Assembly: GCA_035476995.1 (NCBI GenBank)
Contig: DATIKY010000344.1
Span: 4,550-68,549 of the forward strand
Direction: 5' to 3'
DNA from: Sedimentisphaerales bacterium
GTDB lineage: Bacteria; Planctomycetota; Phycisphaerae; Sedimentisphaerales; Anaerobacaceae
DNA: 64,000 nucleotides
In this document: piece by piece, positions 1-64,000 of the stretch
Numbering within the stretch: the stretch's first letter is position 1
Layout of the letters: every line of letters starts with the position of its first letter
Position numbers and translations under genes: made by a program
Notes under the pieces: model-generated
The model's database searches: none
Told to the model about the DNA's origin: nothing
What the model saw: only the letters and a program-made list of their open reading frames with translations

Positions 1-1
1 C

Positions 2-232
2 TTCGAAATCAACTATGAGAAGGTGATTTCCCGCGGCTTGGCCGCCAACGACGTCCTGCTCGAAGAAGGCGACATCGTCTATGTCCCGCCGACGATCCTG
101 GCCTCGATCGGGATGCTTCTCGAAGAGTTTATCAGCCCTGTGGCCCGCGCCTTCTACGGCGCGTACCTCGTTCAGAACCCGCCGTCAACCTCCGAAGGCG
201 GCTACAGGCCTCTCGGTGGAAGCGGATATTGA
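2..232 (+). CDS. polysaccharide export protein, C-terminal fragment (Wza/EpsE-like; 5' end outside window)
   Basis: The frame is open from the window edge to the stop at 230-232. The tail FEINYEKVISRGLAANDVLLEEGDIVYVPPT resembles the terminal SLBB-type repeat (..L.dGDvi.VP) of outer-membrane polysaccharide exporters. The gene sits at the edge of an EPS locus. Confidence 0.5.
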   Translation, partial: FEINYEKVISRGLAANDVLLEEGDIVYVPPTILASIGMLLEEFISPVARAFYGAYLVQNPPSTSEGGYRPLGGSGY

Positions 233-272
233 CGGCGTGCCTACGGGGTCTCAGCCACTCAGAGAAAGTCAC

Positions 273-1085
273 ATGACAACACGGAAAACCCTCCGACTCA
301 CCCACGTGGTGAGCACGATCTGGTTCATGACCTGCATCGGCTATATCTTCGTGTTGGCCCTGCATCAGGCAGGGTTCCGCTGGTGGATCATCTTCTCGCT
401 GTCCGGGCATTCCGCGCTCGTGGTGTTTCTCCTGATCAGTATTTATCTGTTCGCCCTGTTTCGCGGCGTGGGGGAGGCCCAGCAGATTGAGTTCGAGCAT
501 CCGCTGACGACAACGAGCTATTACATGGGCTTCTACGTGGCAGCTCCCCTCCTGGGAGGACTGGCGGGCATGCTGGGCATGGCGGGAGCCTCCTACCTGG
601 CGGACTTTCTGCTCGGCGTGGCGATGGGGACGCTGGGCACGACGTTCGTCGTCTGGGTGGTCGTGGACCCGATCGCCGGGCTGGTGGAGTCTTTTCTGCC
701 CGTCAGCCGCAAGCACCGCCTCGAACGGCTTGCCGATGCGGAGGCTCAGCGACGAACCCGCCAGGAGAAACGGGAACAGTTGCTGGCGGAGGCCTTCGCT
801 CGCGAGGAACAGGAACGACAGCGCTGGCTGCAACGTCTGCGTCCCAGCGCAGAGAGACTGGCCGTCCTGTTGAAGACGGACTCTCCGGAAGTCCCCGGCG
901 CCGAGCGGGAGGCCGTGAGCATCGGCGCCAGTGCCTGGCAACTGGGCGGTTTGAGCTGCATGAGACAGCTTCGAGACATGACGGTGACCCTCCAGAAGGA
1001 TTCCGGAAATCAGGCGATCACCGCTGAACGACTGAGCAATTGGTGGGATGGGATTGGGGACTGGAGACGGCCCGTATTCCACTGA
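273..1085 (+). CDS. hypothetical multi-pass membrane protein with C-terminal coiled-coil region
   Basis: The start was moved to ATG 273, because the ORF-track start at 81 overlaps the exporter tail. There are about 5 hydrophobic helices (e.g. VVSTIWFMTCIGYIFVLAL, ALVVFLLISIYLFALF, FVVWVVVDPIAGLV). A charged heptad-like stretch follows (RLADAEAQRRTRQEKREQLLAEAFAREEQERQRW). I recognised no family. Confidence 0.55.
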   Translation: MTTRKTLRLTHVVSTIWFMTCIGYIFVLALHQAGFRWWIIFSLSGHSALVVFLLISIYLFALFRGVGEAQQIEFEHPLTTTSYYMGFYVAAPLLGGLAGMLGMAGASYLADFLLGVAMGTLGTTFVVWVVVDPIAGLVESFLPVSRKHRLERLADAEAQRRTRQEKREQLLAEAFAREEQERQRWLQRLRPSAERLAVLLKTDSPEVPGAEREAVSIGASAWQLGGLSCMRQLRDMTVTLQKDSGNQAITAERLSNWWDGIGDWRRPVFH

Positions 1086-1223
1086 TCGCCCCCTCCTGCG
1101 GTATGACAACCGACAACGCTCCGGCTTACCCTCGATCCTCTCGCGACAACCGTCCTTGCCGTCCCGTCGGATTGCCCCCTGTCGTCGACCGGTCATGCCC
1201 CCTGCGATTTGGGACGTGGAGGT

Positions 1224-1258
1224 AGGAAGCGGATCACGTCCCTGCGATCCTGCTTCCT
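1224..1258. terminator. hairpin between convergent genes (possible bidirectional terminator)
   Basis: AGGAAGCGGATC (1224-1235), a 10-nt loop, then GATCC-T-GCTTCCT (1246-1258): a 12-bp stem with one bulge. It lies between the + gene ending at 1085 and the - gene ending at 1321. There is no clear U-tract on either strand. Confidence 0.3.
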
Positions 1259-1320
1259 AGCATCCAGTCAATTGGCATTCTTATCGTGCGGGCAAGACCG
1301 TGACAACTGCAACGTCCCGC

Positions 1321-1911
1321 TTACATCGTCCGACGTCTCTTGAGCCAACCGACCACGCCCAGACCGAGGCTGCCCAGAAGCACGGCTCCCGGAGCGGGAA
1401 TCGGAGAGGCGGAAATGTGGAAAAGATCCCGATCTTGTCCCGAGGGATTGATCACACGGAACCCAAGCCATCGCACATCGTCAAGACCGGGCAGGGCGGA
1501 AATGTCCCAGACGATGCCGGCACCGGTGCCCGGAGCCAGATCCACCGCAGGACTCATGTACGTGGTGGGCGAGCCGCCATCAACGCTCCGCAGAAGCAGA
1601 CGGACCGTCCAGTCCTCGTTGTTGTCATCATTGAACAGCCTCAGACCGTAATGGGAGTAGGCGCTCAGGTCCCACGTTTTGCTCCCGATCCCGATGAAGT
1701 CATCCTCCTCGAGCAGCCCCCAGTAACCGACGTGGCCAGTCATCACGATGCTGCCAGGGAAGGACGTACCGCTACCCTGGAGTTCGCCACCGCCGGCGCC
1801 TTGCTTCGTGAAACCCAGAAGCTCGTCCACGGAGGGCGTAAACGTGTCAAAGGCCAGCAACGAGGGTGTGGCCAAACCGCAAATAACCAATACTGCCAAA
1901 AACCGTTTCAT
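1321..1911 (-). CDS. PEP-CTERM sorting-domain protein (small secreted exosortase cargo)
   Basis: The start was set at ATG 1909-1911, with AAGGAG about 7 nt upstream. Signal peptide MKRFLAVLVICGLATPSLLA. The C-terminus SPIPAPGAVLLGSLGLGVVGWLKRRRTM shows a P-x-P motif, a Gly-rich TM helix and an Arg cluster. Confidence 0.85.
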   Translation of the reverse strand: MKRFLAVLVICGLATPSLLAFDTFTPSVDELLGFTKQGAGGGELQGSGTSFPGSIVMTGHVGYWGLLEEDDFIGIGSKTWDLSAYSHYGLRLFNDDNNEDWTVRLLLRSVDGGSPTTYMSPAVDLAPGTGAGIVWDISALPGLDDVRWLGFRVINPSGQDRDLFHISASPIPAPGAVLLGSLGLGVVGWLKRRRTM

Positions 1912-1977
1912 CTGTTTCTCCTTTTGTCGTGCCAGTAGACGGAAAACCGAGGACAACTCCATTTCATCCTGTTTTTT

Positions 1978-2721
1978 CTAGGTTCTTCCGGGGGGCGGGC
2001 GAGCCCACTCGATACATCCGACGGCAACAGACCCGCGGAACGCGCCCCTGCCGACAAGACACACGCGGGCCAAGCGGTTCCCCTCGTGTGTCCAACCGAC
2101 CCGAGACAACAGGCCTTTCTTGCCTTGATCCCAGCGCGCCCGGTCCAGGGACAGAGGCGGATTCTTCCGCCCCGGCGCCAAAACCCCCGGCGAGCACCGT
2201 GCCGTCACAGACCACCCCACCCACCGCTCAGGAATCCGACATGATGGCTGGTGCCACAGCACATGATCGAATCCGCTCTCGGTTGGAGACTCGGGGCCGG
2301 TCGATTCCGGCAGGGAAATGTTCACTCGAGACCCACGGGCCGCCCCCAGGCGGCCATTGCTCAAGACGAAGAGACACAGGCCAATCCAGATCCTGCGATT
2401 CTTGACCAGAGAGACACAGACAAACCCCAGAACCCCCAGGCAGACCGTGCCAGGTCCGTCGGGAAGTGACATGGCTGGGATCGATTCGCAAAGCACGCTT
2501 CGACAGGCCCGATCCGTGGGCCCCTCGAAACGGAGAAAATCCGGCAGGCGAGGATCGCCGGCAGAAACCGGTCCGAGGAATGAAATCGGGGAACATTCCC
2601 CCTCGCTTCGGCCGGGCACACCGAATGCCTCCTCAGTCCCATGCGCGACGGCTCCACTCCACAGAGCCATGACACAGGACAAGAAGACCGTCCTGAACCG
2701 AACTTCCCTGCCCAGCCACAT
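1978..2721 (-). pseudogene. candidate decayed or stop-lost small PEP-CTERM-like gene (may be a chance ORF)
   Basis: ATG 2719-2721 is preceded by AAGGAG with an 8-nt spacer. The N-terminus is signal-peptide-like (RFRTVFLSCVMALWSGAVAHG). Residues ~85-112, SLPDGPGTVCLGVLGFVCVSLVKNRR, mimic the tails of the neighbouring cargo genes. The frame then stays open for about 135 more R/G/W-rich residues with no protein-like character. Confidence 0.25.
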
Positions 2722-3408
2722 CTCCCTGTCTCCTTACGGTTCACCCACTCCGATCCGTCAGCTTAACGACCGGCCAGCCCCACCACAAAACCTGGAGATG
2801 GCCTCACTCCTGTGGCGCCACTAAGCTGCTGTCAGCTTAACAAGAGACAACGCCCTGTCAAGTCCAAAAAATGAGAATCGTCCGATTTCCTGTTGAGGCG
2901 CTCCGCCGCCTGATGTCCCTTGTAGAGCGCACCGGGCCATCACACACGCCGCGACGCAAAAAGGCTTTCACAGGATTCTTATGGGACCAGCCCAAAGATC
3001 GCGTACGACCTTCTGATAATACCTTACGGGGAAAGCGTCGAAGGGTTCATCCGCACACACAGACATTCTTCCGCCAGCCCGCAAATCAAGGGCAATGCGA
3101 GACAGACAAGAGGACAGGACTCTCTCACTGGCGACTTGCCGCCTCCCTCGAATCCTGCCATGCCCCCCAAAAGAGAGGCCCCAGGGGGACCGAAATCCAC
3201 CTGGGGCCGTAATGCTCACAGACCGACCCGCCTCTTCCCCCGGCGGCCGATAAGGGCCAGACCGACACGCCGGTGCCAGAAGCCAGATCGGGCGGGACAT
3301 GCGTCCCGCGCCGCCGCCCTGACGATGACTTACGCCATCATTGCACGCCCGCGACAAATCCTGTTCCGCAGCGTGCGGGGCGACGGATCGTACTCGTGCG
3401 ATGCGCGA

Positions 3409-4008
3409 TTACACGGCGCCGCGTCGGCGGAGCCAGCCGACCAGACCGGTGCCCAGACTGCCCAGGATGATGGCAGCGGGAGCCGGAATAACAGGGGACT
3501 CCGGAGGCGCCGGAGGCTCTGGGACTTCATACGTGATGGCGAAGACCGCCGACCCGATCGTCGAGCGACTGTCCGCAAAATCCGGGTGACCCGTGAAGAA
3601 ATCGATCTTCATAGTCACACCACCGTCCAACTGCGGCAGGAAACCGAGAGACAGAAGATCGAACGAGGTCTGCTGAACAGGCTCGTACTGAAGCTGGCCC
3701 ACAAGCACATTGTCCAGATAGACCTTGTGGATCTCCCCAGCGAAGACATTCCAAGGTCCATCGACGCCCGTGTGGTTCACGATCAAGTTGGCACTCGTGA
3801 TACTCGTGAAGCCCGCGGGAACATCCCAACTGTACGTCCAGTTGACGGTGGTCGGAACCACGTTCTGATTCTGCGGGCCGTAGGTGCCCGCAGGCGCACC
3901 ACTTGGCGTGGTGGTTATCAGCGGACTCACCGGCGTCGCATGCGCCAAGCCGGTGATCCCAACCACGCAAAGGGCTATTAGTAATCCTCTCATCATAACC
4001 TTCTCCAT
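3409..4008 (-). CDS. PEP-CTERM sorting-domain protein (small secreted exosortase cargo)
   Basis: GGAGGTGA lies about 7 nt upstream of ATG 4006-4008. Signal peptide MEKVMMRGLLIALCVVGITGLAHA. C-terminus SPVIPAPAAIILGSLGTGLVGWLRRRGAV. Confidence 0.85.
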   Translation of the reverse strand: MEKVMMRGLLIALCVVGITGLAHATPVSPLITTTPSGAPAGTYGPQNQNVVPTTVNWTYSWDVPAGFTSITSANLIVNHTGVDGPWNVFAGEIHKVYLDNVLVGQLQYEPVQQTSFDLLSLGFLPQLDGGVTMKIDFFTGHPDFADSRSTIGSAVFAITYEVPEPPAPPESPVIPAPAAIILGSLGTGLVGWLRRRGAV

Positions 4009-4778
4009 GACACTCTCACCTCCAAATTATCCACATGACTAATTCACGGCCTGCACTCGCCGCAGGCCGCCAGGGACCCTACTCGGTCCCTATGCACCAC
4101 ATCGCCGACGCGAGACAGCACACACTGCCGGGCCGGCGTCGAGTCCGGGAACGCCACCAATCGGCAACGACGACACTGACAATCCGTCACCGCAGCCTGA
4201 TCCAGCTTTCCTCGAACTCTCCTCGATAAACACTACTGATGCATGCCCGACTCCTCTCGGAGCCCACGCGGCTGTGAGACACAGGGCGATGACTGCTTCG
4301 CCAAGAAGGACCTTGCGCGCATCGACCCTCCCCTGCTCGGCAGTCATTCGATCCTCGGTGGTCTTCGTGGGGGACAACGAGGGGCCTGCACGAACAGACT
4401 CCTCGACGCACGAGGCCAGCAAGAACCCGACTCCAGAGCCGGACAGCACAGTACATCTGGGGGAAGCTCAACGGTGAACTGAAGCGGGGCACGGACAGGC
4501 TTCGGCCGAGGGTGTCGGACAGAGACCTCCGCGTCGTCTGCAACGCAGCCAGTCTCCGCATGAAGTATCGCAGGACACCGCACACGACGGTCGGGAGGCC
4601 CGCAGTCATGTACCCTGCTCTTCCACCACCGCTCCTCCTCCAGATTCGAGCGTCAAACAACACAGTCGCCATTCGACACGGCGTCTGCCCCCGTCCGGAA
4701 ACGAACCCGCATATGCGAAGAACCAACCGAAAAACCGCACACGCGGATCCCCATCCCGTGGGGTCCGTCAACTCACTC

Positions 4779-4807
4779 ATTGTAACCTTAGGGGGCCACA
4801 CGGTCAA
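4779..4807 (-). promoter_or_regulatory. sigma70-type promoter candidate, TTGACC-N17-TACAAT on the minus strand
   Basis: The reverse complement of 4771-4810 reads GAGTTGACCGTGTGGCCCCCTAAGGTTACAATGAGTGAGT. The -35 box is plus-strand GGTCAA 4802-4807 and the -10 box is ATTGTA 4779-4784, with an exact 17-nt spacer. It fires toward the PEP-CTERM gene at 3409-4008, about 760 nt away. Confidence 0.45.
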
Positions 4808-4961
4808 CTCATTTTCACTTTTTCGCCCAACATTAACACAACCCTTACTACCCAAACACCCCAAAGACACGCTAAGTCCCCTTCCTGACAGTACACACGA
4901 ATCTGTCTAACCCTAAAATAATACTACTAAAGATATAGTCTTTAAGGAGTATTATGCGGAC

Positions 4962-5009
4962 AAAAAAAGCCTCTGCTCGTGAACAGGCGTTAACCTTTCA
5001 AGCAGAGGC
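4962..5009 (-). terminator. Rho-independent terminator after the LuxR-type gene
   Basis: The minus strand reads GCCTCTGCT-(loop with inner TGAA/TTCA pairing)-AGCAGAGGC followed by TTTTTTT. On the plus strand this is the A-run 4962-4968 with arms at 4969-4977 and 5001-5009. It lies 32 nt after the stop at 5041. Confidence 0.6.
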
Positions 5010-5040
5010 AGGATCTTGGGGACAGTCCGCAACGTGCGGC

Positions 5041-5370
5041 TTACGCTTGGTTCAGATCCCCTGCGACCTCGCGTGCGTCGCTGACAAACCGCAGCAACAT
5101 GTTCATCTTGTTCCGGACTTTCACCTTCCGATAGATGTTCCGAATATGGGTCTTCACCGTCCCCGGCTGGATGCAGAGCCGCCCTGCGATGCTACAGTGC
5201 CGCAATCCCTGGCACACCAAATCGGCAATCTGCACCTCGCGAGGGGTCAGGTCGTACCGTCGGGAAAGGTACGACCACTGCCTGCGATCCAAGAGCACTT
5301 GGCCCGATCCCGGACCGCCCGGATCGGCACCGGGCGTTCGGTCACCGTACAGTTCGTCTGGCGGCATCAT
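5041..5370 (-). CDS. LuxR/GerE-family HTH transcriptional regulator (EpsA-like, stand-alone DNA-binding domain)
   Basis: The C-terminal segment LTPREVQIADLVCQGLRHCSIAGRLCIQPGTVKTHIRNIYRKVKV is a typical GerE/LuxR HTH. The start was set at ATGATG 5365-5370, directly after the TAG of the upstream TPR gene (reverse strand reads TAG-G-ATGATG). The ORF-track start at 5421 would overlap that gene. Confidence 0.8.
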   Translation of the reverse strand: MMPPDELYGDRTPGADPGGPGSGQVLLDRRQWSYLSRRYDLTPREVQIADLVCQGLRHCSIAGRLCIQPGTVKTHIRNIYRKVKVRNKMNMLLRFVSDAREVAGDLNQA

Positions 5371-5372
5371 CG

Positions 5373-8300
5373 CTAGCGGCCTTTCTGCAATTGGTCCAGA
5401 AGGAGCCTGGCCTCCGTCCAATCCTCGCCAGGCCGGACGTCCACCAGATCCTGTTGATCGAAGCCCATCTTGAATTGATCCATCTCTTCCTGGAGCGACA
5501 GCGCGTCCCGGAGCACTTTGATGGCATGCGTCCTGCGTAGGGCCTGGTCATGGTCCCGGGCCAACTGGATGCTCCTGCGGTTGAGGTTCAGGGCTATTCG
5601 GAGGTGCTCCACCGCCTGCGTCCTGCGGTTCGTCGCGGCATATACTCGCGCAAGATGGAACTGCGGCGCCGCCGACTGCGCCGAACCGGCGGGAAACAGC
5701 GAGAGACACTTCACAAGATCGGCCTCGGCCCTGGCCATGTCGCCGCTCTTGTAGTACGCGACGCCCCGCGTGTCGAGCAAATCCATGTAGTCCGGCATCA
5801 GCGACAGCCCCCGATTGGCCAGAGTCAGCGCCTCATTGGTCGCCTCGGCTGAGGGGGAAGGCTTGTCGCAGAGCATCCACGCCAGATTGTTGATCGCGAT
5901 GACGTTGTTGGGATCCAGCTCCAGGATTCGACGGTTGAGCCGGGCGGCTTCTTCATTTCGTCCCGCGTCCTGCATCAGCATGCTCAGGAGCACGAGGGTG
6001 GGCACCGCCTGGGGATTGGGGTCCAGGATCATGCGGAGTTGATCCTCCGCCATCTGGAGGCCCTCGCGATCTCCGCTCTGGGCCAGAATTCGGGCCATGT
6101 TGGTCGCGGTCTCGGCGTCCCTCGGACTGGTCGTGCGCCAACTGTTCAAGAGCTGGTTGACTTGGGTCCACCGCCTTTCCTTGCGGAGCAGTTGCCCCAG
6201 CAGCATCACCGGCGTCGGATCGTTCGGATCGGCGGCGATCAGCTTGTCGAAAAGCTCCTGGGCCTTCTCCCGCTGCTGATCGGTGTACAACGCGGCCGCC
6301 AGGGCGATCTCGCACCGCCGGCGCGCCAGGCCCTCGAAGTCCGCCAGCTTGCCGCTGAGCAACTCCACCGCCTTTTCCGACCGATTGGCCTGGGCGTAAG
6401 CGTCGGCCCACTCGATGAGAATGCCAACATCGTCGGGATACTGCTTGGCCAGCGACGGCAGGGTCGTCAGGGCCGCCACGGACGGAGAGAGCCTCTTCTC
6501 CGCGATGGCTTTGAGCAGAAGCAATTGCTTATGTTGTTCGTTGTGAGCCAGGGCCCGGGTAGCGAAGTCCAGCGCTCGGCCCGGCTCCCCCTGGTTGAGT
6601 TCGAGCTGCGTCATCAGTTCCCAGCCGTCCGCGTACTTGGGGTAGTCCGTCGTGACCTGTCGCAGAAGCTGGCGGGCCTCCTCGATGGATGGCCCGGTGC
6701 CCCGCAGAATCAGGATGCGGGCCTTGTACACGCGGAGTTGCGGGTCCTTCTTCTCCTGAGGGCCGCTCTGGTCGGCCAGGGCCTTGTCGAGCATGGCCTC
6801 CGCTTCTCGCAAGAGCGACTGTTTTCCGGAAGCGATGAATAGAGCCGCTGAGAGTTTCTGGATACGCGGCTCCTGGGGCGACAGGGCGAGCGCCCGTCGG
6901 ACGTCCGAGATCGCCTCGGGGACCCGCCCGGACAAGCTGTAGACCCGCGCCCGAGCCTCCCAGTTCTCCGCATTGTGCGGCTCCAGGGCGATCGCCTGCC
7001 CGAGGTCCTCCAACGCCTTGCCCCCCTGTCCCAGAGTAATCAGCATGTCGGCGCGAAGCAGATACGCCTTGGCGTTACGCAGTTGATCCACCGCTTCATT
7101 GCAGATCTGCATCGCCTTTCCCGTATTCCCCTGCTGAATGTGAAGTTGAAGCTGCGCACGAATCACGGGGATCACATTCGGATCCGGCGTCCGCGCCCTC
7201 AGATCGGAAAGGAGGGACTCCGCCTTGGCGAACTCCTTGCGGAGGACCAGAACCCTCGCGTACGACAGCGTAAGATTCGAGTTGTTCGGGTCGCGAAGGA
7301 CCATTTGCTCGAGCGTGTCCGACGCGGAGTCGATGTCGCCCCGGCGGTAATCGCGCTCCACCAGAAACTGCTGGAGGTCCGGGTTGTTCAACTGCTGCGG
7401 TCCCACTTTCTCCAGAATGGTCGCGGCCTCGTCGAACTCGTTGGCCTTGTGCAACGCCGTAACCAGCCGCACCAGCACCTGAGAATCGTTCGGCGATTTC
7501 TCGAACGCCTCGCGGTACATCGTCAGGGCCAACTGCTGTTCCCTCGCCATCTCGTAGGTGGCCGCCAGGAGCAGGCGACTGCCCTGGTCCTCGGGATTGG
7601 TCAGCAAATTCTCCTGCAGCAGCTTGACGGTCTGAGCATAGTGGCTGAACTTTTTCTCGGGGTCCCGTTTGACCTCGTCGGAGTGGAGGCGGATCCAGAG
7701 CCGGGCCTGTTCATACCGCCACCGAGAACCCCTCTCCCCCTCCAAGACCTTGATCTCCTCGATCACCTTCTGCGATCGAGATGCGTCCTGGACCAACTGA
7801 TCGCAGCCCAGCAGCATGCGCCGGGACTGAATGTCGTTGGGGAACTGCACCGTCAGGTCGGTGAGCCATTGGCACAGCTTCTCTTGTTCCTGCCATCGGT
7901 AATACAGCTCGGCGAGCAACAGACCGCAATCGCGGCGAAGCTGCGGCTCCTCAAACCTGGCGATGGCGGCTTTGAGTACCGATTCGCATTCGGTCCGCTG
8001 ATTCTGCCGATCCAGCAACACCGCCAATCCCCGCACCGGATCGAACGCCTGGGGATGCGCGGCAATCGCGTTCAGATACAACGTCCTGGCTTTTTCGTTC
8101 TGGCCCTCGGCGGCGCTGAGTTCCGCACGAACGAGCGTCAAGCGGAGCTCGGACGGATTCTTGCTTTCCAGCTCGCTGAGCGCCGAAGAGGCGTCCGCGA
8201 ACTTCCCCTGCGTCATGGCGATCTGGACCTGGAGCAGCTTGACGCCGGGGGCGCCGTTGGCCTCCTTGTCCAGGACCGCCAATTCGGTTTCAATCTCTCG

Positions 8301-9779
8301 CCACGCCTGTTCCTTGTTCTCCTCGACAGGCTTGGCGGCCAACAATTGGGTCCGAGCCTGCAGACCCAGCAACTTCGCCTCCGTGACGACCTGCGGATCG
8401 GTCTTGGCAAGCTCCACAAGTTGCCCAGCCAGTTCCTGCACCTTGGGCCAGTTTCTGGCCTGAGCGAACAGTTGCGTCAGATAAAGGCGGGCTTGGACAT
8501 ACTCGGATTGCGGAGCCGCCCCACTCTGCTCTCCAGGGCGTTTGTTCAGCATGATCTGCAACTGGTTGATCGCCGACTGCGTGTCGCCCAGGCGGGAATA
8601 GGCGGAAGCGAGCCGCCGGTACACCTCTTCAGGGGCCCGCGGGCTCAGGGAAATCGCCCGCTGCCAGCTCGCCACGGCGTCCCGCAGACGACCCTGCTTC
8701 TCCGCCAGCAGACCTTCGAGATAGGCCTGCGTCGGCGGATCCAGTTCCTGATCACGCATCCGGGCCAGATAGCCCTCGACGTTGTCCAGGCGTCCCGCGA
8801 AAATGAGCAGACGCGTTGCGGTGGCGATGAAATCCCAGGACTCCGACGTCGCCTTCATGCCTTCGTCGGCGACCATGAACATCTCGTCCGCAGAGGCCGT
8901 CCGGAAGGCCAGGACCGCCCAGGTCTGCCACAGCCGGGGGTCGGTCTTGTCGATCTCCTGCAGGGCCTGAAGCTGCTCCCTCGCCTTGTCCAGGTTCCCT
9001 GCGACGATCAGTCCCTCCACCAGAAGCAAGCGAGTCGGCGCGTCCGATAGATCGCACGACATCGCCCGCGTCAGGTCGGCCAGCGCCTTGTCCTTGTCTT
9101 TCTGCCCCAGATAGTATCCCGCTCGCGTGACATAAGCCCGGGCCGACTCGGGATTCTTCTCGACGGCGTCGTCTAACCAGGCAAGGGCCGGTCGCTTCAC
9201 GGTTTCGGGCCGTTCCGCAGCCCACAGGCCCATGACGGTGTACGCCGGAACCTCGCCGGGATATTTGTCAACGACGGTCTTGACCTCCGCCACAGCCTTG
9301 TCGAACTCTCGCAACTGCCAGAAGGCCTGCCCCAGCATTCGACGCAAGCCGGGATCGTCCTGGATCTCGAGATGGCGAGTCGCGATCCCGATGGCGTCGC
9401 TCGGCACTCTCATGTCCAGATATAGTTGCGTGAGCTTCTTGGCCGTCTCAATGTCGTTCGGTCGAAACCGCAGAGCGTTCCGGTAGGCCGCAATGGCCTG
9501 CTGGATGTTGCCCTGGCTCATCGGCCGGCGATTCATCTGCGCGTCGGCGTACTTGACCAGCATCGCGACATCCTGGTTGTTCCTCGCGATATAGCGGCCC
9601 AGTTGCTCGGCGGCCTCGTCCCATTTCTTCGCTTCGAAGGCTTTGAGCCCTCGCGGGAGCGCCTGCTCGGCTTTCGTGGTCGTCTGCCAGGCGTGCAGCG
9701 CGTACACCGAAACCCCGAAGACTCCCGAGGCGACGATCAGAACGATCGCCAGCTTCCAGTTGAAGTATCTCATCGCCAT
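5373..9779 (-). CDS. giant TPR-repeat protein with N-terminal membrane anchor (PEP-CTERM-system PrsT-like)
   Basis: 1468 aa. The N-terminal helix is WKLAIVLIVASGVFGVSVYAL. After it come dozens of 34-residue TPR-like units (e.g. AIAAYRNALRFRPNDIETAKKLTQLYLDM, ALEDLGQAIALEPHNAENWEARARVYSLSG). It lies inside the exosortase operon. Confidence 0.85.
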   Translation of the reverse strand: MAMRYFNWKLAIVLIVASGVFGVSVYALHAWQTTTKAEQALPRGLKAFEAKKWDEAAEQLGRYIARNNQDVAMLVKYADAQMNRRPMSQGNIQQAIAAYRNALRFRPNDIETAKKLTQLYLDMRVPSDAIGIATRHLEIQDDPGLRRMLGQAFWQLREFDKAVAEVKTVVDKYPGEVPAYTVMGLWAAERPETVKRPALAWLDDAVEKNPESARAYVTRAGYYLGQKDKDKALADLTRAMSCDLSDAPTRLLLVEGLIVAGNLDKAREQLQALQEIDKTDPRLWQTWAVLAFRTASADEMFMVADEGMKATSESWDFIATATRLLIFAGRLDNVEGYLARMRDQELDPPTQAYLEGLLAEKQGRLRDAVASWQRAISLSPRAPEEVYRRLASAYSRLGDTQSAINQLQIMLNKRPGEQSGAAPQSEYVQARLYLTQLFAQARNWPKVQELAGQLVELAKTDPQVVTEAKLLGLQARTQLLAAKPVEENKEQAWREIETELAVLDKEANGAPGVKLLQVQIAMTQGKFADASSALSELESKNPSELRLTLVRAELSAAEGQNEKARTLYLNAIAAHPQAFDPVRGLAVLLDRQNQRTECESVLKAAIARFEEPQLRRDCGLLLAELYYRWQEQEKLCQWLTDLTVQFPNDIQSRRMLLGCDQLVQDASRSQKVIEEIKVLEGERGSRWRYEQARLWIRLHSDEVKRDPEKKFSHYAQTVKLLQENLLTNPEDQGSRLLLAATYEMAREQQLALTMYREAFEKSPNDSQVLVRLVTALHKANEFDEAATILEKVGPQQLNNPDLQQFLVERDYRRGDIDSASDTLEQMVLRDPNNSNLTLSYARVLVLRKEFAKAESLLSDLRARTPDPNVIPVIRAQLQLHIQQGNTGKAMQICNEAVDQLRNAKAYLLRADMLITLGQGGKALEDLGQAIALEPHNAENWEARARVYSLSGRVPEAISDVRRALALSPQEPRIQKLSAALFIASGKQSLLREAEAMLDKALADQSGPQEKKDPQLRVYKARILILRGTGPSIEEARQLLRQVTTDYPKYADGWELMTQLELNQGEPGRALDFATRALAHNEQHKQLLLLKAIAEKRLSPSVAALTTLPSLAKQYPDDVGILIEWADAYAQANRSEKAVELLSGKLADFEGLARRRCEIALAAALYTDQQREKAQELFDKLIAADPNDPTPVMLLGQLLRKERRWTQVNQLLNSWRTTSPRDAETATNMARILAQSGDREGLQMAEDQLRMILDPNPQAVPTLVLLSMLMQDAGRNEEAARLNRRILELDPNNVIAINNLAWMLCDKPSPSAEATNEALTLANRGLSLMPDYMDLLDTRGVAYYKSGDMARAEADLVKCLSLFPAGSAQSAAPQFHLARVYAATNRRTQAVEHLRIALNLNRRSIQLARDHDQALRRTHAIKVLRDALSLQEEMDQFKMGFDQQDLVDVRPGEDWTEARLLLDQLQKGR

Positions 9780-9891
9780 TGGCCTGCCCTTTCCTACTGC
9801 ACCAGAGGCCTTCCCGCGGCTGCCGAGACAGCCCGCGTTCGGGACCCGATGGACGCAGACGCACTCGCGGCTCGATTCCTGCGTTTGCGTC

Positions 9892-11604
9892 TCAGAACTG
9901 ATTCACAAAATTCTCAACCATTCTGCGGAATGTCCGCCAGCAGATCCACAGATCCAGCCCCGGCGAGAGATTCCGGACGTATTCCGTGTCGTAATGAATC
10001 CACTCCTGGAAATCCTTGTGGGCCGCACGAGTCCTGCAGACCTGCCACAACCCGGTGATGCCCGGTCGCACGGAAAGCCTCGCGTCGCGCCACGAGGCAC
10101 ACAACGTATTCTCGAATTCGGGCGACGGCCTGGGTCCCACCACGCTCATCTGCCCGCACAGCACATTGAAGAACTGCGGAATCTCGTCCAGATACGTCTC
10201 CCGCAGAAAGCGTCCGACCGTCGTGATGCGCGGGTCGTCCGCCATTTTGAACTGGGGACCGTCCACCTCGCAGACGAACCGCAGCTTGTCCTGCATCTTG
10301 TCGGCCCCCTGACGCATGGTGCGAAACTTGATGCAGTCGAACATCTTGCCGTGAAGGCCCTGCCGCCTGTCGTGGAAGAAGATCGGCCCCGGAGAGCTCA
10401 AGCGGACCGCCAGGGCGATCACCGGGATCACCGGCGCAAACAGCGCCAGCACGATCACAGCGGCGAACACGTCCGCCATCCTCTTGATCGAGCGGGCGTA
10501 CGAAAACTTCGGCCACGTGCGAAACGCGCTCTCCAAACGACCACATACGTGCTCTCGCGGCTTCGTTGCCCGCCGGACTGTCCCGGCGTCGCCTCCGTTT
10601 CCGTTCCGCCCCGGCTCCCGCGCCAGGCGGCCGCGAAGCACTTGGCCGGACTCCACCGACACGCGGGTCCCCACAATCGCGGAATCGACCACCGAGTCCC
10701 TGCGAACCGTGCAATCGTCGCACAAGACGGCCGGTCCCACAACGATGGCGCCGGGCTCCACCGTCACCTTCCGGCCCAGCACGACCGGACCGATCAGACG
10801 AGGGGCGTCGCCGACGCCGTCGCGGCCAGGGACGTCGTTGGGGTCGCGCAGGGTCGAGGAGGACGGCTCTCGCGACTCGGAGAGCCCCAGGACCATTCCA
10901 CACACGGCCAGCATGCCTTCCTCGGAATCCAGATCGAACACCGTCCCCGCGACGGCCATTCCGCGCATCGTATAGTTTCCGGCCCGGCACGCGTCGACCA
11001 CCGCGTCGAAGCCGGCCAGCAGATTCGGCTTGACGACCGCCTCGAACATGTCCGGTCGGACCAGCAGATGGTTCGGCCACCCGGCCGGCACCGCTATCGG
11101 CACGACCGAATCGGCGAACAACCGCCGATAGCCGACCAATCGATTGTCCGGCGTGAGACGAACCCGTTCCCGATAAGCCATCAGTTCCGGATCGATGTTC
11201 ACCGCGATGACGTCCGCCTGCATCCCCTCCACCGCGCGCGTCACCAGCAGGTGGTTCACGCACGTCGCAAACCGGCCGTCCGTGACAACGACCCACCGGT
11301 CGTTGTGTTGCGGAAGACCGTCGGCCCGGGCCCGTTCCCAGGAACATCGCGACAGACGATCGATCGAGACCTCTTGGCACCAGGTTTCCGGAAGAATCCA
11401 CTGGGATTGACGCGGGCTTGTCCAGCCGGCCATGGGAGGCCGACCGACCGCCGTGCGGCACCGCCACAAATGGTCCATCCCGTCCAACAGCACCCGGTTC
11501 AACGGGTTCGTGGACAAACCATACCGCAGCAGACTCCCTCTGCCGCCGACGGCGCTGTCTCCACTGTCTCGAATGACGATCGCCTGCATATCCAACCAGA
11601 TCAC
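9892..11604 (-). CDS. priming polyprenyl-phosphate sugar transferase (EpsB/WbaP-type, PF02397-like) with N-terminal nucleotidyltransferase-like + hexapeptide-repeat module
   Basis: The C-terminal 195 aa carry a TM helix ([22 protein letters not shown]) and bacterial sugar transferase hallmarks ([58 protein letters not shown]). The N-terminal ~330 aa contain [13 protein letters not shown] and the hexapeptide run [32 protein letters not shown]. Confidence 0.85.
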
Positions 11605-11636
11605 GTTCCCGTCGTCTGTTCACCCGTCGGTGGAAA

Positions 11637-13940
11637 TCAGTTCTCCGCCGGACGATCGCCGCCCGGTCCGGACGACGCCAGCAGCAGCTTCTTAGGTTTG
11701 CCGCCCTTGCGGGTGGTGGCCGCACTTCGCGACCGATACGTATAGCCTTGACGATACAGGCCCTGATCCGCAGGGACGTTGCTCACGACGGCGCCCAGGA
11801 TTCGCGCCCGGATGCGGGCGAACCGCTCCTTGGCCTCCTTCAGATCGGGCCCAGTCGTCTGCCCGGCGAAGCTGACCAGGATCACCGCGTCGGTGAGCTT
11901 GGCCCAAACCAGCGCGTCGGGGAAAGCCAGCGTCGGCGGACTGTCCACGATCAGGTGATCGTACTCCCGTCCCAGTCGCTCCATCTGCTCGGAAGCCGTG
12001 GAGGAGGTCAGCAACTCATAGGCGTCGCCCGAGTGGCGGGGATTGGCCGCCAGAACGTGCAGGCCGCTCGACGGCAGCACGCACACGACGCCGCTGGGGT
12101 CTTCGCCCAGCAGAACGTTCTGCAGACCGCTGGTGTTGTTCAGGACGTTGAGCATGTGCCCGATGTCGGGCTTTCGAAGATCGCCGTCGATCAGCAGCAC
12201 CTTCTTGCCGGACTTGGCCAGGCTGGTCGCCAGGTTGACCGCGAACGTGGTCTTGCCCTCGCGCATGCCGGGGCTGCTGATGACGAGCCGCTTGGGCGTG
12301 CCCCCGTTGTACAGGAGACCGAGGTTGGTGCGGATCGTCTGATAGTCGCCCGCGATCTGCTCGGCGAACAAGGCCGGCTTGACCGTCCGCGAACTCGTCG
12401 TGGTCCCGAGAATCGGCAGATCGGCCTGCCGCATGATATCCGCCGGAGTCTGGATCGTCTTATCCAGCTTATCCCGCAAGAACGCCAGGCCCAGTCCGCA
12501 TCCCAGCGCGCCGAACACCACCATGCCGGCATATTTGACGCGGTCATCGTCCTTGCCTTTCACCTCCGCCATCGAGGCGATCTCCACGCGGGGCCGGCGA
12601 TCCCGCTCCATCTCGAACCATTTGAGCCGCTGGTTCACCCGATCGAGCACCTGTTCATTCATTTCCAGACTGCGCTGCTCGTCCTGGATGTCGAGATTGG
12701 TGGTTCCCATCTCGACGGTCCGCGCCTGCTGCACGCTCAGAATGCGCCGGATTTCGTCGATGTGGGCTTCGACCTGGGTCTTCTGGGCCTTGGCTTCAAG
12801 CACCCGCTGCTGGGCCGCTTCCTTGAGTCTGCCCTCCAGATTGGCGTCGAACTCCTCCGCGAGAACCTTGCGCCGCTCCTCGAGTTTCTGCTGAAAAGCT
12901 TTCAGCACCGCCAATCGCTGCGTGTAAACCGGGTTGCCCGGCAGGTGCGTCTGCTGGGCGACGATCAACTCCCGCTCCATCTGGACGATGTTGGTCGACA
13001 ACTCCGCGATCATAGGATCCGAGTTGATGTGGTTGGTGCGCGCGTTCACGATCTGCTCCGGGGCCAGCGACATCACCTCGGTCTTCTCGTATACGCCGAT
13101 GTCCGCTTCGATCTTGACCCGATCCGCCTCGAGTTGGGTCAGTCGGCCCTGCAAGGCGCTTTGGGTCTGGAGCTCCACCGCCTGGAGAGCGTCGAGCCCG
13201 GTCGATCCGTACTGCATCGCCATTTTCCGGAGCTTGCTTCGCGATTCGGCGATTCGTTTCCCGTACTCATTCCGCTGAGTCTCCAGAATCGTGATATTCT
13301 GGCTCTCGCTCGTCGTGGTCTCCACGCCGTACTGGCCGACGTAGTTGCGCAGGAATGAATTGACGATGATCCGAGCCTCGTCGTCGTTCTGGCTCCTCAT
13401 CGTCACCGCCATCAGTTCGGAGCCCTGCAGGTAACCGGCCGTAATCTTCTGCTTGGCGATCGCCTTGCGAAGGACCTGGTCGGGCAGTTCATTGACGTCC
13501 TTGGGCAGAATTCTCGCCAGGAGCTTCTCGATCCGCGTGCTGGGCCTGCCGCTGAAGAACGCCAGATTGCGACCCGCCAGGTCGTCTACGATCTTCTGAA
13601 GCCGCTGCTCGTCCGTTATCAACAGCATGGCCTGGGTGTTCACGAACGGCGCGTAGCTGGACACCTCGTCGGGCGACGGCGTGTTGTCCAGAATGCCAGG
13701 GACCACTGGTTTGACTCGAACCAGGCCCTGGACCACATACACCGGCTCGACCAGGAACCACACCACAGGGAGCCCGGCCGCGATGATCAGCAACGCCACG
13801 ACCACGACGATGGGCCATCGCCTGCGCACACTCTCCATGAGGTTCGACGTCGGGGGGGCTTCCTGGACCTCGGCCGGCGGCTCATAGACGATCGGCTTCT
13901 GCTCGATCACCTGATCCAGATACTTCTCCAGGTTGTTCAT
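11637..13940 (-). CDS. polysaccharide co-polymerase / tyrosine autokinase (Wzc/GumC-type chain-length determinant)
   Basis: It has an N-terminal TM helix, a Wzz-like region, a long coiled-coil periplasmic region and a second TM helix. The C-terminal P-loop domain reads ISSPGMREGKTTFAVNLATSLAKSGKKVLLIDGDLRKPD, with a short Tyr-containing tail YRQGYTYRS. Confidence 0.9.
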   Translation of the reverse strand: MNNLEKYLDQVIEQKPIVYEPPAEVQEAPPTSNLMESVRRRWPIVVVVALLIIAAGLPVVWFLVEPVYVVQGLVRVKPVVPGILDNTPSPDEVSSYAPFVNTQAMLLITDEQRLQKIVDDLAGRNLAFFSGRPSTRIEKLLARILPKDVNELPDQVLRKAIAKQKITAGYLQGSELMAVTMRSQNDDEARIIVNSFLRNYVGQYGVETTTSESQNITILETQRNEYGKRIAESRSKLRKMAMQYGSTGLDALQAVELQTQSALQGRLTQLEADRVKIEADIGVYEKTEVMSLAPEQIVNARTNHINSDPMIAELSTNIVQMERELIVAQQTHLPGNPVYTQRLAVLKAFQQKLEERRKVLAEEFDANLEGRLKEAAQQRVLEAKAQKTQVEAHIDEIRRILSVQQARTVEMGTTNLDIQDEQRSLEMNEQVLDRVNQRLKWFEMERDRRPRVEIASMAEVKGKDDDRVKYAGMVVFGALGCGLGLAFLRDKLDKTIQTPADIMRQADLPILGTTTSSRTVKPALFAEQIAGDYQTIRTNLGLLYNGGTPKRLVISSPGMREGKTTFAVNLATSLAKSGKKVLLIDGDLRKPDIGHMLNVLNNTSGLQNVLLGEDPSGVVCVLPSSGLHVLAANPRHSGDAYELLTSSTASEQMERLGREYDHLIVDSPPTLAFPDALVWAKLTDAVILVSFAGQTTGPDLKEAKERFARIRARILGAVVSNVPADQGLYRQGYTYRSRSAATTRKGGKPKKLLLASSGPGGDRPAEN

Positions 13941-13958
13941 AAATCGGTTCTCCCACTA

Positions 13959-15938
13959 TTAAGGGTCTGGTACGTGTTGAGGTTGCCGCCGGGAAACGAT
14001 GGCCAGCTCGATCGGAACCGGGAGGGTGGTCAGCCGGGTCAGAACCCACAGCTCCACCACCACCACGCCCAGCGCCAGGGGCATCATGGCGTATCCGCCG
14101 TAATCGTGAAACCCCTGTCTCCATCCTTCTCCCTCGATCATCGTAAAAGCCACGCTTGTCACCGCAAGTCGCAGCGTATTGCACAACAGAGCGATCGGAA
14201 GGCTGGAGATCAGAATGACCGCCTTGGCCCACCATTCCCGCCGCGTCAACAGCACGACCAAGCCGGTGATCACGAAGAACGCCGTGATCATCCGCAGACC
14301 GTTGCACGCCTCGGCCACCGCCACGCTCGTGTCTCCGATGTGGATGATGTTGCCGTCCCGCAGGATATCCCAGCCGCCCAACTCCAGGCAGAAGACCGCC
14401 GAGCCCGTGGCCCACTGCTGCAGCGGAATCGCCAGCGCCTGCTGGACGCGGTTGGGCCAGGGCAGCATCAGGCACAGAAACACCAGCACGCCCGCCAGCT
14501 TCCACAGATGTCGCCAGCCCAGCATCAACAGCACCAGCGCCGCAACCGCCAGAACCAGGGACAACCGCTCGGCCGACTGATACATGTAGAACAGTCCCGC
14601 CGTACGGAGCGCCTGCGTGGCGACGATCGCCGCCCCCCCCGCCAGAATCGCCGAGCGGAGTCGAATCGCGCCAAACTCCTGCCGGCGCGACCAGACCACG
14701 TAAGCCGCCAGGAACGGAACCAGCATTCCCGAGGAATACTCGTCGCTTCGAGTCCAGATGTCCATCAGTTCGCCCATGGTGGGCCAGTACGACCACAGCA
14801 GCGCGGCCAGGACCGCCAGACCCGCGGACAACAGGGCCGTCTGACCGGGCGACAGACCCAGCCGCTCGCCCAGGGACCGCAGGAACCGGTCGGCTCGCGA
14901 TGCCCCGACCGGGACCGCCTGCGCGGGATCGACCACGCGCTCGCCCTCCTCGCAAGACGCCGTCCGTCGGACGACACAGTCGTGGTCCGGCACCGAGACC
15001 CGATAATCCAGGATCGAATCGCGAACCTGAGAACCCCTGCCGATCACGGCCCCCGCCCACAACACGCTCTTGACCACCGCGCTGTTCTCGCCCACCACGA
15101 CGTTACGTCCGATCATCGCAGGACCCATGACCACCGCGCCCTCCAGAATCCGGGCGTGATCACCGATCAGGACCGGCCCACAGATTCGAGCGCCGGGATG
15201 CGTAACCGCCTCGACGCCTTCATATATCGGACCTTGCCGCGACATCTCGCAGGTTCCATCGCGCAGCCCGACCAGCCTACCGCTTTGAAACAGAGTGTCG
15301 ACCGCCTCAAGGTATCCCGTGTGATCGTGGAAGTTCCCGACCGAATGCGAGAGCACGAACGGCCGAACCGTTCCTCCCGCGCGCAGAATCGCCGGAACCA
15401 CGCCCTCTTTGATGTCTGAATAACCGCCGCAGGGAATCCGCTCAAGCACCTGCGGCTGGCACAAGAAGATCTCCGCCGCCGGACCGGGCTTCGCGGAATC
15501 CGACGTTCCGGGATTGAATACCATCGTCAGGTCGGCTCCCCCGGCTCGATGCGTCTCGACGAGCTCCGCGATCGAGGGTGGAACCGCGAGGCTGCCGGAG
15601 AGCACAAGAATCGGACCCTGGGAATCGCGGGGCGCCGCGTCGCGAAGGCACCCCCCCGTTCCGTTGATCAGTTCTTCGACCCGAAGCGTCACCGCCAACC
15701 GGCTGTCGCGACACATCGCCGTCACGTCCGCCGCCACGTCGCCCGGGCAACAGACGGTCACGTCGGAGAGCCCCTCCTCGGCCAGATGATCCAGCAACCG
15801 CGCCAGCGCGGGCCGGTCCGCGATCGGCCACAACGCCGCAGGCAGACGCGCAGCCAGCGGGCATCGTCCGAAGTCGCGTCCTCCGACGAGCACGACCGTG
15901 CAGATCTCCAGGCCCTTCACTGTGTTTTCACCGGCCAT
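13959..15938 (-). CDS. exosortase (EpsH family) fused to an N-terminal nucleotidyltransferase-like + hexapeptide-repeat module
   Basis: The start was set at ATG 15936-15938 (MAGENTVKGLEICTVVLVGG). The C-terminal ~290 aa are polytopic and carry exosortase active-site motifs: VAVAEACNGLRM (Cys), LLCNTLRLAV (Arg) and GFHDYGGYAMMP (His). The N-terminal ~330 aa contain LVGGRDFGRCPL..LWPIADRPAL and the LbH run RICGPVLIGDHARILEGAVVMGPAMIGRNVVVGENSAV. Confidence 0.85.
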   Translation of the reverse strand: MAGENTVKGLEICTVVLVGGRDFGRCPLAARLPAALWPIADRPALARLLDHLAEEGLSDVTVCCPGDVAADVTAMCRDSRLAVTLRVEELINGTGGCLRDAAPRDSQGPILVLSGSLAVPPSIAELVETHRAGGADLTMVFNPGTSDSAKPGPAAEIFLCQPQVLERIPCGGYSDIKEGVVPAILRAGGTVRPFVLSHSVGNFHDHTGYLEAVDTLFQSGRLVGLRDGTCEMSRQGPIYEGVEAVTHPGARICGPVLIGDHARILEGAVVMGPAMIGRNVVVGENSAVVKSVLWAGAVIGRGSQVRDSILDYRVSVPDHDCVVRRTASCEEGERVVDPAQAVPVGASRADRFLRSLGERLGLSPGQTALLSAGLAVLAALLWSYWPTMGELMDIWTRSDEYSSGMLVPFLAAYVVWSRRQEFGAIRLRSAILAGGAAIVATQALRTAGLFYMYQSAERLSLVLAVAALVLLMLGWRHLWKLAGVLVFLCLMLPWPNRVQQALAIPLQQWATGSAVFCLELGGWDILRDGNIIHIGDTSVAVAEACNGLRMITAFFVITGLVVLLTRREWWAKAVILISSLPIALLCNTLRLAVTSVAFTMIEGEGWRQGFHDYGGYAMMPLALGVVVVELWVLTRLTTLPVPIELAIVSRRQPQHVPDP

Positions 15939-16321
15939 TGGCTCTTCGTCTCGCCTGAGAACTTCCCCAGGCAGGCCCCATAATCCATCTTTTCGGAATA
16001 CCCCGCGCCGATGCGGGAGCACTACAGAGCTGTCTCCCACCGGCACAAATCCAGGATATCCCACCCATAGACACACTTCTCAGCACTCTGGCGTCTCCAC
16101 CGTTCCGTGGCACTTCTCCAGAGCTCGTTTCGCCGGGAGGCGAAAACCCCTCGTCCATGAACCGACGCATCCTAACACAGGGGCGTCGTGGTTTCCACTG
16201 AATTCCATGATCGCCGGCGACCGCCATCGGGCACAGGGCCCTGCCCGAACGCAGAGCGTTCGTCGCCGCAAACCCGACGGAGGCACGTCTTTATCATCGG
16301 CCGAGCGTACCCCCTACATGA

Positions 16322-17695
16322 CTACCATTTTGATTCCAGACCGCCCGGGGCGTTTCCCCCGGAAGGAGGGTCCTCGCTTCCCTGCCGCGAGGAGGCTGGC
16401 CGCCCCACCCCGAAGTACGTAAGCCCCGCTCGGGACACGCTCTCGGGATCGTAGAGGTTCCTGCCGTCAAAGAGGACGGGCTGTCGAAGCCGACTGCGGA
16501 TTGTCCCAAAATCAGGCGTGCGGAACTCCGGCCAATCCGTCAGGACGACCAGTCCATCGCAGCCGTCCAGCATCGCGTATGCATCCGCATGCAGATCAAT
16601 GGCCCCGTCCAGAGCGGCCAGCGCCGCCGGACCGGCCTGTGGATCGTAGGCTCGCACTCTCATTCCGGCCTCCGCGAACCGCCGAACACAATACACCGCG
16701 GGGGACTCACGGATGTCGTCCGTGTTGGCTTTGAACGCCAATCCCCACACGGCCAGAGCGCATGGAGGTTGCCCCCCGGCGAAATGCCGGATCACCCGGC
16801 CGGCGAAATGGTCACGGGCGGCGGCGTTGACCTTCCAGACAGCCTCGATCAGCGGCATGTCCGCGCCGTGGGCGCGTCCCATGTGGACCAGCGCGTGGAT
16901 GTCCTTGGGGAAACAACTGCCCCCGAATCCGATGCCGGGAAACAAGAAGGCCGACCCGATCCGACTGTCAGAGCCCAGACCCTGTCGCACCAGTTCGATG
17001 TCCGCCCCCATCTGCTCGCACAGCATGGCGATTTCGTTCATGAAGGAGATCCGCGTCGCGAGCATGCCGTTGGCCGCATACTTGGTCATCTCGGCCGACG
17101 CCGGGTCCATGAAGAGGACTCGCTTGCTCTTTCGCATGAACGGCTTGTACAACTCGGCCATGACGTCCCGCGCCCGCTGGCTGGTGGTTCCGATAATGAT
17201 GCGGTCCGGCCTCGTGAAATCCTCGACCGCGGCCCCCTCCTTGAGGAACTCCGGATTGCTCACGTAGTCGAATGGAACGTCCGTGTGCGAGCGGATGATC
17301 CGGCTCAGCGTCTCGTGGGTCCCGACCGGAACCGTGCTCTTCATCACGATGACGCGATAGTCCGCCAACTCGGCGCCCAGGGCGTGCGCAACGGCGCAGA
17401 CGCCGTCCAGATTGGCCGAGCCATCCGAGGCCATGGGCGTGCCCACGGCCAGGAAGACGATCTGCGAGTTGCTCACGCCTTCCTTCAGGTCGGTCGTGAA
17501 CCGCAGGCGTCCGGTCTTGACGGTGCTCCGCACGATCTCCTCCAGACCCCGCTCATAGATCGGGATTTCGCCGTGACGAAGGCCCTCGATCCTGCGAGCG
17601 TCGCTATCGACGCAGATCACATGATTGCCGGCCTCGGCAAGACAGGCTCCGCTCACCAAACCGACGTAACCGACTCCGACGACGCATAGTCTCAT
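16322..17695 (-). CDS. ugd: UDP-glucose 6-dehydrogenase
   Basis: MRLCVVGVGYVGLVSGACLAEAGN (Rossmann GxGxxG), NPEFLKEGAAVEDF, and the catalytic-Cys motif GFGGSCFPKD. Confidence 0.85.
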   Translation of the reverse strand: MRLCVVGVGYVGLVSGACLAEAGNHVICVDSDARRIEGLRHGEIPIYERGLEEIVRSTVKTGRLRFTTDLKEGVSNSQIVFLAVGTPMASDGSANLDGVCAVAHALGAELADYRVIVMKSTVPVGTHETLSRIIRSHTDVPFDYVSNPEFLKEGAAVEDFTRPDRIIIGTTSQRARDVMAELYKPFMRKSKRVLFMDPASAEMTKYAANGMLATRISFMNEIAMLCEQMGADIELVRQGLGSDSRIGSAFLFPGIGFGGSCFPKDIHALVHMGRAHGADMPLIEAVWKVNAAARDHFAGRVIRHFAGGQPPCALAVWGLAFKANTDDIRESPAVYCVRRFAEAGMRVRAYDPQAGPAALAALDGAIDLHADAYAMLDGCDGLVVLTDWPEFRTPDFGTIRSRLRQPVLFDGRNLYDPESVSRAGLTYFGVGRPASSRQGSEDPPSGGNAPGGLESKW

Positions 17696-17780
17696 ATCGC
17701 AATCTCAAAGAACCGACGGGCCGCTCCGGGATCGTCCTGTCCAGGACGCCGGAGCACTGCCTCCGATCATCCGCCGGAGT

Positions 17781-19094
17781 TCACCAGCAGATGCCGTAGT
17801 ACTTCCCTTCCTGTGTCGTCTGCGGCGTAATCCGAACCAGGTCCACCACGACCTGGCCGGGCCGGACTCGATCCACGATCCCCTCGAATTCCGCGGACCT
17901 GTTGCCGATAACAAGCGCCTCCGCGTGGTCGAGGACCTCATCGAGAGTCTCGACCATCAGGCTCGAAATGTGCGGAATCAGATTCAGCAGATGGTCCCGG
18001 TTGGTGCCGATCAGGCGGGCCATGTTGACATCCCTGTCGTAGACGCGGATGTCGTGGCCCTTGCCGAGCAGCCGCTCGATCACATTGACCATGGGGCTCT
18101 CGCGGAGGTCGTCGGTCCCTGCTTTGAAGCTCAAACCCAGAACCCCGATCTTCTTCTTGCCCCGGTCCAGGATCAGGTCCAAGCCCCTCTCGGTCTGCAT
18201 CCGATTGCTCGGGAGGATCGCGTTGAGGATCGGCAGCTCCAGGTCCAGCGTCCGCGCCTTGTGGGTCAGGGCCCGCAGGTCCTTGGGCAGACACGAGCCG
18301 CCGAACGCAAAACCGGGCTTCAGATACGACGAGGACAGATTGAGCTTCGTGTCCTGACAGAAGATGTCCATCACCGCGTGACTGTCGATGCCCGAGGCCC
18401 GACAAACGTCTCCGACTTCGTTGGCGAAGCCGACCTTCAACGCGTGCCAGGCGTTGTCCACGCACTTGACCATCTCCGCCACTTCGATCCGTGTGCGGAT
18501 CAAAGGGGCGTCCATCTTCTCGTAGAGGGCAACCACCCGGTTTCCGCTGACAGGATCGCTTTCGCCGATCACGATCTTGGGCGGATGGCGATAATCGTGA
18601 ACTGCGGTCCCCTCGCGGAGGAACTCCGGATTGTGGCAGACGCCGAAGCCTTCGCCCACCCGTTTGCCCGAATGCTCCTCCAGCAGCGGGATCACTACGC
18701 CCCGCATCGTTCCCGGCGGAACCGTGCTGCGGCAGACCACCACGTGGTAATCGTCGATGCGACGCAGCGATCGGGCGATCTCCTCGCACACCTTGCGGAC
18801 GGACTTGAGGTCCGCGCCGCCATTGGCCTGGCCGGGCGTCCCCACGCAGATCAGCGACAGGTCCGAGGCCGCCATCGCCTCCTCCATGTCCGTCGTGGCC
18901 CGGAGAGTCCCCCGCGTCACCGCCTCGCGAATCAGCTCGGGCGTCCCGTTCTCGACGATCGGCGAGAGCCCGTCGTTGATCATGTCCACTTTCGCCCGGT
19001 TGGCGTCCACGCCGAGGACGGCGTGCCCCTCCTTCGCCAGGCAGGCCGCACTCACCAGCCCGACATATCCGACGCCGACGACGCACACTCTCAT
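17781..19094 (-). CDS. nucleotide-sugar 6-dehydrogenase, GDP-mannose dehydrogenase (AlgD)-like
   Basis: The start was set at ATG 19092-19094 (MRVCVVGVGYVGLVSAACLAKEGH). KVDMINDGLSPIVENGT resembles AlgD KIDLINQGKSPIVEPGL as I remember it. Also NPEFLREGTAVHDY and AFGGSCLPKD. Substrate is inferred only. Confidence 0.7.
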   Translation of the reverse strand: MRVCVVGVGYVGLVSAACLAKEGHAVLGVDANRAKVDMINDGLSPIVENGTPELIREAVTRGTLRATTDMEEAMAASDLSLICVGTPGQANGGADLKSVRKVCEEIARSLRRIDDYHVVVCRSTVPPGTMRGVVIPLLEEHSGKRVGEGFGVCHNPEFLREGTAVHDYRHPPKIVIGESDPVSGNRVVALYEKMDAPLIRTRIEVAEMVKCVDNAWHALKVGFANEVGDVCRASGIDSHAVMDIFCQDTKLNLSSSYLKPGFAFGGSCLPKDLRALTHKARTLDLELPILNAILPSNRMQTERGLDLILDRGKKKIGVLGLSFKAGTDDLRESPMVNVIERLLGKGHDIRVYDRDVNMARLIGTNRDHLLNLIPHISSLMVETLDEVLDHAEALVIGNRSAEFEGIVDRVRPGQVVVDLVRITPQTTQEGKYYGICW

Positions 19095-19120
19095 GCGATG
19101 CCCCTCACGGAGGATCCCGC

Positions 19121-19771
19121 CTACGCCTCTCCGCCGACGGCGATGAGCGTCTCGGCCATGAACGTCACTCTCTGCTTGACGATCCGGCTCCCCGGGAAGC
19201 ACCTCGCCAAATCGGACGCGCTGAGCAGGCGGATTCCGCTGACCGGGACGCCGAGCATGTACCTGCGGTCGATGTGGTTATACCGCACCAGTCGCCCGGC
19301 GAGCAGATATCCATGCCAGGGCAGCCAGGTCACGAACGGCAGGCGCAGGTGAAATTCGAAGGGATACCAGCGGTTTGGCGTGGTCACGAACCATCGCTTG
19401 CCCACCCGCATGATCTCGCTGGCCATCCTGCGCTGATCCTCCGGACCCCCGACATGCTCGATGACGGCGTTGGAGTAGACGATGTCGAAGTGCTTGTCCG
19501 GCCAAGGCATCGCGCGCGCGTCTCCGACCCGGGCATCCACATCGGGATGGCGGCCCTTGATCCGCTCTACATGCTCCGGCAGGAGATTCAGCGCGCTGAC
19601 GTTCTTGGGCCACGAATAGACGTCGAGCAACTGCAAACCGTCGCCTCCGTCCGACCCGGCCTGCGACCCCACGTCCAGAACGCGCATCTGTTCCACCGGC
19701 TTCATGGTCTGGTCAAACAGCTCCAGTTTCTTCCTTCGGCTCACGACCGATAAACGGGAAAACACGCTCAT
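19121..19771 (-). CDS. class I SAM-dependent methyltransferase
   Basis: Motif I is VLDVGSQAGSDGGDG. FDIVYSNAVIEHV is typical of Methyltransf_11-type proteins. The start ATG overlaps the upstream stop (ATGA). Confidence 0.8.
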   Translation of the reverse strand: MSVFSRLSVVSRRKKLELFDQTMKPVEQMRVLDVGSQAGSDGGDGLQLLDVYSWPKNVSALNLLPEHVERIKGRHPDVDARVGDARAMPWPDKHFDIVYSNAVIEHVGGPEDQRRMASEIMRVGKRWFVTTPNRWYPFEFHLRLPFVTWLPWHGYLLAGRLVRYNHIDRRYMLGVPVSGIRLLSASDLARCFPGSRIVKQRVTFMAETLIAVGGEA

Positions 19772-20265
19772 GCACGAGCCTCCTCTCTGTTGAGTCCTTC
19801 CAGGAAGAGGGAGATTCGCCGGATCACAGCATCCGGACTCGGGCGGCGGATCTGCGGGACGAAGGCCTTGAGCTGGCCGATTCGCCCGGGCAGTTCCGTC
19901 TCATCCCTGGCCACCAGGATATGGCCGCACGCGGCGAACTTGTTCGCCAATCCCTCCTGGTGGTCGTTGACGACCTCGCCGTAGCGGCGTCGGCGAGGCA
20001 TGGCCAGCATCGCCTTGCCGTGGTCCATCGCCATCGCGATGGTCCCCATCCCCGCGTGGCTGATGACGGCCGAGGCCTTCACCAACTGCATGTCGAAGGC
20101 GTTCTTGTCCAGAGCGGTCACCGCCTCGAAGTGGCGGGGCTTGTACGCGCTGTCCCCCACCTGAGCGAAGATCTCTTCGCCAATCGCCCCCGTGCCGGCC
20201 AAATCGTCCACCGCCCGAACCAGACGATCAAATGGAAACTGAGTCCCCACGGTAAGAAAGATCAT
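19768..20265 (-). CDS. glycosyltransferase family 28 C-terminal-domain protein (Alg13 / Cps14G / PssE-like catalytic subunit)
   Basis: MIFLTVGTQFPFDRLVRAVD ... VISHAGMGTIAMAMDHGKAMLAMPRRRRYGEVVNDHQ matches the MurG-C/Alg13 pattern (TvGt..F..L .. H.G.gs .. P). It overlaps the upstream partner gene by 4 nt. Confidence 0.75.
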   Translation of the reverse strand: MIFLTVGTQFPFDRLVRAVDDLAGTGAIGEEIFAQVGDSAYKPRHFEAVTALDKNAFDMQLVKASAVISHAGMGTIAMAMDHGKAMLAMPRRRRYGEVVNDHQEGLANKFAACGHILVARDETELPGRIGQLKAFVPQIRRPSPDAVIRRISLFLEGLNREEARA

Positions 20266-20729
20266 ATCACCGCTCCGACATACTCAGCCTTCGGATTCTT
20301 CGCGACCAGCTCGGGCCACTGCACGAGGAGCAGGTCGGCGAACGGACGGACGAGCCGGCCCGACAGGGAGAGCCGCTCCACGTTCGTGATGCTGTCGAGC
20401 CAGACCACCCTGGCTCCGATCAGCTTGCCCAGCAGGCACATCAGACAACCGGGAGCAGCCCCCGTGCTGATGACAACGTCGGGTCGCTCCCGCAGGGTGA
20501 TCAGTATGCAGCGAGACAACACCGCGATCAGACGGAACGGGTGATCGCGATTGCACTCCCCCACTGCGTAGACCCTGCTGTTCTCTCCCAGCGAGCCGCT
20601 GACCATTCGACCGGTGGTCACCCAGAACGTGGGCAGCCCGGCCCAGGCCCCGACCACCTTGCGCAATTGGGTCAAGTGTCCCCCGGCGGAAGCCGCCAGA
20701 CAAATCTTCGGCAATTTGCGTTTCATCAT
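20262..20729 (-). CDS. Alg14 / Cps14F / PssD-like glycosyltransferase membrane-anchoring subunit
   Basis: KICLAASAGGHLTQL ... PDVVISTGAAPGCLMCLLGKLIGARVVWLDSITNVERLSLSGRL is the Alg14-like signature (GGH, StGa, es.ar). It is paired with the Alg13-like gene downstream. Confidence 0.75.
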   Translation of the reverse strand: MMKRKLPKICLAASAGGHLTQLRKVVGAWAGLPTFWVTTGRMVSGSLGENSRVYAVGECNRDHPFRLIAVLSRCILITLRERPDVVISTGAAPGCLMCLLGKLIGARVVWLDSITNVERLSLSGRLVRPFADLLLVQWPELVAKNPKAEYVGAVI

Positions 20730-20739
20730 GTCCCCGGAT

Positions 20740-21669
20740 TCAACGGCACCGTGCGGGCTGCGACCCAGCCCTCTTGGCCATCGGAATGTGGTTGAGGCCG
20801 AAGACCCGCCTGAGTTGCTCCCGCCTCACGTATCGCGCCACGTTCAGCGGCATCTGGCGGGGCTCGCGTCGAATGCTCCCATAGGCGTAGCCCGCCAGCC
20901 GCAGCAACCCTCCGAGAAGCCTCGGAGACTCCAGAAGCCCCCTCTTGAGCGACTTGACCAGCATGAAAAGCGGATGCGTGCACACGCCGTAGTCCGCCAG
21001 TCCCTGAACGAAGCGGGCCCGCAAAACGCTCTTGGCGTTGCCGACCCCGGTGGGACGACGATGGACGACCTTCACATCGGGAAACGACCAACTCTTCCAG
21101 CCGTTCATCCGGGCCATGATGCAGGAGCAGGTGTCCTCCCCGCCGTACTTCAGCGGTAGAAAACCACCGATCTGCTCAAAACACGGCCTGCGGAAAACCT
21201 GGATGGCCTTCGGGGTCGACCGTCGATCGCTCAAGACTTTACGCAGGGAGCCGTCGATCAGGTTCTCGTAAACGCCCGAAGCGACGCCCAGTTGCGGATC
21301 TGAGTCAAACCGGGAGAAAATCCGCTCATAGTAGTCGCGGGGCAGCGTAATGTCCGCGTCGAGAATCGCGAGGAACTCGTAATCCAGGCGGGCGGTCTGC
21401 GCCACCCCTTCCATGAGGGCGTAGACGTTGCTGGCAAAATAGGCCTGCCCTGCCTGTCTGCAGCGACGATAGTAGACGATCCAGGGGAACCGCCCCTGCA
21501 TCCGTTCGATCTTGCCGCGCGTGTCATCGGTGGATCCGTCATCCACGATCACCCAGCACAGCGGAAGCACCGTCTGGGCCACGACGGACTCCATCGTGGC
21601 CTCGATCTGTGCCGCCTCGTTGAAGGCGGCCGTAATGATGACGAAGCGAGGACTATCCGACACGGTCAT
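20740..21669 (-). CDS. glycosyltransferase family 2
   Basis: FVIITAAFNEAAQIEATMESVVAQTVLPLCWVIVDDGSTDDT and the DxD-like motif ILDADI. Confidence 0.8.
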   Translation of the reverse strand: MTVSDSPRFVIITAAFNEAAQIEATMESVVAQTVLPLCWVIVDDGSTDDTRGKIERMQGRFPWIVYYRRCRQAGQAYFASNVYALMEGVAQTARLDYEFLAILDADITLPRDYYERIFSRFDSDPQLGVASGVYENLIDGSLRKVLSDRRSTPKAIQVFRRPCFEQIGGFLPLKYGGEDTCSCIMARMNGWKSWSFPDVKVVHRRPTGVGNAKSVLRARFVQGLADYGVCTHPLFMLVKSLKRGLLESPRLLGGLLRLAGYAYGSIRREPRQMPLNVARYVRREQLRRVFGLNHIPMAKRAGSQPARCR

Positions 21670-21717
21670 TCCGATCCTCCGTTGAAGACACCGACCCGCC
21701 CCCCGCGAAGAGCATTT

Positions 21718-22677
21718 CTATCTCCTGGCGCACAGCATCCTCCATCCCCCGAGACTGCGAAGCCCCCCCTGGAGGTAGGTGCGCACCAGCACAAGACTGT
21801 TCGCCCTGTCCGCGCCAGAGACCAGAGCCCGGAGCGCCCAGGGGGGCACACGCAGCACGAACCACAGCGAGGTGAGCAGACAGGCCGCCGCATACTCCGG
21901 ACCCGTTCGCCACTTCCCGAGAAACTGCAGCACCGCACTGCGCAGTTGGAGCAGCATTTGCGGCCTGACTTGCGCGGTGCTCTGGCCTCCCAGATGGATG
22001 ATCTGGGCCGAAGGCGTGAACCTCAGACGCCACCCCGCGCGGCGGAACCGCCAGCACCAGTCGGTCTCTTCTCCATACATGAAGTAGTCTTCGTCCATGA
22101 CGCCCACCTGGTCGATGGCTTCGCGACGAACCAGCATGAAACAACCGGTGACGACCTCCACTTCGCGTTCCTCGTCCCGGCCCCACCAGGTCATCTGCTC
22201 ACGACCGAAGAAACGGCTGCGCGGAAACAGCCTGTTCAGATAGAGAGTCGCCAGCAGCAGGTTCAGGACGGACGGATACATGAAGCACGTTGCCTGCAGC
22301 GATCGGTCGCGATTGAGGACACGGCAACCGACCACCCCCGAATCGGGATGGGCGTCGGAAAACGCCACCGCCTTGGCGATCGCGCCGTCCAGGACGATCG
22401 TATCGCTGTTGAGCAGCAGCACGTATCGCCCCCGAGCGACGGCCATGCCCTGGTTGTTGGCGGCGGCGAAGCCCCGATTGTGGAAATTGGCGATCAGGTG
22501 GACCTTGTCGAACTCCGTCCGAACCATCTCGACGGAGCCGTCGGCCGAGGCGTTGTCGACCACGATCACGTCGAAGTCGACCGGGCCGGAGTTCGCGTAG
22601 ACGGACCGAAGACAGTCCCGCAGAATCTCACGGGTGTTCCAACTCACAATGACGATCGTCACATCCGTCCTGTTCAT
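21718..22677 (-). CDS. glycosyltransferase family 2 (rhamnosyltransferase-like)
   Basis: The start was set at ATG 22675-22677, with GGAG 7 nt upstream. VTIVIVSWNTREILRDCLRSV, VIVVDNASADGS, NRGFAAANNQG, LLLNSDT, FMYGEETDWCWR. Confidence 0.85.
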   Translation of the reverse strand: MNRTDVTIVIVSWNTREILRDCLRSVYANSGPVDFDVIVVDNASADGSVEMVRTEFDKVHLIANFHNRGFAAANNQGMAVARGRYVLLLNSDTIVLDGAIAKAVAFSDAHPDSGVVGCRVLNRDRSLQATCFMYPSVLNLLLATLYLNRLFPRSRFFGREQMTWWGRDEEREVEVVTGCFMLVRREAIDQVGVMDEDYFMYGEETDWCWRFRRAGWRLRFTPSAQIIHLGGQSTAQVRPQMLLQLRSAVLQFLGKWRTGPEYAAACLLTSLWFVLRVPPWALRALVSGADRANSLVLVRTYLQGGLRSLGGWRMLCARR

Positions 22678-22729
22678 TCTGTTCTCCGGATCTCCCACCG
22701 ACAGCATGCACCAATCCACCGAGACGCAT

Positions 22730-24025
22730 TCAGGATCGCGCCTGCTGGAGCTGACGCACCATCACAGGCCGGCTCACACGCACCGGTTCCTTCGCCTTCC
22801 CGTAGAACAGGCCCAAACACGCCAAGAGCAGGTACCAGATCATCGTAATCTGACCGAAGTAGGAGACCCCGATGAACGAGACGCAGTGCGCGATGACCGT
22901 CACGAACAGGCCCCACGCCAGATAGGATTCGTCCTTGTCCTTGGAACGCTGCGACCAATGGAGGACCGCCCGGGCCCCCATATACAGAATGGCGCAGAAC
23001 AGCACGAGAGTCACCAGCCCTCCTCGCACGCCTTCCAGAATGAACTGGTTCGTCACGTCCTCCAGGCCGTACCCCCACTGCGCCGTGTTGCGCGTTCCAA
23101 ACAGCATCCATTCCCCGAAATGGCGGATCGCGGCATCAATCAGGTGGTACCGGTGCCAGCCCGTCGAGCCGGACACGACGCCGACCCGCGCCACGAGGTG
23201 CCACACGGGGGCCTTCATCACCACGTGCAAGGCCACCAGCATCCCCACCACGCACCAGGCCGCAGTCCCCGTCAGATACCGCCACCGATAGACCGCCAGC
23301 AGAGCCGCAACCACGAGCAAAGTCAGCACGGGCGTGCTCGAATTGGTTCCTCTGATCATGAACGCGCTGGCCGCCACCGCCGGCCAGAACAACCACTTGT
23401 ATCCCTGCCGAGAGTACGCCACAAACAGCGGCACCAGGGTCGCCCAGAACAGCCCCATCATGATCGAGTGCGGAAAGGTCGCCTGGCACCGGTACTCCCC
23501 CTCGCGAACGGCCGTGGTCACCCGACCCAGGGCACCAAAAGGATTGGCTCCATTGACCCATTCCACCGCCACGAACGGCATCATGGCTACTGCGCACACC
23601 GCCAGGCCCACGTAGGCTAATCGAATGTCCGCCCACGAACGAATGCTCTGTCGAAACACCCAGTAGAGACCGAGCCACTCCAGCAACCGGCCGCACCGAT
23701 TCACGAACGCTCCCATGCTCGCCCACTGAAAGGTGTAGACCAGGCTGCCGACGAGAGCCCAAATCAGAACCATCCGGTCGAATTTGTTCCATCGTATTGC
23801 GGCAATCTCCCCTCGGGCGGCGAACCGCACCATGCCAACAAGAACGAGAATGCGAAGCACCTGGAAATTCAGCTCCCCCACCATGACCGCCTGGTCCGCC
23901 GGCACCCAGCAGGCGCCGATCACGTACGGGAGCAGGACGTACTTCTTGGGAATCAGCACAAGCAGCACGGATAGAACAACCGTGATCAGAAGAGTGAACT
24001 GCGTTATCGTTACTGGGTGTTCCAT
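22730..24025 (-). CDS. O-antigen polymerase/ligase-family (Wzy-like) polytopic membrane protein
   Basis: The start was set at ATG 24023-24025. There are about 10-12 hydrophobic helices. A Wzy_C-like loop reads GWHRYHLIDAAIRHFGEWMLFGT. It sits among glycosyltransferase genes. Confidence 0.7.
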   Translation of the reverse strand: MEHPVTITQFTLLITVVLSVLLVLIPKKYVLLPYVIGACWVPADQAVMVGELNFQVLRILVLVGMVRFAARGEIAAIRWNKFDRMVLIWALVGSLVYTFQWASMGAFVNRCGRLLEWLGLYWVFRQSIRSWADIRLAYVGLAVCAVAMMPFVAVEWVNGANPFGALGRVTTAVREGEYRCQATFPHSIMMGLFWATLVPLFVAYSRQGYKWLFWPAVAASAFMIRGTNSSTPVLTLLVVAALLAVYRWRYLTGTAAWCVVGMLVALHVVMKAPVWHLVARVGVVSGSTGWHRYHLIDAAIRHFGEWMLFGTRNTAQWGYGLEDVTNQFILEGVRGGLVTLVLFCAILYMGARAVLHWSQRSKDKDESYLAWGLFVTVIAHCVSFIGVSYFGQITMIWYLLLACLGLFYGKAKEPVRVSRPVMVRQLQQARS

Positions 24026-24205
24026 CGTCGAGAACCCAACCTTTCCTGAGAACCTCCGGCGATCACAGCCCTGCCACCCGCCGAAGAGCCGCGCCACCCA
24101 CGTAGTATAGCGGCAACCGGTACGATGGGAAACCGCGCAGCATCGGATCTGCCGGCCGCAAGGCCCTCCGGGGCAATTCTCCCAGACGGACGGTCTGCAT
24201 TGGAC

Positions 24206-25177
24206 CTATCGCCAGAATACCTGCCGGACCTTACGCCGGGAGCGTTCCGGGAACATCAAAACCCCCACGATCACGCACGCGCCAAGATCCAGCGGCAGAC
24301 GCAACAATCCCTCGATCCGATAATACAACGGCACCCCGGGCCCAAGGCAATTCACGAGGCGGCGTTTGGCCACGCCGGCCCACCACCGCAGAAGCGACCG
24401 TTTCCTCCATCGCATCCCGGCGTAGGCCAGATTCTTATGAAGAATCTCCCATTCGCGGCAGGCGTATTTCCACAGGCCGTCCCGGTGAGAATGGCATGCC
24501 CGGGCCGCAGGCCAGTAGAAGCTGCGGAATCCCCGCCGCAGCGCCTGACGCGTGAACGGCCCTTCCTCCCCGCCGGAAGTCTGCTCGTCATACGGCTGCT
24601 CCTGCCAGAGACAACGGCGTATCGCGGCACACGCGTTGGACGCCACGACGCCCCGCCCGGTGTCCTCGATCTGTTGCCGCCCGTCCTGCACGATGACCTG
24701 GTCGCCGAATGTTCGCCGCAGTCGCACTCGCTCATCCACCGGGGCGTCGGGATAAGGCAGTTGCCTGCCGTATACGATGCCCACGTCCGGCTCGCGGAAC
24801 GGCTCGATCATGTGCCCCAGCCAGGATTCGTCCGCCGGCGTCACATCGGAAGACAGCAGAATCACGATGTCCCCGCGGGCCTTCGCGATTCCGCGATTCA
24901 ACGCCCTGCCCCAGGAGAACTCCGCCTGCGAAATCGACACGACCACGGCGCCGTGGCGCTCGGCCACGGCCCGGGAATCGTCGCGAGAATCGTTGTCCAC
25001 GACGACGATTTCCAGTTCCACGCCCTCGGGAAGCACCTGACGCTTCAGGCCGTTCAGGCAGCGATCCAGATCCCTCGAAGCGTCCCGGGCCCGGATCACG
25101 ACAGAAACCACCGTTCCCAACTTCTGCGGACAGGGACAGTCGGCATCACAATCGCGTCTATGGTTTCCGGTCAACAA
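24206..25177 (-). CDS. glycosyltransferase family 2
   Basis: VSVVIRARDASRDLDRCLNGL, EIVVVDNDSRDDS, ILLSSDV. The start is uncertain. TTG 25175-25177 has GGAGGA 6 nt upstream and avoids overlap with the upstream gene. The ORF-track GTG start at 25216 would overlap that gene by 23 nt. Confidence 0.7.
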   Translation of the reverse strand: MLTGNHRRDCDADCPCPQKLGTVVSVVIRARDASRDLDRCLNGLKRQVLPEGVELEIVVVDNDSRDDSRAVAERHGAVVVSISQAEFSWGRALNRGIAKARGDIVILLSSDVTPADESWLGHMIEPFREPDVGIVYGRQLPYPDAPVDERVRLRRTFGDQVIVQDGRQQIEDTGRGVVASNACAAIRRCLWQEQPYDEQTSGGEEGPFTRQALRRGFRSFYWPAARACHSHRDGLWKYACREWEILHKNLAYAGMRWRKRSLLRWWAGVAKRRLVNCLGPGVPLYYRIEGLLRLPLDLGACVIVGVLMFPERSRRKVRQVFWR

Positions 25178-25193
25178 ACACCATCCTCCGATT

Positions 25194-26441
25194 TCACTCT
25201 CGTGCCGTCCCCGCACGACGACTCTCTTTGAATCCGCGAATCACGTCCGAGTACCAATCGACGATCTTCGGCAGAACGGCGGGCATCGAGAAGCGGGCCT
25301 CGACCGTCTGTCTGCCGCACGTCCCCAGACGACGTCGCAGGAGCGGGTCTGCCAGCAGGCGTCGCATCGCCTCCGTCAGAGCTGCGGGTCTGCCCGGCGG
25401 AACCAGCAATCCATCGACCTCGTCTGTGATGATTTCGCCGGGCCCGCCGCAGCGAGTTGCGATGACGGGAGTGCCGCAGGCCATCGCCTCCAGCACGGTG
25501 TACGAGAAACTCTCAAAACCCCGCGTCGGCACGACAGCCAGCAGTGCCTTCTGTTGCAGCCTGATGATCTCCGTAACCGGGACATGCGACGTGAACAACA
25601 GCCGATCACCGAACCGCCCGGGCACCACGGACCGTATGACATCACAGGCGGTTTTGCCCTTGCAGGAAAGGCCGGGCGGCGCGGCCAGGTTCATCCCAAC
25701 GAAACGTACGGAGACGCCCGGATGCTCTTCGAGAACGGGAACGAGCGATTCCGCCAGATCGAAGACCCCTTTGTTGTACTCCAGTCGGCCCACGTAGAGG
25801 ATTTCCGTTCTTGCCGCACTCCCATCCCCGGGACGGAACAGCTCGGCATCGATCGGATTGGGGATGACGACGAAGCGGTTCAGTGGAATAACCCAGGCGA
25901 GACTCAGATGGCAGGCCAGCGCCTGACTGGGAGAGGCGATTCCCTCGGCGGATTGCGTCTGCTCCCGTTCGAGGCGGTCCTGCTTTCGAAGAGACGCCGG
26001 CATCGCCCCGGAGTGCGACAGGGACTGGCTCGCCGACCACAGGATGTGGGCGGCCGTGTGACATCGAACGACGACCGGGACATGAGCATCCTTCATGAAG
26101 TGCCAGCCCCAGGCTCCGAACTCGGCCGTTTCGACAACATCGACCGGCTCGGCCTGGCGCACCTGCTGGAACGTCTTCCAGGCTTCCCACGACCAGGGGT
26201 GCCGCACCCCCGCGAGAACGCGCCTGAGCCCCCTCTTCACCCGGCAAAGAAGGGTCCTGCGGCAATCCGGCAGGGCAACGGAGACTATGCTCGCTCCGGA
26301 GCAGGCGACGGGATTGCGATCGTGGGTGATCACGGTCACGCGATGCCCCGCCGACACGAGCCCTCGGGCCAGGTTGAACATGTAGGACCCGATCCCGCAT
26401 CCGTAGGGCGGCCACTCCAGACTCAGCAGACACACGTGCAT
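25194..26441 (-). CDS. glycosyltransferase family 4 (GT-B, Glycos_transf_1)
   Basis: MHVCLLSLEWPPYGCGIGSYMFNLARGL at the N-terminus, and the E-x7-E region GFESFSYTVLEAMACGTPVIATRCGGPGEIITDEVDGLLV. Confidence 0.85.
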   Translation of the reverse strand: MHVCLLSLEWPPYGCGIGSYMFNLARGLVSAGHRVTVITHDRNPVACSGASIVSVALPDCRRTLLCRVKRGLRRVLAGVRHPWSWEAWKTFQQVRQAEPVDVVETAEFGAWGWHFMKDAHVPVVVRCHTAAHILWSASQSLSHSGAMPASLRKQDRLEREQTQSAEGIASPSQALACHLSLAWVIPLNRFVVIPNPIDAELFRPGDGSAARTEILYVGRLEYNKGVFDLAESLVPVLEEHPGVSVRFVGMNLAAPPGLSCKGKTACDVIRSVVPGRFGDRLLFTSHVPVTEIIRLQQKALLAVVPTRGFESFSYTVLEAMACGTPVIATRCGGPGEIITDEVDGLLVPPGRPAALTEAMRRLLADPLLRRRLGTCGRQTVEARFSMPAVLPKIVDWYSDVIRGFKESRRAGTARE

Positions 26442-26499
26442 CCACAGACTCCCAAAGCCCGATTGCGCGGCGCACGGGCCGCATCGCGAACCAAGCCAA

Positions 26500-27459
26500 T
26501 CATGCCTTTCGCCGCCTCTGCACGAGGCCCCTGAGACTGCGGACGTGTCGCACCGCGCCGGGCATCGCCGTCTTGGCCCTCAACTTGAAGCACTCCCACC
26601 GAAATGTCTGCATTTGCGGAAATGCTTCCAGGAGCCACGCCGCCCTCGCGACATCGCCTTCCGAGGCCAGTCCGTGCGCCGTGGCCAGGGCGAACCGGGC
26701 AAGCCACGACTCCAACAACGGCCGCCGCTGGGGCGGACAGTGGCAGCGAATCGGCTCCGGGTCGGTGAACACCGGCTCCAGCGCCCGCCCCCTCTTGGGA
26801 CCGACGCCCAGTTCGGACGCCTCGATGTGGTACCACACGAGCGGCTCCAGTATCCGGTAGACGCTGTGGCCGAACAACACCTGCACCCACAGGTAGTAGT
26901 CCTCCCCCAGCGTGCAATGGTCTTTCTCGTAGAATCCGCCGTACTGCTCCACGACGCTCCGCCGAATCGTCGTCGTGCTGGAATTGACGGCATAGATCGC
27001 GCTGCGGAGTTCTTCGGCATTGCGGCAGGAATCCACGTTCCAGAGCCCGTCCTGGATGCCCCTCTGTCGAAACACGGGACCGACGTCGGCCTTGTCCGTT
27101 CCCAGGAAGTACGTCGATGCGGCGGCCGCACACTGGGGGTACTTGTCCAACACGTCAATCGTCCGCTCGAGGTAGGCGGGCAACCATTCGTCGTCCGCAT
27201 CGAGAAACGCCACCAGCGGAGACTTCGACTCCTTCAGGCCGCGATTGCGCGCCGCACCAGGCCCCCGGTTGGCCTGCCGGACCAGTCGAAGGCGATTGTC
27301 GTCGCACCTCCGGACGACCTCGGCGCTGTCGTCCGTGGAACCGTCGTCCACCACGACGATTTCCAGGTCGCGATGCGTCTGACTCAAGACGGATCGCAGA
27401 GCCCGCTCAATGTACCGGCCCTTGTTGTACAAGGGAATGATCACACTGACCTGTGCCAT
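26500..27459 (-). CDS. glycosyltransferase family 2
   Basis: MAQVSVIIPLYNKGRYIERALRSVLSQT, EIVVVDDGSTDDS, FLDADDEW. The start was placed at ATG 27457-27459. The ORF-track TTG start at 27471 would overlap the upstream stop. Confidence 0.85.
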   Translation of the reverse strand: MAQVSVIIPLYNKGRYIERALRSVLSQTHRDLEIVVVDDGSTDDSAEVVRRCDDNRLRLVRQANRGPGAARNRGLKESKSPLVAFLDADDEWLPAYLERTIDVLDKYPQCAAAASTYFLGTDKADVGPVFRQRGIQDGLWNVDSCRNAEELRSAIYAVNSSTTTIRRSVVEQYGGFYEKDHCTLGEDYYLWVQVLFGHSVYRILEPLVWYHIEASELGVGPKRGRALEPVFTDPEPIRCHCPPQRRPLLESWLARFALATAHGLASEGDVARAAWLLEAFPQMQTFRWECFKLRAKTAMPGAVRHVRSLRGLVQRRRKA

Positions 27460-27467
27460 GACCGCCG

Positions 27468-28442
27468 TCAACCTCCACTTCCCTTGGCAGACAAGACGCC
27501 GGCACTCGCCACAGGGCGCTCGGGCTTCGGGCTCGCCGACAGGGCCCCCATGAACCGTCCCCAGCTTACCGCCGCGCTATACTGCCTGTCGAAAAACTCC
27601 TGCGGCGTCACGCCTCGCAACAACCGGGCCCTTCCCACGCTGCCCCAGCAGCGGAGCGCATGAATCAGAAGCGATCCCACTCCTTTGGACTGCTTCCCCT
27701 GGGTTCTCAGCAACCGCTCGGCAGACACGGCGCCGCACCGCGCACGCGCCAGCACCCACTCCTTCGTCAGGCGCGAGGCCGGCACTCTGTGCCCCACGAC
27801 CGCGGCCGGCTCGTACACCACGATTCCTCCGATCTGCCGAACCCGGCTCAACAGATCCGCTTCATCCCCGGTCAGCAGGTTGCCGACGGACCTGCTGAAC
27901 AAGGGGTTGAATCCCCCCACCTCAAGGGCCACCCGCTTGAGCACGGAGAAGTTCAGCCCGTACAGGTCTTTGTCCGTCCCCACGAGCGTCTCGGGACCAT
28001 GGTCCAGCCGGGAGTACATCGTCTCCAGCTCGACCGGCAGCCATTCCGGCCGGCCCAGCGACTCCGGATAGAGGAGGTAGCTTCGCCCCCCGACGACGGA
28101 GGCGGAGTGCTTCGCGAATGCCGCGGAAACCGCACACAGCCAGTTGGGGTCCACGATCACATCCTCGTCGACGAAGGACACGATGTCCCCTCCGGCTTCA
28201 GCCAGGGCGCAGTTCCGGGCGTGACACAATCCCTGCTTCGATTCGCGGACGCTGCGAAACCGGGGCGACAGCAGATCGCTGTACCGCCGAAGCACCTCCG
28301 CGGTGCCGTCGGTGCAGTTGTTGTCGACCACGAGAATCTCGTACTCCACGTTCTCGGGACAGCGGAGAGACCTGAGGCTCTCCAGTGCTCCGGCCAATAT
28401 CGCCGCGTTGTTGTAGGTCTGGATCGTCACGCTGACAAACAT
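27468..28442 (-). CDS. glycosyltransferase family 2
   Basis: MFVSVTIQTYNNAAILAGALESL, EILVVDNNCTDGT, FVDEDV. ATG 28440-28442 has GGAGGA 5 nt upstream. Confidence 0.85.
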   Translation of the reverse strand: MFVSVTIQTYNNAAILAGALESLRSLRCPENVEYEILVVDNNCTDGTAEVLRRYSDLLSPRFRSVRESKQGLCHARNCALAEAGGDIVSFVDEDVIVDPNWLCAVSAAFAKHSASVVGGRSYLLYPESLGRPEWLPVELETMYSRLDHGPETLVGTDKDLYGLNFSVLKRVALEVGGFNPLFSRSVGNLLTGDEADLLSRVRQIGGIVVYEPAAVVGHRVPASRLTKEWVLARARCGAVSAERLLRTQGKQSKGVGSLLIHALRCWGSVGRARLLRGVTPQEFFDRQYSAAVSWGRFMGALSASPKPERPVASAGVLSAKGSGG

Positions 28443-28493
28443 ATAATCCTCCACGCCGGGACGGACCGATGCGCCTGGCGGCGTATTCTCTCA

Positions 28494-29459
28494 TCACGCC
28501 ACGCAATTCCTGCGAAACAGCTTCTGGAGCCACTGGTGCAAACCCGGCAGATACACCCCGACGAGCATTCGCGTGAGAACGCGATCTGGCCTCCTTCGCG
28601 CACGAAGGCTTTCGACGATACAGGCCCTCGCGTAGGCTCGCGATCGCACCACGTCACCCGCCTGCCGGCATTTCCGGGCCAACTCAAGATGGTGCGCCGA
28701 CAAGGAACGGGCGATCGTGCGATGGTACGTCCTGTCCATCGCGCAACGGAATCGACGAAGACACTCCATCGAGACCTCCAGCTTGTCGATCTCGCCGGTC
28801 ATCGAGTAGATGCCGTTTCTGTGATGCCGGTAGACGCCCATGGGCTCGTCGATGTAGCCGATGTCGCCATGCCGGGCGTGCAGAATATGGTGGGCCCAGT
28901 CCATGGCGGGCGTCAGGTAGACCCAGGCCGGATGATCGCAGAAGAGCCCCTTGCGGTACATCACCGAACAGGACTGGATCAGATTGCACTCCAGAAGGTC
29001 CGCCAGCGTGTAGATCTCCTGGATTCGCGGAGGCCTCATGAGGACGGGCGGTTGTCGCTCCTCGTCCCACACCGCGCGGACGCTGTGAAAACACAACGCA
29101 CAGTCCGGATGATCGTCCAGGAACGTCGCCTGACGCTGCAGCTTGTCCGGGCACACCCAGTAGTCGTCGCCGTCCAGCGAGGCGACATACCGGCCGCGGC
29201 AGGCGCGATAAGCCCGCACGATGGAGGCGCGTGCCCCGATGTTGTGGCGGTTCAGAAGCACGCGGATGCGGTCCCGGTGTCTCTCCCAGTACCGGCCGAT
29301 GACGTCCCGCGTGCCGTCGCGGGAGCCGTCATCGATGACCACCACTTCATACGGGAAGTCGGTATTCTGAGCAAGAACCCCTTCGATCGCGTCCGCGATG
29401 AAACGCTCATGGTTGTACGCAAGGATCGTCACGCTGACTTTGACGCGGGCATCCGTCAT
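28494..29459 (-). CDS. glycosyltransferase family 2
   Basis: MTDARVKVSVTILAYNHERFIADAIEGVLAQ, EVVVIDDGSRDGT, SLDGDDYW. Confidence 0.85.
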   Translation of the reverse strand: MTDARVKVSVTILAYNHERFIADAIEGVLAQNTDFPYEVVVIDDGSRDGTRDVIGRYWERHRDRIRVLLNRHNIGARASIVRAYRACRGRYVASLDGDDYWVCPDKLQRQATFLDDHPDCALCFHSVRAVWDEERQPPVLMRPPRIQEIYTLADLLECNLIQSCSVMYRKGLFCDHPAWVYLTPAMDWAHHILHARHGDIGYIDEPMGVYRHHRNGIYSMTGEIDKLEVSMECLRRFRCAMDRTYHRTIARSLSAHHLELARKCRQAGDVVRSRAYARACIVESLRARRRPDRVLTRMLVGVYLPGLHQWLQKLFRRNCVA

Positions 29460-29466
29460 AGGTCGC

Positions 29467-30720
29467 TCACGAGGCAATGCGAACATCCTGTCCTCTGCCT
29501 GCGGAGGCCAATCCTCGGTCGTCCAGGAGGCAACGGAGTTCCCGATGGTTCGCCGCCGCCAGGCGAAGAACGTGGCAGATCGTCGACACCGCCTCCGAGG
29601 ACACGCTCGTGCCCGTCGGCAGGCACATCACACGACTCGTGAGGATCTCCGTGTGAGGCAGCCGCCGATACGCGTCGGGGTCCTCCGACCGGTACGGCTC
29701 CATCCGGTGACACCCGGGATAGAAGTACCGGCGAGCCATCACGTTCTCCGCGGCCAGAATCCGCACGAAGTCATCCCGCGACAACTCCAGCCGCTCCCCA
29801 TCGACCGTCACTGCGACGTATTGGTAATTGCTCCGGTCCGCGTCGTCGTAGACGGCCACTTCCAGGCCGGGGGCGTCGGCCAGTTCCCGGCGGTACTGTT
29901 CGTAGTTGCGTCGATTGATTTCGACAAACCCATCGAGGCTCTCCAGCGAGGTCACCCCCATGGCCGCGCAGACCTCGTTCATCTTGCCGTTCATGCCGAG
30001 GCTGACGACACGGTCATACCCGGCGAACCCGAAGTTCCGCATCAGTTCCACCCGGGCGGCGAGATCCGAATCGTTCGTGACGATCGCACCGCCCTCGAAC
30101 GAATTGACGAACTTCGTGGCGTGGAAACTGAACACCTCGGCGTCTCCGAACGAGCCCACCATCCGGCCGCGATGAGAACAGGCGAACGCATGAGCCGCGT
30201 CGAAGAGCAGGCCCAACCGATGCCTGCGGGCGATCTCCTCCAGGGACTCCACGTCGCAGGGGCGCCCCCACACGTGCACGCCCAGAATTCCCGTCGTGCG
30301 AGGCGTGATCAGGGACTCCACCCTCGCCGGGTCGATGGTGTGCGTTCGAGGGTCGATGTCGCAGAACACCGGGGTGATCCCCTGCCAGCGCAGCGAGTGC
30401 GCCGTGGCGACGAACGTGAAGGAAGGCACGATCACCTCTCCGCCGAATCCCATCGCCCGGATGGCGATCTCCAGAGCCACGGTGCCGTTGCACATCGCCA
30501 GGCAGTGGCGAACGCCCGCCAGATCCGCGACCCGCCGTTCGAGTTCTCGGACATACGGCCCGCCGTTCGACAGCCAGCGGCGGTCCAGAACATCCTCAAT
30601 CCGCGTCCTCAACCGACCGCGGTCTCCAATGTTGGGCCCCCCGACGTGGAGCGTCTCGGACAGTGCCGCCCGCCCGCTCAAAATCGCCAGGTCACACGGT
30701 CGCTTGTGCAAATGGCTCAT
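29467..30720 (-). CDS. DegT/DnrJ/EryC1/StrS-family PLP-dependent sugar aminotransferase
   Basis: The start was set at ATG 30718-30720, with GAGGGAG 4 nt upstream. NGTVALEIAIRAMG, IVPSFTFVATAHSL, and the PLP-Lys motif FSFHATKFVNSFEGGAIV. Confidence 0.85.
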   Translation of the reverse strand: MSHLHKRPCDLAILSGRAALSETLHVGGPNIGDRGRLRTRIEDVLDRRWLSNGGPYVRELERRVADLAGVRHCLAMCNGTVALEIAIRAMGFGGEVIVPSFTFVATAHSLRWQGITPVFCDIDPRTHTIDPARVESLITPRTTGILGVHVWGRPCDVESLEEIARRHRLGLLFDAAHAFACSHRGRMVGSFGDAEVFSFHATKFVNSFEGGAIVTNDSDLAARVELMRNFGFAGYDRVVSLGMNGKMNEVCAAMGVTSLESLDGFVEINRRNYEQYRRELADAPGLEVAVYDDADRSNYQYVAVTVDGERLELSRDDFVRILAAENVMARRYFYPGCHRMEPYRSEDPDAYRRLPHTEILTSRVMCLPTGTSVSSEAVSTICHVLRLAAANHRELRCLLDDRGLASAGRGQDVRIAS

Positions 30721-30896
30721 CTGACTCCCTCTCGGTCTGTGCACGGGCCAACAGGGACTCCCGGTCCCCGATTCCCTCGTCAGTCACTCTTCCATCCGAC
30801 CCCTACAATCCCAGTTCCATCTCATCATCGGCTATCTGAAGGCCGGACTTAAGTCCCCACAGGACGAGGCACATGGGCCCGCGTCATCGCGGCTCG

Positions 30897-31793
30897 TCAC
30901 AAATAATCGGCGTAGTCGCTCTGGATGTACTCCTGCAGAGCCACCCTCCACTCCCGCATAATGCTGAGTCCCCGGATGTTGAGCTTGCGATTGATGAGGC
31001 GTTCCGACGGGGGACGCTCGGCGAAGTACACGTCCTTATAGTAATCGGAACTGACGCCAATCACCGACACGTCCGTCTCCAGATGGAGGATACGAATCAA
31101 CTCCCGGGCCACATCCAGTCGACTGGTCTGCCCCGCGCAGACCATATTGTAGAGCCCCCAGCATTCCTTCTCAATCAGCAGCCTGACATTGCGGGCGAAG
31201 TCGTGCGTATAGGTGGGCGTCCCATCCTTGTCGTTGACGATGTGAAGCTGTTTCTTGCCCGCCTTCAGTTGCGCCATGATCTTCTGAATGAACTTCTTGT
31301 CCTTGCGAGGGCCGCCCCCCATCATCCAGCCCGCGCGACAAACCAGGTAGCGTTGCGCATTCTCAACAACAAAACGCTCCCCCATGTACTTGGACCGCGC
31401 GTACACTCCCAGAGGATTGGGCTGATCCCAATCGTCATACTGATCCTTGCCCCCATCGAAAATCCCTGCCGTGCTGATATAGAGCACCGGAATCTCCAGG
31501 CTGTTTGCGATGTGGACGGCATTCTCAACCGCCACCGTGTTCGTGGCGTAGGTGTCGTCGGCGTTTTGTTCGCAGTACTCAAGGTCCGTATAAGCGCCGA
31601 GATGGAATAGGTAGTCCGGCCGAAAGGCCTCCACATCCTTGCGATAGCCGTCGTAATCGCGGAAATCGAGAAAACTCAACCAGGACTCGTTCACATCCTT
31701 GTCCGTGCAACGGATCTCATAACCATCTCCAAATCGCTTGTAGAATGCCTCTCCCAGCATTCCCCCACATCCTGCCATGTATATCTTCTTCAT
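30897..31793 (-). CDS. RmlD-like NAD(P)-dependent sugar reductase/epimerase (SDR superfamily)
   Basis: MKKIYMAGCGGMLGEAFYKRF (Gly-rich Rossmann loop), the catalytic region YARSKYMGE (YxxxK), and LVCRAGWMMG. It is visibly less GC-rich than its neighbours. Confidence 0.75.
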   Translation of the reverse strand: MKKIYMAGCGGMLGEAFYKRFGDGYEIRCTDKDVNESWLSFLDFRDYDGYRKDVEAFRPDYLFHLGAYTDLEYCEQNADDTYATNTVAVENAVHIANSLEIPVLYISTAGIFDGGKDQYDDWDQPNPLGVYARSKYMGERFVVENAQRYLVCRAGWMMGGGPRKDKKFIQKIMAQLKAGKKQLHIVNDKDGTPTYTHDFARNVRLLIEKECWGLYNMVCAGQTSRLDVARELIRILHLETDVSVIGVSSDYYKDVYFAERPPSERLINRKLNIRGLSIMREWRVALQEYIQSDYADYL

Positions 31794-32404
31794 ATCGACA
31801 CTCCACTTGACTTGCGATCATTGTCCGTCACGCCCGCAGAAGGCCGGTCATCAGACGGGCCGAACCGTAACCCCGACAGAGCTTCGACTGAGAAATGCGG
31901 ATCCGGGGCCCGTCTCGCGGAATCAGCCGAGGCATGATTCCAGACAAGGATCTATTCCTGTAAACTGTCCGCCGGATTACCAGCGGTGAGAATGAAGGTC
32001 CGAGTATCCGATTGCCGCCCTGCGAACAGACCGGCGACATCAGAAAAGACACAGTGGCGGGACATCGTGGATGTCGGGAGCAGACCGAGGAATCGAGGAA
32101 CTAACCCTGCCGTCGGCCCAACGGCCACGGAAAACCGGCGCCTGCATCCTCCGCAGTCCGCCCCCTCAAACGACTTCAGGAACATCTCACGACGATTCCC
32201 GGCATTCGGTCAGCGGCGCGACCACGGTTGTTGGCACCAGGCTCTACTCCTTGCAGATCAAGGTCCGGATGCCCGCGTGGTCATCCCTGCCGGGAAACCG
32301 ACATGGGGTGAGTATCTTCCCCCGCCATGCAGCGCACGGCCGACGTCAGCGTCCCCTCGCTCGCTTCCCGGAACGACGCAGGACGGTCGCGGAGAATCCC
32401 CCCA

Positions 32405-32444
32405 AAAGACAAACCCAGGGGGCGAGGTTGGTCACCTCGCCCCC
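32405..32444 (-). terminator. Rho-independent terminator after the third PEP-CTERM gene
   Basis: A perfect 11-bp stem GGGGGCGAGGT (32418-32428) / ACCTCGCCCCC (32434-32444) with loop TGGTC. On the minus strand it is followed by TGGGTTTGTCTTTTGGG. It lies 34 nt after the stop at 32478. Confidence 0.6.
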
Positions 32445-32477
32445 TGGCTAAGCATCGAAACAGATCAGACAGACTGA

Positions 32478-33131
32478 TCAGCGAAGGTTTCTTCGCCGAA
32501 CCAGACCGACCACGAAGGAACCCAGACCCGTCAACAGCAGCGCGCCGGGGGCGGGAATCACCGCGGCGTTCAAGACCATGTCGCTGACCAGAAGGCCAAC
32601 CGGGTTTGCATGAGCGTACAACGGACCATTCACGACCCTGAACTCGAGGGTATTCCAATCGTCCAGGATGAAACCGGTATCGATCACGAAGCCCTCGAGG
32701 CTTTTGTAGCCGGCGGTCGCCCGCTCAATACCCGTCCACACATCGTTCAGGTAGATCTTCCCGAAGTCATCGGTCGCCCACTTGCCGGTGATCCAGATCT
32801 TCATATTTGCAGCATCATCCGACGAGAGATAGAACGACTGGGTGAACGAGTACGCACCGGGCGCATCGGTCTTGCTGCCCTGCGTGGGGGCAATCCACCT
32901 GCTGTCGGCCGGGGCAGGCAGCCACGCCGGGTGAGCCGTCACGGCCAAAGCGGGGGCCGGTCCGCTGGGCGTCACCAGCGTGTAGTGGGTGTCAGTCGCC
33001 CCACTGGCCAGCGGAACGAACGAATTGTCCACACCCGTGTTGTAAATCGTCGGGACAGCCATGGCCTGACCGCCGAGCACGCAGGCAATCACAGCCACCA
33101 CCAACATTCGAATCACTTTGACGTTCTCCAT
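32478..33131 (-). CDS. PEP-CTERM sorting-domain protein (small secreted exosortase cargo)
   Basis: The start was set at ATG 33129-33131 (AGGAGG-N6-ATG). Signal peptide MENVKVIRMLVVAVIACVLGGQAMA. C-terminus AAVIPAPGALLLTGLGSFVVGLVRRRNLR. Confidence 0.85.
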   Translation of the reverse strand: MENVKVIRMLVVAVIACVLGGQAMAVPTIYNTGVDNSFVPLASGATDTHYTLVTPSGPAPALAVTAHPAWLPAPADSRWIAPTQGSKTDAPGAYSFTQSFYLSSDDAANMKIWITGKWATDDFGKIYLNDVWTGIERATAGYKSLEGFVIDTGFILDDWNTLEFRVVNGPLYAHANPVGLLVSDMVLNAAVIPAPGALLLTGLGSFVVGLVRRRNLR

Positions 33132-33244
33132 AGTCATCCTCCTAAAAAAAACCAGGACAAATTCCGGGACGTCTGTCCAACGTAGGTCCGGACACGACCA
33201 CCGAAAGACGCACAAGCATCTACAGAAGCCCATCATTTTGAACC

Positions 33245-33273
33245 AGTATACCATGATTACGAAAGGATGTCAA
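33245..33273 (-). promoter_or_regulatory. near-consensus sigma70-type promoter with extended -10 (TTGACA-N17-TGg-TATACT on the minus strand)
   Basis: The minus strand reads TTGACATCCTTTCGTAATCATGGTATACT. On the plus strand this is TGTCAA 33268-33273 and AGTATA 33245-33250. It sits in an AT-rich gap about 110 nt upstream of the PEP-CTERM gene start. Confidence 0.5.
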
Positions 33274-33486
33274 TGGAGTTTTGTGATTTCAACCTATTTC
33301 GCCCGTTTTCTCACGAAAGTTCTCTGCGAAACACCCTATGTCAATACACCGACAAATCCTCCGGGGTTTCGGAATCCCGGCGTTCGCCAACCGAGCAAGA
33401 AGAAGAATCGTCGTAAGAACGTATCAATACTATACTTATGATCGAACACACCTTCGATCAGCCTTCCAAGGCATCTCTAAGGGCCA

Positions 33487-35079
33487 TCACCGCGTCGCAA
33501 CGTCTGGCGGACCATCGCTCGGCACTGTCTTTCCGCGGCGCAGGCGGCCTGCGGCTTTGGCCCAGATCATCGCCAGATCCTGCTTGTCCTGCGGCCCGAG
33601 GCAGCATCCCAGAAGCACCGCGACATAGCACAGAGCGCCGGCCGCCACGCACAGCCCGACTTCGGTCCAGGTGTCAGGCACAACCACGCGCTCCAGGTAG
33701 ACCCACACCACCGCGGCCACGCACCCAGGGGCAAGCCCCGGAATGAGCGTCTTCTCAATCCAGGTTTCCAGTCTCACTTCCGCCAGGCGAAGCGCCAAAG
33801 GCAGCGTCAGAAGCACATCCGAGAGAGCCAGGACAACGAAGCTGGCCATGGCGGCCCCCATCGCGCCAAGGCCCCACCAACCCGCCAACACGAGAATGGC
33901 CACGACACCCACGGCTTGGGTCAGACACGCGCGAATCCCCAACGGCCGCATTTGCGCTTTGGCCGCCGAGATGCACCAAGCCATCCAGTTCCCAGAGGAC
34001 AGGATATAGCCAGCCAGCGTCAGCGACATGACGATCGCGCCCGCCGCATAGGTCTCGCCCGCGTACAGGCTGATCACCGGCCCCGAGTAGATGATGGCCG
34101 GCAGCGACACCGCCAGAATCACCCACGCCCCAACGCGGCCGCCCCACAAGTAGGCGTTCCTGAACCGCTCTTTGGCGCCCATCGCGTGCATTCCGGTAAT
34201 GATCGGGTGGATCGGCCTGGCCGCCACGTCGAACCACTGGTCCACCTGGCGACGCCCCATGGCCCCGATCTGATAGGAAGCGATGTCGATGGCCGAGCCC
34301 AGATGGTTCAGGATGAGCGGAGTGGCGTACTCTCTCGTCCTGGCGGCCAGCGCGACAAGGAAATTCCAGCCTCCGAACCCGGTGATGGCTCGCACCAGAT
34401 CCCATTGGACCGGGCGGTATCGGAATCTCAGGGCCGGGATCGCTCGCAAGGAAGCCATCAGATTGACCACGAGGGCGAACATCTGGGCAGCCACCATCGC
34501 CACCACCACCCACATCACGCGAGTGCTCACCAGAAGCAGCAAGGACAAGAGCACAACGGATTTCGTGACTTCGGAACATACCTGGATGAGGTTCGCCATG
34601 ACGAACTTCTGACGCACGTACAACCCAAGGCCCATCGGCCCACAGGGAAGCTGCACCGCCAGCGAGAAAAACAACAGGAACATCATGAGCCGCGCGTCCC
34701 CTATCAACTGCGGGGGAATCACCAGGATCCGGTCCACGAACCAGGCGACGAGCCCGCCGACGGCCAACAGCAACCCGCCAACGACAAACAACGGCGGGAC
34801 CATGGACGAGACGATCCGGCTGACCCGCTCATCATCTCCCCTGGCGTAAGCGTCCACCAGGTACCGCCCCAGGCCTGAGGTCAGAACCATCGTGAACAAC
34901 GGAACGAAGCCGACAATGGCCATGACGAGAGGATACAGGCTGTACTCGTCTGCGCTGACGCGCCGCAGCAAATGCTGGTGCAGCCACACCAGGACCGAGA
35001 ACTGCAGCACCTGCGCAGCGATGGAACTGGCGGAGTTGATGAACAACAGTCGTTTGCTGATTTCGACTCGAGATGCCAT
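33487..35079 (-). CDS. wzx: Wzx-type oligosaccharide flippase (MOP/polysaccharide biosynthesis protein family)
   Basis: 530 aa with about 12-14 TM helices throughout. The N-terminus LLFINSASSIAAQVLQFSVLVWL is typical of the PST/MOP family. It lies in the EPS locus. Confidence 0.8.
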   Translation of the reverse strand: MASRVEISKRLLFINSASSIAAQVLQFSVLVWLHQHLLRRVSADEYSLYPLVMAIVGFVPLFTMVLTSGLGRYLVDAYARGDDERVSRIVSSMVPPLFVVGGLLLAVGGLVAWFVDRILVIPPQLIGDARLMMFLLFFSLAVQLPCGPMGLGLYVRQKFVMANLIQVCSEVTKSVVLLSLLLLVSTRVMWVVVAMVAAQMFALVVNLMASLRAIPALRFRYRPVQWDLVRAITGFGGWNFLVALAARTREYATPLILNHLGSAIDIASYQIGAMGRRQVDQWFDVAARPIHPIITGMHAMGAKERFRNAYLWGGRVGAWVILAVSLPAIIYSGPVISLYAGETYAAGAIVMSLTLAGYILSSGNWMAWCISAAKAQMRPLGIRACLTQAVGVVAILVLAGWWGLGAMGAAMASFVVLALSDVLLTLPLALRLAEVRLETWIEKTLIPGLAPGCVAAVVWVYLERVVVPDTWTEVGLCVAAGALCYVAVLLGCCLGPQDKQDLAMIWAKAAGRLRRGKTVPSDGPPDVATR

Positions 35080-35259
35080 ATCGCGCTATCGTCATCCGGT
35101 AAACCAGCATCGACTGCCGTGACGAGAACTCAACGGATGGTCGTGGCGTCCCGGCGTCCTCCAGGCGCACTCCGTCCCCGTCGGCCGCAGGCCAAGAACA
35201 GGCGTAATCCATTGCCATTCAAGGATTTGTGACGATCTCCATAGCGTCACGCCGAGCGG

Positions 35260-36051
35260 TCATTCGCCGTGTCCGGCTGCTTCCGGAAACGGGGTCGCCT
35301 CGTCCGAGGCCTCCGCCGCGAGTACGCGCCCATCCTGGTCAGGCAAGTGGGCGAAGACCACGTCGGCAATGTCCGAGGCCAGAGCCTTGGCGGCCTGTTC
35401 GGTGACCGAACTGACTTGGACCTGAGCCACATAACGCGCCGGATCGCCGGCCAGATTCGGCCGGCGGCCGAGCCAGCCCGAGAAATCCTTCTCGCTCAAT
35501 GTGACTCGTCCGTTCAGGACGTAGTAGTTCAGCACGTAGATTCGCTCAAAAGTAGGCGCCGGCTTGCGGAAGCAGTGGATCAGACAGTCCACCGTCCGGC
35601 CGGACCAACTGACCACCTGAGAAGAAATCGTGCTTTCCCAGATCCAGCCGCTCCCGGGATAACACCGCTGGGGCCGGTGTCCGATAATCCCGGACAGGCG
35701 GGTCGCACAGTAGACGACGTACAGGTTGCCCCCCAGGCGCTCGGTCAGGTTGACGTATCTGCGGTTCACATAGTCATCCGCGAAATTCCGCTCCATGTAG
35801 AGCAGGGTGCCGGCTTCGATCTCCAGGTCCTGGCCCTCCCAGTTGCCGATCCGGGCGGGGATCCGGCTCAACGGAATACACAACTCGATATGGTTGTCCG
35901 CGGACATCTTCCAGCGACGGACAAGATACCGATACGCCAGGCCGCCCGCGACCAACACCACCACAGCGACGACGGTCGCCATGACCGCGGTCACAGCCCC
36001 AATGCTCCGATGCTCTTCGTTATGTCGATGCCTCATAGGCACAACCTGCAT
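35260..36051 (-). CDS. epsI: EpsI-family exosortase-associated protein
   Basis: It has an N-terminal TM helix (AVTAVMATVVAVVVLVAGGLA). The EpsI-like core reads IPARIGNWEGQDLEIE ... YVNRRY ... LYVVYCATRLSGIIGHRPQRCYPGSGW. The start is ambiguous (ATG 36051, GTG 36042 or ATG 36036). Confidence 0.75.
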   Translation of the reverse strand: MQVVPMRHRHNEEHRSIGAVTAVMATVVAVVVLVAGGLAYRYLVRRWKMSADNHIELCIPLSRIPARIGNWEGQDLEIEAGTLLYMERNFADDYVNRRYVNLTERLGGNLYVVYCATRLSGIIGHRPQRCYPGSGWIWESTISSQVVSWSGRTVDCLIHCFRKPAPTFERIYVLNYYVLNGRVTLSEKDFSGWLGRRPNLAGDPARYVAQVQVSSVTEQAAKALASDIADVVFAHLPDQDGRVLAAEASDEATPFPEAAGHGE

Positions 36052-36343
36052 TCCTTAGAAACAGGGGTACGCATACCTGCGTATCCCCCGGGTGGTACGC
36101 CCGTTATCGATCAGCACCACAAGTCAGGACGAAATGTGAGGCAGCCGGACCCTGCATGCCAACCCCCTGCTATCCGTCAGTTCATTTGTGTCGCCGTTGG
36201 GCTATTATCGACGCAGCCACAAGGAAACTCAAGCAAAAAAGCAGCCGGTCTCTGCCCCCCCGCCGGCACGAAAGTCCCCATCGTCCTATCTCCTGCCACG
36301 CGAGGCCTCCGGAACCCCGGAGATCGCCAACCGGCATTATGGA

Positions 36344-36373
36344 TTGTCGCCGAGGCAGTTTATTTGCTACAAT
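36344..36373 (+). promoter_or_regulatory. sigma70-type promoter candidate, TTGTCG-N18-TACAAT
   Basis: TTGTCG at 36344-36349 and TACAAT at 36368-36373. It lies about 70 nt upstream of the ATG of the 1491-aa protein, in the divergent gap shared with epsI. Confidence 0.3.
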
Positions 36374-36443
36374 TTGGACAAGGAGTCCGGGGGAACAACT
36401 CCTACGCGCATTCTCGCGTCAACACAGAGTATTGGGGGTACGT

Positions 36444-39400
36444 ATGGCAATCAGGCAGTCGAACAGGCATTGTTACGGCGGAGAACGGACCGGTCACACT
36501 ACGCGTCGCTCCGCCCCTTGGCATCACTGCATTCTGCCGCTCCTGCTGATGGGCATGGCGATTCCCGCTCGGGGAGCAACCTATTATCTGAACACCACCA
36601 CCGGCAGCGTCGACAATCCCGGCTCCAACGCCCAGCCGTGGAGAACCCTGGATCAAGTGCAATCCAAGGCCGGGGAAGGCGACACCGTCGTCATCCAGCA
36701 GGCGGATGCAGCGACCTACGCAGCCCTGTGGCCAAGCCACGTCTCCTACCGGGCCGACACGATCCAACAGTTCGGCATCACGTGGAAATTCAGCGATTAC
36801 CGCCCCGTCGGACAGTTCGCCAACGGCGATTTCTGGGTCGTCGGGCCGGTGACCATCGTTGGGATCCTGCCGCAATCGACCTCCGTGGACGGGCGAATCA
36901 TGAACGGGACTATGATCAATCCAAGTCCCAAGGAAAAGTCGCAGGGCTACGACAATTCCATGTATGCCAATACCTATTCGCCAGCATTGAACGTGGCGTT
37001 CAACCGGTCGCCCAGCAACCCACTGGTCGTACAGCCGGGCTCCTCGCTGGTCTCGACCATCAGCATGCCCGGCGCAGGCGTAATTCCGCAGTTGCAGCGA
37101 GCGGCGGTCCTGACGGTTCTGAACGCGCCCGCTCCGACGGGAAGTTTCAGGCCCGCCTACTCCGGCACGGACAAGACGGTTCGGTTCAACAAATCGGACC
37201 TGAACTACGCGATTCTCCGGCGTCTGCCTGCGGTCGCGAATACCCCGACTCTCGGTTCCGTGGAGGCCCTGTTCGCCGCGCCCTGGATCGACCACCAGCC
37301 GGGTTGGCCGCAGAGAATGCAGCACCCCAAACTCAACATGCCGGACTATGGACGCGAAATCCATCGGGACATCGGTATCGGGGGGTTGATGTTGCACCTG
37401 GACTTCACGCCGGAGCAGAAACAGACGCTGATGGTCCGCTACGTCCAACTGGGAGTTGATTTCTACGGAATCGTCAAGGCCGGAGGCACCTGGAACTGGG
37501 TCGGCGAAGGGGGGCACGGAGGGGGCCGCAAATGGCCTATCCTTTTTGCCGGCATGGTCCTCAACGACCTCGATATGAAAGCCATCGGCCAGAAGTCCGG
37601 CAACTATCTGTACAGCAACGGATATGGGCCTGGCAACTCACCTCCCGATTATGTTCATTTCGGCGAGGACGACCAGACCTTCTATGTCTCGGAGTTTGAC
37701 GTTGCCCTGACAAACGGACCCAAGTGGAATCCGGACACGCGTAGCGGTCCTCCTTCCCCCTATCTGCGATCCGACATCGGAATGCCGGAATGGGGTATCG
37801 AGCATTCGCACAATCCGCACAGAAGCGACAAGGCCTTCCATGCGATCTACCGAAATGTGGCTGGCCCTCCCTTCAACGGCACAGCACTGGCTGCGCTCCT
37901 GACGCCGGGGGCGAAGGCCCTGTGGAATCACAACGCCTACTTCGACTACACGGACCGCTATCAGGCGTTCACCGGCCCCGGCGGGGAGTACGCGGGCTAT
38001 TGGCACACATCCAGCGGCTTCGCGGACAGCATGTGGCACGCCTACCGCTCGCTTGGAGGGGCCGTCTGGCCGGCGACCGACGCCGGCGGCGCCCCGGTTC
38101 TATCGCCCATCGGAAATAGGCAGGTCCTGGTGGGCGAGACTCTCACGTTTGTCGCCAGCGCCGCGGGCAACGGGCTGACCTACACCGCCACAGGCCTGCC
38201 CGCCGGAGCGACGTTCACGAACGCGACGTTCGCGTGGACGCCGACGTCCGGCCAGGTCGGCAGTCACCAGGTCACATTCACCGTCAGCGACGGGCAGGCC
38301 CAGGATTCCGAGACGATCACGATCACCGTGTCGCGGCCGAACACGGCGCCTGTCCTGGGCAGCATCGGCGACAAGAGCGTGAACGAGAATCAGGCCCTGA
38401 GCTTCACCGTCAGCGGCACCGACGCCGACGGCGACTCTCTCACGTATTCCGCCACCGGCCTGCCGGGCGGCGCGACCTTCAACGGCCAGACGTTCTCCTG
38501 GACCCCCGGCTTCACGCAGGCGGGGTCCTACTCGGTGACCTTCACCGTCAGCGACGGCAAAGCCCAGGCTTCCAGGACGGTCGCGATCTCGGTCGCCGAC
38601 GTCAACCGGGCGCCCGCCCTGGCGTCCATCGGGGATCGATCGGTCAGCGAGGACAACACGCTGGCTCTGACTCTCTCGGGAACCGATCCGGACGGGACCG
38701 TCCTGACCTACTCGGCCACGGGGCTTCCCGCCGGCGCGACGTTCGCAGGCCAGGACTTCCGTTGGACGCCGGGCGCGGAGCAGGTCGGCTCGCACCAGAT
38801 CACGTTCACCGTCAGCGACGGCTCGCTGACCGCCTCCGAGACGATCGCCGTCATGGTCGTTGGCGCCGGCCCGGACACGGCCGCCCCGGTCGTGGCCAGG
38901 CAATCCCCGGCGCCGGGAACGATCCAGGTGCCGCTGAACAACCTGATCACGTTCCACGTGACCGACGCCGGCAAGGGAGTCAACGTCTCGTCGGTGACCG
39001 TCACGCTGGACGACCAGATCATCTACCAGGGCAACACGCCCCTGTACACCAGCGCCCGGGGCCGGTGTATCCGGTCGGGCTCCAAGAACGACTATCGATT
39101 CACCTATCAGCACAACGATCTGTTCGACTTCGACCATGAGATTCGCATGACGGTCAACGCCGCCGATCTGGCGGGCAACGTCATGAGCCCGACGACGTAT
39201 TCCTTCTCGACCGAGATGCGGACCTTCGCAAGCAACCGTCGCGTCAGCCAGACCGGCGCCCTCGCCAAGGGATCGCCGGCGACGGTGGGCGACGCGGCCG
39301 GCAACATCTGGGCGGCCTGGCACGCGGGTCCCGTCGGCGCCAGGGACATCTTCCTGGCGCGGATGGCCGCGGGCCAGGACGGATTCGATGCCCCAGTCCA

Positions 39401-40919
39401 GATCACGAACCATCCGCTCGATCAGTGCGATCCGGACCTCGCGTTGGCCGACGACCGGACCCTGTACGTGGTCTGGCAGGACAACCGCAAGGGCGATTGG
39501 GACATCTACGCGTCGGTGAGCGCCGACAGCGGGCTGACCTTCTCGAAAGAAACCGCGGTGGTCGACGCCGACGACAATCAGACCGCTGCGGCGGTGGTCG
39601 CCGACGGCGCCTCGCCCAGCCGGGTCTACGTCGCCTGGCAGGACGACCGCAACGGCAATCAGGACATCTACGTCGCCCACTCGGCCAACGCCTTCGCCAG
39701 CGCGACCGTGTCTCGCGTCACGACGAATACCGCTGACCAGACGGAGCCGGACATCGCCGTTGACGCGGGCAACACGGTCTACCTCGTCTGGACCGACAGG
39801 CGAAGCGGACAGGCGGATCTCTACGCCGCGGCTTCAAACGCCTCGTGGACGAACGTCCCGGTGATGACCGACGCCGGCGATCAGACGAGCCCGGCCCTGG
39901 CCGTGACTGCGGGAGGTTCCACCGTCCACCTGCTGTGGGTGAACCGCGTCTCGGGCAATGCGGACGTCTGCTACGCGTCGTCCAACGGCCTTCCTTCGTC
40001 CCCGCTGACCGGCGTGAGCATCATCGACGACACCACCGGCGCCGACCAGACCGCGCCGTCCGTCGCGTGCGACGCCGCGGGCAAAGTCTTCGCCTGCTGG
40101 CAGGACGACCGCAACATCGGCCCGTACGGGGCGGACACCGACGTCTACTTCACCGAACTCAGCGACGGCGCCGTAAAGACGAACGTCCTGCTCGGCGACG
40201 GCGGCGCCCGGGGCAGCCAGACCGAACCGGCCATCGCCCTGAGCACGGACGGCCAGCCTTACATCGTCTGGGCGGATTCCCGCAACTCATCCTCGGATAT
40301 CTACTGCGCCGCGACGACGTATCTGGACTCGACCCCGCTGTATTCGGCCCTGATCAATCCCGACGCACAGACCACGATCGGAACCGCGCCGGCCGCGATT
40401 ACGCGGGCCTCGGACGTCTCGATCGTCGTGCCGGCGGGCGCCTGCCTGAGCAGCGTCCGAGTCAGCATCTCGAAGATTCTCAACCCGATCGTTTCGCCGG
40501 ACGATTGCCTGGGCAGCTATGATTTCGGGCCCAGCGGCATCGAGTTCAGCCAGCCGGTCACGGTGACCATCCCCTACCAGGCCGACGCCGCCAACCGCCA
40601 GGCGCGGGCCTACTGGTACAACTCCCTGACCGGCGCTCTGAGCCAGCAGGGCATCACCGACATCGAGACTATCGCGATCAGCGGCGACCTCTACGCCCTG
40701 CAATTCAAGACCACGCACTTCACGCCGTACTATCTCGTCGCCAGCGATGCGGAGGTCATGGCCTTCGCGGGCGCCGACGGCAACGGCGGCTGTTCCATGT
40801 CCGCCACCGGCGGCGGTTCGCCCAGGCACCTGCTCGTCCCGTACGCCATCGTGGTCGTGTTCATGGCGATCCTGCGGCACAGAGACAGAAGAAGAGCGGC
40901 CGAACGCATCGGATCATGA
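36444..40919 (+). CDS. large secreted multidomain surface protein: unknown N-terminal domain, 3 cadherin/Ig-like repeats, beta-propeller-like repeats, Cys-containing C-terminal sorting-tag-like tail
   Basis: The start was set at ATG 36444 (the ORF-track start at 36156 adds 96 non-protein-like residues). Signal peptide WHHCILPLLLMGMAIPARGA. The three ~85-aa repeats read LTY.ATGLP.GATF....F.WTP...Q.GS..VTFTVSDG. There are 6-7 units of type DQTEPDIAV...VYLVW.D.R.G..DIY. The tail is GADGNGGCSMSATGGGSPRHLLVPYAIVVVFMAILRHRDRRRAAERIGS. Confidence 0.85.
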   Translation: MAIRQSNRHCYGGERTGHTTRRSAPWHHCILPLLLMGMAIPARGATYYLNTTTGSVDNPGSNAQPWRTLDQVQSKAGEGDTVVIQQADAATYAALWPSHVSYRADTIQQFGITWKFSDYRPVGQFANGDFWVVGPVTIVGILPQSTSVDGRIMNGTMINPSPKEKSQGYDNSMYANTYSPALNVAFNRSPSNPLVVQPGSSLVSTISMPGAGVIPQLQRAAVLTVLNAPAPTGSFRPAYSGTDKTVRFNKSDLNYAILRRLPAVANTPTLGSVEALFAAPWIDHQPGWPQRMQHPKLNMPDYGREIHRDIGIGGLMLHLDFTPEQKQTLMVRYVQLGVDFYGIVKAGGTWNWVGEGGHGGGRKWPILFAGMVLNDLDMKAIGQKSGNYLYSNGYGPGNSPPDYVHFGEDDQTFYVSEFDVALTNGPKWNPDTRSGPPSPYLRSDIGMPEWGIEHSHNPHRSDKAFHAIYRNVAGPPFNGTALAALLTPGAKALWNHNAYFDYTDRYQAFTGPGGEYAGYWHTSSGFADSMWHAYRSLGGAVWPATDAGGAPVLSPIGNRQVLVGETLTFVASAAGNGLTYTATGLPAGATFTNATFAWTPTSGQVGSHQVTFTVSDGQAQDSETITITVSRPNTAPVLGSIGDKSVNENQALSFTVSGTDADGDSLTYSATGLPGGATFNGQTFSWTPGFTQAGSYSVTFTVSDGKAQASRTVAISVADVNRAPALASIGDRSVSEDNTLALTLSGTDPDGTVLTYSATGLPAGATFAGQDFRWTPGAEQVGSHQITFTVSDGSLTASETIAVMVVGAGPDTAAPVVARQSPAPGTIQVPLNNLITFHVTDAGKGVNVSSVTVTLDDQIIYQGNTPLYTSARGRCIRSGSKNDYRFTYQHNDLFDFDHEIRMTVNAADLAGNVMSPTTYSFSTEMRTFASNRRVSQTGALAKGSPATVGDAAGNIWAAWHAGPVGARDIFLARMAAGQDGFDAPVQITNHPLDQCDPDLALADDRTLYVVWQDNRKGDWDIYASVSADSGLTFSKETAVVDADDNQTAAAVVADGASPSRVYVAWQDDRNGNQDIYVAHSANAFASATVSRVTTNTADQTEPDIAVDAGNTVYLVWTDRRSGQADLYAAASNASWTNVPVMTDAGDQTSPALAVTAGGSTVHLLWVNRVSGNADVCYASSNGLPSSPLTGVSIIDDTTGADQTAPSVACDAAGKVFACWQDDRNIGPYGADTDVYFTELSDGAVKTNVLLGDGGARGSQTEPAIALSTDGQPYIVWADSRNSSSDIYCAATTYLDSTPLYSALINPDAQTTIGTAPAAITRASDVSIVVPAGACLSSVRVSISKILNPIVSPDDCLGSYDFGPSGIEFSQPVTVTIPYQADAANRQARAYWYNSLTGALSQQGITDIETIAISGDLYALQFKTTHFTPYYLVASDAEVMAFAGADGNGGCSMSATGGGSPRHLLVPYAIVVVFMAILRHRDRRRAAERIGS
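38094..38864 (+). repeat. three tandem ~255-nt coding repeats (cadherin/Ig-like domains) inside the large surface-protein gene
   Basis: The protein repeats start PVLSPIGNRQV.., APVLGSIGDKSV.. and APALASIGDRSV... Each ends ..VTFTVSDG....S.TI.I.V. Confidence 0.8.
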
Positions 40920-41671
40920 GTCGATTTGCAGGTTCATTCCGTCACTGGAGCAGCGACGCCGGGCCGTGCGCGATCGCCGGATCGGCGCCGCTGCCGGTGC
41001 CGACCCCGTCGATCCGTCCGTCGGCGTCGCTGGTCCTGGAGACCGCAGCGGTGGCGATCGCGGCAGTGGCCGCTGTGCGGTTGCTCCATGTGCACCGACC
41101 CTTCGGTCTCCACTGGCTCCTGATCCCGTGCACGCTGGCGGTCGCCGCCCTGGCGCCCGCGTGGATCGCCCGGAGGGATTTCCCTCCTGTGGGCCTGCGC
41201 GTCGAAACGATCGGTCCGTCGCTGCGGGCCACGGCGGTCGTCTGCCTGTGCGTCCTGCCGCCGGTCTATATCGGACTGTGGCTGCTGACCTGCCGGGGCG
41301 TTCCCATCCCGCTGCGTCCGAGTCTGGCCCCCGGCGAAGACCGGCTCAGTTGGCTGCTGTACCAGTTCCTGTACGTGGCGGCGGCCGAAGAAGTATTTTT
41401 CCGCGGATATCTCCAGGCCAACACGATGAGACGGCTCGGCGAAAGCCGTCTGTCCCCGCCGGCCCGGCGGTGGATCGCGATCGCGATCTCCGCGGGCGGT
41501 TTCGCCCTGGCGCACGTCGTGGTCCAGGGTCAGATAGTATCGGCCCTGACATTCCTGCCCGGCCTGCTCATGGCCTGGCTGTTCGTGAGAACGCGCTGCC
41601 TGCTGGCGTCCATCCTGTTTCACGGCCTGGCCAACGTCTCCTATGGGATCATGGCCGCGATCCTGGCCTGA
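40916..41671 (+). CDS. CPBP-family (CAAX-protease-like) intramembrane glutamic endopeptidase
   Basis: All three CPBP motifs are present: AAAEEVFFRGYLQ (EExxxR), GGFALAHV (FxxxH) and SILFHGLANV (HxxxN). The protein is polytopic. Its ATG (40916-40918) overlaps the TGA of the upstream gene (ATGA). Confidence 0.85.
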   Translation: MSRFAGSFRHWSSDAGPCAIAGSAPLPVPTPSIRPSASLVLETAAVAIAAVAAVRLLHVHRPFGLHWLLIPCTLAVAALAPAWIARRDFPPVGLRVETIGPSLRATAVVCLCVLPPVYIGLWLLTCRGVPIPLRPSLAPGEDRLSWLLYQFLYVAAAEEVFFRGYLQANTMRRLGESRLSPPARRWIAIAISAGGFALAHVVVQGQIVSALTFLPGLLMAWLFVRTRCLLASILFHGLANVSYGIMAAILA

Positions 41672-41895
41672 TTCCTCGCGCGGAGGTGCTTATCGGGGCT
41701 TGCTGAAGTTCCGGACACGCGGGGACCGATAAAACCCTGCCCGACGGAACAAGGCCGACCCACACGGCACAAGCTCCTCGTCCGGCGCCATTCGAATCAA
41801 GTGCATACCCCCACGCGACGATGAACGCTGTGGCAAAACTACGTGCGGGTCTTCCCTGACGCGGGATTTCCCCGGAGGAACCCCATCGGAAGAGG

Positions 41896-42753
41896 GTGTC
41901 AATGAACGAGAAACGAGTCATTCGAGTCGTCTGGCTGGTCAAGGCTTCCCTCGTGGCCGCGTTGGTCTACGGCGGCTTTCGCGCCGCCATGGACCACCTG
42001 CACGTCGCGGCGTTCGACCCGGCCGCCGCGGTCGGCGAGGAACCTCTGCCGGACGCCGGTCCGGAGGCGACCGGTCCCCGATCCTCCGCGGACTATGAGG
42101 GAATTCTCCAGAGCAACCTGTTCTCCGCGACGGACCCGCGGAAGGTTCAGGCCCTGGATTCCATGCCCTCGGCGGAGGAACTGGGCCTGCGTCTGGTGGG
42201 CTCCATCGCCGGCGGACCGGCCATTTCCCGAGCCAATATCCAGGACACCAAAGGCAAAACCACCGGCGTGTACCGAATCGGCGACACCGTCGCCTCGGCC
42301 ACGATCGAAGCCATCCAGCAGGACGCGGTCGTGCTCCGGCACGAAGGCCGTCAGTTGATCCTGCGGCTGCGAACCGGGACCGCCGGAGGCGAGACGCCTT
42401 CTTCCGGGTCCATGCTTCCAACGACTCCCGAGAAGGCCCCGACCCCGGCCCAGAAGGCGGCGATGCCCCCGGTCAAAGCCGACTACGTCGCGGAGGTCTT
42501 TCGCAAGGCGACCATCGAACCCTATGTGAAAAACGACCGGACCGAGGGTCTGCGAATCACCGGTCTGGACAAAATCCCCATGGCCGAACTGTTCGGCCTG
42601 CGAAACGGCGACGTCATCCGAAAAGTCAACGGCCAGCAACTGACGAGCAAACAGAAGGCGTTCCAGGTCCTGATGAAAGCCCGGACGCAATCGAAGGTGG
42701 ATATTGAACTGTTACGCAACGGCAAAAGCAAAGATCTGTCATTCGGTCTCTAG
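41896..42753 (+). CDS. gspC: type II secretion system protein C (GspC, TM anchor + PDZ domain)
   Basis: N-terminal anchor VVWLVKASLVAALVYGGF. An HR-like segment reads LRLVGSIAGGPAISRANIQDTKGKTTGVYRIGDTVASATIEAIQQDAVVL. The C-terminal PDZ region reads GLRITGLDKIPMAELFGLRNGDVIRKVNGQQL. It lies immediately upstream of gspD. The start could instead be ATG 41902. Confidence 0.75.
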   Translation: MSMNEKRVIRVVWLVKASLVAALVYGGFRAAMDHLHVAAFDPAAAVGEEPLPDAGPEATGPRSSADYEGILQSNLFSATDPRKVQALDSMPSAEELGLRLVGSIAGGPAISRANIQDTKGKTTGVYRIGDTVASATIEAIQQDAVVLRHEGRQLILRLRTGTAGGETPSSGSMLPTTPEKAPTPAQKAAMPPVKADYVAEVFRKATIEPYVKNDRTEGLRITGLDKIPMAELFGLRNGDVIRKVNGQQLTSKQKAFQVLMKARTQSKVDIELLRNGKSKDLSFGL

Positions 42754-42757
42754 CACG

Positions 42758-44995
42758 ATGGAGGGCACCGTGAACCCACAACCTCTTCGCAACCCAAGGC
42801 AGCCTCGCGGCAATGCGCCGCACGGACGCCGAACCGCCCTGTTGACGCTGACGGTCCTGGTCCTGACCGCCGCGACGGGCTGCCAGACGCAGAAGGAAAA
42901 CGCATCCGCTTCGTCAGTCCCCGTGCCGCAGAGGGAGCGACTCGGGCAAAGTCCCACGGTCCCTGCCGTCGAACCGGCGCGCGTCGAGCCCGCCCCTGCG
43001 ACCCAGCGCATCACCGGCGCGTCCCCGAAAGACAGCCCCAGCCGCCGATGGCTGACCGAAGAAGTCGTCAGTCCCGTCGAGTTCGGCTCGCCCCAGCCCC
43101 CGGCCAAAACGCCCAAACCCGTGGAGCTCGTCGCGGTCCCGTCGCAGCCGCCCCTGCAACCGCAGGCGGCGGTCCCGCCTCAAGCCATGCCTTCGCTGAG
43201 GCCGGGCATGGCCGACGAGCCCGTTTCCGTGAACTTCGACAATGTCGACATCCGCACGGTCCTCAAGACCATCGGCGACATCACCGGCATCAACTTCATT
43301 CCGCATGAAAGCGTCACCGGCAACGTCACCGTGATGTCTCCGACTCCGATCCGGCTGGGCGACCTCTACGCCTTCCTGCAGTCGATCCTCGACGTGCGCG
43401 GCTACGCCACGATCGAGATGGACAACGCGGTCAAGGTGGTGCCCAAGGCCGACGCGGCCCGACACCACTTGCAGGTTCGGATCGGCGCCGACCCGGCCTT
43501 CATCCCGAAGGTCGACATGGTCGTCACGCAGATCATGCCGCTGAAGTACGCGGACGCCGACGAAGTCCGCCAGATCATCGAACCCATCATCTCGACCGGC
43601 GCACAACTGGCGACGTATCCGCGGACCAACTCCCTGATGATCACCGACACCTCCGCGAACATCCGTCACATCGCGCAGGTCGTTCAGCAGCTCGACGTCG
43701 AAGGTTCGCAGGAAAAGGTGCTGACGTTCCCGTTGACCCACGCGTCGGCCCGAGTGCTCAGCGAACAGATCACGCGGATCCTGGAGAGAAACCGCAGCGC
43801 GGGCCCCCAGACCGGTCGCATTTCGCCCGGCGGCGGGATGACCGGCGCAAGGATACTCCCCGACGACCGGACCAACTCGCTGATCGTCATCGCCGGCGAG
43901 CAGAACACCGAGATGATCCGTGGCCTCGTCGAACAGCTCGACATTCAACGACCCGTCGGCGTCAACAACGTCCACGTGGTGTACCTCAAGAACGCCGACG
44001 CCAACGAGGTGGGCCGCTCGCTCGACCAGGCCATGGCGGGTATGAAGCTGGCCGGGGCGGTCGAGGCTTCCCAGCAGGTCCAGATCACGCCCGACCCGAG
44101 CACCAACGCCCTGGTCGTGGTGGCCTCGCCGCAGGATTTTGAGGTGGTCTCGCAGATCATCGAGAAGCTCGACATCGTTCGCGACCAGGTGCTGGTCGAG
44201 ATGCTGATCCTCGAGATCACGGAGGAATCGCTTCGAGAGATCGGCATCGACTGGGCCACGCTCGACAACGCGGTGGCCGACAGCGTGCGAGGCTTCGGCA
44301 TGACCAATCTCGGCCCGCGCGTGGACTTCCTCAGCGGAACCTCCGAAGGGCTCAACGTCGGCGCCTGGCGAGGAGGCGCCGGCGGCGCGCAGATCGGCGC
44401 CATCCTCCATGCCCTGCAGAAACAATCGGGCGTCAACATCCTCTCGACGCCGTCGATCCTGACGTCGAACCACCGCAAGGCCCAGATCATCGTCGGCGAG
44501 AACCGCCCGTTCGTCACCGAGTCCCGGATCACCGAGAGCACCGATCCGATCAACCCGACGGTCATCAAAAGCTTCGAATACAAGGACGTGGGCATCACGC
44601 TGGACATCACGCCGCACGTCAGCCAGGGCGGCCTGATCCGACTCGAAATCGACAGTGAGTTCACCAAGCTCATCGAGGACGTCACGACCCTCTCGATCGA
44701 CACCCCCGCCACCGCCAAGCGTACCGCCCAGACGGTCGTCACGATGGGCAGCGGCGCGACGGTCGTCATCGGCGGTCTGATCCGCGACGACACGACCCAC
44801 GCGGTCAAGAAGATCCCCCTGTTCGGGGACTTGCCCCTGGTCGGGTCGATGTTCCGCTCGGAGCGAAACCGAACGCAGAAGACGAACCTCCTGCTGTTCA
44901 TCACGCCGCACGTGATGTCGACCCAGGAGGATCTGGTCAACATGAGCGAGAGAAAGAGGCAGGAAATGACCTTGGCCCAGCCAAAGGACAACTGA
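42758..44995 (+). CDS. gspD: type II secretion system secretin GspD, with lipoprotein-type signal and Pro-rich N-terminal extension
   Basis: The start was set at ATG 42758, 4 nt after the gspC stop. LLTLTVLVLTAATGCQTQ is lipobox-like. The N0 domain reads VSVNFDNVDIRTVLKTIGDITGINFI. The secretin core reads ILSTPSILTSNHRKAQIIVGENRPF and ATVVIGGLIRDD....KKIPLFGDLPLVGSMFRS. Confidence 0.9.
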   Translation: MEGTVNPQPLRNPRQPRGNAPHGRRTALLTLTVLVLTAATGCQTQKENASASSVPVPQRERLGQSPTVPAVEPARVEPAPATQRITGASPKDSPSRRWLTEEVVSPVEFGSPQPPAKTPKPVELVAVPSQPPLQPQAAVPPQAMPSLRPGMADEPVSVNFDNVDIRTVLKTIGDITGINFIPHESVTGNVTVMSPTPIRLGDLYAFLQSILDVRGYATIEMDNAVKVVPKADAARHHLQVRIGADPAFIPKVDMVVTQIMPLKYADADEVRQIIEPIISTGAQLATYPRTNSLMITDTSANIRHIAQVVQQLDVEGSQEKVLTFPLTHASARVLSEQITRILERNRSAGPQTGRISPGGGMTGARILPDDRTNSLIVIAGEQNTEMIRGLVEQLDIQRPVGVNNVHVVYLKNADANEVGRSLDQAMAGMKLAGAVEASQQVQITPDPSTNALVVVASPQDFEVVSQIIEKLDIVRDQVLVEMLILEITEESLREIGIDWATLDNAVADSVRGFGMTNLGPRVDFLSGTSEGLNVGAWRGGAGGAQIGAILHALQKQSGVNILSTPSILTSNHRKAQIIVGENRPFVTESRITESTDPINPTVIKSFEYKDVGITLDITPHVSQGGLIRLEIDSEFTKLIEDVTTLSIDTPATAKRTAQTVVTMGSGATVVIGGLIRDDTTHAVKKIPLFGDLPLVGSMFRSERNRTQKTNLLLFITPHVMSTQEDLVNMSERKRQEMTLAQPKDN

Positions 44996-45041
44996 TGTTC
45001 CGAGCGGGCCTTCGCCGGGCGCCGGCAGAAATCTTCAGACG

Positions 45042-46661
45042 GTGAGATCCCAGGGGAGCCAGGGAGTGATCGAACGGACAGACAACCGACAGCGGCATCC
45101 GATCCGCCCCGAGCAACTGAGCTCGGAGTTGATGCGACGACTGCCCCTTGAGTTTCTCAAGAGGCAACGGGCGATCCCCATCCTCCTGGAGAAGAATGAG
45201 CCGGCGGTGGCGTTGGCCGATCCGCTCAATATCGGCGCCTACGACGCGATCGTGGGCATCCTGGGCCGGCCCTGCCGCCGGGTCCTTTGCGAGCCGTCCG
45301 AGATCGAACAGGCGATCAGCCGATGCTACTACCTCAGCCCCGGCGAGGAAGACAACTACTTCACGCCCGATGCGCCGGAGTCGTCGGGACAAACCGACGC
45401 GCCCGCGTCGTCCGTCCAGGACCTCGCCAGCAGCGTCCAGACGCGGGCGGAGGACCTGCTCAACATCGCGGACAAGGCGCCCGCGATCAAGCTGGTCAAC
45501 AAGATCCTGTTCCACGCGGTGCACAGCCGGGCCAGCGACATCCACATCGAGCCCTACGAGCAGGAGGTGAAGATCCGTTTCCGCGTCGACGGCGTCCTGC
45601 GGAACATCCTGAGCCTGCCGAAGATCCAGGTCAGCCCGATCCTCTCGCGGCTCAAGATCATGGCCAATCTGAACATCGCCGAGCACCGCCTGCCCCAGGA
45701 CGGACAGAGCCGCGTCAGCATCGGCGACGAGGTCGTCGATATCCGCGTCTCGGTGATTCCCACCGCCGGCGGCGAGCGGGTCGTGCTGCGACTGCTCGAC
45801 AAGGGACGAGGCGAGCTGAAGCTCGAAGAGATCGGCTTCGGACCGGACCTGCTCAAGACGTTCCGCAGCCTGATCGCGGTCTCGCACGGGATCGTCCTGA
45901 TCACCGGCCCGACCGGCAGCGGCAAAACCACGACGCTCTACGGCGCCCTGAATGAGCTCAACAGCCAGGAACGGAACATCCTGACCGTCGAAGACCCGGT
46001 CGAGTACCAGTTGCCCGGCGTCGGCCAGATGCAGGTGCATCCGAAGATCGACCTGACGTTCGCCAGTTGCCTGCGTCACATCCTCCGCCAGGACCCGGAC
46101 ATCATCATGATCGGCGAGATTCGCGACCGCGAGACCGCCGAGATCGCAATCCAGGCCTCGCTGACCGGGCACCTCGTGCTGAGCACCCTGCACACGAACG
46201 ACGCCGCCTCGGCCTTCACGCGCCTGATCGACATGGGGATCGAGCCCTACCTGATCTCCTCGACCGTCGTCGGCGTGATGGCCCAGCGGCTGGTTCGCGT
46301 GATCTGCCCGAGCTGCAAGCAGCCGCACACGCCGCAGGAGGGAACGGTCTCCTGGAGCGAGTTGGAGAAAATCGCCACGGGATTCATCCGGTTGCACAAA
46401 GGCGCCGGCTGCGAGAAGTGCCTCGACAGCGGGTACAGGGGCCGCACCGGCATCTTCGAGCTGCTGCTCGTCGACGACCCGATCCGGGACATGATCGTCC
46501 GGCGGCAGGCGTCCCACGTCATCAAGGAAGCGGCCGTCCGGCACAGCATGACGACCCTGAGAAACGACGGACTGCGGCGGGCCCTGGAGGGAGCCACCAC
46601 GCTGGAAGAGGTCTATCGCGTGACGCAGGACAGCGTGCAGATCGGACTGGAGGGAAACTGA
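45042..46661 (+). CDS. gspE: type II secretion ATPase GspE
   Basis: Walker A is GPTGSGKTTT and Walker B is DPDIIMIGEIRD. Also LTGHLVLSTLHTND and a tetra-Cys motif CPSCKQ...CEKC. An alternative in-frame GTG start lies at 45066, with GGGGAG upstream. Confidence 0.9.
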   Translation: MRSQGSQGVIERTDNRQRHPIRPEQLSSELMRRLPLEFLKRQRAIPILLEKNEPAVALADPLNIGAYDAIVGILGRPCRRVLCEPSEIEQAISRCYYLSPGEEDNYFTPDAPESSGQTDAPASSVQDLASSVQTRAEDLLNIADKAPAIKLVNKILFHAVHSRASDIHIEPYEQEVKIRFRVDGVLRNILSLPKIQVSPILSRLKIMANLNIAEHRLPQDGQSRVSIGDEVVDIRVSVIPTAGGERVVLRLLDKGRGELKLEEIGFGPDLLKTFRSLIAVSHGIVLITGPTGSGKTTTLYGALNELNSQERNILTVEDPVEYQLPGVGQMQVHPKIDLTFASCLRHILRQDPDIIMIGEIRDRETAEIAIQASLTGHLVLSTLHTNDAASAFTRLIDMGIEPYLISSTVVGVMAQRLVRVICPSCKQPHTPQEGTVSWSELEKIATGFIRLHKGAGCEKCLDSGYRGRTGIFELLLVDDPIRDMIVRRQASHVIKEAAVRHSMTTLRNDGLRRALEGATTLEEVYRVTQDSVQIGLEGN

Positions 46662-46662
46662 G

Positions 46663-47847
46663 ATGCCCGTGCTGGAATCGGACTTCATGAACGACGTGCG
46701 GAGAGAGGCCGCCGCAGCCCGGCGACAAGCCCATCGGCCTGTCTCACCGGCCAGGCCCGGCAACGACATCCTGCGGCGGGCCGGCACGAAGGACCTGTGC
46801 CGGATCGCGAGGCAACTGTCGGCCCTGCTGCACGCGGGAATGCCCCTGGTGCCTGCGATGTCGGCCCTCGTCGAGCAGTTGGAGTGCCCCACGAACGCCA
46901 GGAGCGGGTCGTCCTCGCTGCGTAAGAAACCGCTCGTCCAGGCGATTCGGCAAGTCCGGGACGACGTGAACGAAGGCATGAGCATGGCCGAAGCCCTGGG
47001 CCGGCACCCCGGCGTGTTCTCGCCGCTGTTCGTCAGCATGGTCTCGGCCGGCGAGAGCAGCGGAGCCCTGGAGGAGGTGCTCGCACGCATCGCCGACATC
47101 CTGGAGAAACGAGTCCAGCTCGTCGGCAAGGTCAAAGCCGCGATCACGTACCCCACGGTCATGGCGACCGTGGCCGCGGCGGTCGTGGTGTTCCTGATCT
47201 CCTACGTGGTGCCCGGCATCACGCGGCTGTTCACCCAGATGAATCACGCGCTGCCCTGGCCGACGCGGTTTCTGATCTCGGTCAGCGAGTTCTCGCAGAC
47301 GTACCTCATGGTCTTTCTCGGCCTGTTCTGCGCAGCGGTGATCGGCCTGGCAGCCCTGCGACGGAACCGCGAAGGCAAGGCCTGGCTGGACCGCATCGTC
47401 CTGAAGCTGCCCTTGTTCGGTCCCCTGCTGTTCCGGCTGGAGCTGGCCCGACTGACGCGGACGCTGGGCACGCTGATGAAGAGCGGGTTGCCGGTGATGG
47501 CGGCGATGGAGATCACCCAGCGGGTGATTCAGAACAGCCTGATCGCGGAGGCGATGAAGACGATTCGCGAGTCCGTGCACAAAGGGGACAACATCGCCGG
47601 AGCGATGAAGACCACCGGCCTGTTCCCCCCGGTCGTATACCACCTGATCGCGACCGGCCAGATGTCCGGCAACATCGAGGACGGAATGATCGACATCGCC
47701 GAGATGTACGACGGCGAGGTCGAAGCCTCCGTGCGGACGCTCACCTCGCTCCTGGAGCCGGTGATTCTGCTGGTCATGGGAGGCATCGTGACGTTCATCG
47801 TGCTGGCGATTCTGTTGCCGATCTTCGAAATCAATCAAGCCTTGTGA
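46663..47847 (+). CDS. gspF: type II secretion inner-membrane platform protein GspF
   Basis: It has two GspF-type repeats (RQLSALLHAGMPLVPAMSAL; RTLGTLMKSGLPVMAAMEIT) and three TM helices. The C-terminus EPVILLVMGGIVTFIVLAILLPIFEIN is typical. The ATG lies 1 nt after the gspE stop. Confidence 0.9.
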   Translation: MPVLESDFMNDVRREAAAARRQAHRPVSPARPGNDILRRAGTKDLCRIARQLSALLHAGMPLVPAMSALVEQLECPTNARSGSSSLRKKPLVQAIRQVRDDVNEGMSMAEALGRHPGVFSPLFVSMVSAGESSGALEEVLARIADILEKRVQLVGKVKAAITYPTVMATVAAAVVVFLISYVVPGITRLFTQMNHALPWPTRFLISVSEFSQTYLMVFLGLFCAAVIGLAALRRNREGKAWLDRIVLKLPLFGPLLFRLELARLTRTLGTLMKSGLPVMAAMEITQRVIQNSLIAEAMKTIRESVHKGDNIAGAMKTTGLFPPVVYHLIATGQMSGNIEDGMIDIAEMYDGEVEASVRTLTSLLEPVILLVMGGIVTFIVLAILLPIFEINQAL

Positions 47848-47866
47848 CAAGTAAGGACGTTTGAGT

Positions 47867-48316
47867 ATGAACCAATCACCAATCATCAATCATCAATCAT
47901 CCATGCCCAAGGGGTTCACCCTGATTGAGCTGATGATCGTCGTGGTCATCCTGGGCTTACTGGCGACGACCGTGATGCCCAAGATCCTGAGCAGGCCGGA
48001 CCAGGCTCGCCAGACCAAGGCCACCGTCGACATCCGCGCGATTCAGTCCGCCCTGGCGATGTTCAAGACCGACGTCGGACGCTTTCCCACGACGGCCGAG
48101 GGCTTGCAGGCGCTCGTCGCCAATCCCGGACTCAAGGGGTTCAACAGCGACGGCTACCTCGAGCGAGTGCCCGCCGATCCCTGGGGAAATCCGTACATCT
48201 ACATCAGCCCCGGCCTGCACAGCAAGGATTACGATCTGAAGTCCCTGGGCAAGGACGGCGAAGACGGCGGCACAGACAAAGACGCCGACATCGAAAGCTG
48301 GAACCTCCAGGGCTAG
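47867..48316 (+). CDS. gspG: type II secretion major pseudopilin GspG
   Basis: The prepilin signature is KGFTLIELMIVVVILGLLA. The GspG core reads DIRAIQSALAMFKTDVGRFPTTAEGLQALV ... DPWGNPYIY. ATG 47867 has AAGGA 9 nt upstream and gives a 16-aa leader. The alternative start ATG 47903 gives a 4-aa leader. Confidence 0.9.
   Translation: MNQSPIINHQSSMPKGFTLIELMIVVVILGLLATTVMPKILSRPDQARQTKATVDIRAIQSALAMFKTDVGRFPTTAEGLQALVANPGLKGFNSDGYLERVPADPWGNPYIYISPGLHSKDYDLKSLGKDGEDGGTDKDADIESWNLQG
47871..47905 (+). repeat. tandem heptanucleotide repeat (A[C/T]CAATC x4, plus a degenerate fifth copy) at the 5' end of gspG
   Basis: ACCAATC ACCAATC ATCAATC ATCAATC ATCCATG, read directly. The last copy contains the ATG at 47903. 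Confidence 0.8.
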
Positions 48317-48348
48317 ACGCGGGAAACCGTCGGCAACGAGGAGGGACG

Positions 48349-48762
48349 ATGAAACCCAGGCATGCCAAAGCCTTCACGCTGATCGAGACGGTCGCAGCTC
48401 TGGCGATCGTCTCGATCGCTTTGCTCGGACTGCTGCAATTGAACCTGACCAGCATCCGGGTGGCGGACAAGGCGCAGACGACCGCCCGGGCGGTGTTTGT
48501 CGCCCAGGAGAAGATGGCCGAGACGCTGGAGTCGGGATTTCCCCCGGTTGGAACGCGCTCCGGCGTCGTGGAAAGCGGCGAGGGACGGTTCGCTTGGCGC
48601 GCCGAGGTGACCGACGCCTCCGGATCGCAGCAACGATCCCTGGGCGTGCGGCTCGACCGCCTGCGGAAACTCTCGGTCGAGGTCGCCGCCGGGGACAACC
48701 CCGCCAACAGCCCCGTCCGACTGACCACCTACGTTGCGGAGAGGAAGATCCGTGCACTGTAG
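48349..48762 (+). CDS. gspI: type II secretion minor pseudopilin GspI
   Basis: The prepilin N-terminus is KAFTLIETVAALAIVSIALLGLL. The size (137 aa) and the segment ARAVFVAQEKMAE are GspI-like. Confidence 0.7.
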   Translation: MKPRHAKAFTLIETVAALAIVSIALLGLLQLNLTSIRVADKAQTTARAVFVAQEKMAETLESGFPPVGTRSGVVESGEGRFAWRAEVTDASGSQQRSLGVRLDRLRKLSVEVAAGDNPANSPVRLTTYVAERKIRAL

Positions 48763-49456
48763 AGCCGCACAGAAAGCGTTCACCCTGATCGAGATGCTGG
48801 TCTCGCTGGCGATCGTCGCGTCCATCGTCACGATGGTCTACGGCAGCTACGCGGCCACCGCCCGGTCTCTGGACGTCTACGGCTCCCGCATGGCGTGCTC
48901 GGAACGCGCGCATCTGGCGCTTCGCATGATGGCCCGCCAGATCCGCTGCGCGTACCTGCCCCCGACCGCTGCGCACCCGACCCAAACGGATGTCGGACGC
49001 ACGATCAAGCCTGCGGAACCCGCCGCTGCGTTCTACGCCGAACCCGCGGCCTTGCGCAGCGATCTCCTGAGCTTCGTCACGACAGGCGGATTCGACCTCG
49101 GGTTGGACAGACCCATGGGGATCTCCCGCATTGCGTACCGCTACGAAGATGCGCAAGACACCCTGCTGATCGGCTGCGAGCCCTTCGTCCAACGCACAAA
49201 CACCCTGCAGGAGACCGGCGTCTGGCGGCCGATCCTGACCGGCCTGACGGAAATCGAACTGAAGTTCCACGATGGGAAACAATGGCAGACCGCCTGGGAT
49301 TCGAGGAGGGCCGGACGATTGCCGCATGCGGTCCGGATCGCGATCGGCGTCGCGGATCGCCAGGGGCTCGTGCATCGCTATGCGACGACGGTCCCCGTCG
49401 CATGCGCAAGCGTTTCTCGCGGACAACCAACCAGGGCCCCGAGCAAACAGCCATGA
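48752..49456 (+). CDS. gspJ: type II secretion minor pseudopilin GspJ
   Basis: GTG 48752 gives VHCRAAQKAFTLIEMLVSLAIVASIV. The assignment rests on size and on its position between gspI and gspK. It overlaps gspI by 11 nt. Confidence 0.65.
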   Translation: MHCRAAQKAFTLIEMLVSLAIVASIVTMVYGSYAATARSLDVYGSRMACSERAHLALRMMARQIRCAYLPPTAAHPTQTDVGRTIKPAEPAAAFYAEPAALRSDLLSFVTTGGFDLGLDRPMGISRIAYRYEDAQDTLLIGCEPFVQRTNTLQETGVWRPILTGLTEIELKFHDGKQWQTAWDSRRAGRLPHAVRIAIGVADRQGLVHRYATTVPVACASVSRGQPTRAPSKQP

Positions 49457-50442
49457 CACGAACCCGCACAGGTCACAGACAAGGCGGCTTCATCCTCGTC
49501 GTCGTGCTCGGGGCGGTCCTGGTGCTATCGAGCCTGCTGTTCGGCTTCAACCTGACGGCCCGCACGCGGCTGAATTCAGCCGACAGTTTCCACCGGACCG
49601 AACAGGTCGGCGCCGCCGCACGGGCCGGGATTGAGATCGCGATCGCCGCCATTCGGGACGTCAACGACCTCGGCGCGGACCCGCGATTCTCCAGCCTTCT
49701 GACCGGGGGCAACTCGTTCCTCATCGACGACGCCAACTGCTCCGTCACGGTCAGCGACGAAAGCGGGCTGCTGAACGTCAACCATCTCAAGACCGCCGAC
49801 GGGCAACTGAATCGACCGGTCATCGACCAGTTTCTGCGACTGATCGATCTGGTGAACGCCCAACAGGACCGTTCCGAGCGAATCGGCTACGGCGTCGTCC
49901 CCTCCCTGATCGACTGGATCGATTCCGACGACGAAGTGACGCGTCTGCCGTTCATCCAGCGGGAGAACACCGGTACCGAGGACGATCACTACCAGGCCCT
50001 GCCCCGACCGTACGCCTGCCGCAACCGACCGCTCGACACGGTGGACGATCTGCTCTGGGTCAAAGGCGTCACGCCCGAGGCGTTCAACCGGCTGCGGCCC
50101 TTCCTGACCTGCGTCGGCGACGGCAAGATCAACGTCAACGCCGCGCCGAAACTCGTCCTCCAGTCGCTCTCGGAGCAGATGGACGGCGCGGTCGCCCAGA
50201 TGATCCTCAACCAGCGCAGGATCAAGCCGTTCGCAAACGTCGCGCAGCTCCGAAGCCTGCCCGGAATGACCGATAATGTCTACCGGGCGATTAAAGACCG
50301 CATCTGCGTGCGTCCCCAGGACCGATTCTACCGCGTTCTCTCGCGGGCCGGCCTGGCCGACCGCACGCGCGCAGCCGAAGCGTTGCTCAGAAGAAACACG
50401 CAGGCCGGAACGGTCGATATGATTCTATACCGGGAACTGTAG
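49453..50442 (+). CDS. gspK: type II secretion minor pseudopilin GspK
   Basis: ATG 49453 overlaps the gspJ stop (ATGA). The hydrophobic N-terminus GGFILVVVLGAVLVLSSLL lacks the Glu+5. Other GspK-like segments are SGLLNVNHL, LDTVDDLLWVKGVT and KINVNAAPKLVLQSL. Confidence 0.75.
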   Translation: MTRTRTGHRQGGFILVVVLGAVLVLSSLLFGFNLTARTRLNSADSFHRTEQVGAAARAGIEIAIAAIRDVNDLGADPRFSSLLTGGNSFLIDDANCSVTVSDESGLLNVNHLKTADGQLNRPVIDQFLRLIDLVNAQQDRSERIGYGVVPSLIDWIDSDDEVTRLPFIQRENTGTEDDHYQALPRPYACRNRPLDTVDDLLWVKGVTPEAFNRLRPFLTCVGDGKINVNAAPKLVLQSLSEQMDGAVAQMILNQRRIKPFANVAQLRSLPGMTDNVYRAIKDRICVRPQDRFYRVLSRAGLADRTRAAEALLRRNTQAGTVDMILYREL

Positions 50443-50460
50443 AGACGCCGAGGACGCGTC

Positions 50461-51981
50461 TTGGCCCCCCGGCGACCCTTTGCAGGAGGTGAAGGCATCA
50501 GAACGCCCAAGAAATGCATCGGAATCGAGATCGGACGCAACCACGTCCGAGCCGCGCAGATCGCTCGGACCGCGGAGGGTCTTTGCCTGGAGAAAACTCT
50601 CGCCACGCAAACCCGACGGAGCACCGATTCGCCGTCGGCGATTCTCCGCTCGCTGATCCAGGACCACGGCTTCGACCCGCGGGCCGACGTCGCGGTGTCT
50701 CTGCCTTCCCACACGTTCTTCTTCGCGGACATCCAGACCGACGCGGCCGGGCTGGCGGCGCTCCAGGCGGGCGACGCGTCGAGTCTGCGAGACTGTTTCC
50801 CCATTCCGACTGAGGAGGCGGTCACCCAGGTCTGCACCGCCCTGCCTTCTCCGGACGGACGCCATTCTCTGCTGGTGGCCGCCACGTCGTGCGACCAGTT
50901 TGCCGCGCACCTGGCCTCGCTCGACGAAGCCAGGATCAAGCCGGTGCGAGTGGACTGCCCGACGATCGCCGGCCAGGCCGCGATCGCCGCGAACCATCCG
51001 GCCGCGATTCAAGGGCGGGCGGCCGTCCTGTACGTGGACGAATCCACGATCAACCTCGCCGCGACGCAGGACGGCTATCTGCTGCTCGTCCGCACCCTGC
51101 CGATGCTCTCCAGCGAAACGCAGAACCTCGAAACGGTCGTCCAGCAGACCGCGGAGATCCTCGCCCAGGAGATCGAGATCACCTGGAGACGGCTCTTTCA
51201 CAGCGACCCCGAAGCCGGCCTGTACATCTTCCTGATCGCCTCGGGCCGGATGGCGGAGCTTCTCCCGCCCGCGATGGGCGAGAAAATCAACAGCCGGATC
51301 GTGCCGGTTAATCCGTGCGTGAACGTCATCCGGTCGGCAGCGGCCGACGCGGACTCGGCCCTGTGTGTCGCAGAGGGCCTAGCCCTGCGGACGCTCCAGC
51401 CGCAGGCGACGAGCCGAACCGATTTCCTCAAGGCCTATCGGACCCGGACCCAGCCGGCCGTGCGGGTGCGCCGGGAGATGGCCATCTGCGGCGGCCTCGC
51501 TGCGGCGGCGGTGGCCATCTGGGTGATCGGCCTGTTCCTCCAGCTCTCGTCGCTGGAGTCGCAGTACACCAAGCTCAGAGAGCAGGAAAGAGCGACCTTC
51601 CTCCGCGCTGTCCCCGAGGAGCGCACCGTCGTCAATCCCGCGGCGCAGCTCCAACAGAAGCTCGACGCCCTCCGCAAAGACTGCGAGCTGTTCGCCGGCT
51701 TCAACCCGAACCAGCCCGGCCCGCTGGAGGTCCTGGCCACGCTGAGCCGGCAGATCCCCGCCTCGGGCAATCTGCGACTGCACGAGATGCTGATCGCCGG
51801 GGGCTCCATTCGGATCACCGGCACCTGCGATTCGTTCGCCACGTTCGGCGACTGGCAGCGGATTCTCGAAAACACGCCGGGACTCAGGCTCGTGGACGCT
51901 CCGCAGCCGCAAAGACGACCCGAATCGCAAAAGGTGGAGTTCAAGATCTCGCTGTCCACAACGGAGAAGAAGGCATCATGA
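50461..51981 (+). CDS. gspL: type II secretion assembly protein GspL (PilM-like cytoplasmic domain + TM + periplasmic domain)
   Basis: CIGIEIGRNHVRAAQI is an actin-like/PilM N-terminus. It has a single TM helix ICGGLAAAAVAIWVIGLFLQL and a periplasmic C-domain. It lies between gspK and gspM. The TTG start at 50461 is uncertain, as there is no in-frame ATG or GTG nearby. Confidence 0.65.
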   Translation: MAPRRPFAGGEGIRTPKKCIGIEIGRNHVRAAQIARTAEGLCLEKTLATQTRRSTDSPSAILRSLIQDHGFDPRADVAVSLPSHTFFFADIQTDAAGLAALQAGDASSLRDCFPIPTEEAVTQVCTALPSPDGRHSLLVAATSCDQFAAHLASLDEARIKPVRVDCPTIAGQAAIAANHPAAIQGRAAVLYVDESTINLAATQDGYLLLVRTLPMLSSETQNLETVVQQTAEILAQEIEITWRRLFHSDPEAGLYIFLIASGRMAELLPPAMGEKINSRIVPVNPCVNVIRSAAADADSALCVAEGLALRTLQPQATSRTDFLKAYRTRTQPAVRVRREMAICGGLAAAAVAIWVIGLFLQLSSLESQYTKLREQERATFLRAVPEERTVVNPAAQLQQKLDALRKDCELFAGFNPNQPGPLEVLATLSRQIPASGNLRLHEMLIAGGSIRITGTCDSFATFGDWQRILENTPGLRLVDAPQPQRRPESQKVEFKISLSTTEKKAS

Positions 51982-52532
51982 TCCAGATCAACCCACGGGA
52001 ACGAAACCTGGCGATCGGCGTGGTCGCCCTGCTGGTCGTGTTCGCGGCCTGGACGGCGGTCTTCCGACCCGCCCGGGAACGCATCCGGACCCTCGAACGC
52101 ATCCTCCCCGAGAAACGAGATCAGGTGCGACAGCTTCAGGCCCAAAGCGTCGAATACCAGACTCTGGCGAACCAGTTCAAAGGCCTGCGGGCGCGAATCG
52201 CCTCCCAGGACCCTGGATTCCAGCTGCCTCGATTCCTCGAAACGATGATCAGCCGGCACAAGCTGGACGCCCACGTCACGAAGATGCAGCCCGGCGTCGT
52301 ACAGGTCCGCCCGGACTACTCCGAGACGGTGGTCACGATCGAGCTCCAGGACATCGCCCCGCGACAGCTCGTCGCATTCCTTACCGAGGTCGACACCGCC
52401 GAGGCGGTCGTCCGCGTCGGCAGCCTCTACTTCCGCACCGACGCCACGAACGAGGCCCTGCTCGACGCCACCGTGGAAATCTGCAGCCCCCGGCTGACCG
52501 CCGACACGACGCAGGTCGCCCAGGGTTCCTGA
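51978..52532 (+). CDS. gspM: type II secretion protein GspM
   Basis: ATG 51978 overlaps the gspL stop (ATGA). The protein is 184 aa with one N-terminal TM helix (LAIGVVALLVVFAAWTAVF). Size and position are those of GspM. Confidence 0.65.
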   Translation: MIQINPRERNLAIGVVALLVVFAAWTAVFRPARERIRTLERILPEKRDQVRQLQAQSVEYQTLANQFKGLRARIASQDPGFQLPRFLETMISRHKLDAHVTKMQPGVVQVRPDYSETVVTIELQDIAPRQLVAFLTEVDTAEAVVRVGSLYFRTDATNEALLDATVEICSPRLTADTTQVAQGS

Positions 52533-52609
52533 GCCGTCAGACGTTGAGGCCCCCCCTCCATCCAAGACGCAGGCAGAAGCCCGAGCCCGGACGAGCCGGT
52601 TCGTCTCTG

Positions 52610-53854
52610 CTATCGCGTCGCATGTTCAGACAACCTCACGTTTCCCCTCGCTTTCCGCTTTCGCAGGTCCAGGCAGAGGACGTCGCCCGCCGCATTACGG
52701 AGGTAGAGGCAGCCGTCGGCGAGGGATGGCGCCGACCAGCAGCGTCCGGTGAGAGTCTTGGCCTCGGCGAGGGATCGGTACGCCTCGGGTGTCGCTTCGA
52801 CGATCCGCAGTGTGCCGTTCTCCTGGAGAACGATCAACTTGCCTTCAGCCAGGATCAGTGAGCCCAGGCCCAGTCGGGGGCTTGTCCAGCGGACTTCGCC
52901 GGTTTGCCAGTCGAGGCATTGGAGTTCCTTGTCGTCGAAGCCGTAGAGCGAACCCTGCCAGAGCACGCAGTTGCTCAGATAGGTCTTCATGTTCTTGTTG
53001 CGCCACAGTGGGGTGGGCGGGTTCGTCGAGAGGTCGAAGAGGCCGCAGCCCACGCCGTGGCCGGAGGAGACGAAGAGCCTGTTGTCCGCGATGACCACGT
53101 CGGAGGCGTTCTGGTCCCAGGTGGTCTTCCAGGGGATCTTCCAGCGGACTTGCCCATCCGCGATGCCAGCGGCGACGACTTCGTGTCCGCTGACGAACGC
53201 AAAACAAGCCTGCCCATCGACTTCGAACCGCACGGGCGATGAGTAGCCCGAATACCCTGGCCCGTTGTCCCAGAGTGTCTTGCCGGTGAGCTTGTCGACC
53301 GCCAGGCCGGCCGTACCGACGGGCAGGATGAGCTTGTCGCCTGCAATCTGGATCGAGCCGGCAAAGCCCCACCAGACTTGGTAATCGGCCTCCGTCCGAA
53401 CCGGCGGCTCAAACTTGGCCGACCAGATCACTGCCCCGGTCTCGGCGTTCAGGCAGAAGAAGTGGCCGAGTTTGCTGATCGTGTAGACGCGACCGTCCTC
53501 GACCGCGGGCGTGGCCATAGGGCCGCCTTCATAGGCTTTGGGATCGAGTCCGCAGGGATAGGAGTGTTTCCACAACTCTTTGCCTGTCTCGGCGTCCAGG
53601 CAGTAGACGGTGTCGATATTGTCGCGGTTGCCCAGCGTGTAGGCCCGTTTGCCTGCGACCGCGATGCATGAGAAACCCGTCCCAACGGAGGCCTTCCAGA
53701 GCACCTCTGGCCCGTCGGCAGGCCACTGCCAGCTCAGGCCTATTTCAGGCGAAATCCCGTTTCGGGCTGGTCCTCGCCAACCGGGCCAGTCAGCAGACAA
53801 GGCTGGAACAGCGGTTGCGAAGGCGATGATTGCTGCCAGGCGACGATTTCGCAT
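52610..53854 (-). CDS. secreted PQQ-like (BamB-type) beta-propeller repeat protein
   Basis: Signal peptide MRNRRLAAIIAFATAVPALSA, followed by DWPGWRGPARNG. Repeated units read G.V.W (e.g. ETGKELWKH, ETGAVIWSA, LTGKTLWDN, ADGQVRWKI, QTGEVRWTS). Confidence 0.8.
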   Translation of the reverse strand: MRNRRLAAIIAFATAVPALSADWPGWRGPARNGISPEIGLSWQWPADGPEVLWKASVGTGFSCIAVAGKRAYTLGNRDNIDTVYCLDAETGKELWKHSYPCGLDPKAYEGGPMATPAVEDGRVYTISKLGHFFCLNAETGAVIWSAKFEPPVRTEADYQVWWGFAGSIQIAGDKLILPVGTAGLAVDKLTGKTLWDNGPGYSGYSSPVRFEVDGQACFAFVSGHEVVAAGIADGQVRWKIPWKTTWDQNASDVVIADNRLFVSSGHGVGCGLFDLSTNPPTPLWRNKNMKTYLSNCVLWQGSLYGFDDKELQCLDWQTGEVRWTSPRLGLGSLILAEGKLIVLQENGTLRIVEATPEAYRSLAEAKTLTGRCWSAPSLADGCLYLRNAAGDVLCLDLRKRKARGNVRLSEHATR

Positions 53855-53946
53855 TCATGTTCTCCAAAGGAATCGGTATCGATCGCAGGCCGCGATCGTG
53901 GATGGATGATGTCCGCTCGCTGACGAGATGTCAAGGACGATGGGTT

Positions 53947-53963
53947 TGCGTCGCTGCGACGCA
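53947..53963. promoter_or_regulatory. perfect 17-bp palindrome in a divergent intergenic region (operator candidate)
   Basis: TGCGTCGC-T-GCGACGCA, read directly. It lies between the PQQ-propeller gene start (53854) and the moxR start (54141). Confidence 0.3.
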
Positions 53964-54140
53964 TGTCTCAAGTTCTTGTTTTGAAAGGACTTAAGATGGT
54001 TCCTGTCGGTTTCGATTTGCGTGGGGTCAACTCCCGTGGGGCGATCCGCTCGAAAGTCGGGGAATCCTGAAACGGCGGCTGGGTCGTCGCGTCTTAATCG
54101 TGAAAGCTGACGGTCCAATGATGCAAAGGCGGTTCGGGAT

Positions 54141-55205
54141 ATGGCGACAATCGAGAAAACGCAGAACGATGGTGTGGAACTGACGGTGGGGCCCAAGGCG
54201 GAGGGGGCCCCGGCCGTCGATCATGGTCAACTGATTGCCAAGCTGCATGAGGGGTGTATCCGGCTCAAGCGACAGGTGCACCAGGTGATCGTGGGACAGG
54301 ACGAGGTGATCGATTCGGTGGTCTGTTGCATGCTGGCTGGCGGGCATTGCATCGTCCAGGGCGTGCCGGGCCTGGCCAAGACGCTCATGCTCCGCTCGAT
54401 TGCCGACGCGATGAAGATGCGGTTCAACCGGATCCAGTTCACGCCGGACCTGATGCCCTCGGACATCACCGGCGCCGACATCATCCAGCGGGACGCCCAG
54501 TCCAGGCAGCGAAAGTTCGAGTTCGTCAAAGGACCGATCTTTGCCAACATCGTGCTGGCCGACGAAATCAACCGCACGCCGCCTAAGACGCAGGCGGCGC
54601 TGCTCCAGGCGATGCAGGAGCGGGAGGTCACGATCTCCGGCCGCACACATAAACTGGCGGAGCCCTTTTTTGTGCTGGCGACGCAGAACCCGATCGAGCA
54701 GGAGGGGACGTATCCGCTGCCGGAAGCCGCGCTCGATCGCTTCATGTTCATGGTCTACATCGACTATCCGACCGCCAAGGAAGAGCATTTGATGGTCAAG
54801 CAGACCACCACCGGTAAGAAGCACTCGATTGCCCCTGTGCTGGACACGGAGGATATGGTGCTGTTCCAGGAAATCGTGCGGATGGCCCCGGTCAGCGACA
54901 CGGTGATCGGCTACTGCATCCGCCTGGTTCGCGCGACCCGGCCGACGGACCCGCTGGCGACGGCCATGGTGAAGAAGTACCTCAAGTGGGGAGCGGGTCC
55001 CCGGTCAGGACAGTTCATGACGCTGGGGGCCAAGGCCCTGGCTTTGACCAAGGGGCGGATCACGCCGAGCTTCGACGACGTCAAGGCGATCTGCAGGCTG
55101 GTCCTGCGTCATCGCGTGATTCCGAACTTCAACGCCGAGGCCGACGGGATCAGCACCGAGGCGATCCTGGGCGACCTGGTGGAGAAGGTGGCGACGCCGA
55201 AATGA
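54141..55205 (+). CDS. moxR: MoxR-family AAA+ ATPase
   Basis: VIVGQDEVIDSVVCCMLAGGHCIVQGVPGLAKT (Walker A), IFANIVLADEINRTPPKTQAALLQAMQE (Walker B and sensor), and the ATQNP motif. Confidence 0.9.
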   Translation: MATIEKTQNDGVELTVGPKAEGAPAVDHGQLIAKLHEGCIRLKRQVHQVIVGQDEVIDSVVCCMLAGGHCIVQGVPGLAKTLMLRSIADAMKMRFNRIQFTPDLMPSDITGADIIQRDAQSRQRKFEFVKGPIFANIVLADEINRTPPKTQAALLQAMQEREVTISGRTHKLAEPFFVLATQNPIEQEGTYPLPEAALDRFMFMVYIDYPTAKEEHLMVKQTTTGKKHSIAPVLDTEDMVLFQEIVRMAPVSDTVIGYCIRLVRATRPTDPLATAMVKKYLKWGAGPRSGQFMTLGAKALALTKGRITPSFDDVKAICRLVLRHRVIPNFNAEADGISTEAILGDLVEKVATPK

Positions 55206-55239
55206 AGGGCGGCATAGTACGTATAGGACGGATGGGATC

Positions 55240-56136
55240 ATGACAACGTCAAGTCGGGAGTATCTCGATCCGCTGTTCTTGAACAAGCTGGCGAACCTGG
55301 AACTGGTGGCTCGGTACGCGGTGGAGGGGTTCTTCTCCGGCCTGCACCCCAGCCCGTTCCAGGGCTTCAGCGTCGAGTACAGCGACCACCGCGAATACCA
55401 TCCCGGCGATGAGGTGAAGTTCGTCGACTGGAAGGTGTACGCCCGCACGGACCGGCTCTGCATCAAGCGGTTCCATCAGGAGACGAACACGACGGTGTAC
55501 GTTCTGCTCGACGTCAGCAAGAGCATGTCGTTCGGGGGCGGCTCGATCCGCAAGATCGACTACGCCTGCTGCCTGTCGGCTGCGCTGACGTACCTGATGC
55601 TCAAGCAGGGCGACAGCACGGGGCTGATGCTCTTCGCGGAGAAGGTGATCTCGCAAGTTCCTCCGGCCTCCCGGCGGACGCACATTCACGCGATTCTGCA
55701 GGCCCTGGACCGCCAGACGACCGCAGGGCAGACGAATCTGGCTTCGGTCCTGCATACGGTCGCTGAGACGACCAAACGCCGGGGTCTGGTCGTCCTGATC
55801 TCCGACCTGCTCGACGACGAAGACGACATCTTCCGCGGCCTGGCCCACCTGAAGTTCCTCAAGCACGACGTGATCGTCTTTCATGTGATGGATCCCCGGG
55901 AGTTGGACCTCAAGTATGAGGGCCTGATCCAGTTCGAGGACCTGGAGACCGGCGACAAGTTCCGCACGTTCCCCCAGTCGATCCGCGATGGCTACCAGCA
56001 GCGGGTTACCGACTTTCTCGACAACGTCAAGAAGACCCTGGGCAAGAGCGGCATCGACTACTGTCTGCTGGAGACCTCGCTACCCCTGGACCGGGCCTTC
56101 CTCGCCTATCTGCTCAGGCGAAGGAGGCTGATGTGA
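55240..56136 (+). CDS. DUF58-domain protein (vWA-like, MoxR partner)
   Basis: GLHPSPFQGFSVEYSDHREYHPGDEVKFVDWKVYARTDRLCIKRF and VYVLLDVSKSMSFG are the classic DUF58 core. Confidence 0.85.
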   Translation: MTTSSREYLDPLFLNKLANLELVARYAVEGFFSGLHPSPFQGFSVEYSDHREYHPGDEVKFVDWKVYARTDRLCIKRFHQETNTTVYVLLDVSKSMSFGGGSIRKIDYACCLSAALTYLMLKQGDSTGLMLFAEKVISQVPPASRRTHIHAILQALDRQTTAGQTNLASVLHTVAETTKRRGLVVLISDLLDDEDDIFRGLAHLKFLKHDVIVFHVMDPRELDLKYEGLIQFEDLETGDKFRTFPQSIRDGYQQRVTDFLDNVKKTLGKSGIDYCLLETSLPLDRAFLAYLLRRRRLM

Positions 56137-58190
56137 GCTTTCTGGCGTGGACCTTCCTGTTCGGATCGGCGGCGGTGATCGGGCCGATCGCGGCTCACCT
56201 GCTGGCCAAGCCTCGCTTTCGCCGGGTGCCGTTCACGATGCTGCAATTCCTTCGTGCCGGCCGACAGGAGAGCCACTCCCGCCGAAAGCTCCGCGACATT
56301 CTCGTGCTGCTCCTGCGATGCGCGATCATCGTGCTGATCGCGGTGCTGTTCGCCCGGCCGGTGTTGGAGGTTCAGTCGCCGCCGCAGTCGCATAAACCGG
56401 TACTCTATCTGGCCCTGGACGACTCGGCGTCCATGGCCTATCGCGATCGCGGGGAGAGCCTGTTCTCGAAGATGATCGAGAAGGCGATCGACCATGTGCG
56501 TCAAGCCCCGTCTGATGCCGTGTTCGGCGTGTGCGGACTCGCATCGGGCAGAACCGCCGAGGGATTGACTCGCAGTCAGGCCCTCGCGGAGATCGGGCGA
56601 TTGGCCGTCGTGTCCAGGAGCGCACGGCCTGCGGATTTCGTGAAAGCCCTGGAGTCGCAGGGCTCCGCTGGATTTCGCGCCGGCGTGCTCTCGGCGGTCG
56701 TGCTCAGCGATTTCAGTCCGGACGTCTTGCGGCAGTTCGAGCGGATTCGCAAGCCCGCGGCCGTCGACGCGTTGTCGCACGAGATCGTCGCTCCCAGGGA
56801 CCCCGTGAGCAACGTGGCGATTGCCGACGCAAATCCCATCGAGACCGCAGACAACAAGCTCGACATCGATGTGGTCGTCGCCAACGGTGGGGACAAGCAG
56901 GAGCATCGCAAGCTAATCGCCAAATTCGATGATCTGAGGCCCGTTTCCACGGACGTGACGCTGTCGGCAGGCGAGCGGAAAGCGGTTCGCATCCGGATCG
57001 ATCTGGGACCGCGAGGGCAGGGTACCGGGCGGTCCTGCCTTCCGCTGGGACTGAGTCTCGAGCCCCGGGACGGTCTGGAGGCGGATGACGTATATCGTCT
57101 TGGCGTGTGCATGGTCCAGACTGCGGCCACGAAGGTCCTCGTGATCAGCCGAGGGGATGAAGCATTTCTGTTTGAGACCGCTGTCGAGGCCCTCATGGAG
57201 AAAGGCACCGCCGGCGGCATGAACCTGCGGAAGACCCGCGAGAGCGACCTTCGCAGCGACGACCTGGAATGGGCCGACGTCGTTGTGTTCTCCAGTCTGC
57301 CGACGAACGCCTCCTATCCGATCAGCCTGCTTCGAGGTTGCCTGGCCCGCGGCGGGCGGCTCGTCTTCTTTGCGACTGATCTCGGCAGCCCCCAGATCGC
57401 GGACATGCTGCTTCGCGAGGGACTGATTCCCGCTGTGCCCCAGAGGTGGAGCCAGGGACTCGCGTGGCCCCAGCCGCAGCCCGTCGCCGGCGAGGAGGCC
57501 CTGTCCAGCGAGGCGACGATCCAAACCCTCGCGAGCTATCGGTTCGACAAGATCGCCCTGAAGGGGCATTGGCTGTGTCGGACGTCGAGCCAGGCACAAT
57601 GCGTGTGGCGACTGGCCAATGACGCTGCCTTCATCTACACCCAGGCTCAGAACACGGGCATCTCGATCCTGGTGAACACGAGCATCGACGATTCGCGCGG
57701 GCTGCTCGCCAAATCCGGAGCCTGGGTGGCGTTCTGCCGATTCCTGGTCGGCGAGGGCGAGCGGGTCCGGCGGCTCTGTCTCCGTGCGGAAGATCGTCCG
57801 ACGCTCGAACTGCCCGCCTCGATGCGGGCCGTCGGGCGGACCCTCGTCCATGTGGAGAACTGCGATGGCGGCAAGGCCCGCGCCGCGATAGAAGGCGCCA
57901 GACTGGTCCTGCCCGCTCCGCAGGGGATCGGCTGGATGCGGACGCAAGGTGAGCCGATGCTGCACGTCGGCGTCAATCTACCCCAGGGCGAGACGAATCT
58001 TCTCCGACCGACCGAGGACGCGGTCGCCGCCGCGATGAAGCGGGCGTTTCTGGTCGAGCCCGGTCGGGAGCGGTCGCTTGCACAAGGGATTCCGCCCGTG
58101 CAGAGCAAGCTCCTCTGGCGTGCGTTCGCCTGGGCGATCGTGCCGCTGTTGCTGCTGGAGCCCGTGGTCACAAACAGGCTGAAGAGATGA
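56133..58190 (+). CDS. BatA-type N-terminal double-transmembrane-domain protein (large periplasmic/extracytoplasmic body)
   Basis: GTG 56133 overlaps the DUF58 stop (GTGA), with GAAGGAGG 5 nt upstream. MSFLAWTFLFGSAAVIGPIAAHLLAKPRFRRVPFTMLQFL ... ILVLLLRCAIIVLIAVLFARP is the aerotolerance-operon BatA N-terminal signature. There is also a C-terminal TM helix. Confidence 0.75.
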   Translation: MSFLAWTFLFGSAAVIGPIAAHLLAKPRFRRVPFTMLQFLRAGRQESHSRRKLRDILVLLLRCAIIVLIAVLFARPVLEVQSPPQSHKPVLYLALDDSASMAYRDRGESLFSKMIEKAIDHVRQAPSDAVFGVCGLASGRTAEGLTRSQALAEIGRLAVVSRSARPADFVKALESQGSAGFRAGVLSAVVLSDFSPDVLRQFERIRKPAAVDALSHEIVAPRDPVSNVAIADANPIETADNKLDIDVVVANGGDKQEHRKLIAKFDDLRPVSTDVTLSAGERKAVRIRIDLGPRGQGTGRSCLPLGLSLEPRDGLEADDVYRLGVCMVQTAATKVLVISRGDEAFLFETAVEALMEKGTAGGMNLRKTRESDLRSDDLEWADVVVFSSLPTNASYPISLLRGCLARGGRLVFFATDLGSPQIADMLLREGLIPAVPQRWSQGLAWPQPQPVAGEEALSSEATIQTLASYRFDKIALKGHWLCRTSSQAQCVWRLANDAAFIYTQAQNTGISILVNTSIDDSRGLLAKSGAWVAFCRFLVGEGERVRRLCLRAEDRPTLELPASMRAVGRTLVHVENCDGGKARAAIEGARLVLPAPQGIGWMRTQGEPMLHVGVNLPQGETNLLRPTEDAVAAAMKRAFLVEPGRERSLAQGIPPVQSKLLWRAFAWAIVPLLLLEPVVTNRLKR

Positions 58191-58193
58191 AGT

Positions 58194-61100
58194 ATGTCCG
58201 CTGCGGTTGACGACATTCTGAATGATCTGATCGCCCGGGTGGGACGCGTGCGGCGGTGGCTGCTGGCCCTCAGCGCTCTGCGGATTGGCGCCCTGGGGCT
58301 GGCCTGCATTTCGCTGTACATCGGCGGATACGCCTGGCTCGACCATCGCATCCACTTCGGTTCGATTGGCAGGTTGTCGTCGCTGGTTCTGTTTCTGGCC
58401 CTGCTGGCTGTCGGCCTGCATTTCATCGTCCGCGTTCTCCGTCGCGACATGACCTACGCCAACGCCGCCAACTACATCGAGGGCAAACGCAGCTTCGACC
58501 AGCAGCTTGTGGCGGCGGTGGAATACTACGAAGGACGCGTCGATTACCCCTACTCCAAGTCGCTCGCGGCCCAACTGGTCCGACAGGTTGACTCTGCGAC
58601 GCAGGGATACCGCTTCGATTCCACGATCGAGAAGTGGCAAGGGTATCTGCTCGCCGGCTTCGTTCTGCTCTGTGCGTGCGTCGTCGGGTTCTTCGTCCAT
58701 CAGAACGTGCTGTTCTTCTCTTCGTACCTCGCCCGGTTGCTCCGGCCGTTTTCCGCTGTCCAGCCGGCGGCTGACACAGTCCTGGAATCCGCCACGGGCG
58801 ACATCGTCGCAGGCGTGGACGACCCGGTGACGTTCGAACTGGCGGTCGAGGGCCGTGTCCCGGAATCTGCTTCGCTCGTGCTGACGCGGTGTGACCCGAA
58901 CGATGCGAATGCCCCTCGCGAGTCCCTCACGGAGAGGATCGAACTTGCACGGAGCACCGACTCCGATGGCAGGACGAAGTTCACCGCGACGGAATCCTTC
59001 GACGCTCCGGGCCGGTTCGAGTACCGGTTCGAGACGCCCCAGGCTCGGTCGGATTCGCACGAACTTCGCGTGTGCGAGTCGCCCTCGATCGATCGCATCA
59101 CGGCCAAGGTGTTTCCGCCCGGCGCGCCGCCGGAGGGCGGCGACTCCGATCCGAACGGAACGCCCGCGACCCCGATGCAGCCGTATGAAGTGGAGCTGGC
59201 CGACAAGCCGCTGGAAGTGCTGCCTCACAGCCGGGTCGAGCTGACGGCCCAGGCGTCGACCCCGCTTCGCGAGGCGACGATGACCGGGCCCGACGGCACA
59301 CCGGTGACGCAGCCGCTCAATGGTGAGAACCGTTTCGGTTTCGAATTCACCGCCGACAAACCGTCCTCGATTCAGCTCAACGCCGTTAGCGTCGACGGCT
59401 TGACCAGCGGTCAAACCAAGGAATTGCGGGTCGTGCTCAAGTCGGACGCGCGGCCCGAGTTCAAGCTGGTCTCGCCCGACGGCGACTGCCTGGCCACCGA
59501 CGTCGCCAGCATCCCGATCGCGTTCGAGGTGACGGACGATTTCGGGCTTGAGCGAGCGGAGTTGCTTTGCGAACTGCCAGGCCGGGAGGCCGTCGTGCTG
59601 AAGTCGGTCTCGCCTCAGGGGGGCAGGCAGGTCTCGCTCGCCCACGTGTTCGAACTGGAGGAGCACGAGCTGCGTGTCGGCGACGCGATTCTCTTCTATG
59701 CCAGAGCCAGGGACATCGACACCGGCCATCGGCCCACCGACGCGAACGTATGCAGCGAGGTCTATCTGATTGAGATCCGGCCGTATCGGCAGTACTGGCA
59801 CCGGGAGTCGGGCGGCAACCAGTCGAATGCGGCTCCCGGACTTATCCCGGAAGACCTCATCGCGGTTCTGGAATACACGCGGGCGGTGGTGAAGAAGACC
59901 TGGACGCTGGCCCGATCGCCGCAGTCGGCGGTGGAGGACCGTCCCAGGCTCCAGGCCTTGGCGGAGGACGTTCAGTACTGCGCCTCCCGGCTGACCACGA
60001 TCCGCGACGACCCGGAGAACGGTTTCGCCGAGGGCGACAAAGCCGTGATGAATCGCGTGCTCGAATCCTATCGGCAGGCGGAGACCCACCTTAAGAACGC
60101 CGATCCGAACGCCGCGTTGCCTCCGAGCCAGGACGCCTATCGTGTCCTCCGCATGTTCATCGACGAGCTGCATCTGAAATGGACGCCGCCGGAGAGCGGG
60201 ACCAGTGCGCCGCAGGAGACTCCCGAGAAGGTCAAGATCCAGGAGCAGCCGCAGGACCCCAAGATGGACAAGGACCGCATCGAAAACCAACTCCAGGAGA
60301 TGCAGCAGAAGGTCGATTCGCTCTCGAAACAGCAGCAATCACTCAAGGCGGACCTCGCCAAGGCGATGCGGCGGGAAGAGGATTCAAGGACTGAAGCCCA
60401 ATCCGCGGACCATTCCGGCGGCGGAAACGGGAACCCGTCTCAAGATCAGGCGGATGACAAACAGGCCGGCTCGTCCGGCGAGGGAGATTCCGGGAAACCG
60501 ACCGGCGAGTCCGGCTCGTCCCAAGGATCGCAGGGACAGAATGACGGTGAGCAACCGGCTTCTTCGCCGCAGGGCCAGTCGGGGACACAAGGGAGCCAGG
60601 GGCAGCAGCAGGATGGCGGGCAGGCGTCGTCGCAAGCAAATGGCTCCGGCGAATCGGGCGGCCAAAGTCAGTCTCAAGGCCAACAATCCGGCGGCCGGCA
60701 GAGTGGACAATCGGGTCAGGGACAGAGTGGGCAGCAAGGCCAACAATCCAGCCCCGGACAAAGCGGAAATCCCGGAAACAGTCCCGGCAGGGAAGGAACC
60801 GGGCAAGCTGGCAACATACCAGGGCAAGGTTCCGCCCAGGCCGATGCGCAGATGCGTATGCTCCAGGCCCGCCAGAAGGCCTTGCGAGAGCAAGCTTCGC
60901 AAATCAGCAAGGATATGGACGGGCTGACCGCTTCCGACGATTCTTCGCAGGGGCAACCCGGTCGGGAGGCCAAAGGGCATCTCGATCAGGCGGTCGAGGC
61001 GATGCAGCGGCTTGAAGAACATCTTGAAGACGCCCGGTACGGGTCCGGCGACGGGCCTTCATCCGAGGGCATGGCCGATCTGGCGGAATCCGCGGCCCGC

Positions 61101-61547
61101 CGGTTGGCTGAGGCGGGGCAGACGATCCGCCGCGGGCTTCTGGGCGAGGGAGAGAGTTCGCTGGAAGCGGCCCGCGAAATCGCCGAACAGCTCGCGCGGG
61201 ATGCACAAGCGTACGACGAGTCGCTCAGCGAGGCCCAGAAGCAGAAGATGCAGGATCGACTCAAGGCCGCCGAGCGGCTGCTGGAGAGCATGGCCGGGGC
61301 GCAATGGACCACGATGTCCAGCGGAGGCGGTCCCGGCATGGGTCATGTCTACACGAAAGATCCGCATACCTCGCCCGCGGAGGCCGCTCGCCTGCTCGCT
61401 CGGCAGTTCTGGTCGATGAGCCTGAAGGGACAAAACCGTCGAAGTCGGCTCATGGAGCAGGAATCGTCGGATGTGGAGTTCTTCGAAGCGGAGACCGAAT
61501 TCTTCGAGAAGGCGGCGAAATTCGGATCGCAGAGCGTGCAGCAATGA
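58194..61547 (+). CDS. large membrane-anchored protein of the MoxR/Bat-type operon (DUF4175-like, assigned from memory), with an S/G/Q-rich disordered segment
   Basis: N-terminal TM helices (LLALSALRIGALGLACISLYIGGYAWL, LSSLVLFLALLAVGLHFIV, LLAGFVLLCACVVGFFV), a beta-rich middle and a coiled-coil-like C-terminal third. A low-complexity stretch GQSQSQGQQSGGRQSGQSGQGQSGQQGQQSSPGQSG interrupts that C-terminal third. Confidence 0.6.
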   Translation: MSAAVDDILNDLIARVGRVRRWLLALSALRIGALGLACISLYIGGYAWLDHRIHFGSIGRLSSLVLFLALLAVGLHFIVRVLRRDMTYANAANYIEGKRSFDQQLVAAVEYYEGRVDYPYSKSLAAQLVRQVDSATQGYRFDSTIEKWQGYLLAGFVLLCACVVGFFVHQNVLFFSSYLARLLRPFSAVQPAADTVLESATGDIVAGVDDPVTFELAVEGRVPESASLVLTRCDPNDANAPRESLTERIELARSTDSDGRTKFTATESFDAPGRFEYRFETPQARSDSHELRVCESPSIDRITAKVFPPGAPPEGGDSDPNGTPATPMQPYEVELADKPLEVLPHSRVELTAQASTPLREATMTGPDGTPVTQPLNGENRFGFEFTADKPSSIQLNAVSVDGLTSGQTKELRVVLKSDARPEFKLVSPDGDCLATDVASIPIAFEVTDDFGLERAELLCELPGREAVVLKSVSPQGGRQVSLAHVFELEEHELRVGDAILFYARARDIDTGHRPTDANVCSEVYLIEIRPYRQYWHRESGGNQSNAAPGLIPEDLIAVLEYTRAVVKKTWTLARSPQSAVEDRPRLQALAEDVQYCASRLTTIRDDPENGFAEGDKAVMNRVLESYRQAETHLKNADPNAALPPSQDAYRVLRMFIDELHLKWTPPESGTSAPQETPEKVKIQEQPQDPKMDKDRIENQLQEMQQKVDSLSKQQQSLKADLAKAMRREEDSRTEAQSADHSGGGNGNPSQDQADDKQAGSSGEGDSGKPTGESGSSQGSQGQNDGEQPASSPQGQSGTQGSQGQQQDGGQASSQANGSGESGGQSQSQGQQSGGRQSGQSGQGQSGQQGQQSSPGQSGNPGNSPGREGTGQAGNIPGQGSAQADAQMRMLQARQKALREQASQISKDMDGLTASDDSSQGQPGREAKGHLDQAVEAMQRLEEHLEDARYGSGDGPSSEGMADLAESAARRLAEAGQTIRRGLLGEGESSLEAAREIAEQLARDAQAYDESLSEAQKQKMQDRLKAAERLLESMAGAQWTTMSSGGGPGMGHVYTKDPHTSPAEAARLLARQFWSMSLKGQNRRSRLMEQESSDVEFFEAETEFFEKAAKFGSQSVQQ

Positions 61548-63772
61548 TCTTCGTGGATTACCCAGGACATCTCGTTGCTTTGGGGCTGACGCTGGCGGCC
61601 GCCGCGGTTGTCCTCGTCGCCTTCCGCGCGGGCCCGCTGCAGACGCCGCAGCGCAACCGATACCGCCGGCTCCTGGCGGCTCTGCATTATGCTGCGATTC
61701 TGCTGGTGCTTGTCATCCTCTGGAATCCCTCGGCCAGGCAAAAGGAAGAAACGTTCGGGAAGAACACCGTCCTGGCGGTCTTCGATACGAGCGAGAGCAT
61801 GTCCGTGGCCGACGATGGGCGGCAGTCGCGTCTCGATCGGTCGCTGAGCCGATTCGAGGAATGCTTCGACAAGCCGGGCGGGGATGGGCCTCAGTACCGT
61901 GTCTACGGCTTCGACGATCGCGCCTACCACTGCGGTTTTGCGGGTCTCCTCCGGCGGTGGGGCTCGCGAAGCAATCTGCACGAGGCGGTCTCGCTCGCGG
62001 CCGACTGTGTTACGCAAGATGCGCAGAGTTCGACGCAGGACGAGCCCCCCGGTTTGGTCGTCTTCACGGACGGGCGGGCCGACGACCGGGACCCGCGGCG
62101 CTATCTGCCTGCGTTGCGGGAAGACCTGCCGATCCTGATCGTGGGCGTGGGGGCCCGCAGCCCGCGGCCCGACCTGGCGGTCGAGATGCTCATGAGCCCG
62201 GCGGCCGCCTGGGTCGACACGACATATGACGTTGGCGTCGTGGTGTCCGCCGCGGATGTGCCGAATGCTGCTGTGACGCTTGAATTGCTCTGCGACAACG
62301 AGATTGTCGAGAAACGTCAGATCGATCGAGAGGCCTTCCAGGCCGGCAGCCCGGGGACCGCACAGGCGACGGCCAGATTCACCGTCCCGGCGCAGGGGCT
62401 CGGCGTCCACGTGTTGACCGCCCGCGTCCAACCGGGCCGGGGCGAGATCAATCTGGGAAACAACGCCCGCACGACGTCGGTCGAGGTGATGCAGGACCGT
62501 CCGCTGCGGGTCCTGCTGCACTCGCAATGGGCCAACTTCAACATCGGCAAAATCCGCCAGGCGTTGTCGCGGGACAAACGCATTCGACTGGACCTGGGCT
62601 TCGACGTGATCAAGAACAGGCCTCTGTCGGATCGGGCGACGCGCGCCACGGGGTATGTGACCCTGGCGAAGTTCCGGACTCGGCAGGATGAATACGACGT
62701 GATCATCATGGGATCCTCGTACATCGGTTTCCCGGGCGACGATTTCAAGGAGAACACTCTGTACGATTTCTTCGCCAAGCGGGGCGGCGCCATGATCCTT
62801 CTGCCGGGCGAAACGGTGCACGCCCTGGCGACGGACAGCCAGGGCCGCGGCCTGTCCACGCTGCCGGTTCTGTTCGCGCGGCAAGAGCAGGGCGCCTTTC
62901 CCACAACGGCGATTCCGAGTCCCGCGAGGGTGTGGCCGCCGCAGCGCGATGCGATCAAGCTGTCCTTCGAAGCCGAGATCGCGCATGTGTTCGATCCGAG
63001 CGTATTGGCGGAGCCGCCGTATCGGGTCTCGCCGTACTACGGGATTGCCGCGACAAAACCCGCAGCCACGACGCTGGCGATGGTCGGCGATACGCCGATC
63101 GTCTCGGTGCACAGGGTCGGCCGGGGTCGCGTATGTCTGCTCAACATCTCGAAGCTGTTCACCCTCTACCGCGAGGACAGGCAAGGCGGCGCGCTGAGCG
63201 AACTGATGTGCGGCCTGGTGGCGTATCTGGGTCGCACTCCTTCGCAGGGAGCGAGCGTCGAGCTGTTCGCCGAGCGGACCGTCGAAAACCCGCGGCGGGT
63301 CGAATTCAACGCCCATGTGATGGATAAGTCCTTCGAGCCGGCTCCAGGGGCGAACGTCCTGCTGACCGTGGGCGAACAGGTCGTGGGCATGGAGCCGATC
63401 GGTCGGGGCTACTACCGGGCGACGCTCGACTGGGGCCCGGGGCAATCCGTCGTCGCCACCGCCCAGGCGGAGCTCAACGGTTCGTTCCTGGGCGAGCGGA
63501 CTCTTGCGACGACCCTGCCGGCGGTACGCGACGAGATGTCCTGCGTCGATCTGGACGAGCCGTTTTTGCGTATGCTGGCGGAGCGAATGAAGGCTCGCTA
63601 TGTTCACATCGACGATCTGAACGAGAAGGCCGCCGAGACCTTCGAATCCCGGCGTCAGATCGGAACGATCGAAAAAGTCACGAGCGTCTGGCCGAGATGG
63701 CCCTTGCTGGTGGTGTTGTGTTTGTTGCTCTCGACCGGCTGGTTCATCCGCCGGGCGATTGGATTGGTGTGA
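61544..63772 (+). CDS. membrane-anchored vWA-domain protein (BatB-like) of the MoxR operon
   Basis: ATG 61544 overlaps the upstream stop (ATGA). There are two N-terminal TM helices. The MIDAS-like motif is VLAVFDTSESMSVAD. The C-terminal TM helix is WPLLVVLCLLLSTGWFI. Confidence 0.7.
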   Translation: MIFVDYPGHLVALGLTLAAAAVVLVAFRAGPLQTPQRNRYRRLLAALHYAAILLVLVILWNPSARQKEETFGKNTVLAVFDTSESMSVADDGRQSRLDRSLSRFEECFDKPGGDGPQYRVYGFDDRAYHCGFAGLLRRWGSRSNLHEAVSLAADCVTQDAQSSTQDEPPGLVVFTDGRADDRDPRRYLPALREDLPILIVGVGARSPRPDLAVEMLMSPAAAWVDTTYDVGVVVSAADVPNAAVTLELLCDNEIVEKRQIDREAFQAGSPGTAQATARFTVPAQGLGVHVLTARVQPGRGEINLGNNARTTSVEVMQDRPLRVLLHSQWANFNIGKIRQALSRDKRIRLDLGFDVIKNRPLSDRATRATGYVTLAKFRTRQDEYDVIIMGSSYIGFPGDDFKENTLYDFFAKRGGAMILLPGETVHALATDSQGRGLSTLPVLFARQEQGAFPTTAIPSPARVWPPQRDAIKLSFEAEIAHVFDPSVLAEPPYRVSPYYGIAATKPAATTLAMVGDTPIVSVHRVGRGRVCLLNISKLFTLYREDRQGGALSELMCGLVAYLGRTPSQGASVELFAERTVENPRRVEFNAHVMDKSFEPAPGANVLLTVGEQVVGMEPIGRGYYRATLDWGPGQSVVATAQAELNGSFLGERTLATTLPAVRDEMSCVDLDEPFLRMLAERMKARYVHIDDLNEKAAETFESRRQIGTIEKVTSVWPRWPLLVVLCLLLSTGWFIRRAIGLV

Positions 63773-63783
63773 GGAGTATTCGG

Positions 63784-64000
63784 ATGGTTCAAACAATCGT
63801 GAGTGCTGCTTGCATGATGTTGGTCGCGACCGCTGGGGTCGCGGAGGATCGCCTTGCGGGCGAAACCTACGCGGTTGTCGTCAGCGGGGTCGGCAAGGAC
63901 CCGCAGGACCTTGTCGCAAGGGGACAGGTGCTGAGTGAATTGCGGACGTACTTGAGCGAAAAAGCTTTCGTCAAGCCTGAACGGCTGACGGTCCTGGCGC
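63784..64000 (+). CDS. hypothetical secreted protein, N-terminal fragment (runs off the window)
   Basis: ATG 63784 lies 12 nt after the upstream stop. MVQTIVSAACMMLVATAGVAEDRLAGETYAVVVSGVGKD... is signal-peptide-like. The frame is open to the window edge. This ORF is not in the ORF track because it is open-ended. Confidence 0.4.
   Translation, partial: MVQTIVSAACMMLVATAGVAEDRLAGETYAVVVSGVGKDPQDLVARGQVLSELRTYLSEKAFVKPERLTVLA

Follow-up and report, generated by a model that had tools for sequence, protein, structure and literature searches.

Introduction

Bacterial proteins tagged with MYXO-CTERM (TIGR03901) carry a Cys-containing tripartite C-terminal signal that is served by the CPBP-superfamily enzymes MrtX, MrtC, and MrtP (NF040593, NF040594, NF040674; PMC11980579). 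Of the whole class, only this system has had cleavage demonstrated by experiment: MrtX, for which tag and enzyme were co-expressed in E. coli, cuts in a Cys-dependent manner. Lipidation of the Cys is a working model only (PMC11980579). The system is a housekeeping one, with dozens of clients that are never encoded beside the sortase and whose surface display needs a type II secretion system (T2SS). In contrast, the JDVT-CTERM/MrtJ system of Pseudomonadota (NF033191/NF033192) is dedicated, its cargo and CPBP genes being adjacent in 16 of 17 cases (Haft, bioRxiv 10.1101/2023.06.07.544157). The JDVT-CTERM tag combines a Gly-rich motif holding a single invariant Cys, a transmembrane (TM) helix with conserved residues, and an Arg cluster. 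Synerg-CTERM and MrtS (NF040589; NF041616-NF041619) co-occur with a divergent T2SS, a link that was made by phylogenetic profile.

Here we describe a locus in a 64,000-nucleotide stretch of DNA (the window) from a Sedimentisphaerales bacterium (Planctomycetota), in which one gene cluster appears, from its sequence, to encode a cargo, the protease that cuts its tag, and an exporter. This lineage of the Phycisphaerae lies outside the usual taxon of such tags, as an earlier note on this DNA had proposed, and the myxosortase preprint does not mention it.

Results

The cargo protein and its probable C-terminal tag

The cargo gene and its surroundings comprise the following features.

36444 to 40919, plus strand: cargo gene, encoding a large modular secreted protein of 1491 aa from the ATG at 36444
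36344 to 36373, plus strand: sigma-70-like promoter match 5' of the probable cargo start (9/12 matches with a TG extension; a consensus match only)
36444 to 36575, plus strand: predicted Sec signal peptide, read from the sequence (basic n-region, h-region WHHCILPLLLMGMAIPA, ARG/AT)
35260 to 36051, minus strand: EpsI-like (DUF3485) gene, divergent from the cargo gene and its conserved upstream neighbor (Pfam DUF3485, 51 bits)

Read from its first ATG (36156), the cargo frame encodes 1587 aa; the length of 1491 aa given earlier corresponds to a start at M97, the ATG at 36444, with a GGGGG Shine-Dalgarno-like run on its 5' side and the signal-peptide-like region on its 3' side. Homologous cargos have comparable, signal-peptide-like N-termini, and the predicted mature start ATYYLN resembles A[TVI]YY[LV]D in these relatives. 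Pfam recognized three He_PIG/Big_9 domains, Big_5, a BNR-like domain, and ZU5. The divergent neighbor scored 34.6 bits against NCBIfam EpsI_fam, below the cut-off of 42.8, and occupies the same position in related loci L001-L004, L008, L009, L013, L016, L017, and L084.

The cargo ends in GADGNGGCSMSATGGGSPRHLLVPYAIVVVFMAILRHRDRRRAAERIGS, followed by the stop TGA at 40917-40919. Its tail is laid out as GGC, spacer, TM segment, and RHRDRRR.

40779 to 40802, plus strand: tag signature motif G-N-G-G-C-S-M-S, the single tail Cys being TGT at 40791-40793
40803 to 40829, plus strand: Gly/Ser-rich spacer ATGGGSPRH between Cys motif and helix, of fixed length (no gaps from Cys to Pro-Tyr in 14 aligned tails)
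40830 to 40874, plus strand: hydrophobic TM segment LLVPYAIVVVFMAIL with a conserved Pro-Tyr at its start (sequence and alignment)
40875 to 40916, plus strand: basic cluster RHRDRRR (40875-40895) with a conserved Asp, then a short variable end

Cys, helix, and Arg cluster thus lie where the earlier note had placed them, and a predicted model of the C-terminal fragment has a helix over fragment residues 197-227. G and C do not vary across the 14 tails (alignment A2), nor do S at Cys+3 and P at Cys+16, and Y and D (Cys+31) are nearly invariant. The family consensus is GGGGC[SAD][VIML]S, and the stretch between Cys and Asp/Arg cluster is conserved ungapped in relatives with CPBPs only 40-93% identical. 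Searching 1.84 billion proteins with a 47-position tail profile matched 136 cluster representatives, 135 of them at or near the extreme C-terminus. In P0230, 37 residues extend beyond the match; the one remaining match, in P0239, is internal and in several stretches and looks spurious. Most tails belong to one cargo family, an arrangement that looks closer to the dedicated JDVT-CTERM/MrtJ pair than to housekeeping MYXO-CTERM. Proteins that differ in other respects can bear the tag as well, among them P0249 and P0256, both without the ZU5 module, and the Calx-beta protein P0192.

The window tail matched none of the curated CTERM models, including MYXO-CTERM and JDVT-CTERM. JDVT-CTERM was the only CTERM model touched by tails of relatives, over model positions 1-17 only and reaching 7-20 bits where the cut-off is 27; the best relative's tail scored 9.5 bits on TIGR03901, whose cut-off is 20. 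These scores bear out the previous suggestion that the tail is a motif variant of its own. The Asp-Pro found nine residues after the Cys in JDVT-CTERM is absent, and a Pro-Tyr stands 16-17 residues after it instead. MYXO-CTERM has a GCGC-type Cys pair, whereas only one Cys is present here and the spacer to the helix is longer. Standing 16 residues before the helix-opening Pro-Tyr, the Cys seems to be at a greater distance from the helix than in the compact 34-35-position MYXO-CTERM and JDVT-CTERM models, and their cleavage site is not simply transferable. Where three IPAPGA cargos had formerly been counted in the window, we found two open reading frames whose tails match [IV]PAPGA exactly; both are on the minus strand and end near 1321 and 32478.

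A myxosortase-like CPBP protease

The gene overlapping the cargo stop has these features.

40916 to 41671, plus strand: CPBP (Rce1-like) glutamic intramembrane protease gene, myxosortase-like, 251 aa
40916 to 40919, plus strand: ATGA overlap of the CPBP start codon with the cargo stop
41387 to 41404, plus strand: CPBP motif EEVFFR
41501 to 41515, plus strand: CPBP motif FALAH
41621 to 41635, plus strand: CPBP motif HGLAN

Both the overlap and the three motifs agree with the initial reading of this gene. The protein scored 66.4 bits on Pfam PF02517, and its seven best NCBIfam matches were Mrt_core, MrtP, MrtC, MrtS, MrtJ, MrtZ, and MrtX; for all 30 family members, too, the top seven matches were all Mrt models. 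MrtP (75 bits) and MrtC (72 bits) are its nearest HMM neighbors. Mrt_core gave 74.6 bits (cut-off 100), MrtS, the fourth-best match, 67.3 (130), and MrtJ 52.4 (75). The protease assignment proposed for this gene was therefore upheld at the level of the superfamily and of its closest relatives, but none of the cut-offs of the curated Mrt models was reached, which leaves the CPBP as a relative, not a certified member. It also differs in its N-terminal half from the myxosortases of the MYXO-CTERM system, and in its 251 aa and 8 predicted helices from the MrtJ model of 98 positions.

The catalytic residues E158, E159, R163, H200, H236, and N240 are invariant in the 30 family members. The only real PDB match that Foldseek found for the predicted model was the type II CAAX protease MmRce1 (4cad_F; probability 1.0, TM 0.53 over 229 columns), which shares the fold and the EExxxR, FxxxH, and HxxxN motifs (PDB 4CAD). 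Like an Rce1 substrate, the cargo has a Cys near its presumed C-terminal cleavage site. However, Rce1 substrates are cytosolic proteins that terminate in a prenylated CAAX box, whereas the cargo is exported and has its Cys about 41 residues before its end, with a TM helix after it.

Linkage of cargo, protease, and T2SS genes

The earlier note had set the presence of similar tails in relatives, next to orthologs of this CPBP, as a test. Among relatives, all of them metagenome-assembled, the upstream same-strand gene carries the tail in 15/20 testable CPBP-ortholog loci as opposed to 0/58 loci that hold unrelated CPBPs (p = 3.5e-12, Fisher test); no tail gene lies within 10 kb in the other 5/20. 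Approached from the cargo side, 43/68 tail-bearing genes are directly followed by a CPBP ortholog, and 25/68 have no CPBP downstream. The -4 start/stop overlap recurs in L001 and L002, the gap is +2 nt in L084 and +6 nt in L086, and several lineages have an overlap or a gap of at most 7 nt. P0164 and P0262, looked up independently, have the order cargo-CPBP-gspCDEF.

Just downstream of the CPBP gene is a T2SS operon that had previously been overlooked.

41896 to 42753, plus strand: gspC (T2SSC + PDZ; GspC_delta 126.5 bits, cut-off 150)
42704 to 44995, plus strand: gspD secretin (TIGR02517 472 bits, above the cut-off of 351)
45042 to 46661, plus strand: gspE ATPase (TIGR02533 646 bits, above the cut-off of 630)
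46663 to 47847, plus strand: gspF (Pfam T2SSF 182 bits; TIGR02120 361 bits, below the cut-off of 424)
47861 to 48316, plus strand: gspG major pseudopilin (TIGR01710 163.6 bits, above the cut-off of 88.85)
48895 to 50442, plus strand: gspK (NF037980 133 bits, above the cut-off of 130)
50461 to 51981, plus strand: gspL-like gene (TIGR01709 44 bits, below the cut-off of 65)

The order 3' of the CPBP gene is thus gspC-D-E-F-G-K-L, as it is in 19/22 ortholog loci, and no terminator-like site was found between CPBP and gspC. This synteny of CPBP with gspC is tighter than that of cargo with CPBP; in L003, L006, L015, and L018 it occurs without an adjacent tail gene. In a metagenome sample gspC directly followed 14/25 cargo-CPBP pairs, leaving 11/25 without it. 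A Cys tag/CPBP pair tied to a T2SS recalls Synerg-CTERM, but the link here is physical, the protease being followed in the same orientation by gspC-D-E-F-G, and GspC is closest to GspC_delta rather than to the Synergistota type (28.5 bits). Neither the following T2SS operon nor a cargo mostly of one family with a ZU5-like module is shared with JDVT-CTERM/MrtJ.

A ZU5/GAIN-like domain ahead of the tag

Another module that had escaped notice lies just ahead of the tag.

40323 to 40742, plus strand: ZU5/GAIN-like beta-sandwich, the final globular domain in the cargo (Pfam ZU5 21.7 bits, GA 21)
40716 to 40724, plus strand: H-F-T motif in the turn that joins the final two strands of this domain, a candidate self-cleavage site HF/T (slash, cleavage point)

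A profile of the domain matched ankyrin ZU5 among PDB sequences (E = 1.2e-4). Its AlphaFold model (fragment residues 31-170) has pLDDT mostly >90, with one 10-residue block averaging 77, and Foldseek matched it to ankyrin ZU5 (1.4e-4), the BAI3 GAIN domain (4.6e-4), and UNC5b. The H-F-T motif lies about 22 residues upstream of the tag Cys and its His is invariant in alignment A5; 112/144 tail-bearing sequences have H-F-[TS] and about 12 more H-L-T. Self-cleavage occurs elsewhere at HF/S in PIDD and Nup98 and at HL/T in GPS, and H-[FL]-[TS] of the cargos shares both position and chemistry with these motifs. The fold is that of the ZU5/GAIN(GPS)/Nup98 autoproteolytic domains, a group to which the ZU5 autopeptidases in bacterial polymorphic toxins and surface proteins belong (PMC3482391). 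However, the best structural matches, the ankyrin and UNC5 ZU5 domains, do not self-cleave. To our knowledge, the combination of a ZU5-like domain with a Cys sorting tag some 22 residues downstream has no earlier description.

Discussion

Judging from sequence and gene order, the cargo probably ends in a Cys-containing tripartite sorting signal of ~46 residues, and the myxosortase-like CPBP encoded by the overlapping gene is probably the cognate processing enzyme. The proposal of a tag/sortase pair of the MYXO-CTERM-like class gains support from the Mrt matches of the CPBP and from the adjacency seen from both the protease and the cargo side.

The tight synteny with gspC, present even in four loci without an adjacent tail gene, together with the 25/68 tail genes not beside a CPBP, could alternatively mean that the CPBP is mainly a T2SS accessory, processing or regulating either some Gsp component or every T2SS substrate. 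The cargo would then be just a co-regulated substrate, and its tail would do no more than anchor or retain it in the inner membrane. We regard this as unlikely. The nearest curated relatives of the CPBP are all tag-processing Mrt enzymes, a plain anchor would need neither an invariant Cys nor fixed spacing, and the pairs without gspC directly downstream indicate that cargo and CPBP exist together without an adjoining T2SS. Moreover, we know of no T2SS that requires a CPBP protease.

It is quite improbable that a giant adhesin-like protein keeps the tail permanently, as a TM anchor only, with the CPBP having an unrelated role such as self-immunity, bacteriocin processing, or envelope stress. 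A hydrophobic helix with basic residues is indeed also the generic layout of a tail anchor, no curated HMM for sorting signals recognizes the window tail, and the functions of most bacterial CPBPs are unknown (PMC11980579). Yet G-G-C-S-x-S and Pro-Tyr are conserved at a constant distance in 136 clusters, tail genes adjoin CPBPs of this orthogroup but none of the control CPBPs, start and stop overlap, and no bacteriocin-like gene was evident among neighbors scanned against Pfam and NCBIfam. Finally, the CPBP might belong with PEP-CTERM and exosortase, like the TIGR03008 'CAAX prenyl protease-related protein', and have as partners the EpsI-like gene and the PEP-CTERM proteins of the window instead of the Cys-tagged cargo. 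The conserved divergent position of the EpsI-like gene, the two IPAPGA PEP-CTERM-type tails, and a weaker match to TIGR03008 (31.8 bits) would fit, but that score is far under the cut-off of 81 and under all seven Mrt models, and the CPBP gene overlaps the Cys-tagged cargo rather than a PEP-CTERM gene and is oriented with cargo and gsp genes. We consider such a partnership very unlikely.

Under the favored reading, that of a tag and its processing enzyme, Sec would export the cargo by means of its N-terminal signal peptide, and the C-terminal helix would hold it in the inner membrane with the Arg cluster on the cytoplasmic side, as the positive-inside rule predicts. By analogy with the MYXO-CTERM working model (PMC11980579), the invariant Cys would then be modified, probably lipidated, and the CPBP, as a homolog of MrtX, would cut off the helix distal to it. 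The T2SS encoded downstream may carry the folded, lipid-tethered cargo to the cell surface, a step suggested by the conserved synteny and by the fact that MYXO-CTERM and GlyGly-CTERM proteins are known to depend on a T2SS.

In conclusion, we propose a previously uncatalogued sorting tag that joins JDVT-like adjacency to physical T2SS linkage, mostly as a dedicated one-cargo/one-protease pair that heads a T2SS gene cluster, with cleavage, lipidation, and export as its predicted course. Optionally, the ZU5/GAIN-like domain may also cleave itself at H-F/T, in which case the ectodomain would be held non-covalently on a lipidated stub of about 25 residues.

The cargo gene, its tail and the overlapping protease gene

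The earlier note had described a 1491-aa secreted protein with a Cys-containing C-terminal tail, its stop codon overlapping the start of a CPBP intramembrane protease gene. The tail, its Cys, helix and Arg cluster, the overlap and the CPBP motifs were all present in the positions it had assigned to them, in open reading frames (ORFs) that we derived mechanically and not from gene calls.

Features of the cargo and protease genes, read from the sequence
36444-40919 (+), cargo gene, its ORF ending at 40919 with ...GADGNGGCSMSATGGGSPRHLLVPYAIVVVFMAILRHRDRRRAAERIGS and the stop
40791-40793 (+), TGT, the sole Cys of the tail
40830-40874 (+), hydrophobic stretch of the tail
40875-40895 (+), RHRDRRR basic cluster
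40916-40919 (+), ATGA, the cargo stop within the CPBP start, opening a 251-aa ORF

Counted from its first ATG the cargo ORF comprises 1587 aa. The previously given length of 1491 aa agrees with a start at the ATG at 36444. A GGGGG run stands 6 nt before this ATG, a promoter-like match lies at 36344-36373, and the N-terminus that it opens is signal-peptide-like.

The tail is conserved and is probably a sorting tag

An alignment of fourteen tails needed no gaps between the Cys and the basic cluster; G, C, the Ser at Cys+3 and the Pro at Cys+16 were invariant, and the Tyr at Cys+17 and the Asp at Cys+31 nearly so. The consensus reads GGGGC[SAD][VIML]S, about four residues, G, three residues, [EQ][FYL]x[LV]PY, the helix, and [LI][KR]x[RK]DxR. 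When a 47-position profile of the tail was searched exhaustively against 1.84 billion representatives, 136 matches were returned, 51 of them at E <= 1e-10, and all but one fell at the extreme C-terminus or close to it; P0239, the exception, is an internal match in several stretches and looks spurious. A word-indexed search with the tail alignment returned just 12 gene calls, short fragments that belong without exception to this one cargo family. Full-length tail-bearing proteins span 1000-3451 aa and, by sequence, begin with signal-peptide-like N-termini. The tails thus show the general tripartite layout of sorting signals, in which a signature motif, a transmembrane helix and a basic cluster occupy the extreme C-terminus of proteins with such N-termini. 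The relatives are all metagenome-assembled, and their taxonomic labels are used as deposited.

The likeness to MYXO-CTERM tags pointed out in the earlier note did not extend to the curated models: at E <= 10 the window tail matched no NCBIfam model, whether MYXO-CTERM (TIGR03901) or another CTERM type. One relative's tail scored 9.5 bits with MYXO-CTERM (cut-off 20 bits), and 10 of 14 relatives matched JDVT-CTERM (NF033191) below its cut-off of 27 bits, with 7.3-19.8 bits in the nine that were re-scanned individually. These JDVT-CTERM alignments span only model positions 1-17, the Gly/Cys motif, apart from one whole-model alignment at 8.3 bits. Position Cys+9 of the tails is G, N, D or S and not the JDVT-type Asp-Pro, and Pro-Tyr stands at Cys+16/17. 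Membership in either family was rejected on the cut-offs. Because the window tail matches no model and its relatives match JDVT-CTERM and MYXO-CTERM only weakly, we regard the tail, as judged from sequence, as a tag distinct from the known Cys tags, with a longer spacer between Cys and helix.

The N-terminal domains of the cargos differ widely among relatives (beta-helix, laminin-G, Calx-beta, InlB B-repeats, Ig-like repeats), and the end is constant: BNR-like, ZU5-like, tag. In the tails of loci L012-L022 and L088-L167 and of proteins P0121-P0264, a run of 2 to about 13 Gly residues precedes the Cys, the window having the short form GNGGC. Many database entries for the tail are short fragments that start in or close to this Gly run, perhaps because assembly or gene calling is interrupted by the GGC-rich repeat.

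The protease is most similar to myxosortases

What the earlier note expected of the protease was borne out for Pfam PF02517 (66.4 bits against a gathering score of 22.4) and, in rank if not in score, for the myxosortase (Mrt) models. The seven best matches in NCBIfam 20.0 all belong to the myxosortase family (Mrt_core, MrtP, MrtC, MrtS, MrtJ, MrtZ and MrtX). Scores were 75.3 bits for MrtP, 74.6 for Mrt_core (NF040914; cut-off 100), 72.2 for MrtC, 67.3 for MrtS (NF040589; cut-off 130) and 52.4 for MrtJ (NF033192; cut-off 75). Mrt_core, though unreached at its cut-off, was the best match by E-value; all 30 family members examined matched it (best E = 7e-25) and ranked the models in the same order. 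Non-Mrt CPBP models came lower, the PEP-CTERM-associated TIGR03008 at 31.8 bits. As every one of these NCBIfam scores of the window protease fell below its curated cut-off, its assignment to MrtJ, MrtS, MrtC/P/X or the CAAX protease TIGR03008 was rejected.

The three CPBP motifs, EEVFFR (158-163), FALAH (196-200) and HGLAN (236-240), follow the pattern EExxxR, FxxxH, HxxxN and were invariant across 30 homologues, as were the individual residues E158, E159, R163, H200, H236 and N240. The AlphaFold model has eight helices (pLDDT 71), and its only significant fold match in the PDB was the Rce1 protease MmRce1 (4cad_F; probability 1.0, TM 0.53/0.54), which fold comparison alone detected, as a PDB sequence-profile search with the CPBP family gave no match. 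Given the invariant motifs, the MmRce1 match and the ranking of the Mrt models, the protein is predicted to be a catalytically competent Rce1-fold enzyme whose nearest curated relatives, by sequence, are the tag-processing Mrt proteases, none of whose models captures it. The family is large, with 761 database matches in metagenome-assembled genomes (MAGs) of Phycisphaerales and Sedimentisphaerales, annotated no further than as generic CPBP/CAAX proteases. Residue 195 (41498-41500), just before FALAH, is Cys in more than 90% of the family (S-A-[GA]-C-F-A-L-A-H), whereas the window protein, like its closest relative, has Gly there.

Cargo and protease genes are linked

A genome scan with the CPBP family yielded 22 orthologous loci (40-93% identity) from Sedimentisphaerales, Phycisphaerae and Planctomycetota MAGs, together with 58 loci of distant CPBPs that served as controls. 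Similar tails next to CPBP orthologs in relatives, on which the earlier note had made its proposal depend, were indeed found: among the 20 orthologous loci whose upstream sequence was long enough, 15 had a tail of this type encoded by the upstream gene on the same strand, as opposed to none of the 58 controls (Fisher p = 3.5e-12). An Mrt-like CPBP and a Cys-containing tripartite tag therefore co-occur at the level of gene neighbourhood. The arrangement is a cargo-protease tandem, usually with one adjacent cargo, as used to recognize MrtJ/JDVT-CTERM.

A metagenome scan with five close tails added 80 loci, a sample biased to the subgroup with the tail 'EGNIVEF-LPY'. Downstream sequence of 700 nt or more was available for 68 tail genes: a CPBP ortholog came directly after 43 of them and not after the other 25. 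The latter fall into particular sub-clades, and one that we checked is followed by integrase, helicase and DUF790 genes. The loci of P0164 and of P0262, a weak tail-profile match (E = 7e-4), were looked up independently, and both had the order cargo-CPBP-gspC-gspD-gspE-gspF, the CPBP gene being separated from the cargo gene by 2 and 6 nt. The linkage is thus strong, not universal.

A second type of cargo shares an AGEVTGxRDLP N-terminal region and the same Cys tail, with no CPBP on the short contigs that carry it.

Second-type cargos
Locus L081, 4929-5795, P0249, shared AGEVTGxRDLP region and Cys tail
Locus L083, 919-4536, P0192, shared AGEVTGxRDLP region and Cys tail

Since the same tail occurs on this second type without an adjacent CPBP, the tag may be portable, and some genomes probably encode several clients.

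A type II secretion cluster follows the protease gene

A complete-looking type II secretion system (T2SS) cluster, absent from the earlier note, occupies 41896-51981 and begins 225 nt past the CPBP gene.

Genes of the T2SS cluster, with NCBIfam scores
41896-42753 (+), gspC, best match, below cut-off
42704-44995 (+), gspD, 472 bits (cut-off 351)
in the cluster, gspE, 646 bits (cut-off 630)
in the cluster, gspF, best match, below cut-off
in the cluster, gspG, 164 bits (cut-off 89)
in the cluster, gspK, 133 bits (cut-off 130)
in the cluster, gspL-like gene, best match, below cut-off

Thus gspD, E and G exceed their equivalog cut-offs, and C, F, K and L lie in the same cluster. The order CPBP-gspC-D-E-F-G... 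was kept in 19 of the 22 orthologous loci, four of them without an adjacent cargo (L003, on the complete chromosome OY970194.1, is one), and in the metagenome sample gspC came directly after 14 of 25 cargo-CPBP pairs. At some other cargo-CPBP loci (L010, L094 and L122) the gsp cluster is convergent and begins only after a few kb of further downstream sequence, so the cassette is rearranged there, yet its parts are still nearby. A pattern scan, which is weak evidence, found no terminator-like site in the spacer between CPBP and gspC (41672-41895, ~225 nt). In most orthologous loci this spacer measures ~190-350 nt.

A ZU5/GAIN-like module precedes the tag

The last globular domain of the cargo, likewise absent from the earlier note, resembles ZU5 and GAIN domains.

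Features of the module
40323-40742 (+), ZU5/GAIN-like last globular domain (Pfam, PDB profile, Foldseek)
40716-40724 (+), H-F-T, in the turn between the last two strands of the domain, ~22 residues before the tag Cys

The ~140 residues preceding H-F-T match Pfam ZU5 marginally (21.7 bits; GA 21), and a PDB profile search retrieved ankyrin ZU5 domains (E = 1.2e-4). The structural model is confident, pLDDT exceeding 90 for most of fragment residues 31-170, and Foldseek matched it to the ZU5 domains of ankyrin and UNC5b and the GAIN domains of BAI3, CELSR1, BAI2 and CD97. All three methods thus point to a ZU5 fold. In about 90% of the sequences that bear the tail, (F)KTTH-[FL]-[TS]-x-[FY] lies 20-35 residues before the Cys; H-F-[TS] occurs in 112 of 144, and H-L-T in about 12 more. 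The turn holding H-F-T is where HF↓S (PIDD, Nup98) and HL↓T (GPS) cleave themselves, and H-[FL]-[TS] before the final strand is, by its sequence, a candidate self-cleavage site. The domain itself is not new; what is new, as far as we found, is that it stands immediately ahead of a Cys sorting tag. About 90% of tails come after this same domain; a few are on proteins that lack it (P0249, where it is wholly absent, P0256 and P0264).

Neighbours on the other side

An EpsI-like gene is kept divergent beside the cargo gene in at least 10 related loci, and the 530-aa ORF next to it, without a Pfam or NCBIfam match, is kept in L004, L008 and L009. The cargo/CPBP locus may be coupled to a system of the exosortase type. 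The earlier note had counted three exosortase cargos with IPAPGA in the window, but only two ORFs carry an exact [IV]PAPGA tail. These two PEP-CTERM-like tails aside, a search of the window for further tails of the Cys type found none.

EpsI-like gene and PEP-CTERM-like ORFs
35260-36051 (-), EpsI-like (DUF3485) gene, divergent from the cargo gene
33487-35079 (-), 530-aa ORF beside the EpsI-like gene
1321-1977 (-), PEP-CTERM-like ORF, exact [IV]PAPGA tail
32478-33269 (-), PEP-CTERM-like ORF, exact [IV]PAPGA tail, ...IPAPGALLLTGLGSFVVGLVRRRNLR

Discussion

The proposal of a tag/sortase pair gains support from the conserved Cys motif, the adjacency specific to one CPBP orthogroup and the HMM ranking of the protease. 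These same three observations are accommodated less well if the tail is a plain anchor, or if the CPBP is part of the neighbouring exosortase/EpsI system. They also count against the CPBP being chiefly a T2SS accessory, a view favoured by its synteny with the gsp genes, which is tighter than that between cargo and CPBP, and which on the whole fits less well than a tag/sortase pair.

Directly established here are sequence features, family relationships with their sub-cut-off scores, and conserved gene order; the steps of a mechanism can be drawn by analogy with the working model for MrtX (PMC11980579). The cargo would be exported via Sec and retained by its C-terminal helix with the Arg cluster inside. 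The Cys of the tag would be modified, a step that is hypothetical even in Myxococcus, the CPBP would remove the helix, and the downstream T2SS would transfer the cargo to the surface, possibly with self-cleavage at H-F↓T. In its fullest form, which we hold to be rather unlikely, the locus would be a self-contained surface-display cassette: a flagship cargo encoded together with a sortase of its own and a T2SS, apparently as a single transcription unit, with the cargo cut twice, by an Mrt-like protease that removes the helix after a lipidated Cys and by ZU5/GAIN-like self-cleavage at H-F↓T ~22 residues upstream, and the ectodomain held non-covalently.

Cys-tag/CPBP sorting was proposed in 2023 (Haft preprint), and experimental proof exists only for Myxococcus MrtX (2025; Guo, Haft and Wall; PMC11980579), Cys-dependent tag cleavage being established only for MrtX and TraA (PMC11980579). 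Surface arrival of MYXO-CTERM and GlyGly-CTERM proteins requires T2SS, and Synerg-CTERM/MrtS co-occurs with a divergent T2SS. There the link is one of phylogenetic profile, whereas that of the Sedimentisphaerales CPBP is physical, by adjacent genes. With JDVT-CTERM/MrtJ the pair shares dedicated cargo-protease adjacency, to which it adds the T2SS cluster and the ZU5-like module. Its kind, a Cys-containing C-terminal tag with an Mrt-type CPBP sortase, is therefore already known, and the pair itself lies outside all curated models and in another phylum. This upholds the view that it is outside the usual taxon with its own motif variant: it is from Planctomycetota, its tail has no NCBIfam match and its protease is below every Mrt cut-off. 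The myxosortase preprint makes no mention of it, and we found no literature joining CPBP, T2SS and a sorting signal with Planctomycetes, Phycisphaerae or Sedimentisphaerales. Because no NCBIfam 20.0 model captures the tag or places the CPBP above cut-off, the two proteins are annotated only as 'CPBP family intramembrane glutamic endopeptidase' and 'hypothetical protein'.

The pair would extend the myxosortase-type mechanism to Planctomycetota, and the H-F-T module would add a possible second step of processing, of a kind that has not been reported in other sorting-tag systems. The cargo gene, the protease and the T2SS form a compact natural arrangement, apparently one unit, with a single dominant client and sharply conserved tag positions (the Cys, the Ser at Cys+3, the Pro-Tyr at Cys+16/17 and the Asp at Cys+31), so that the lipidating enzyme, the cut site and client pickup by the T2SS are directly testable. 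Should double processing be true, it would leave an ectodomain of more than 1400 residues bound to a short lipidated peptide by non-covalent contacts alone. The cassette would then parallel, in bacteria, the tethered-ectodomain design known from adhesion GPCRs and SEA-domain mucins, and would allow regulated or force-dependent shedding of the ectodomain.
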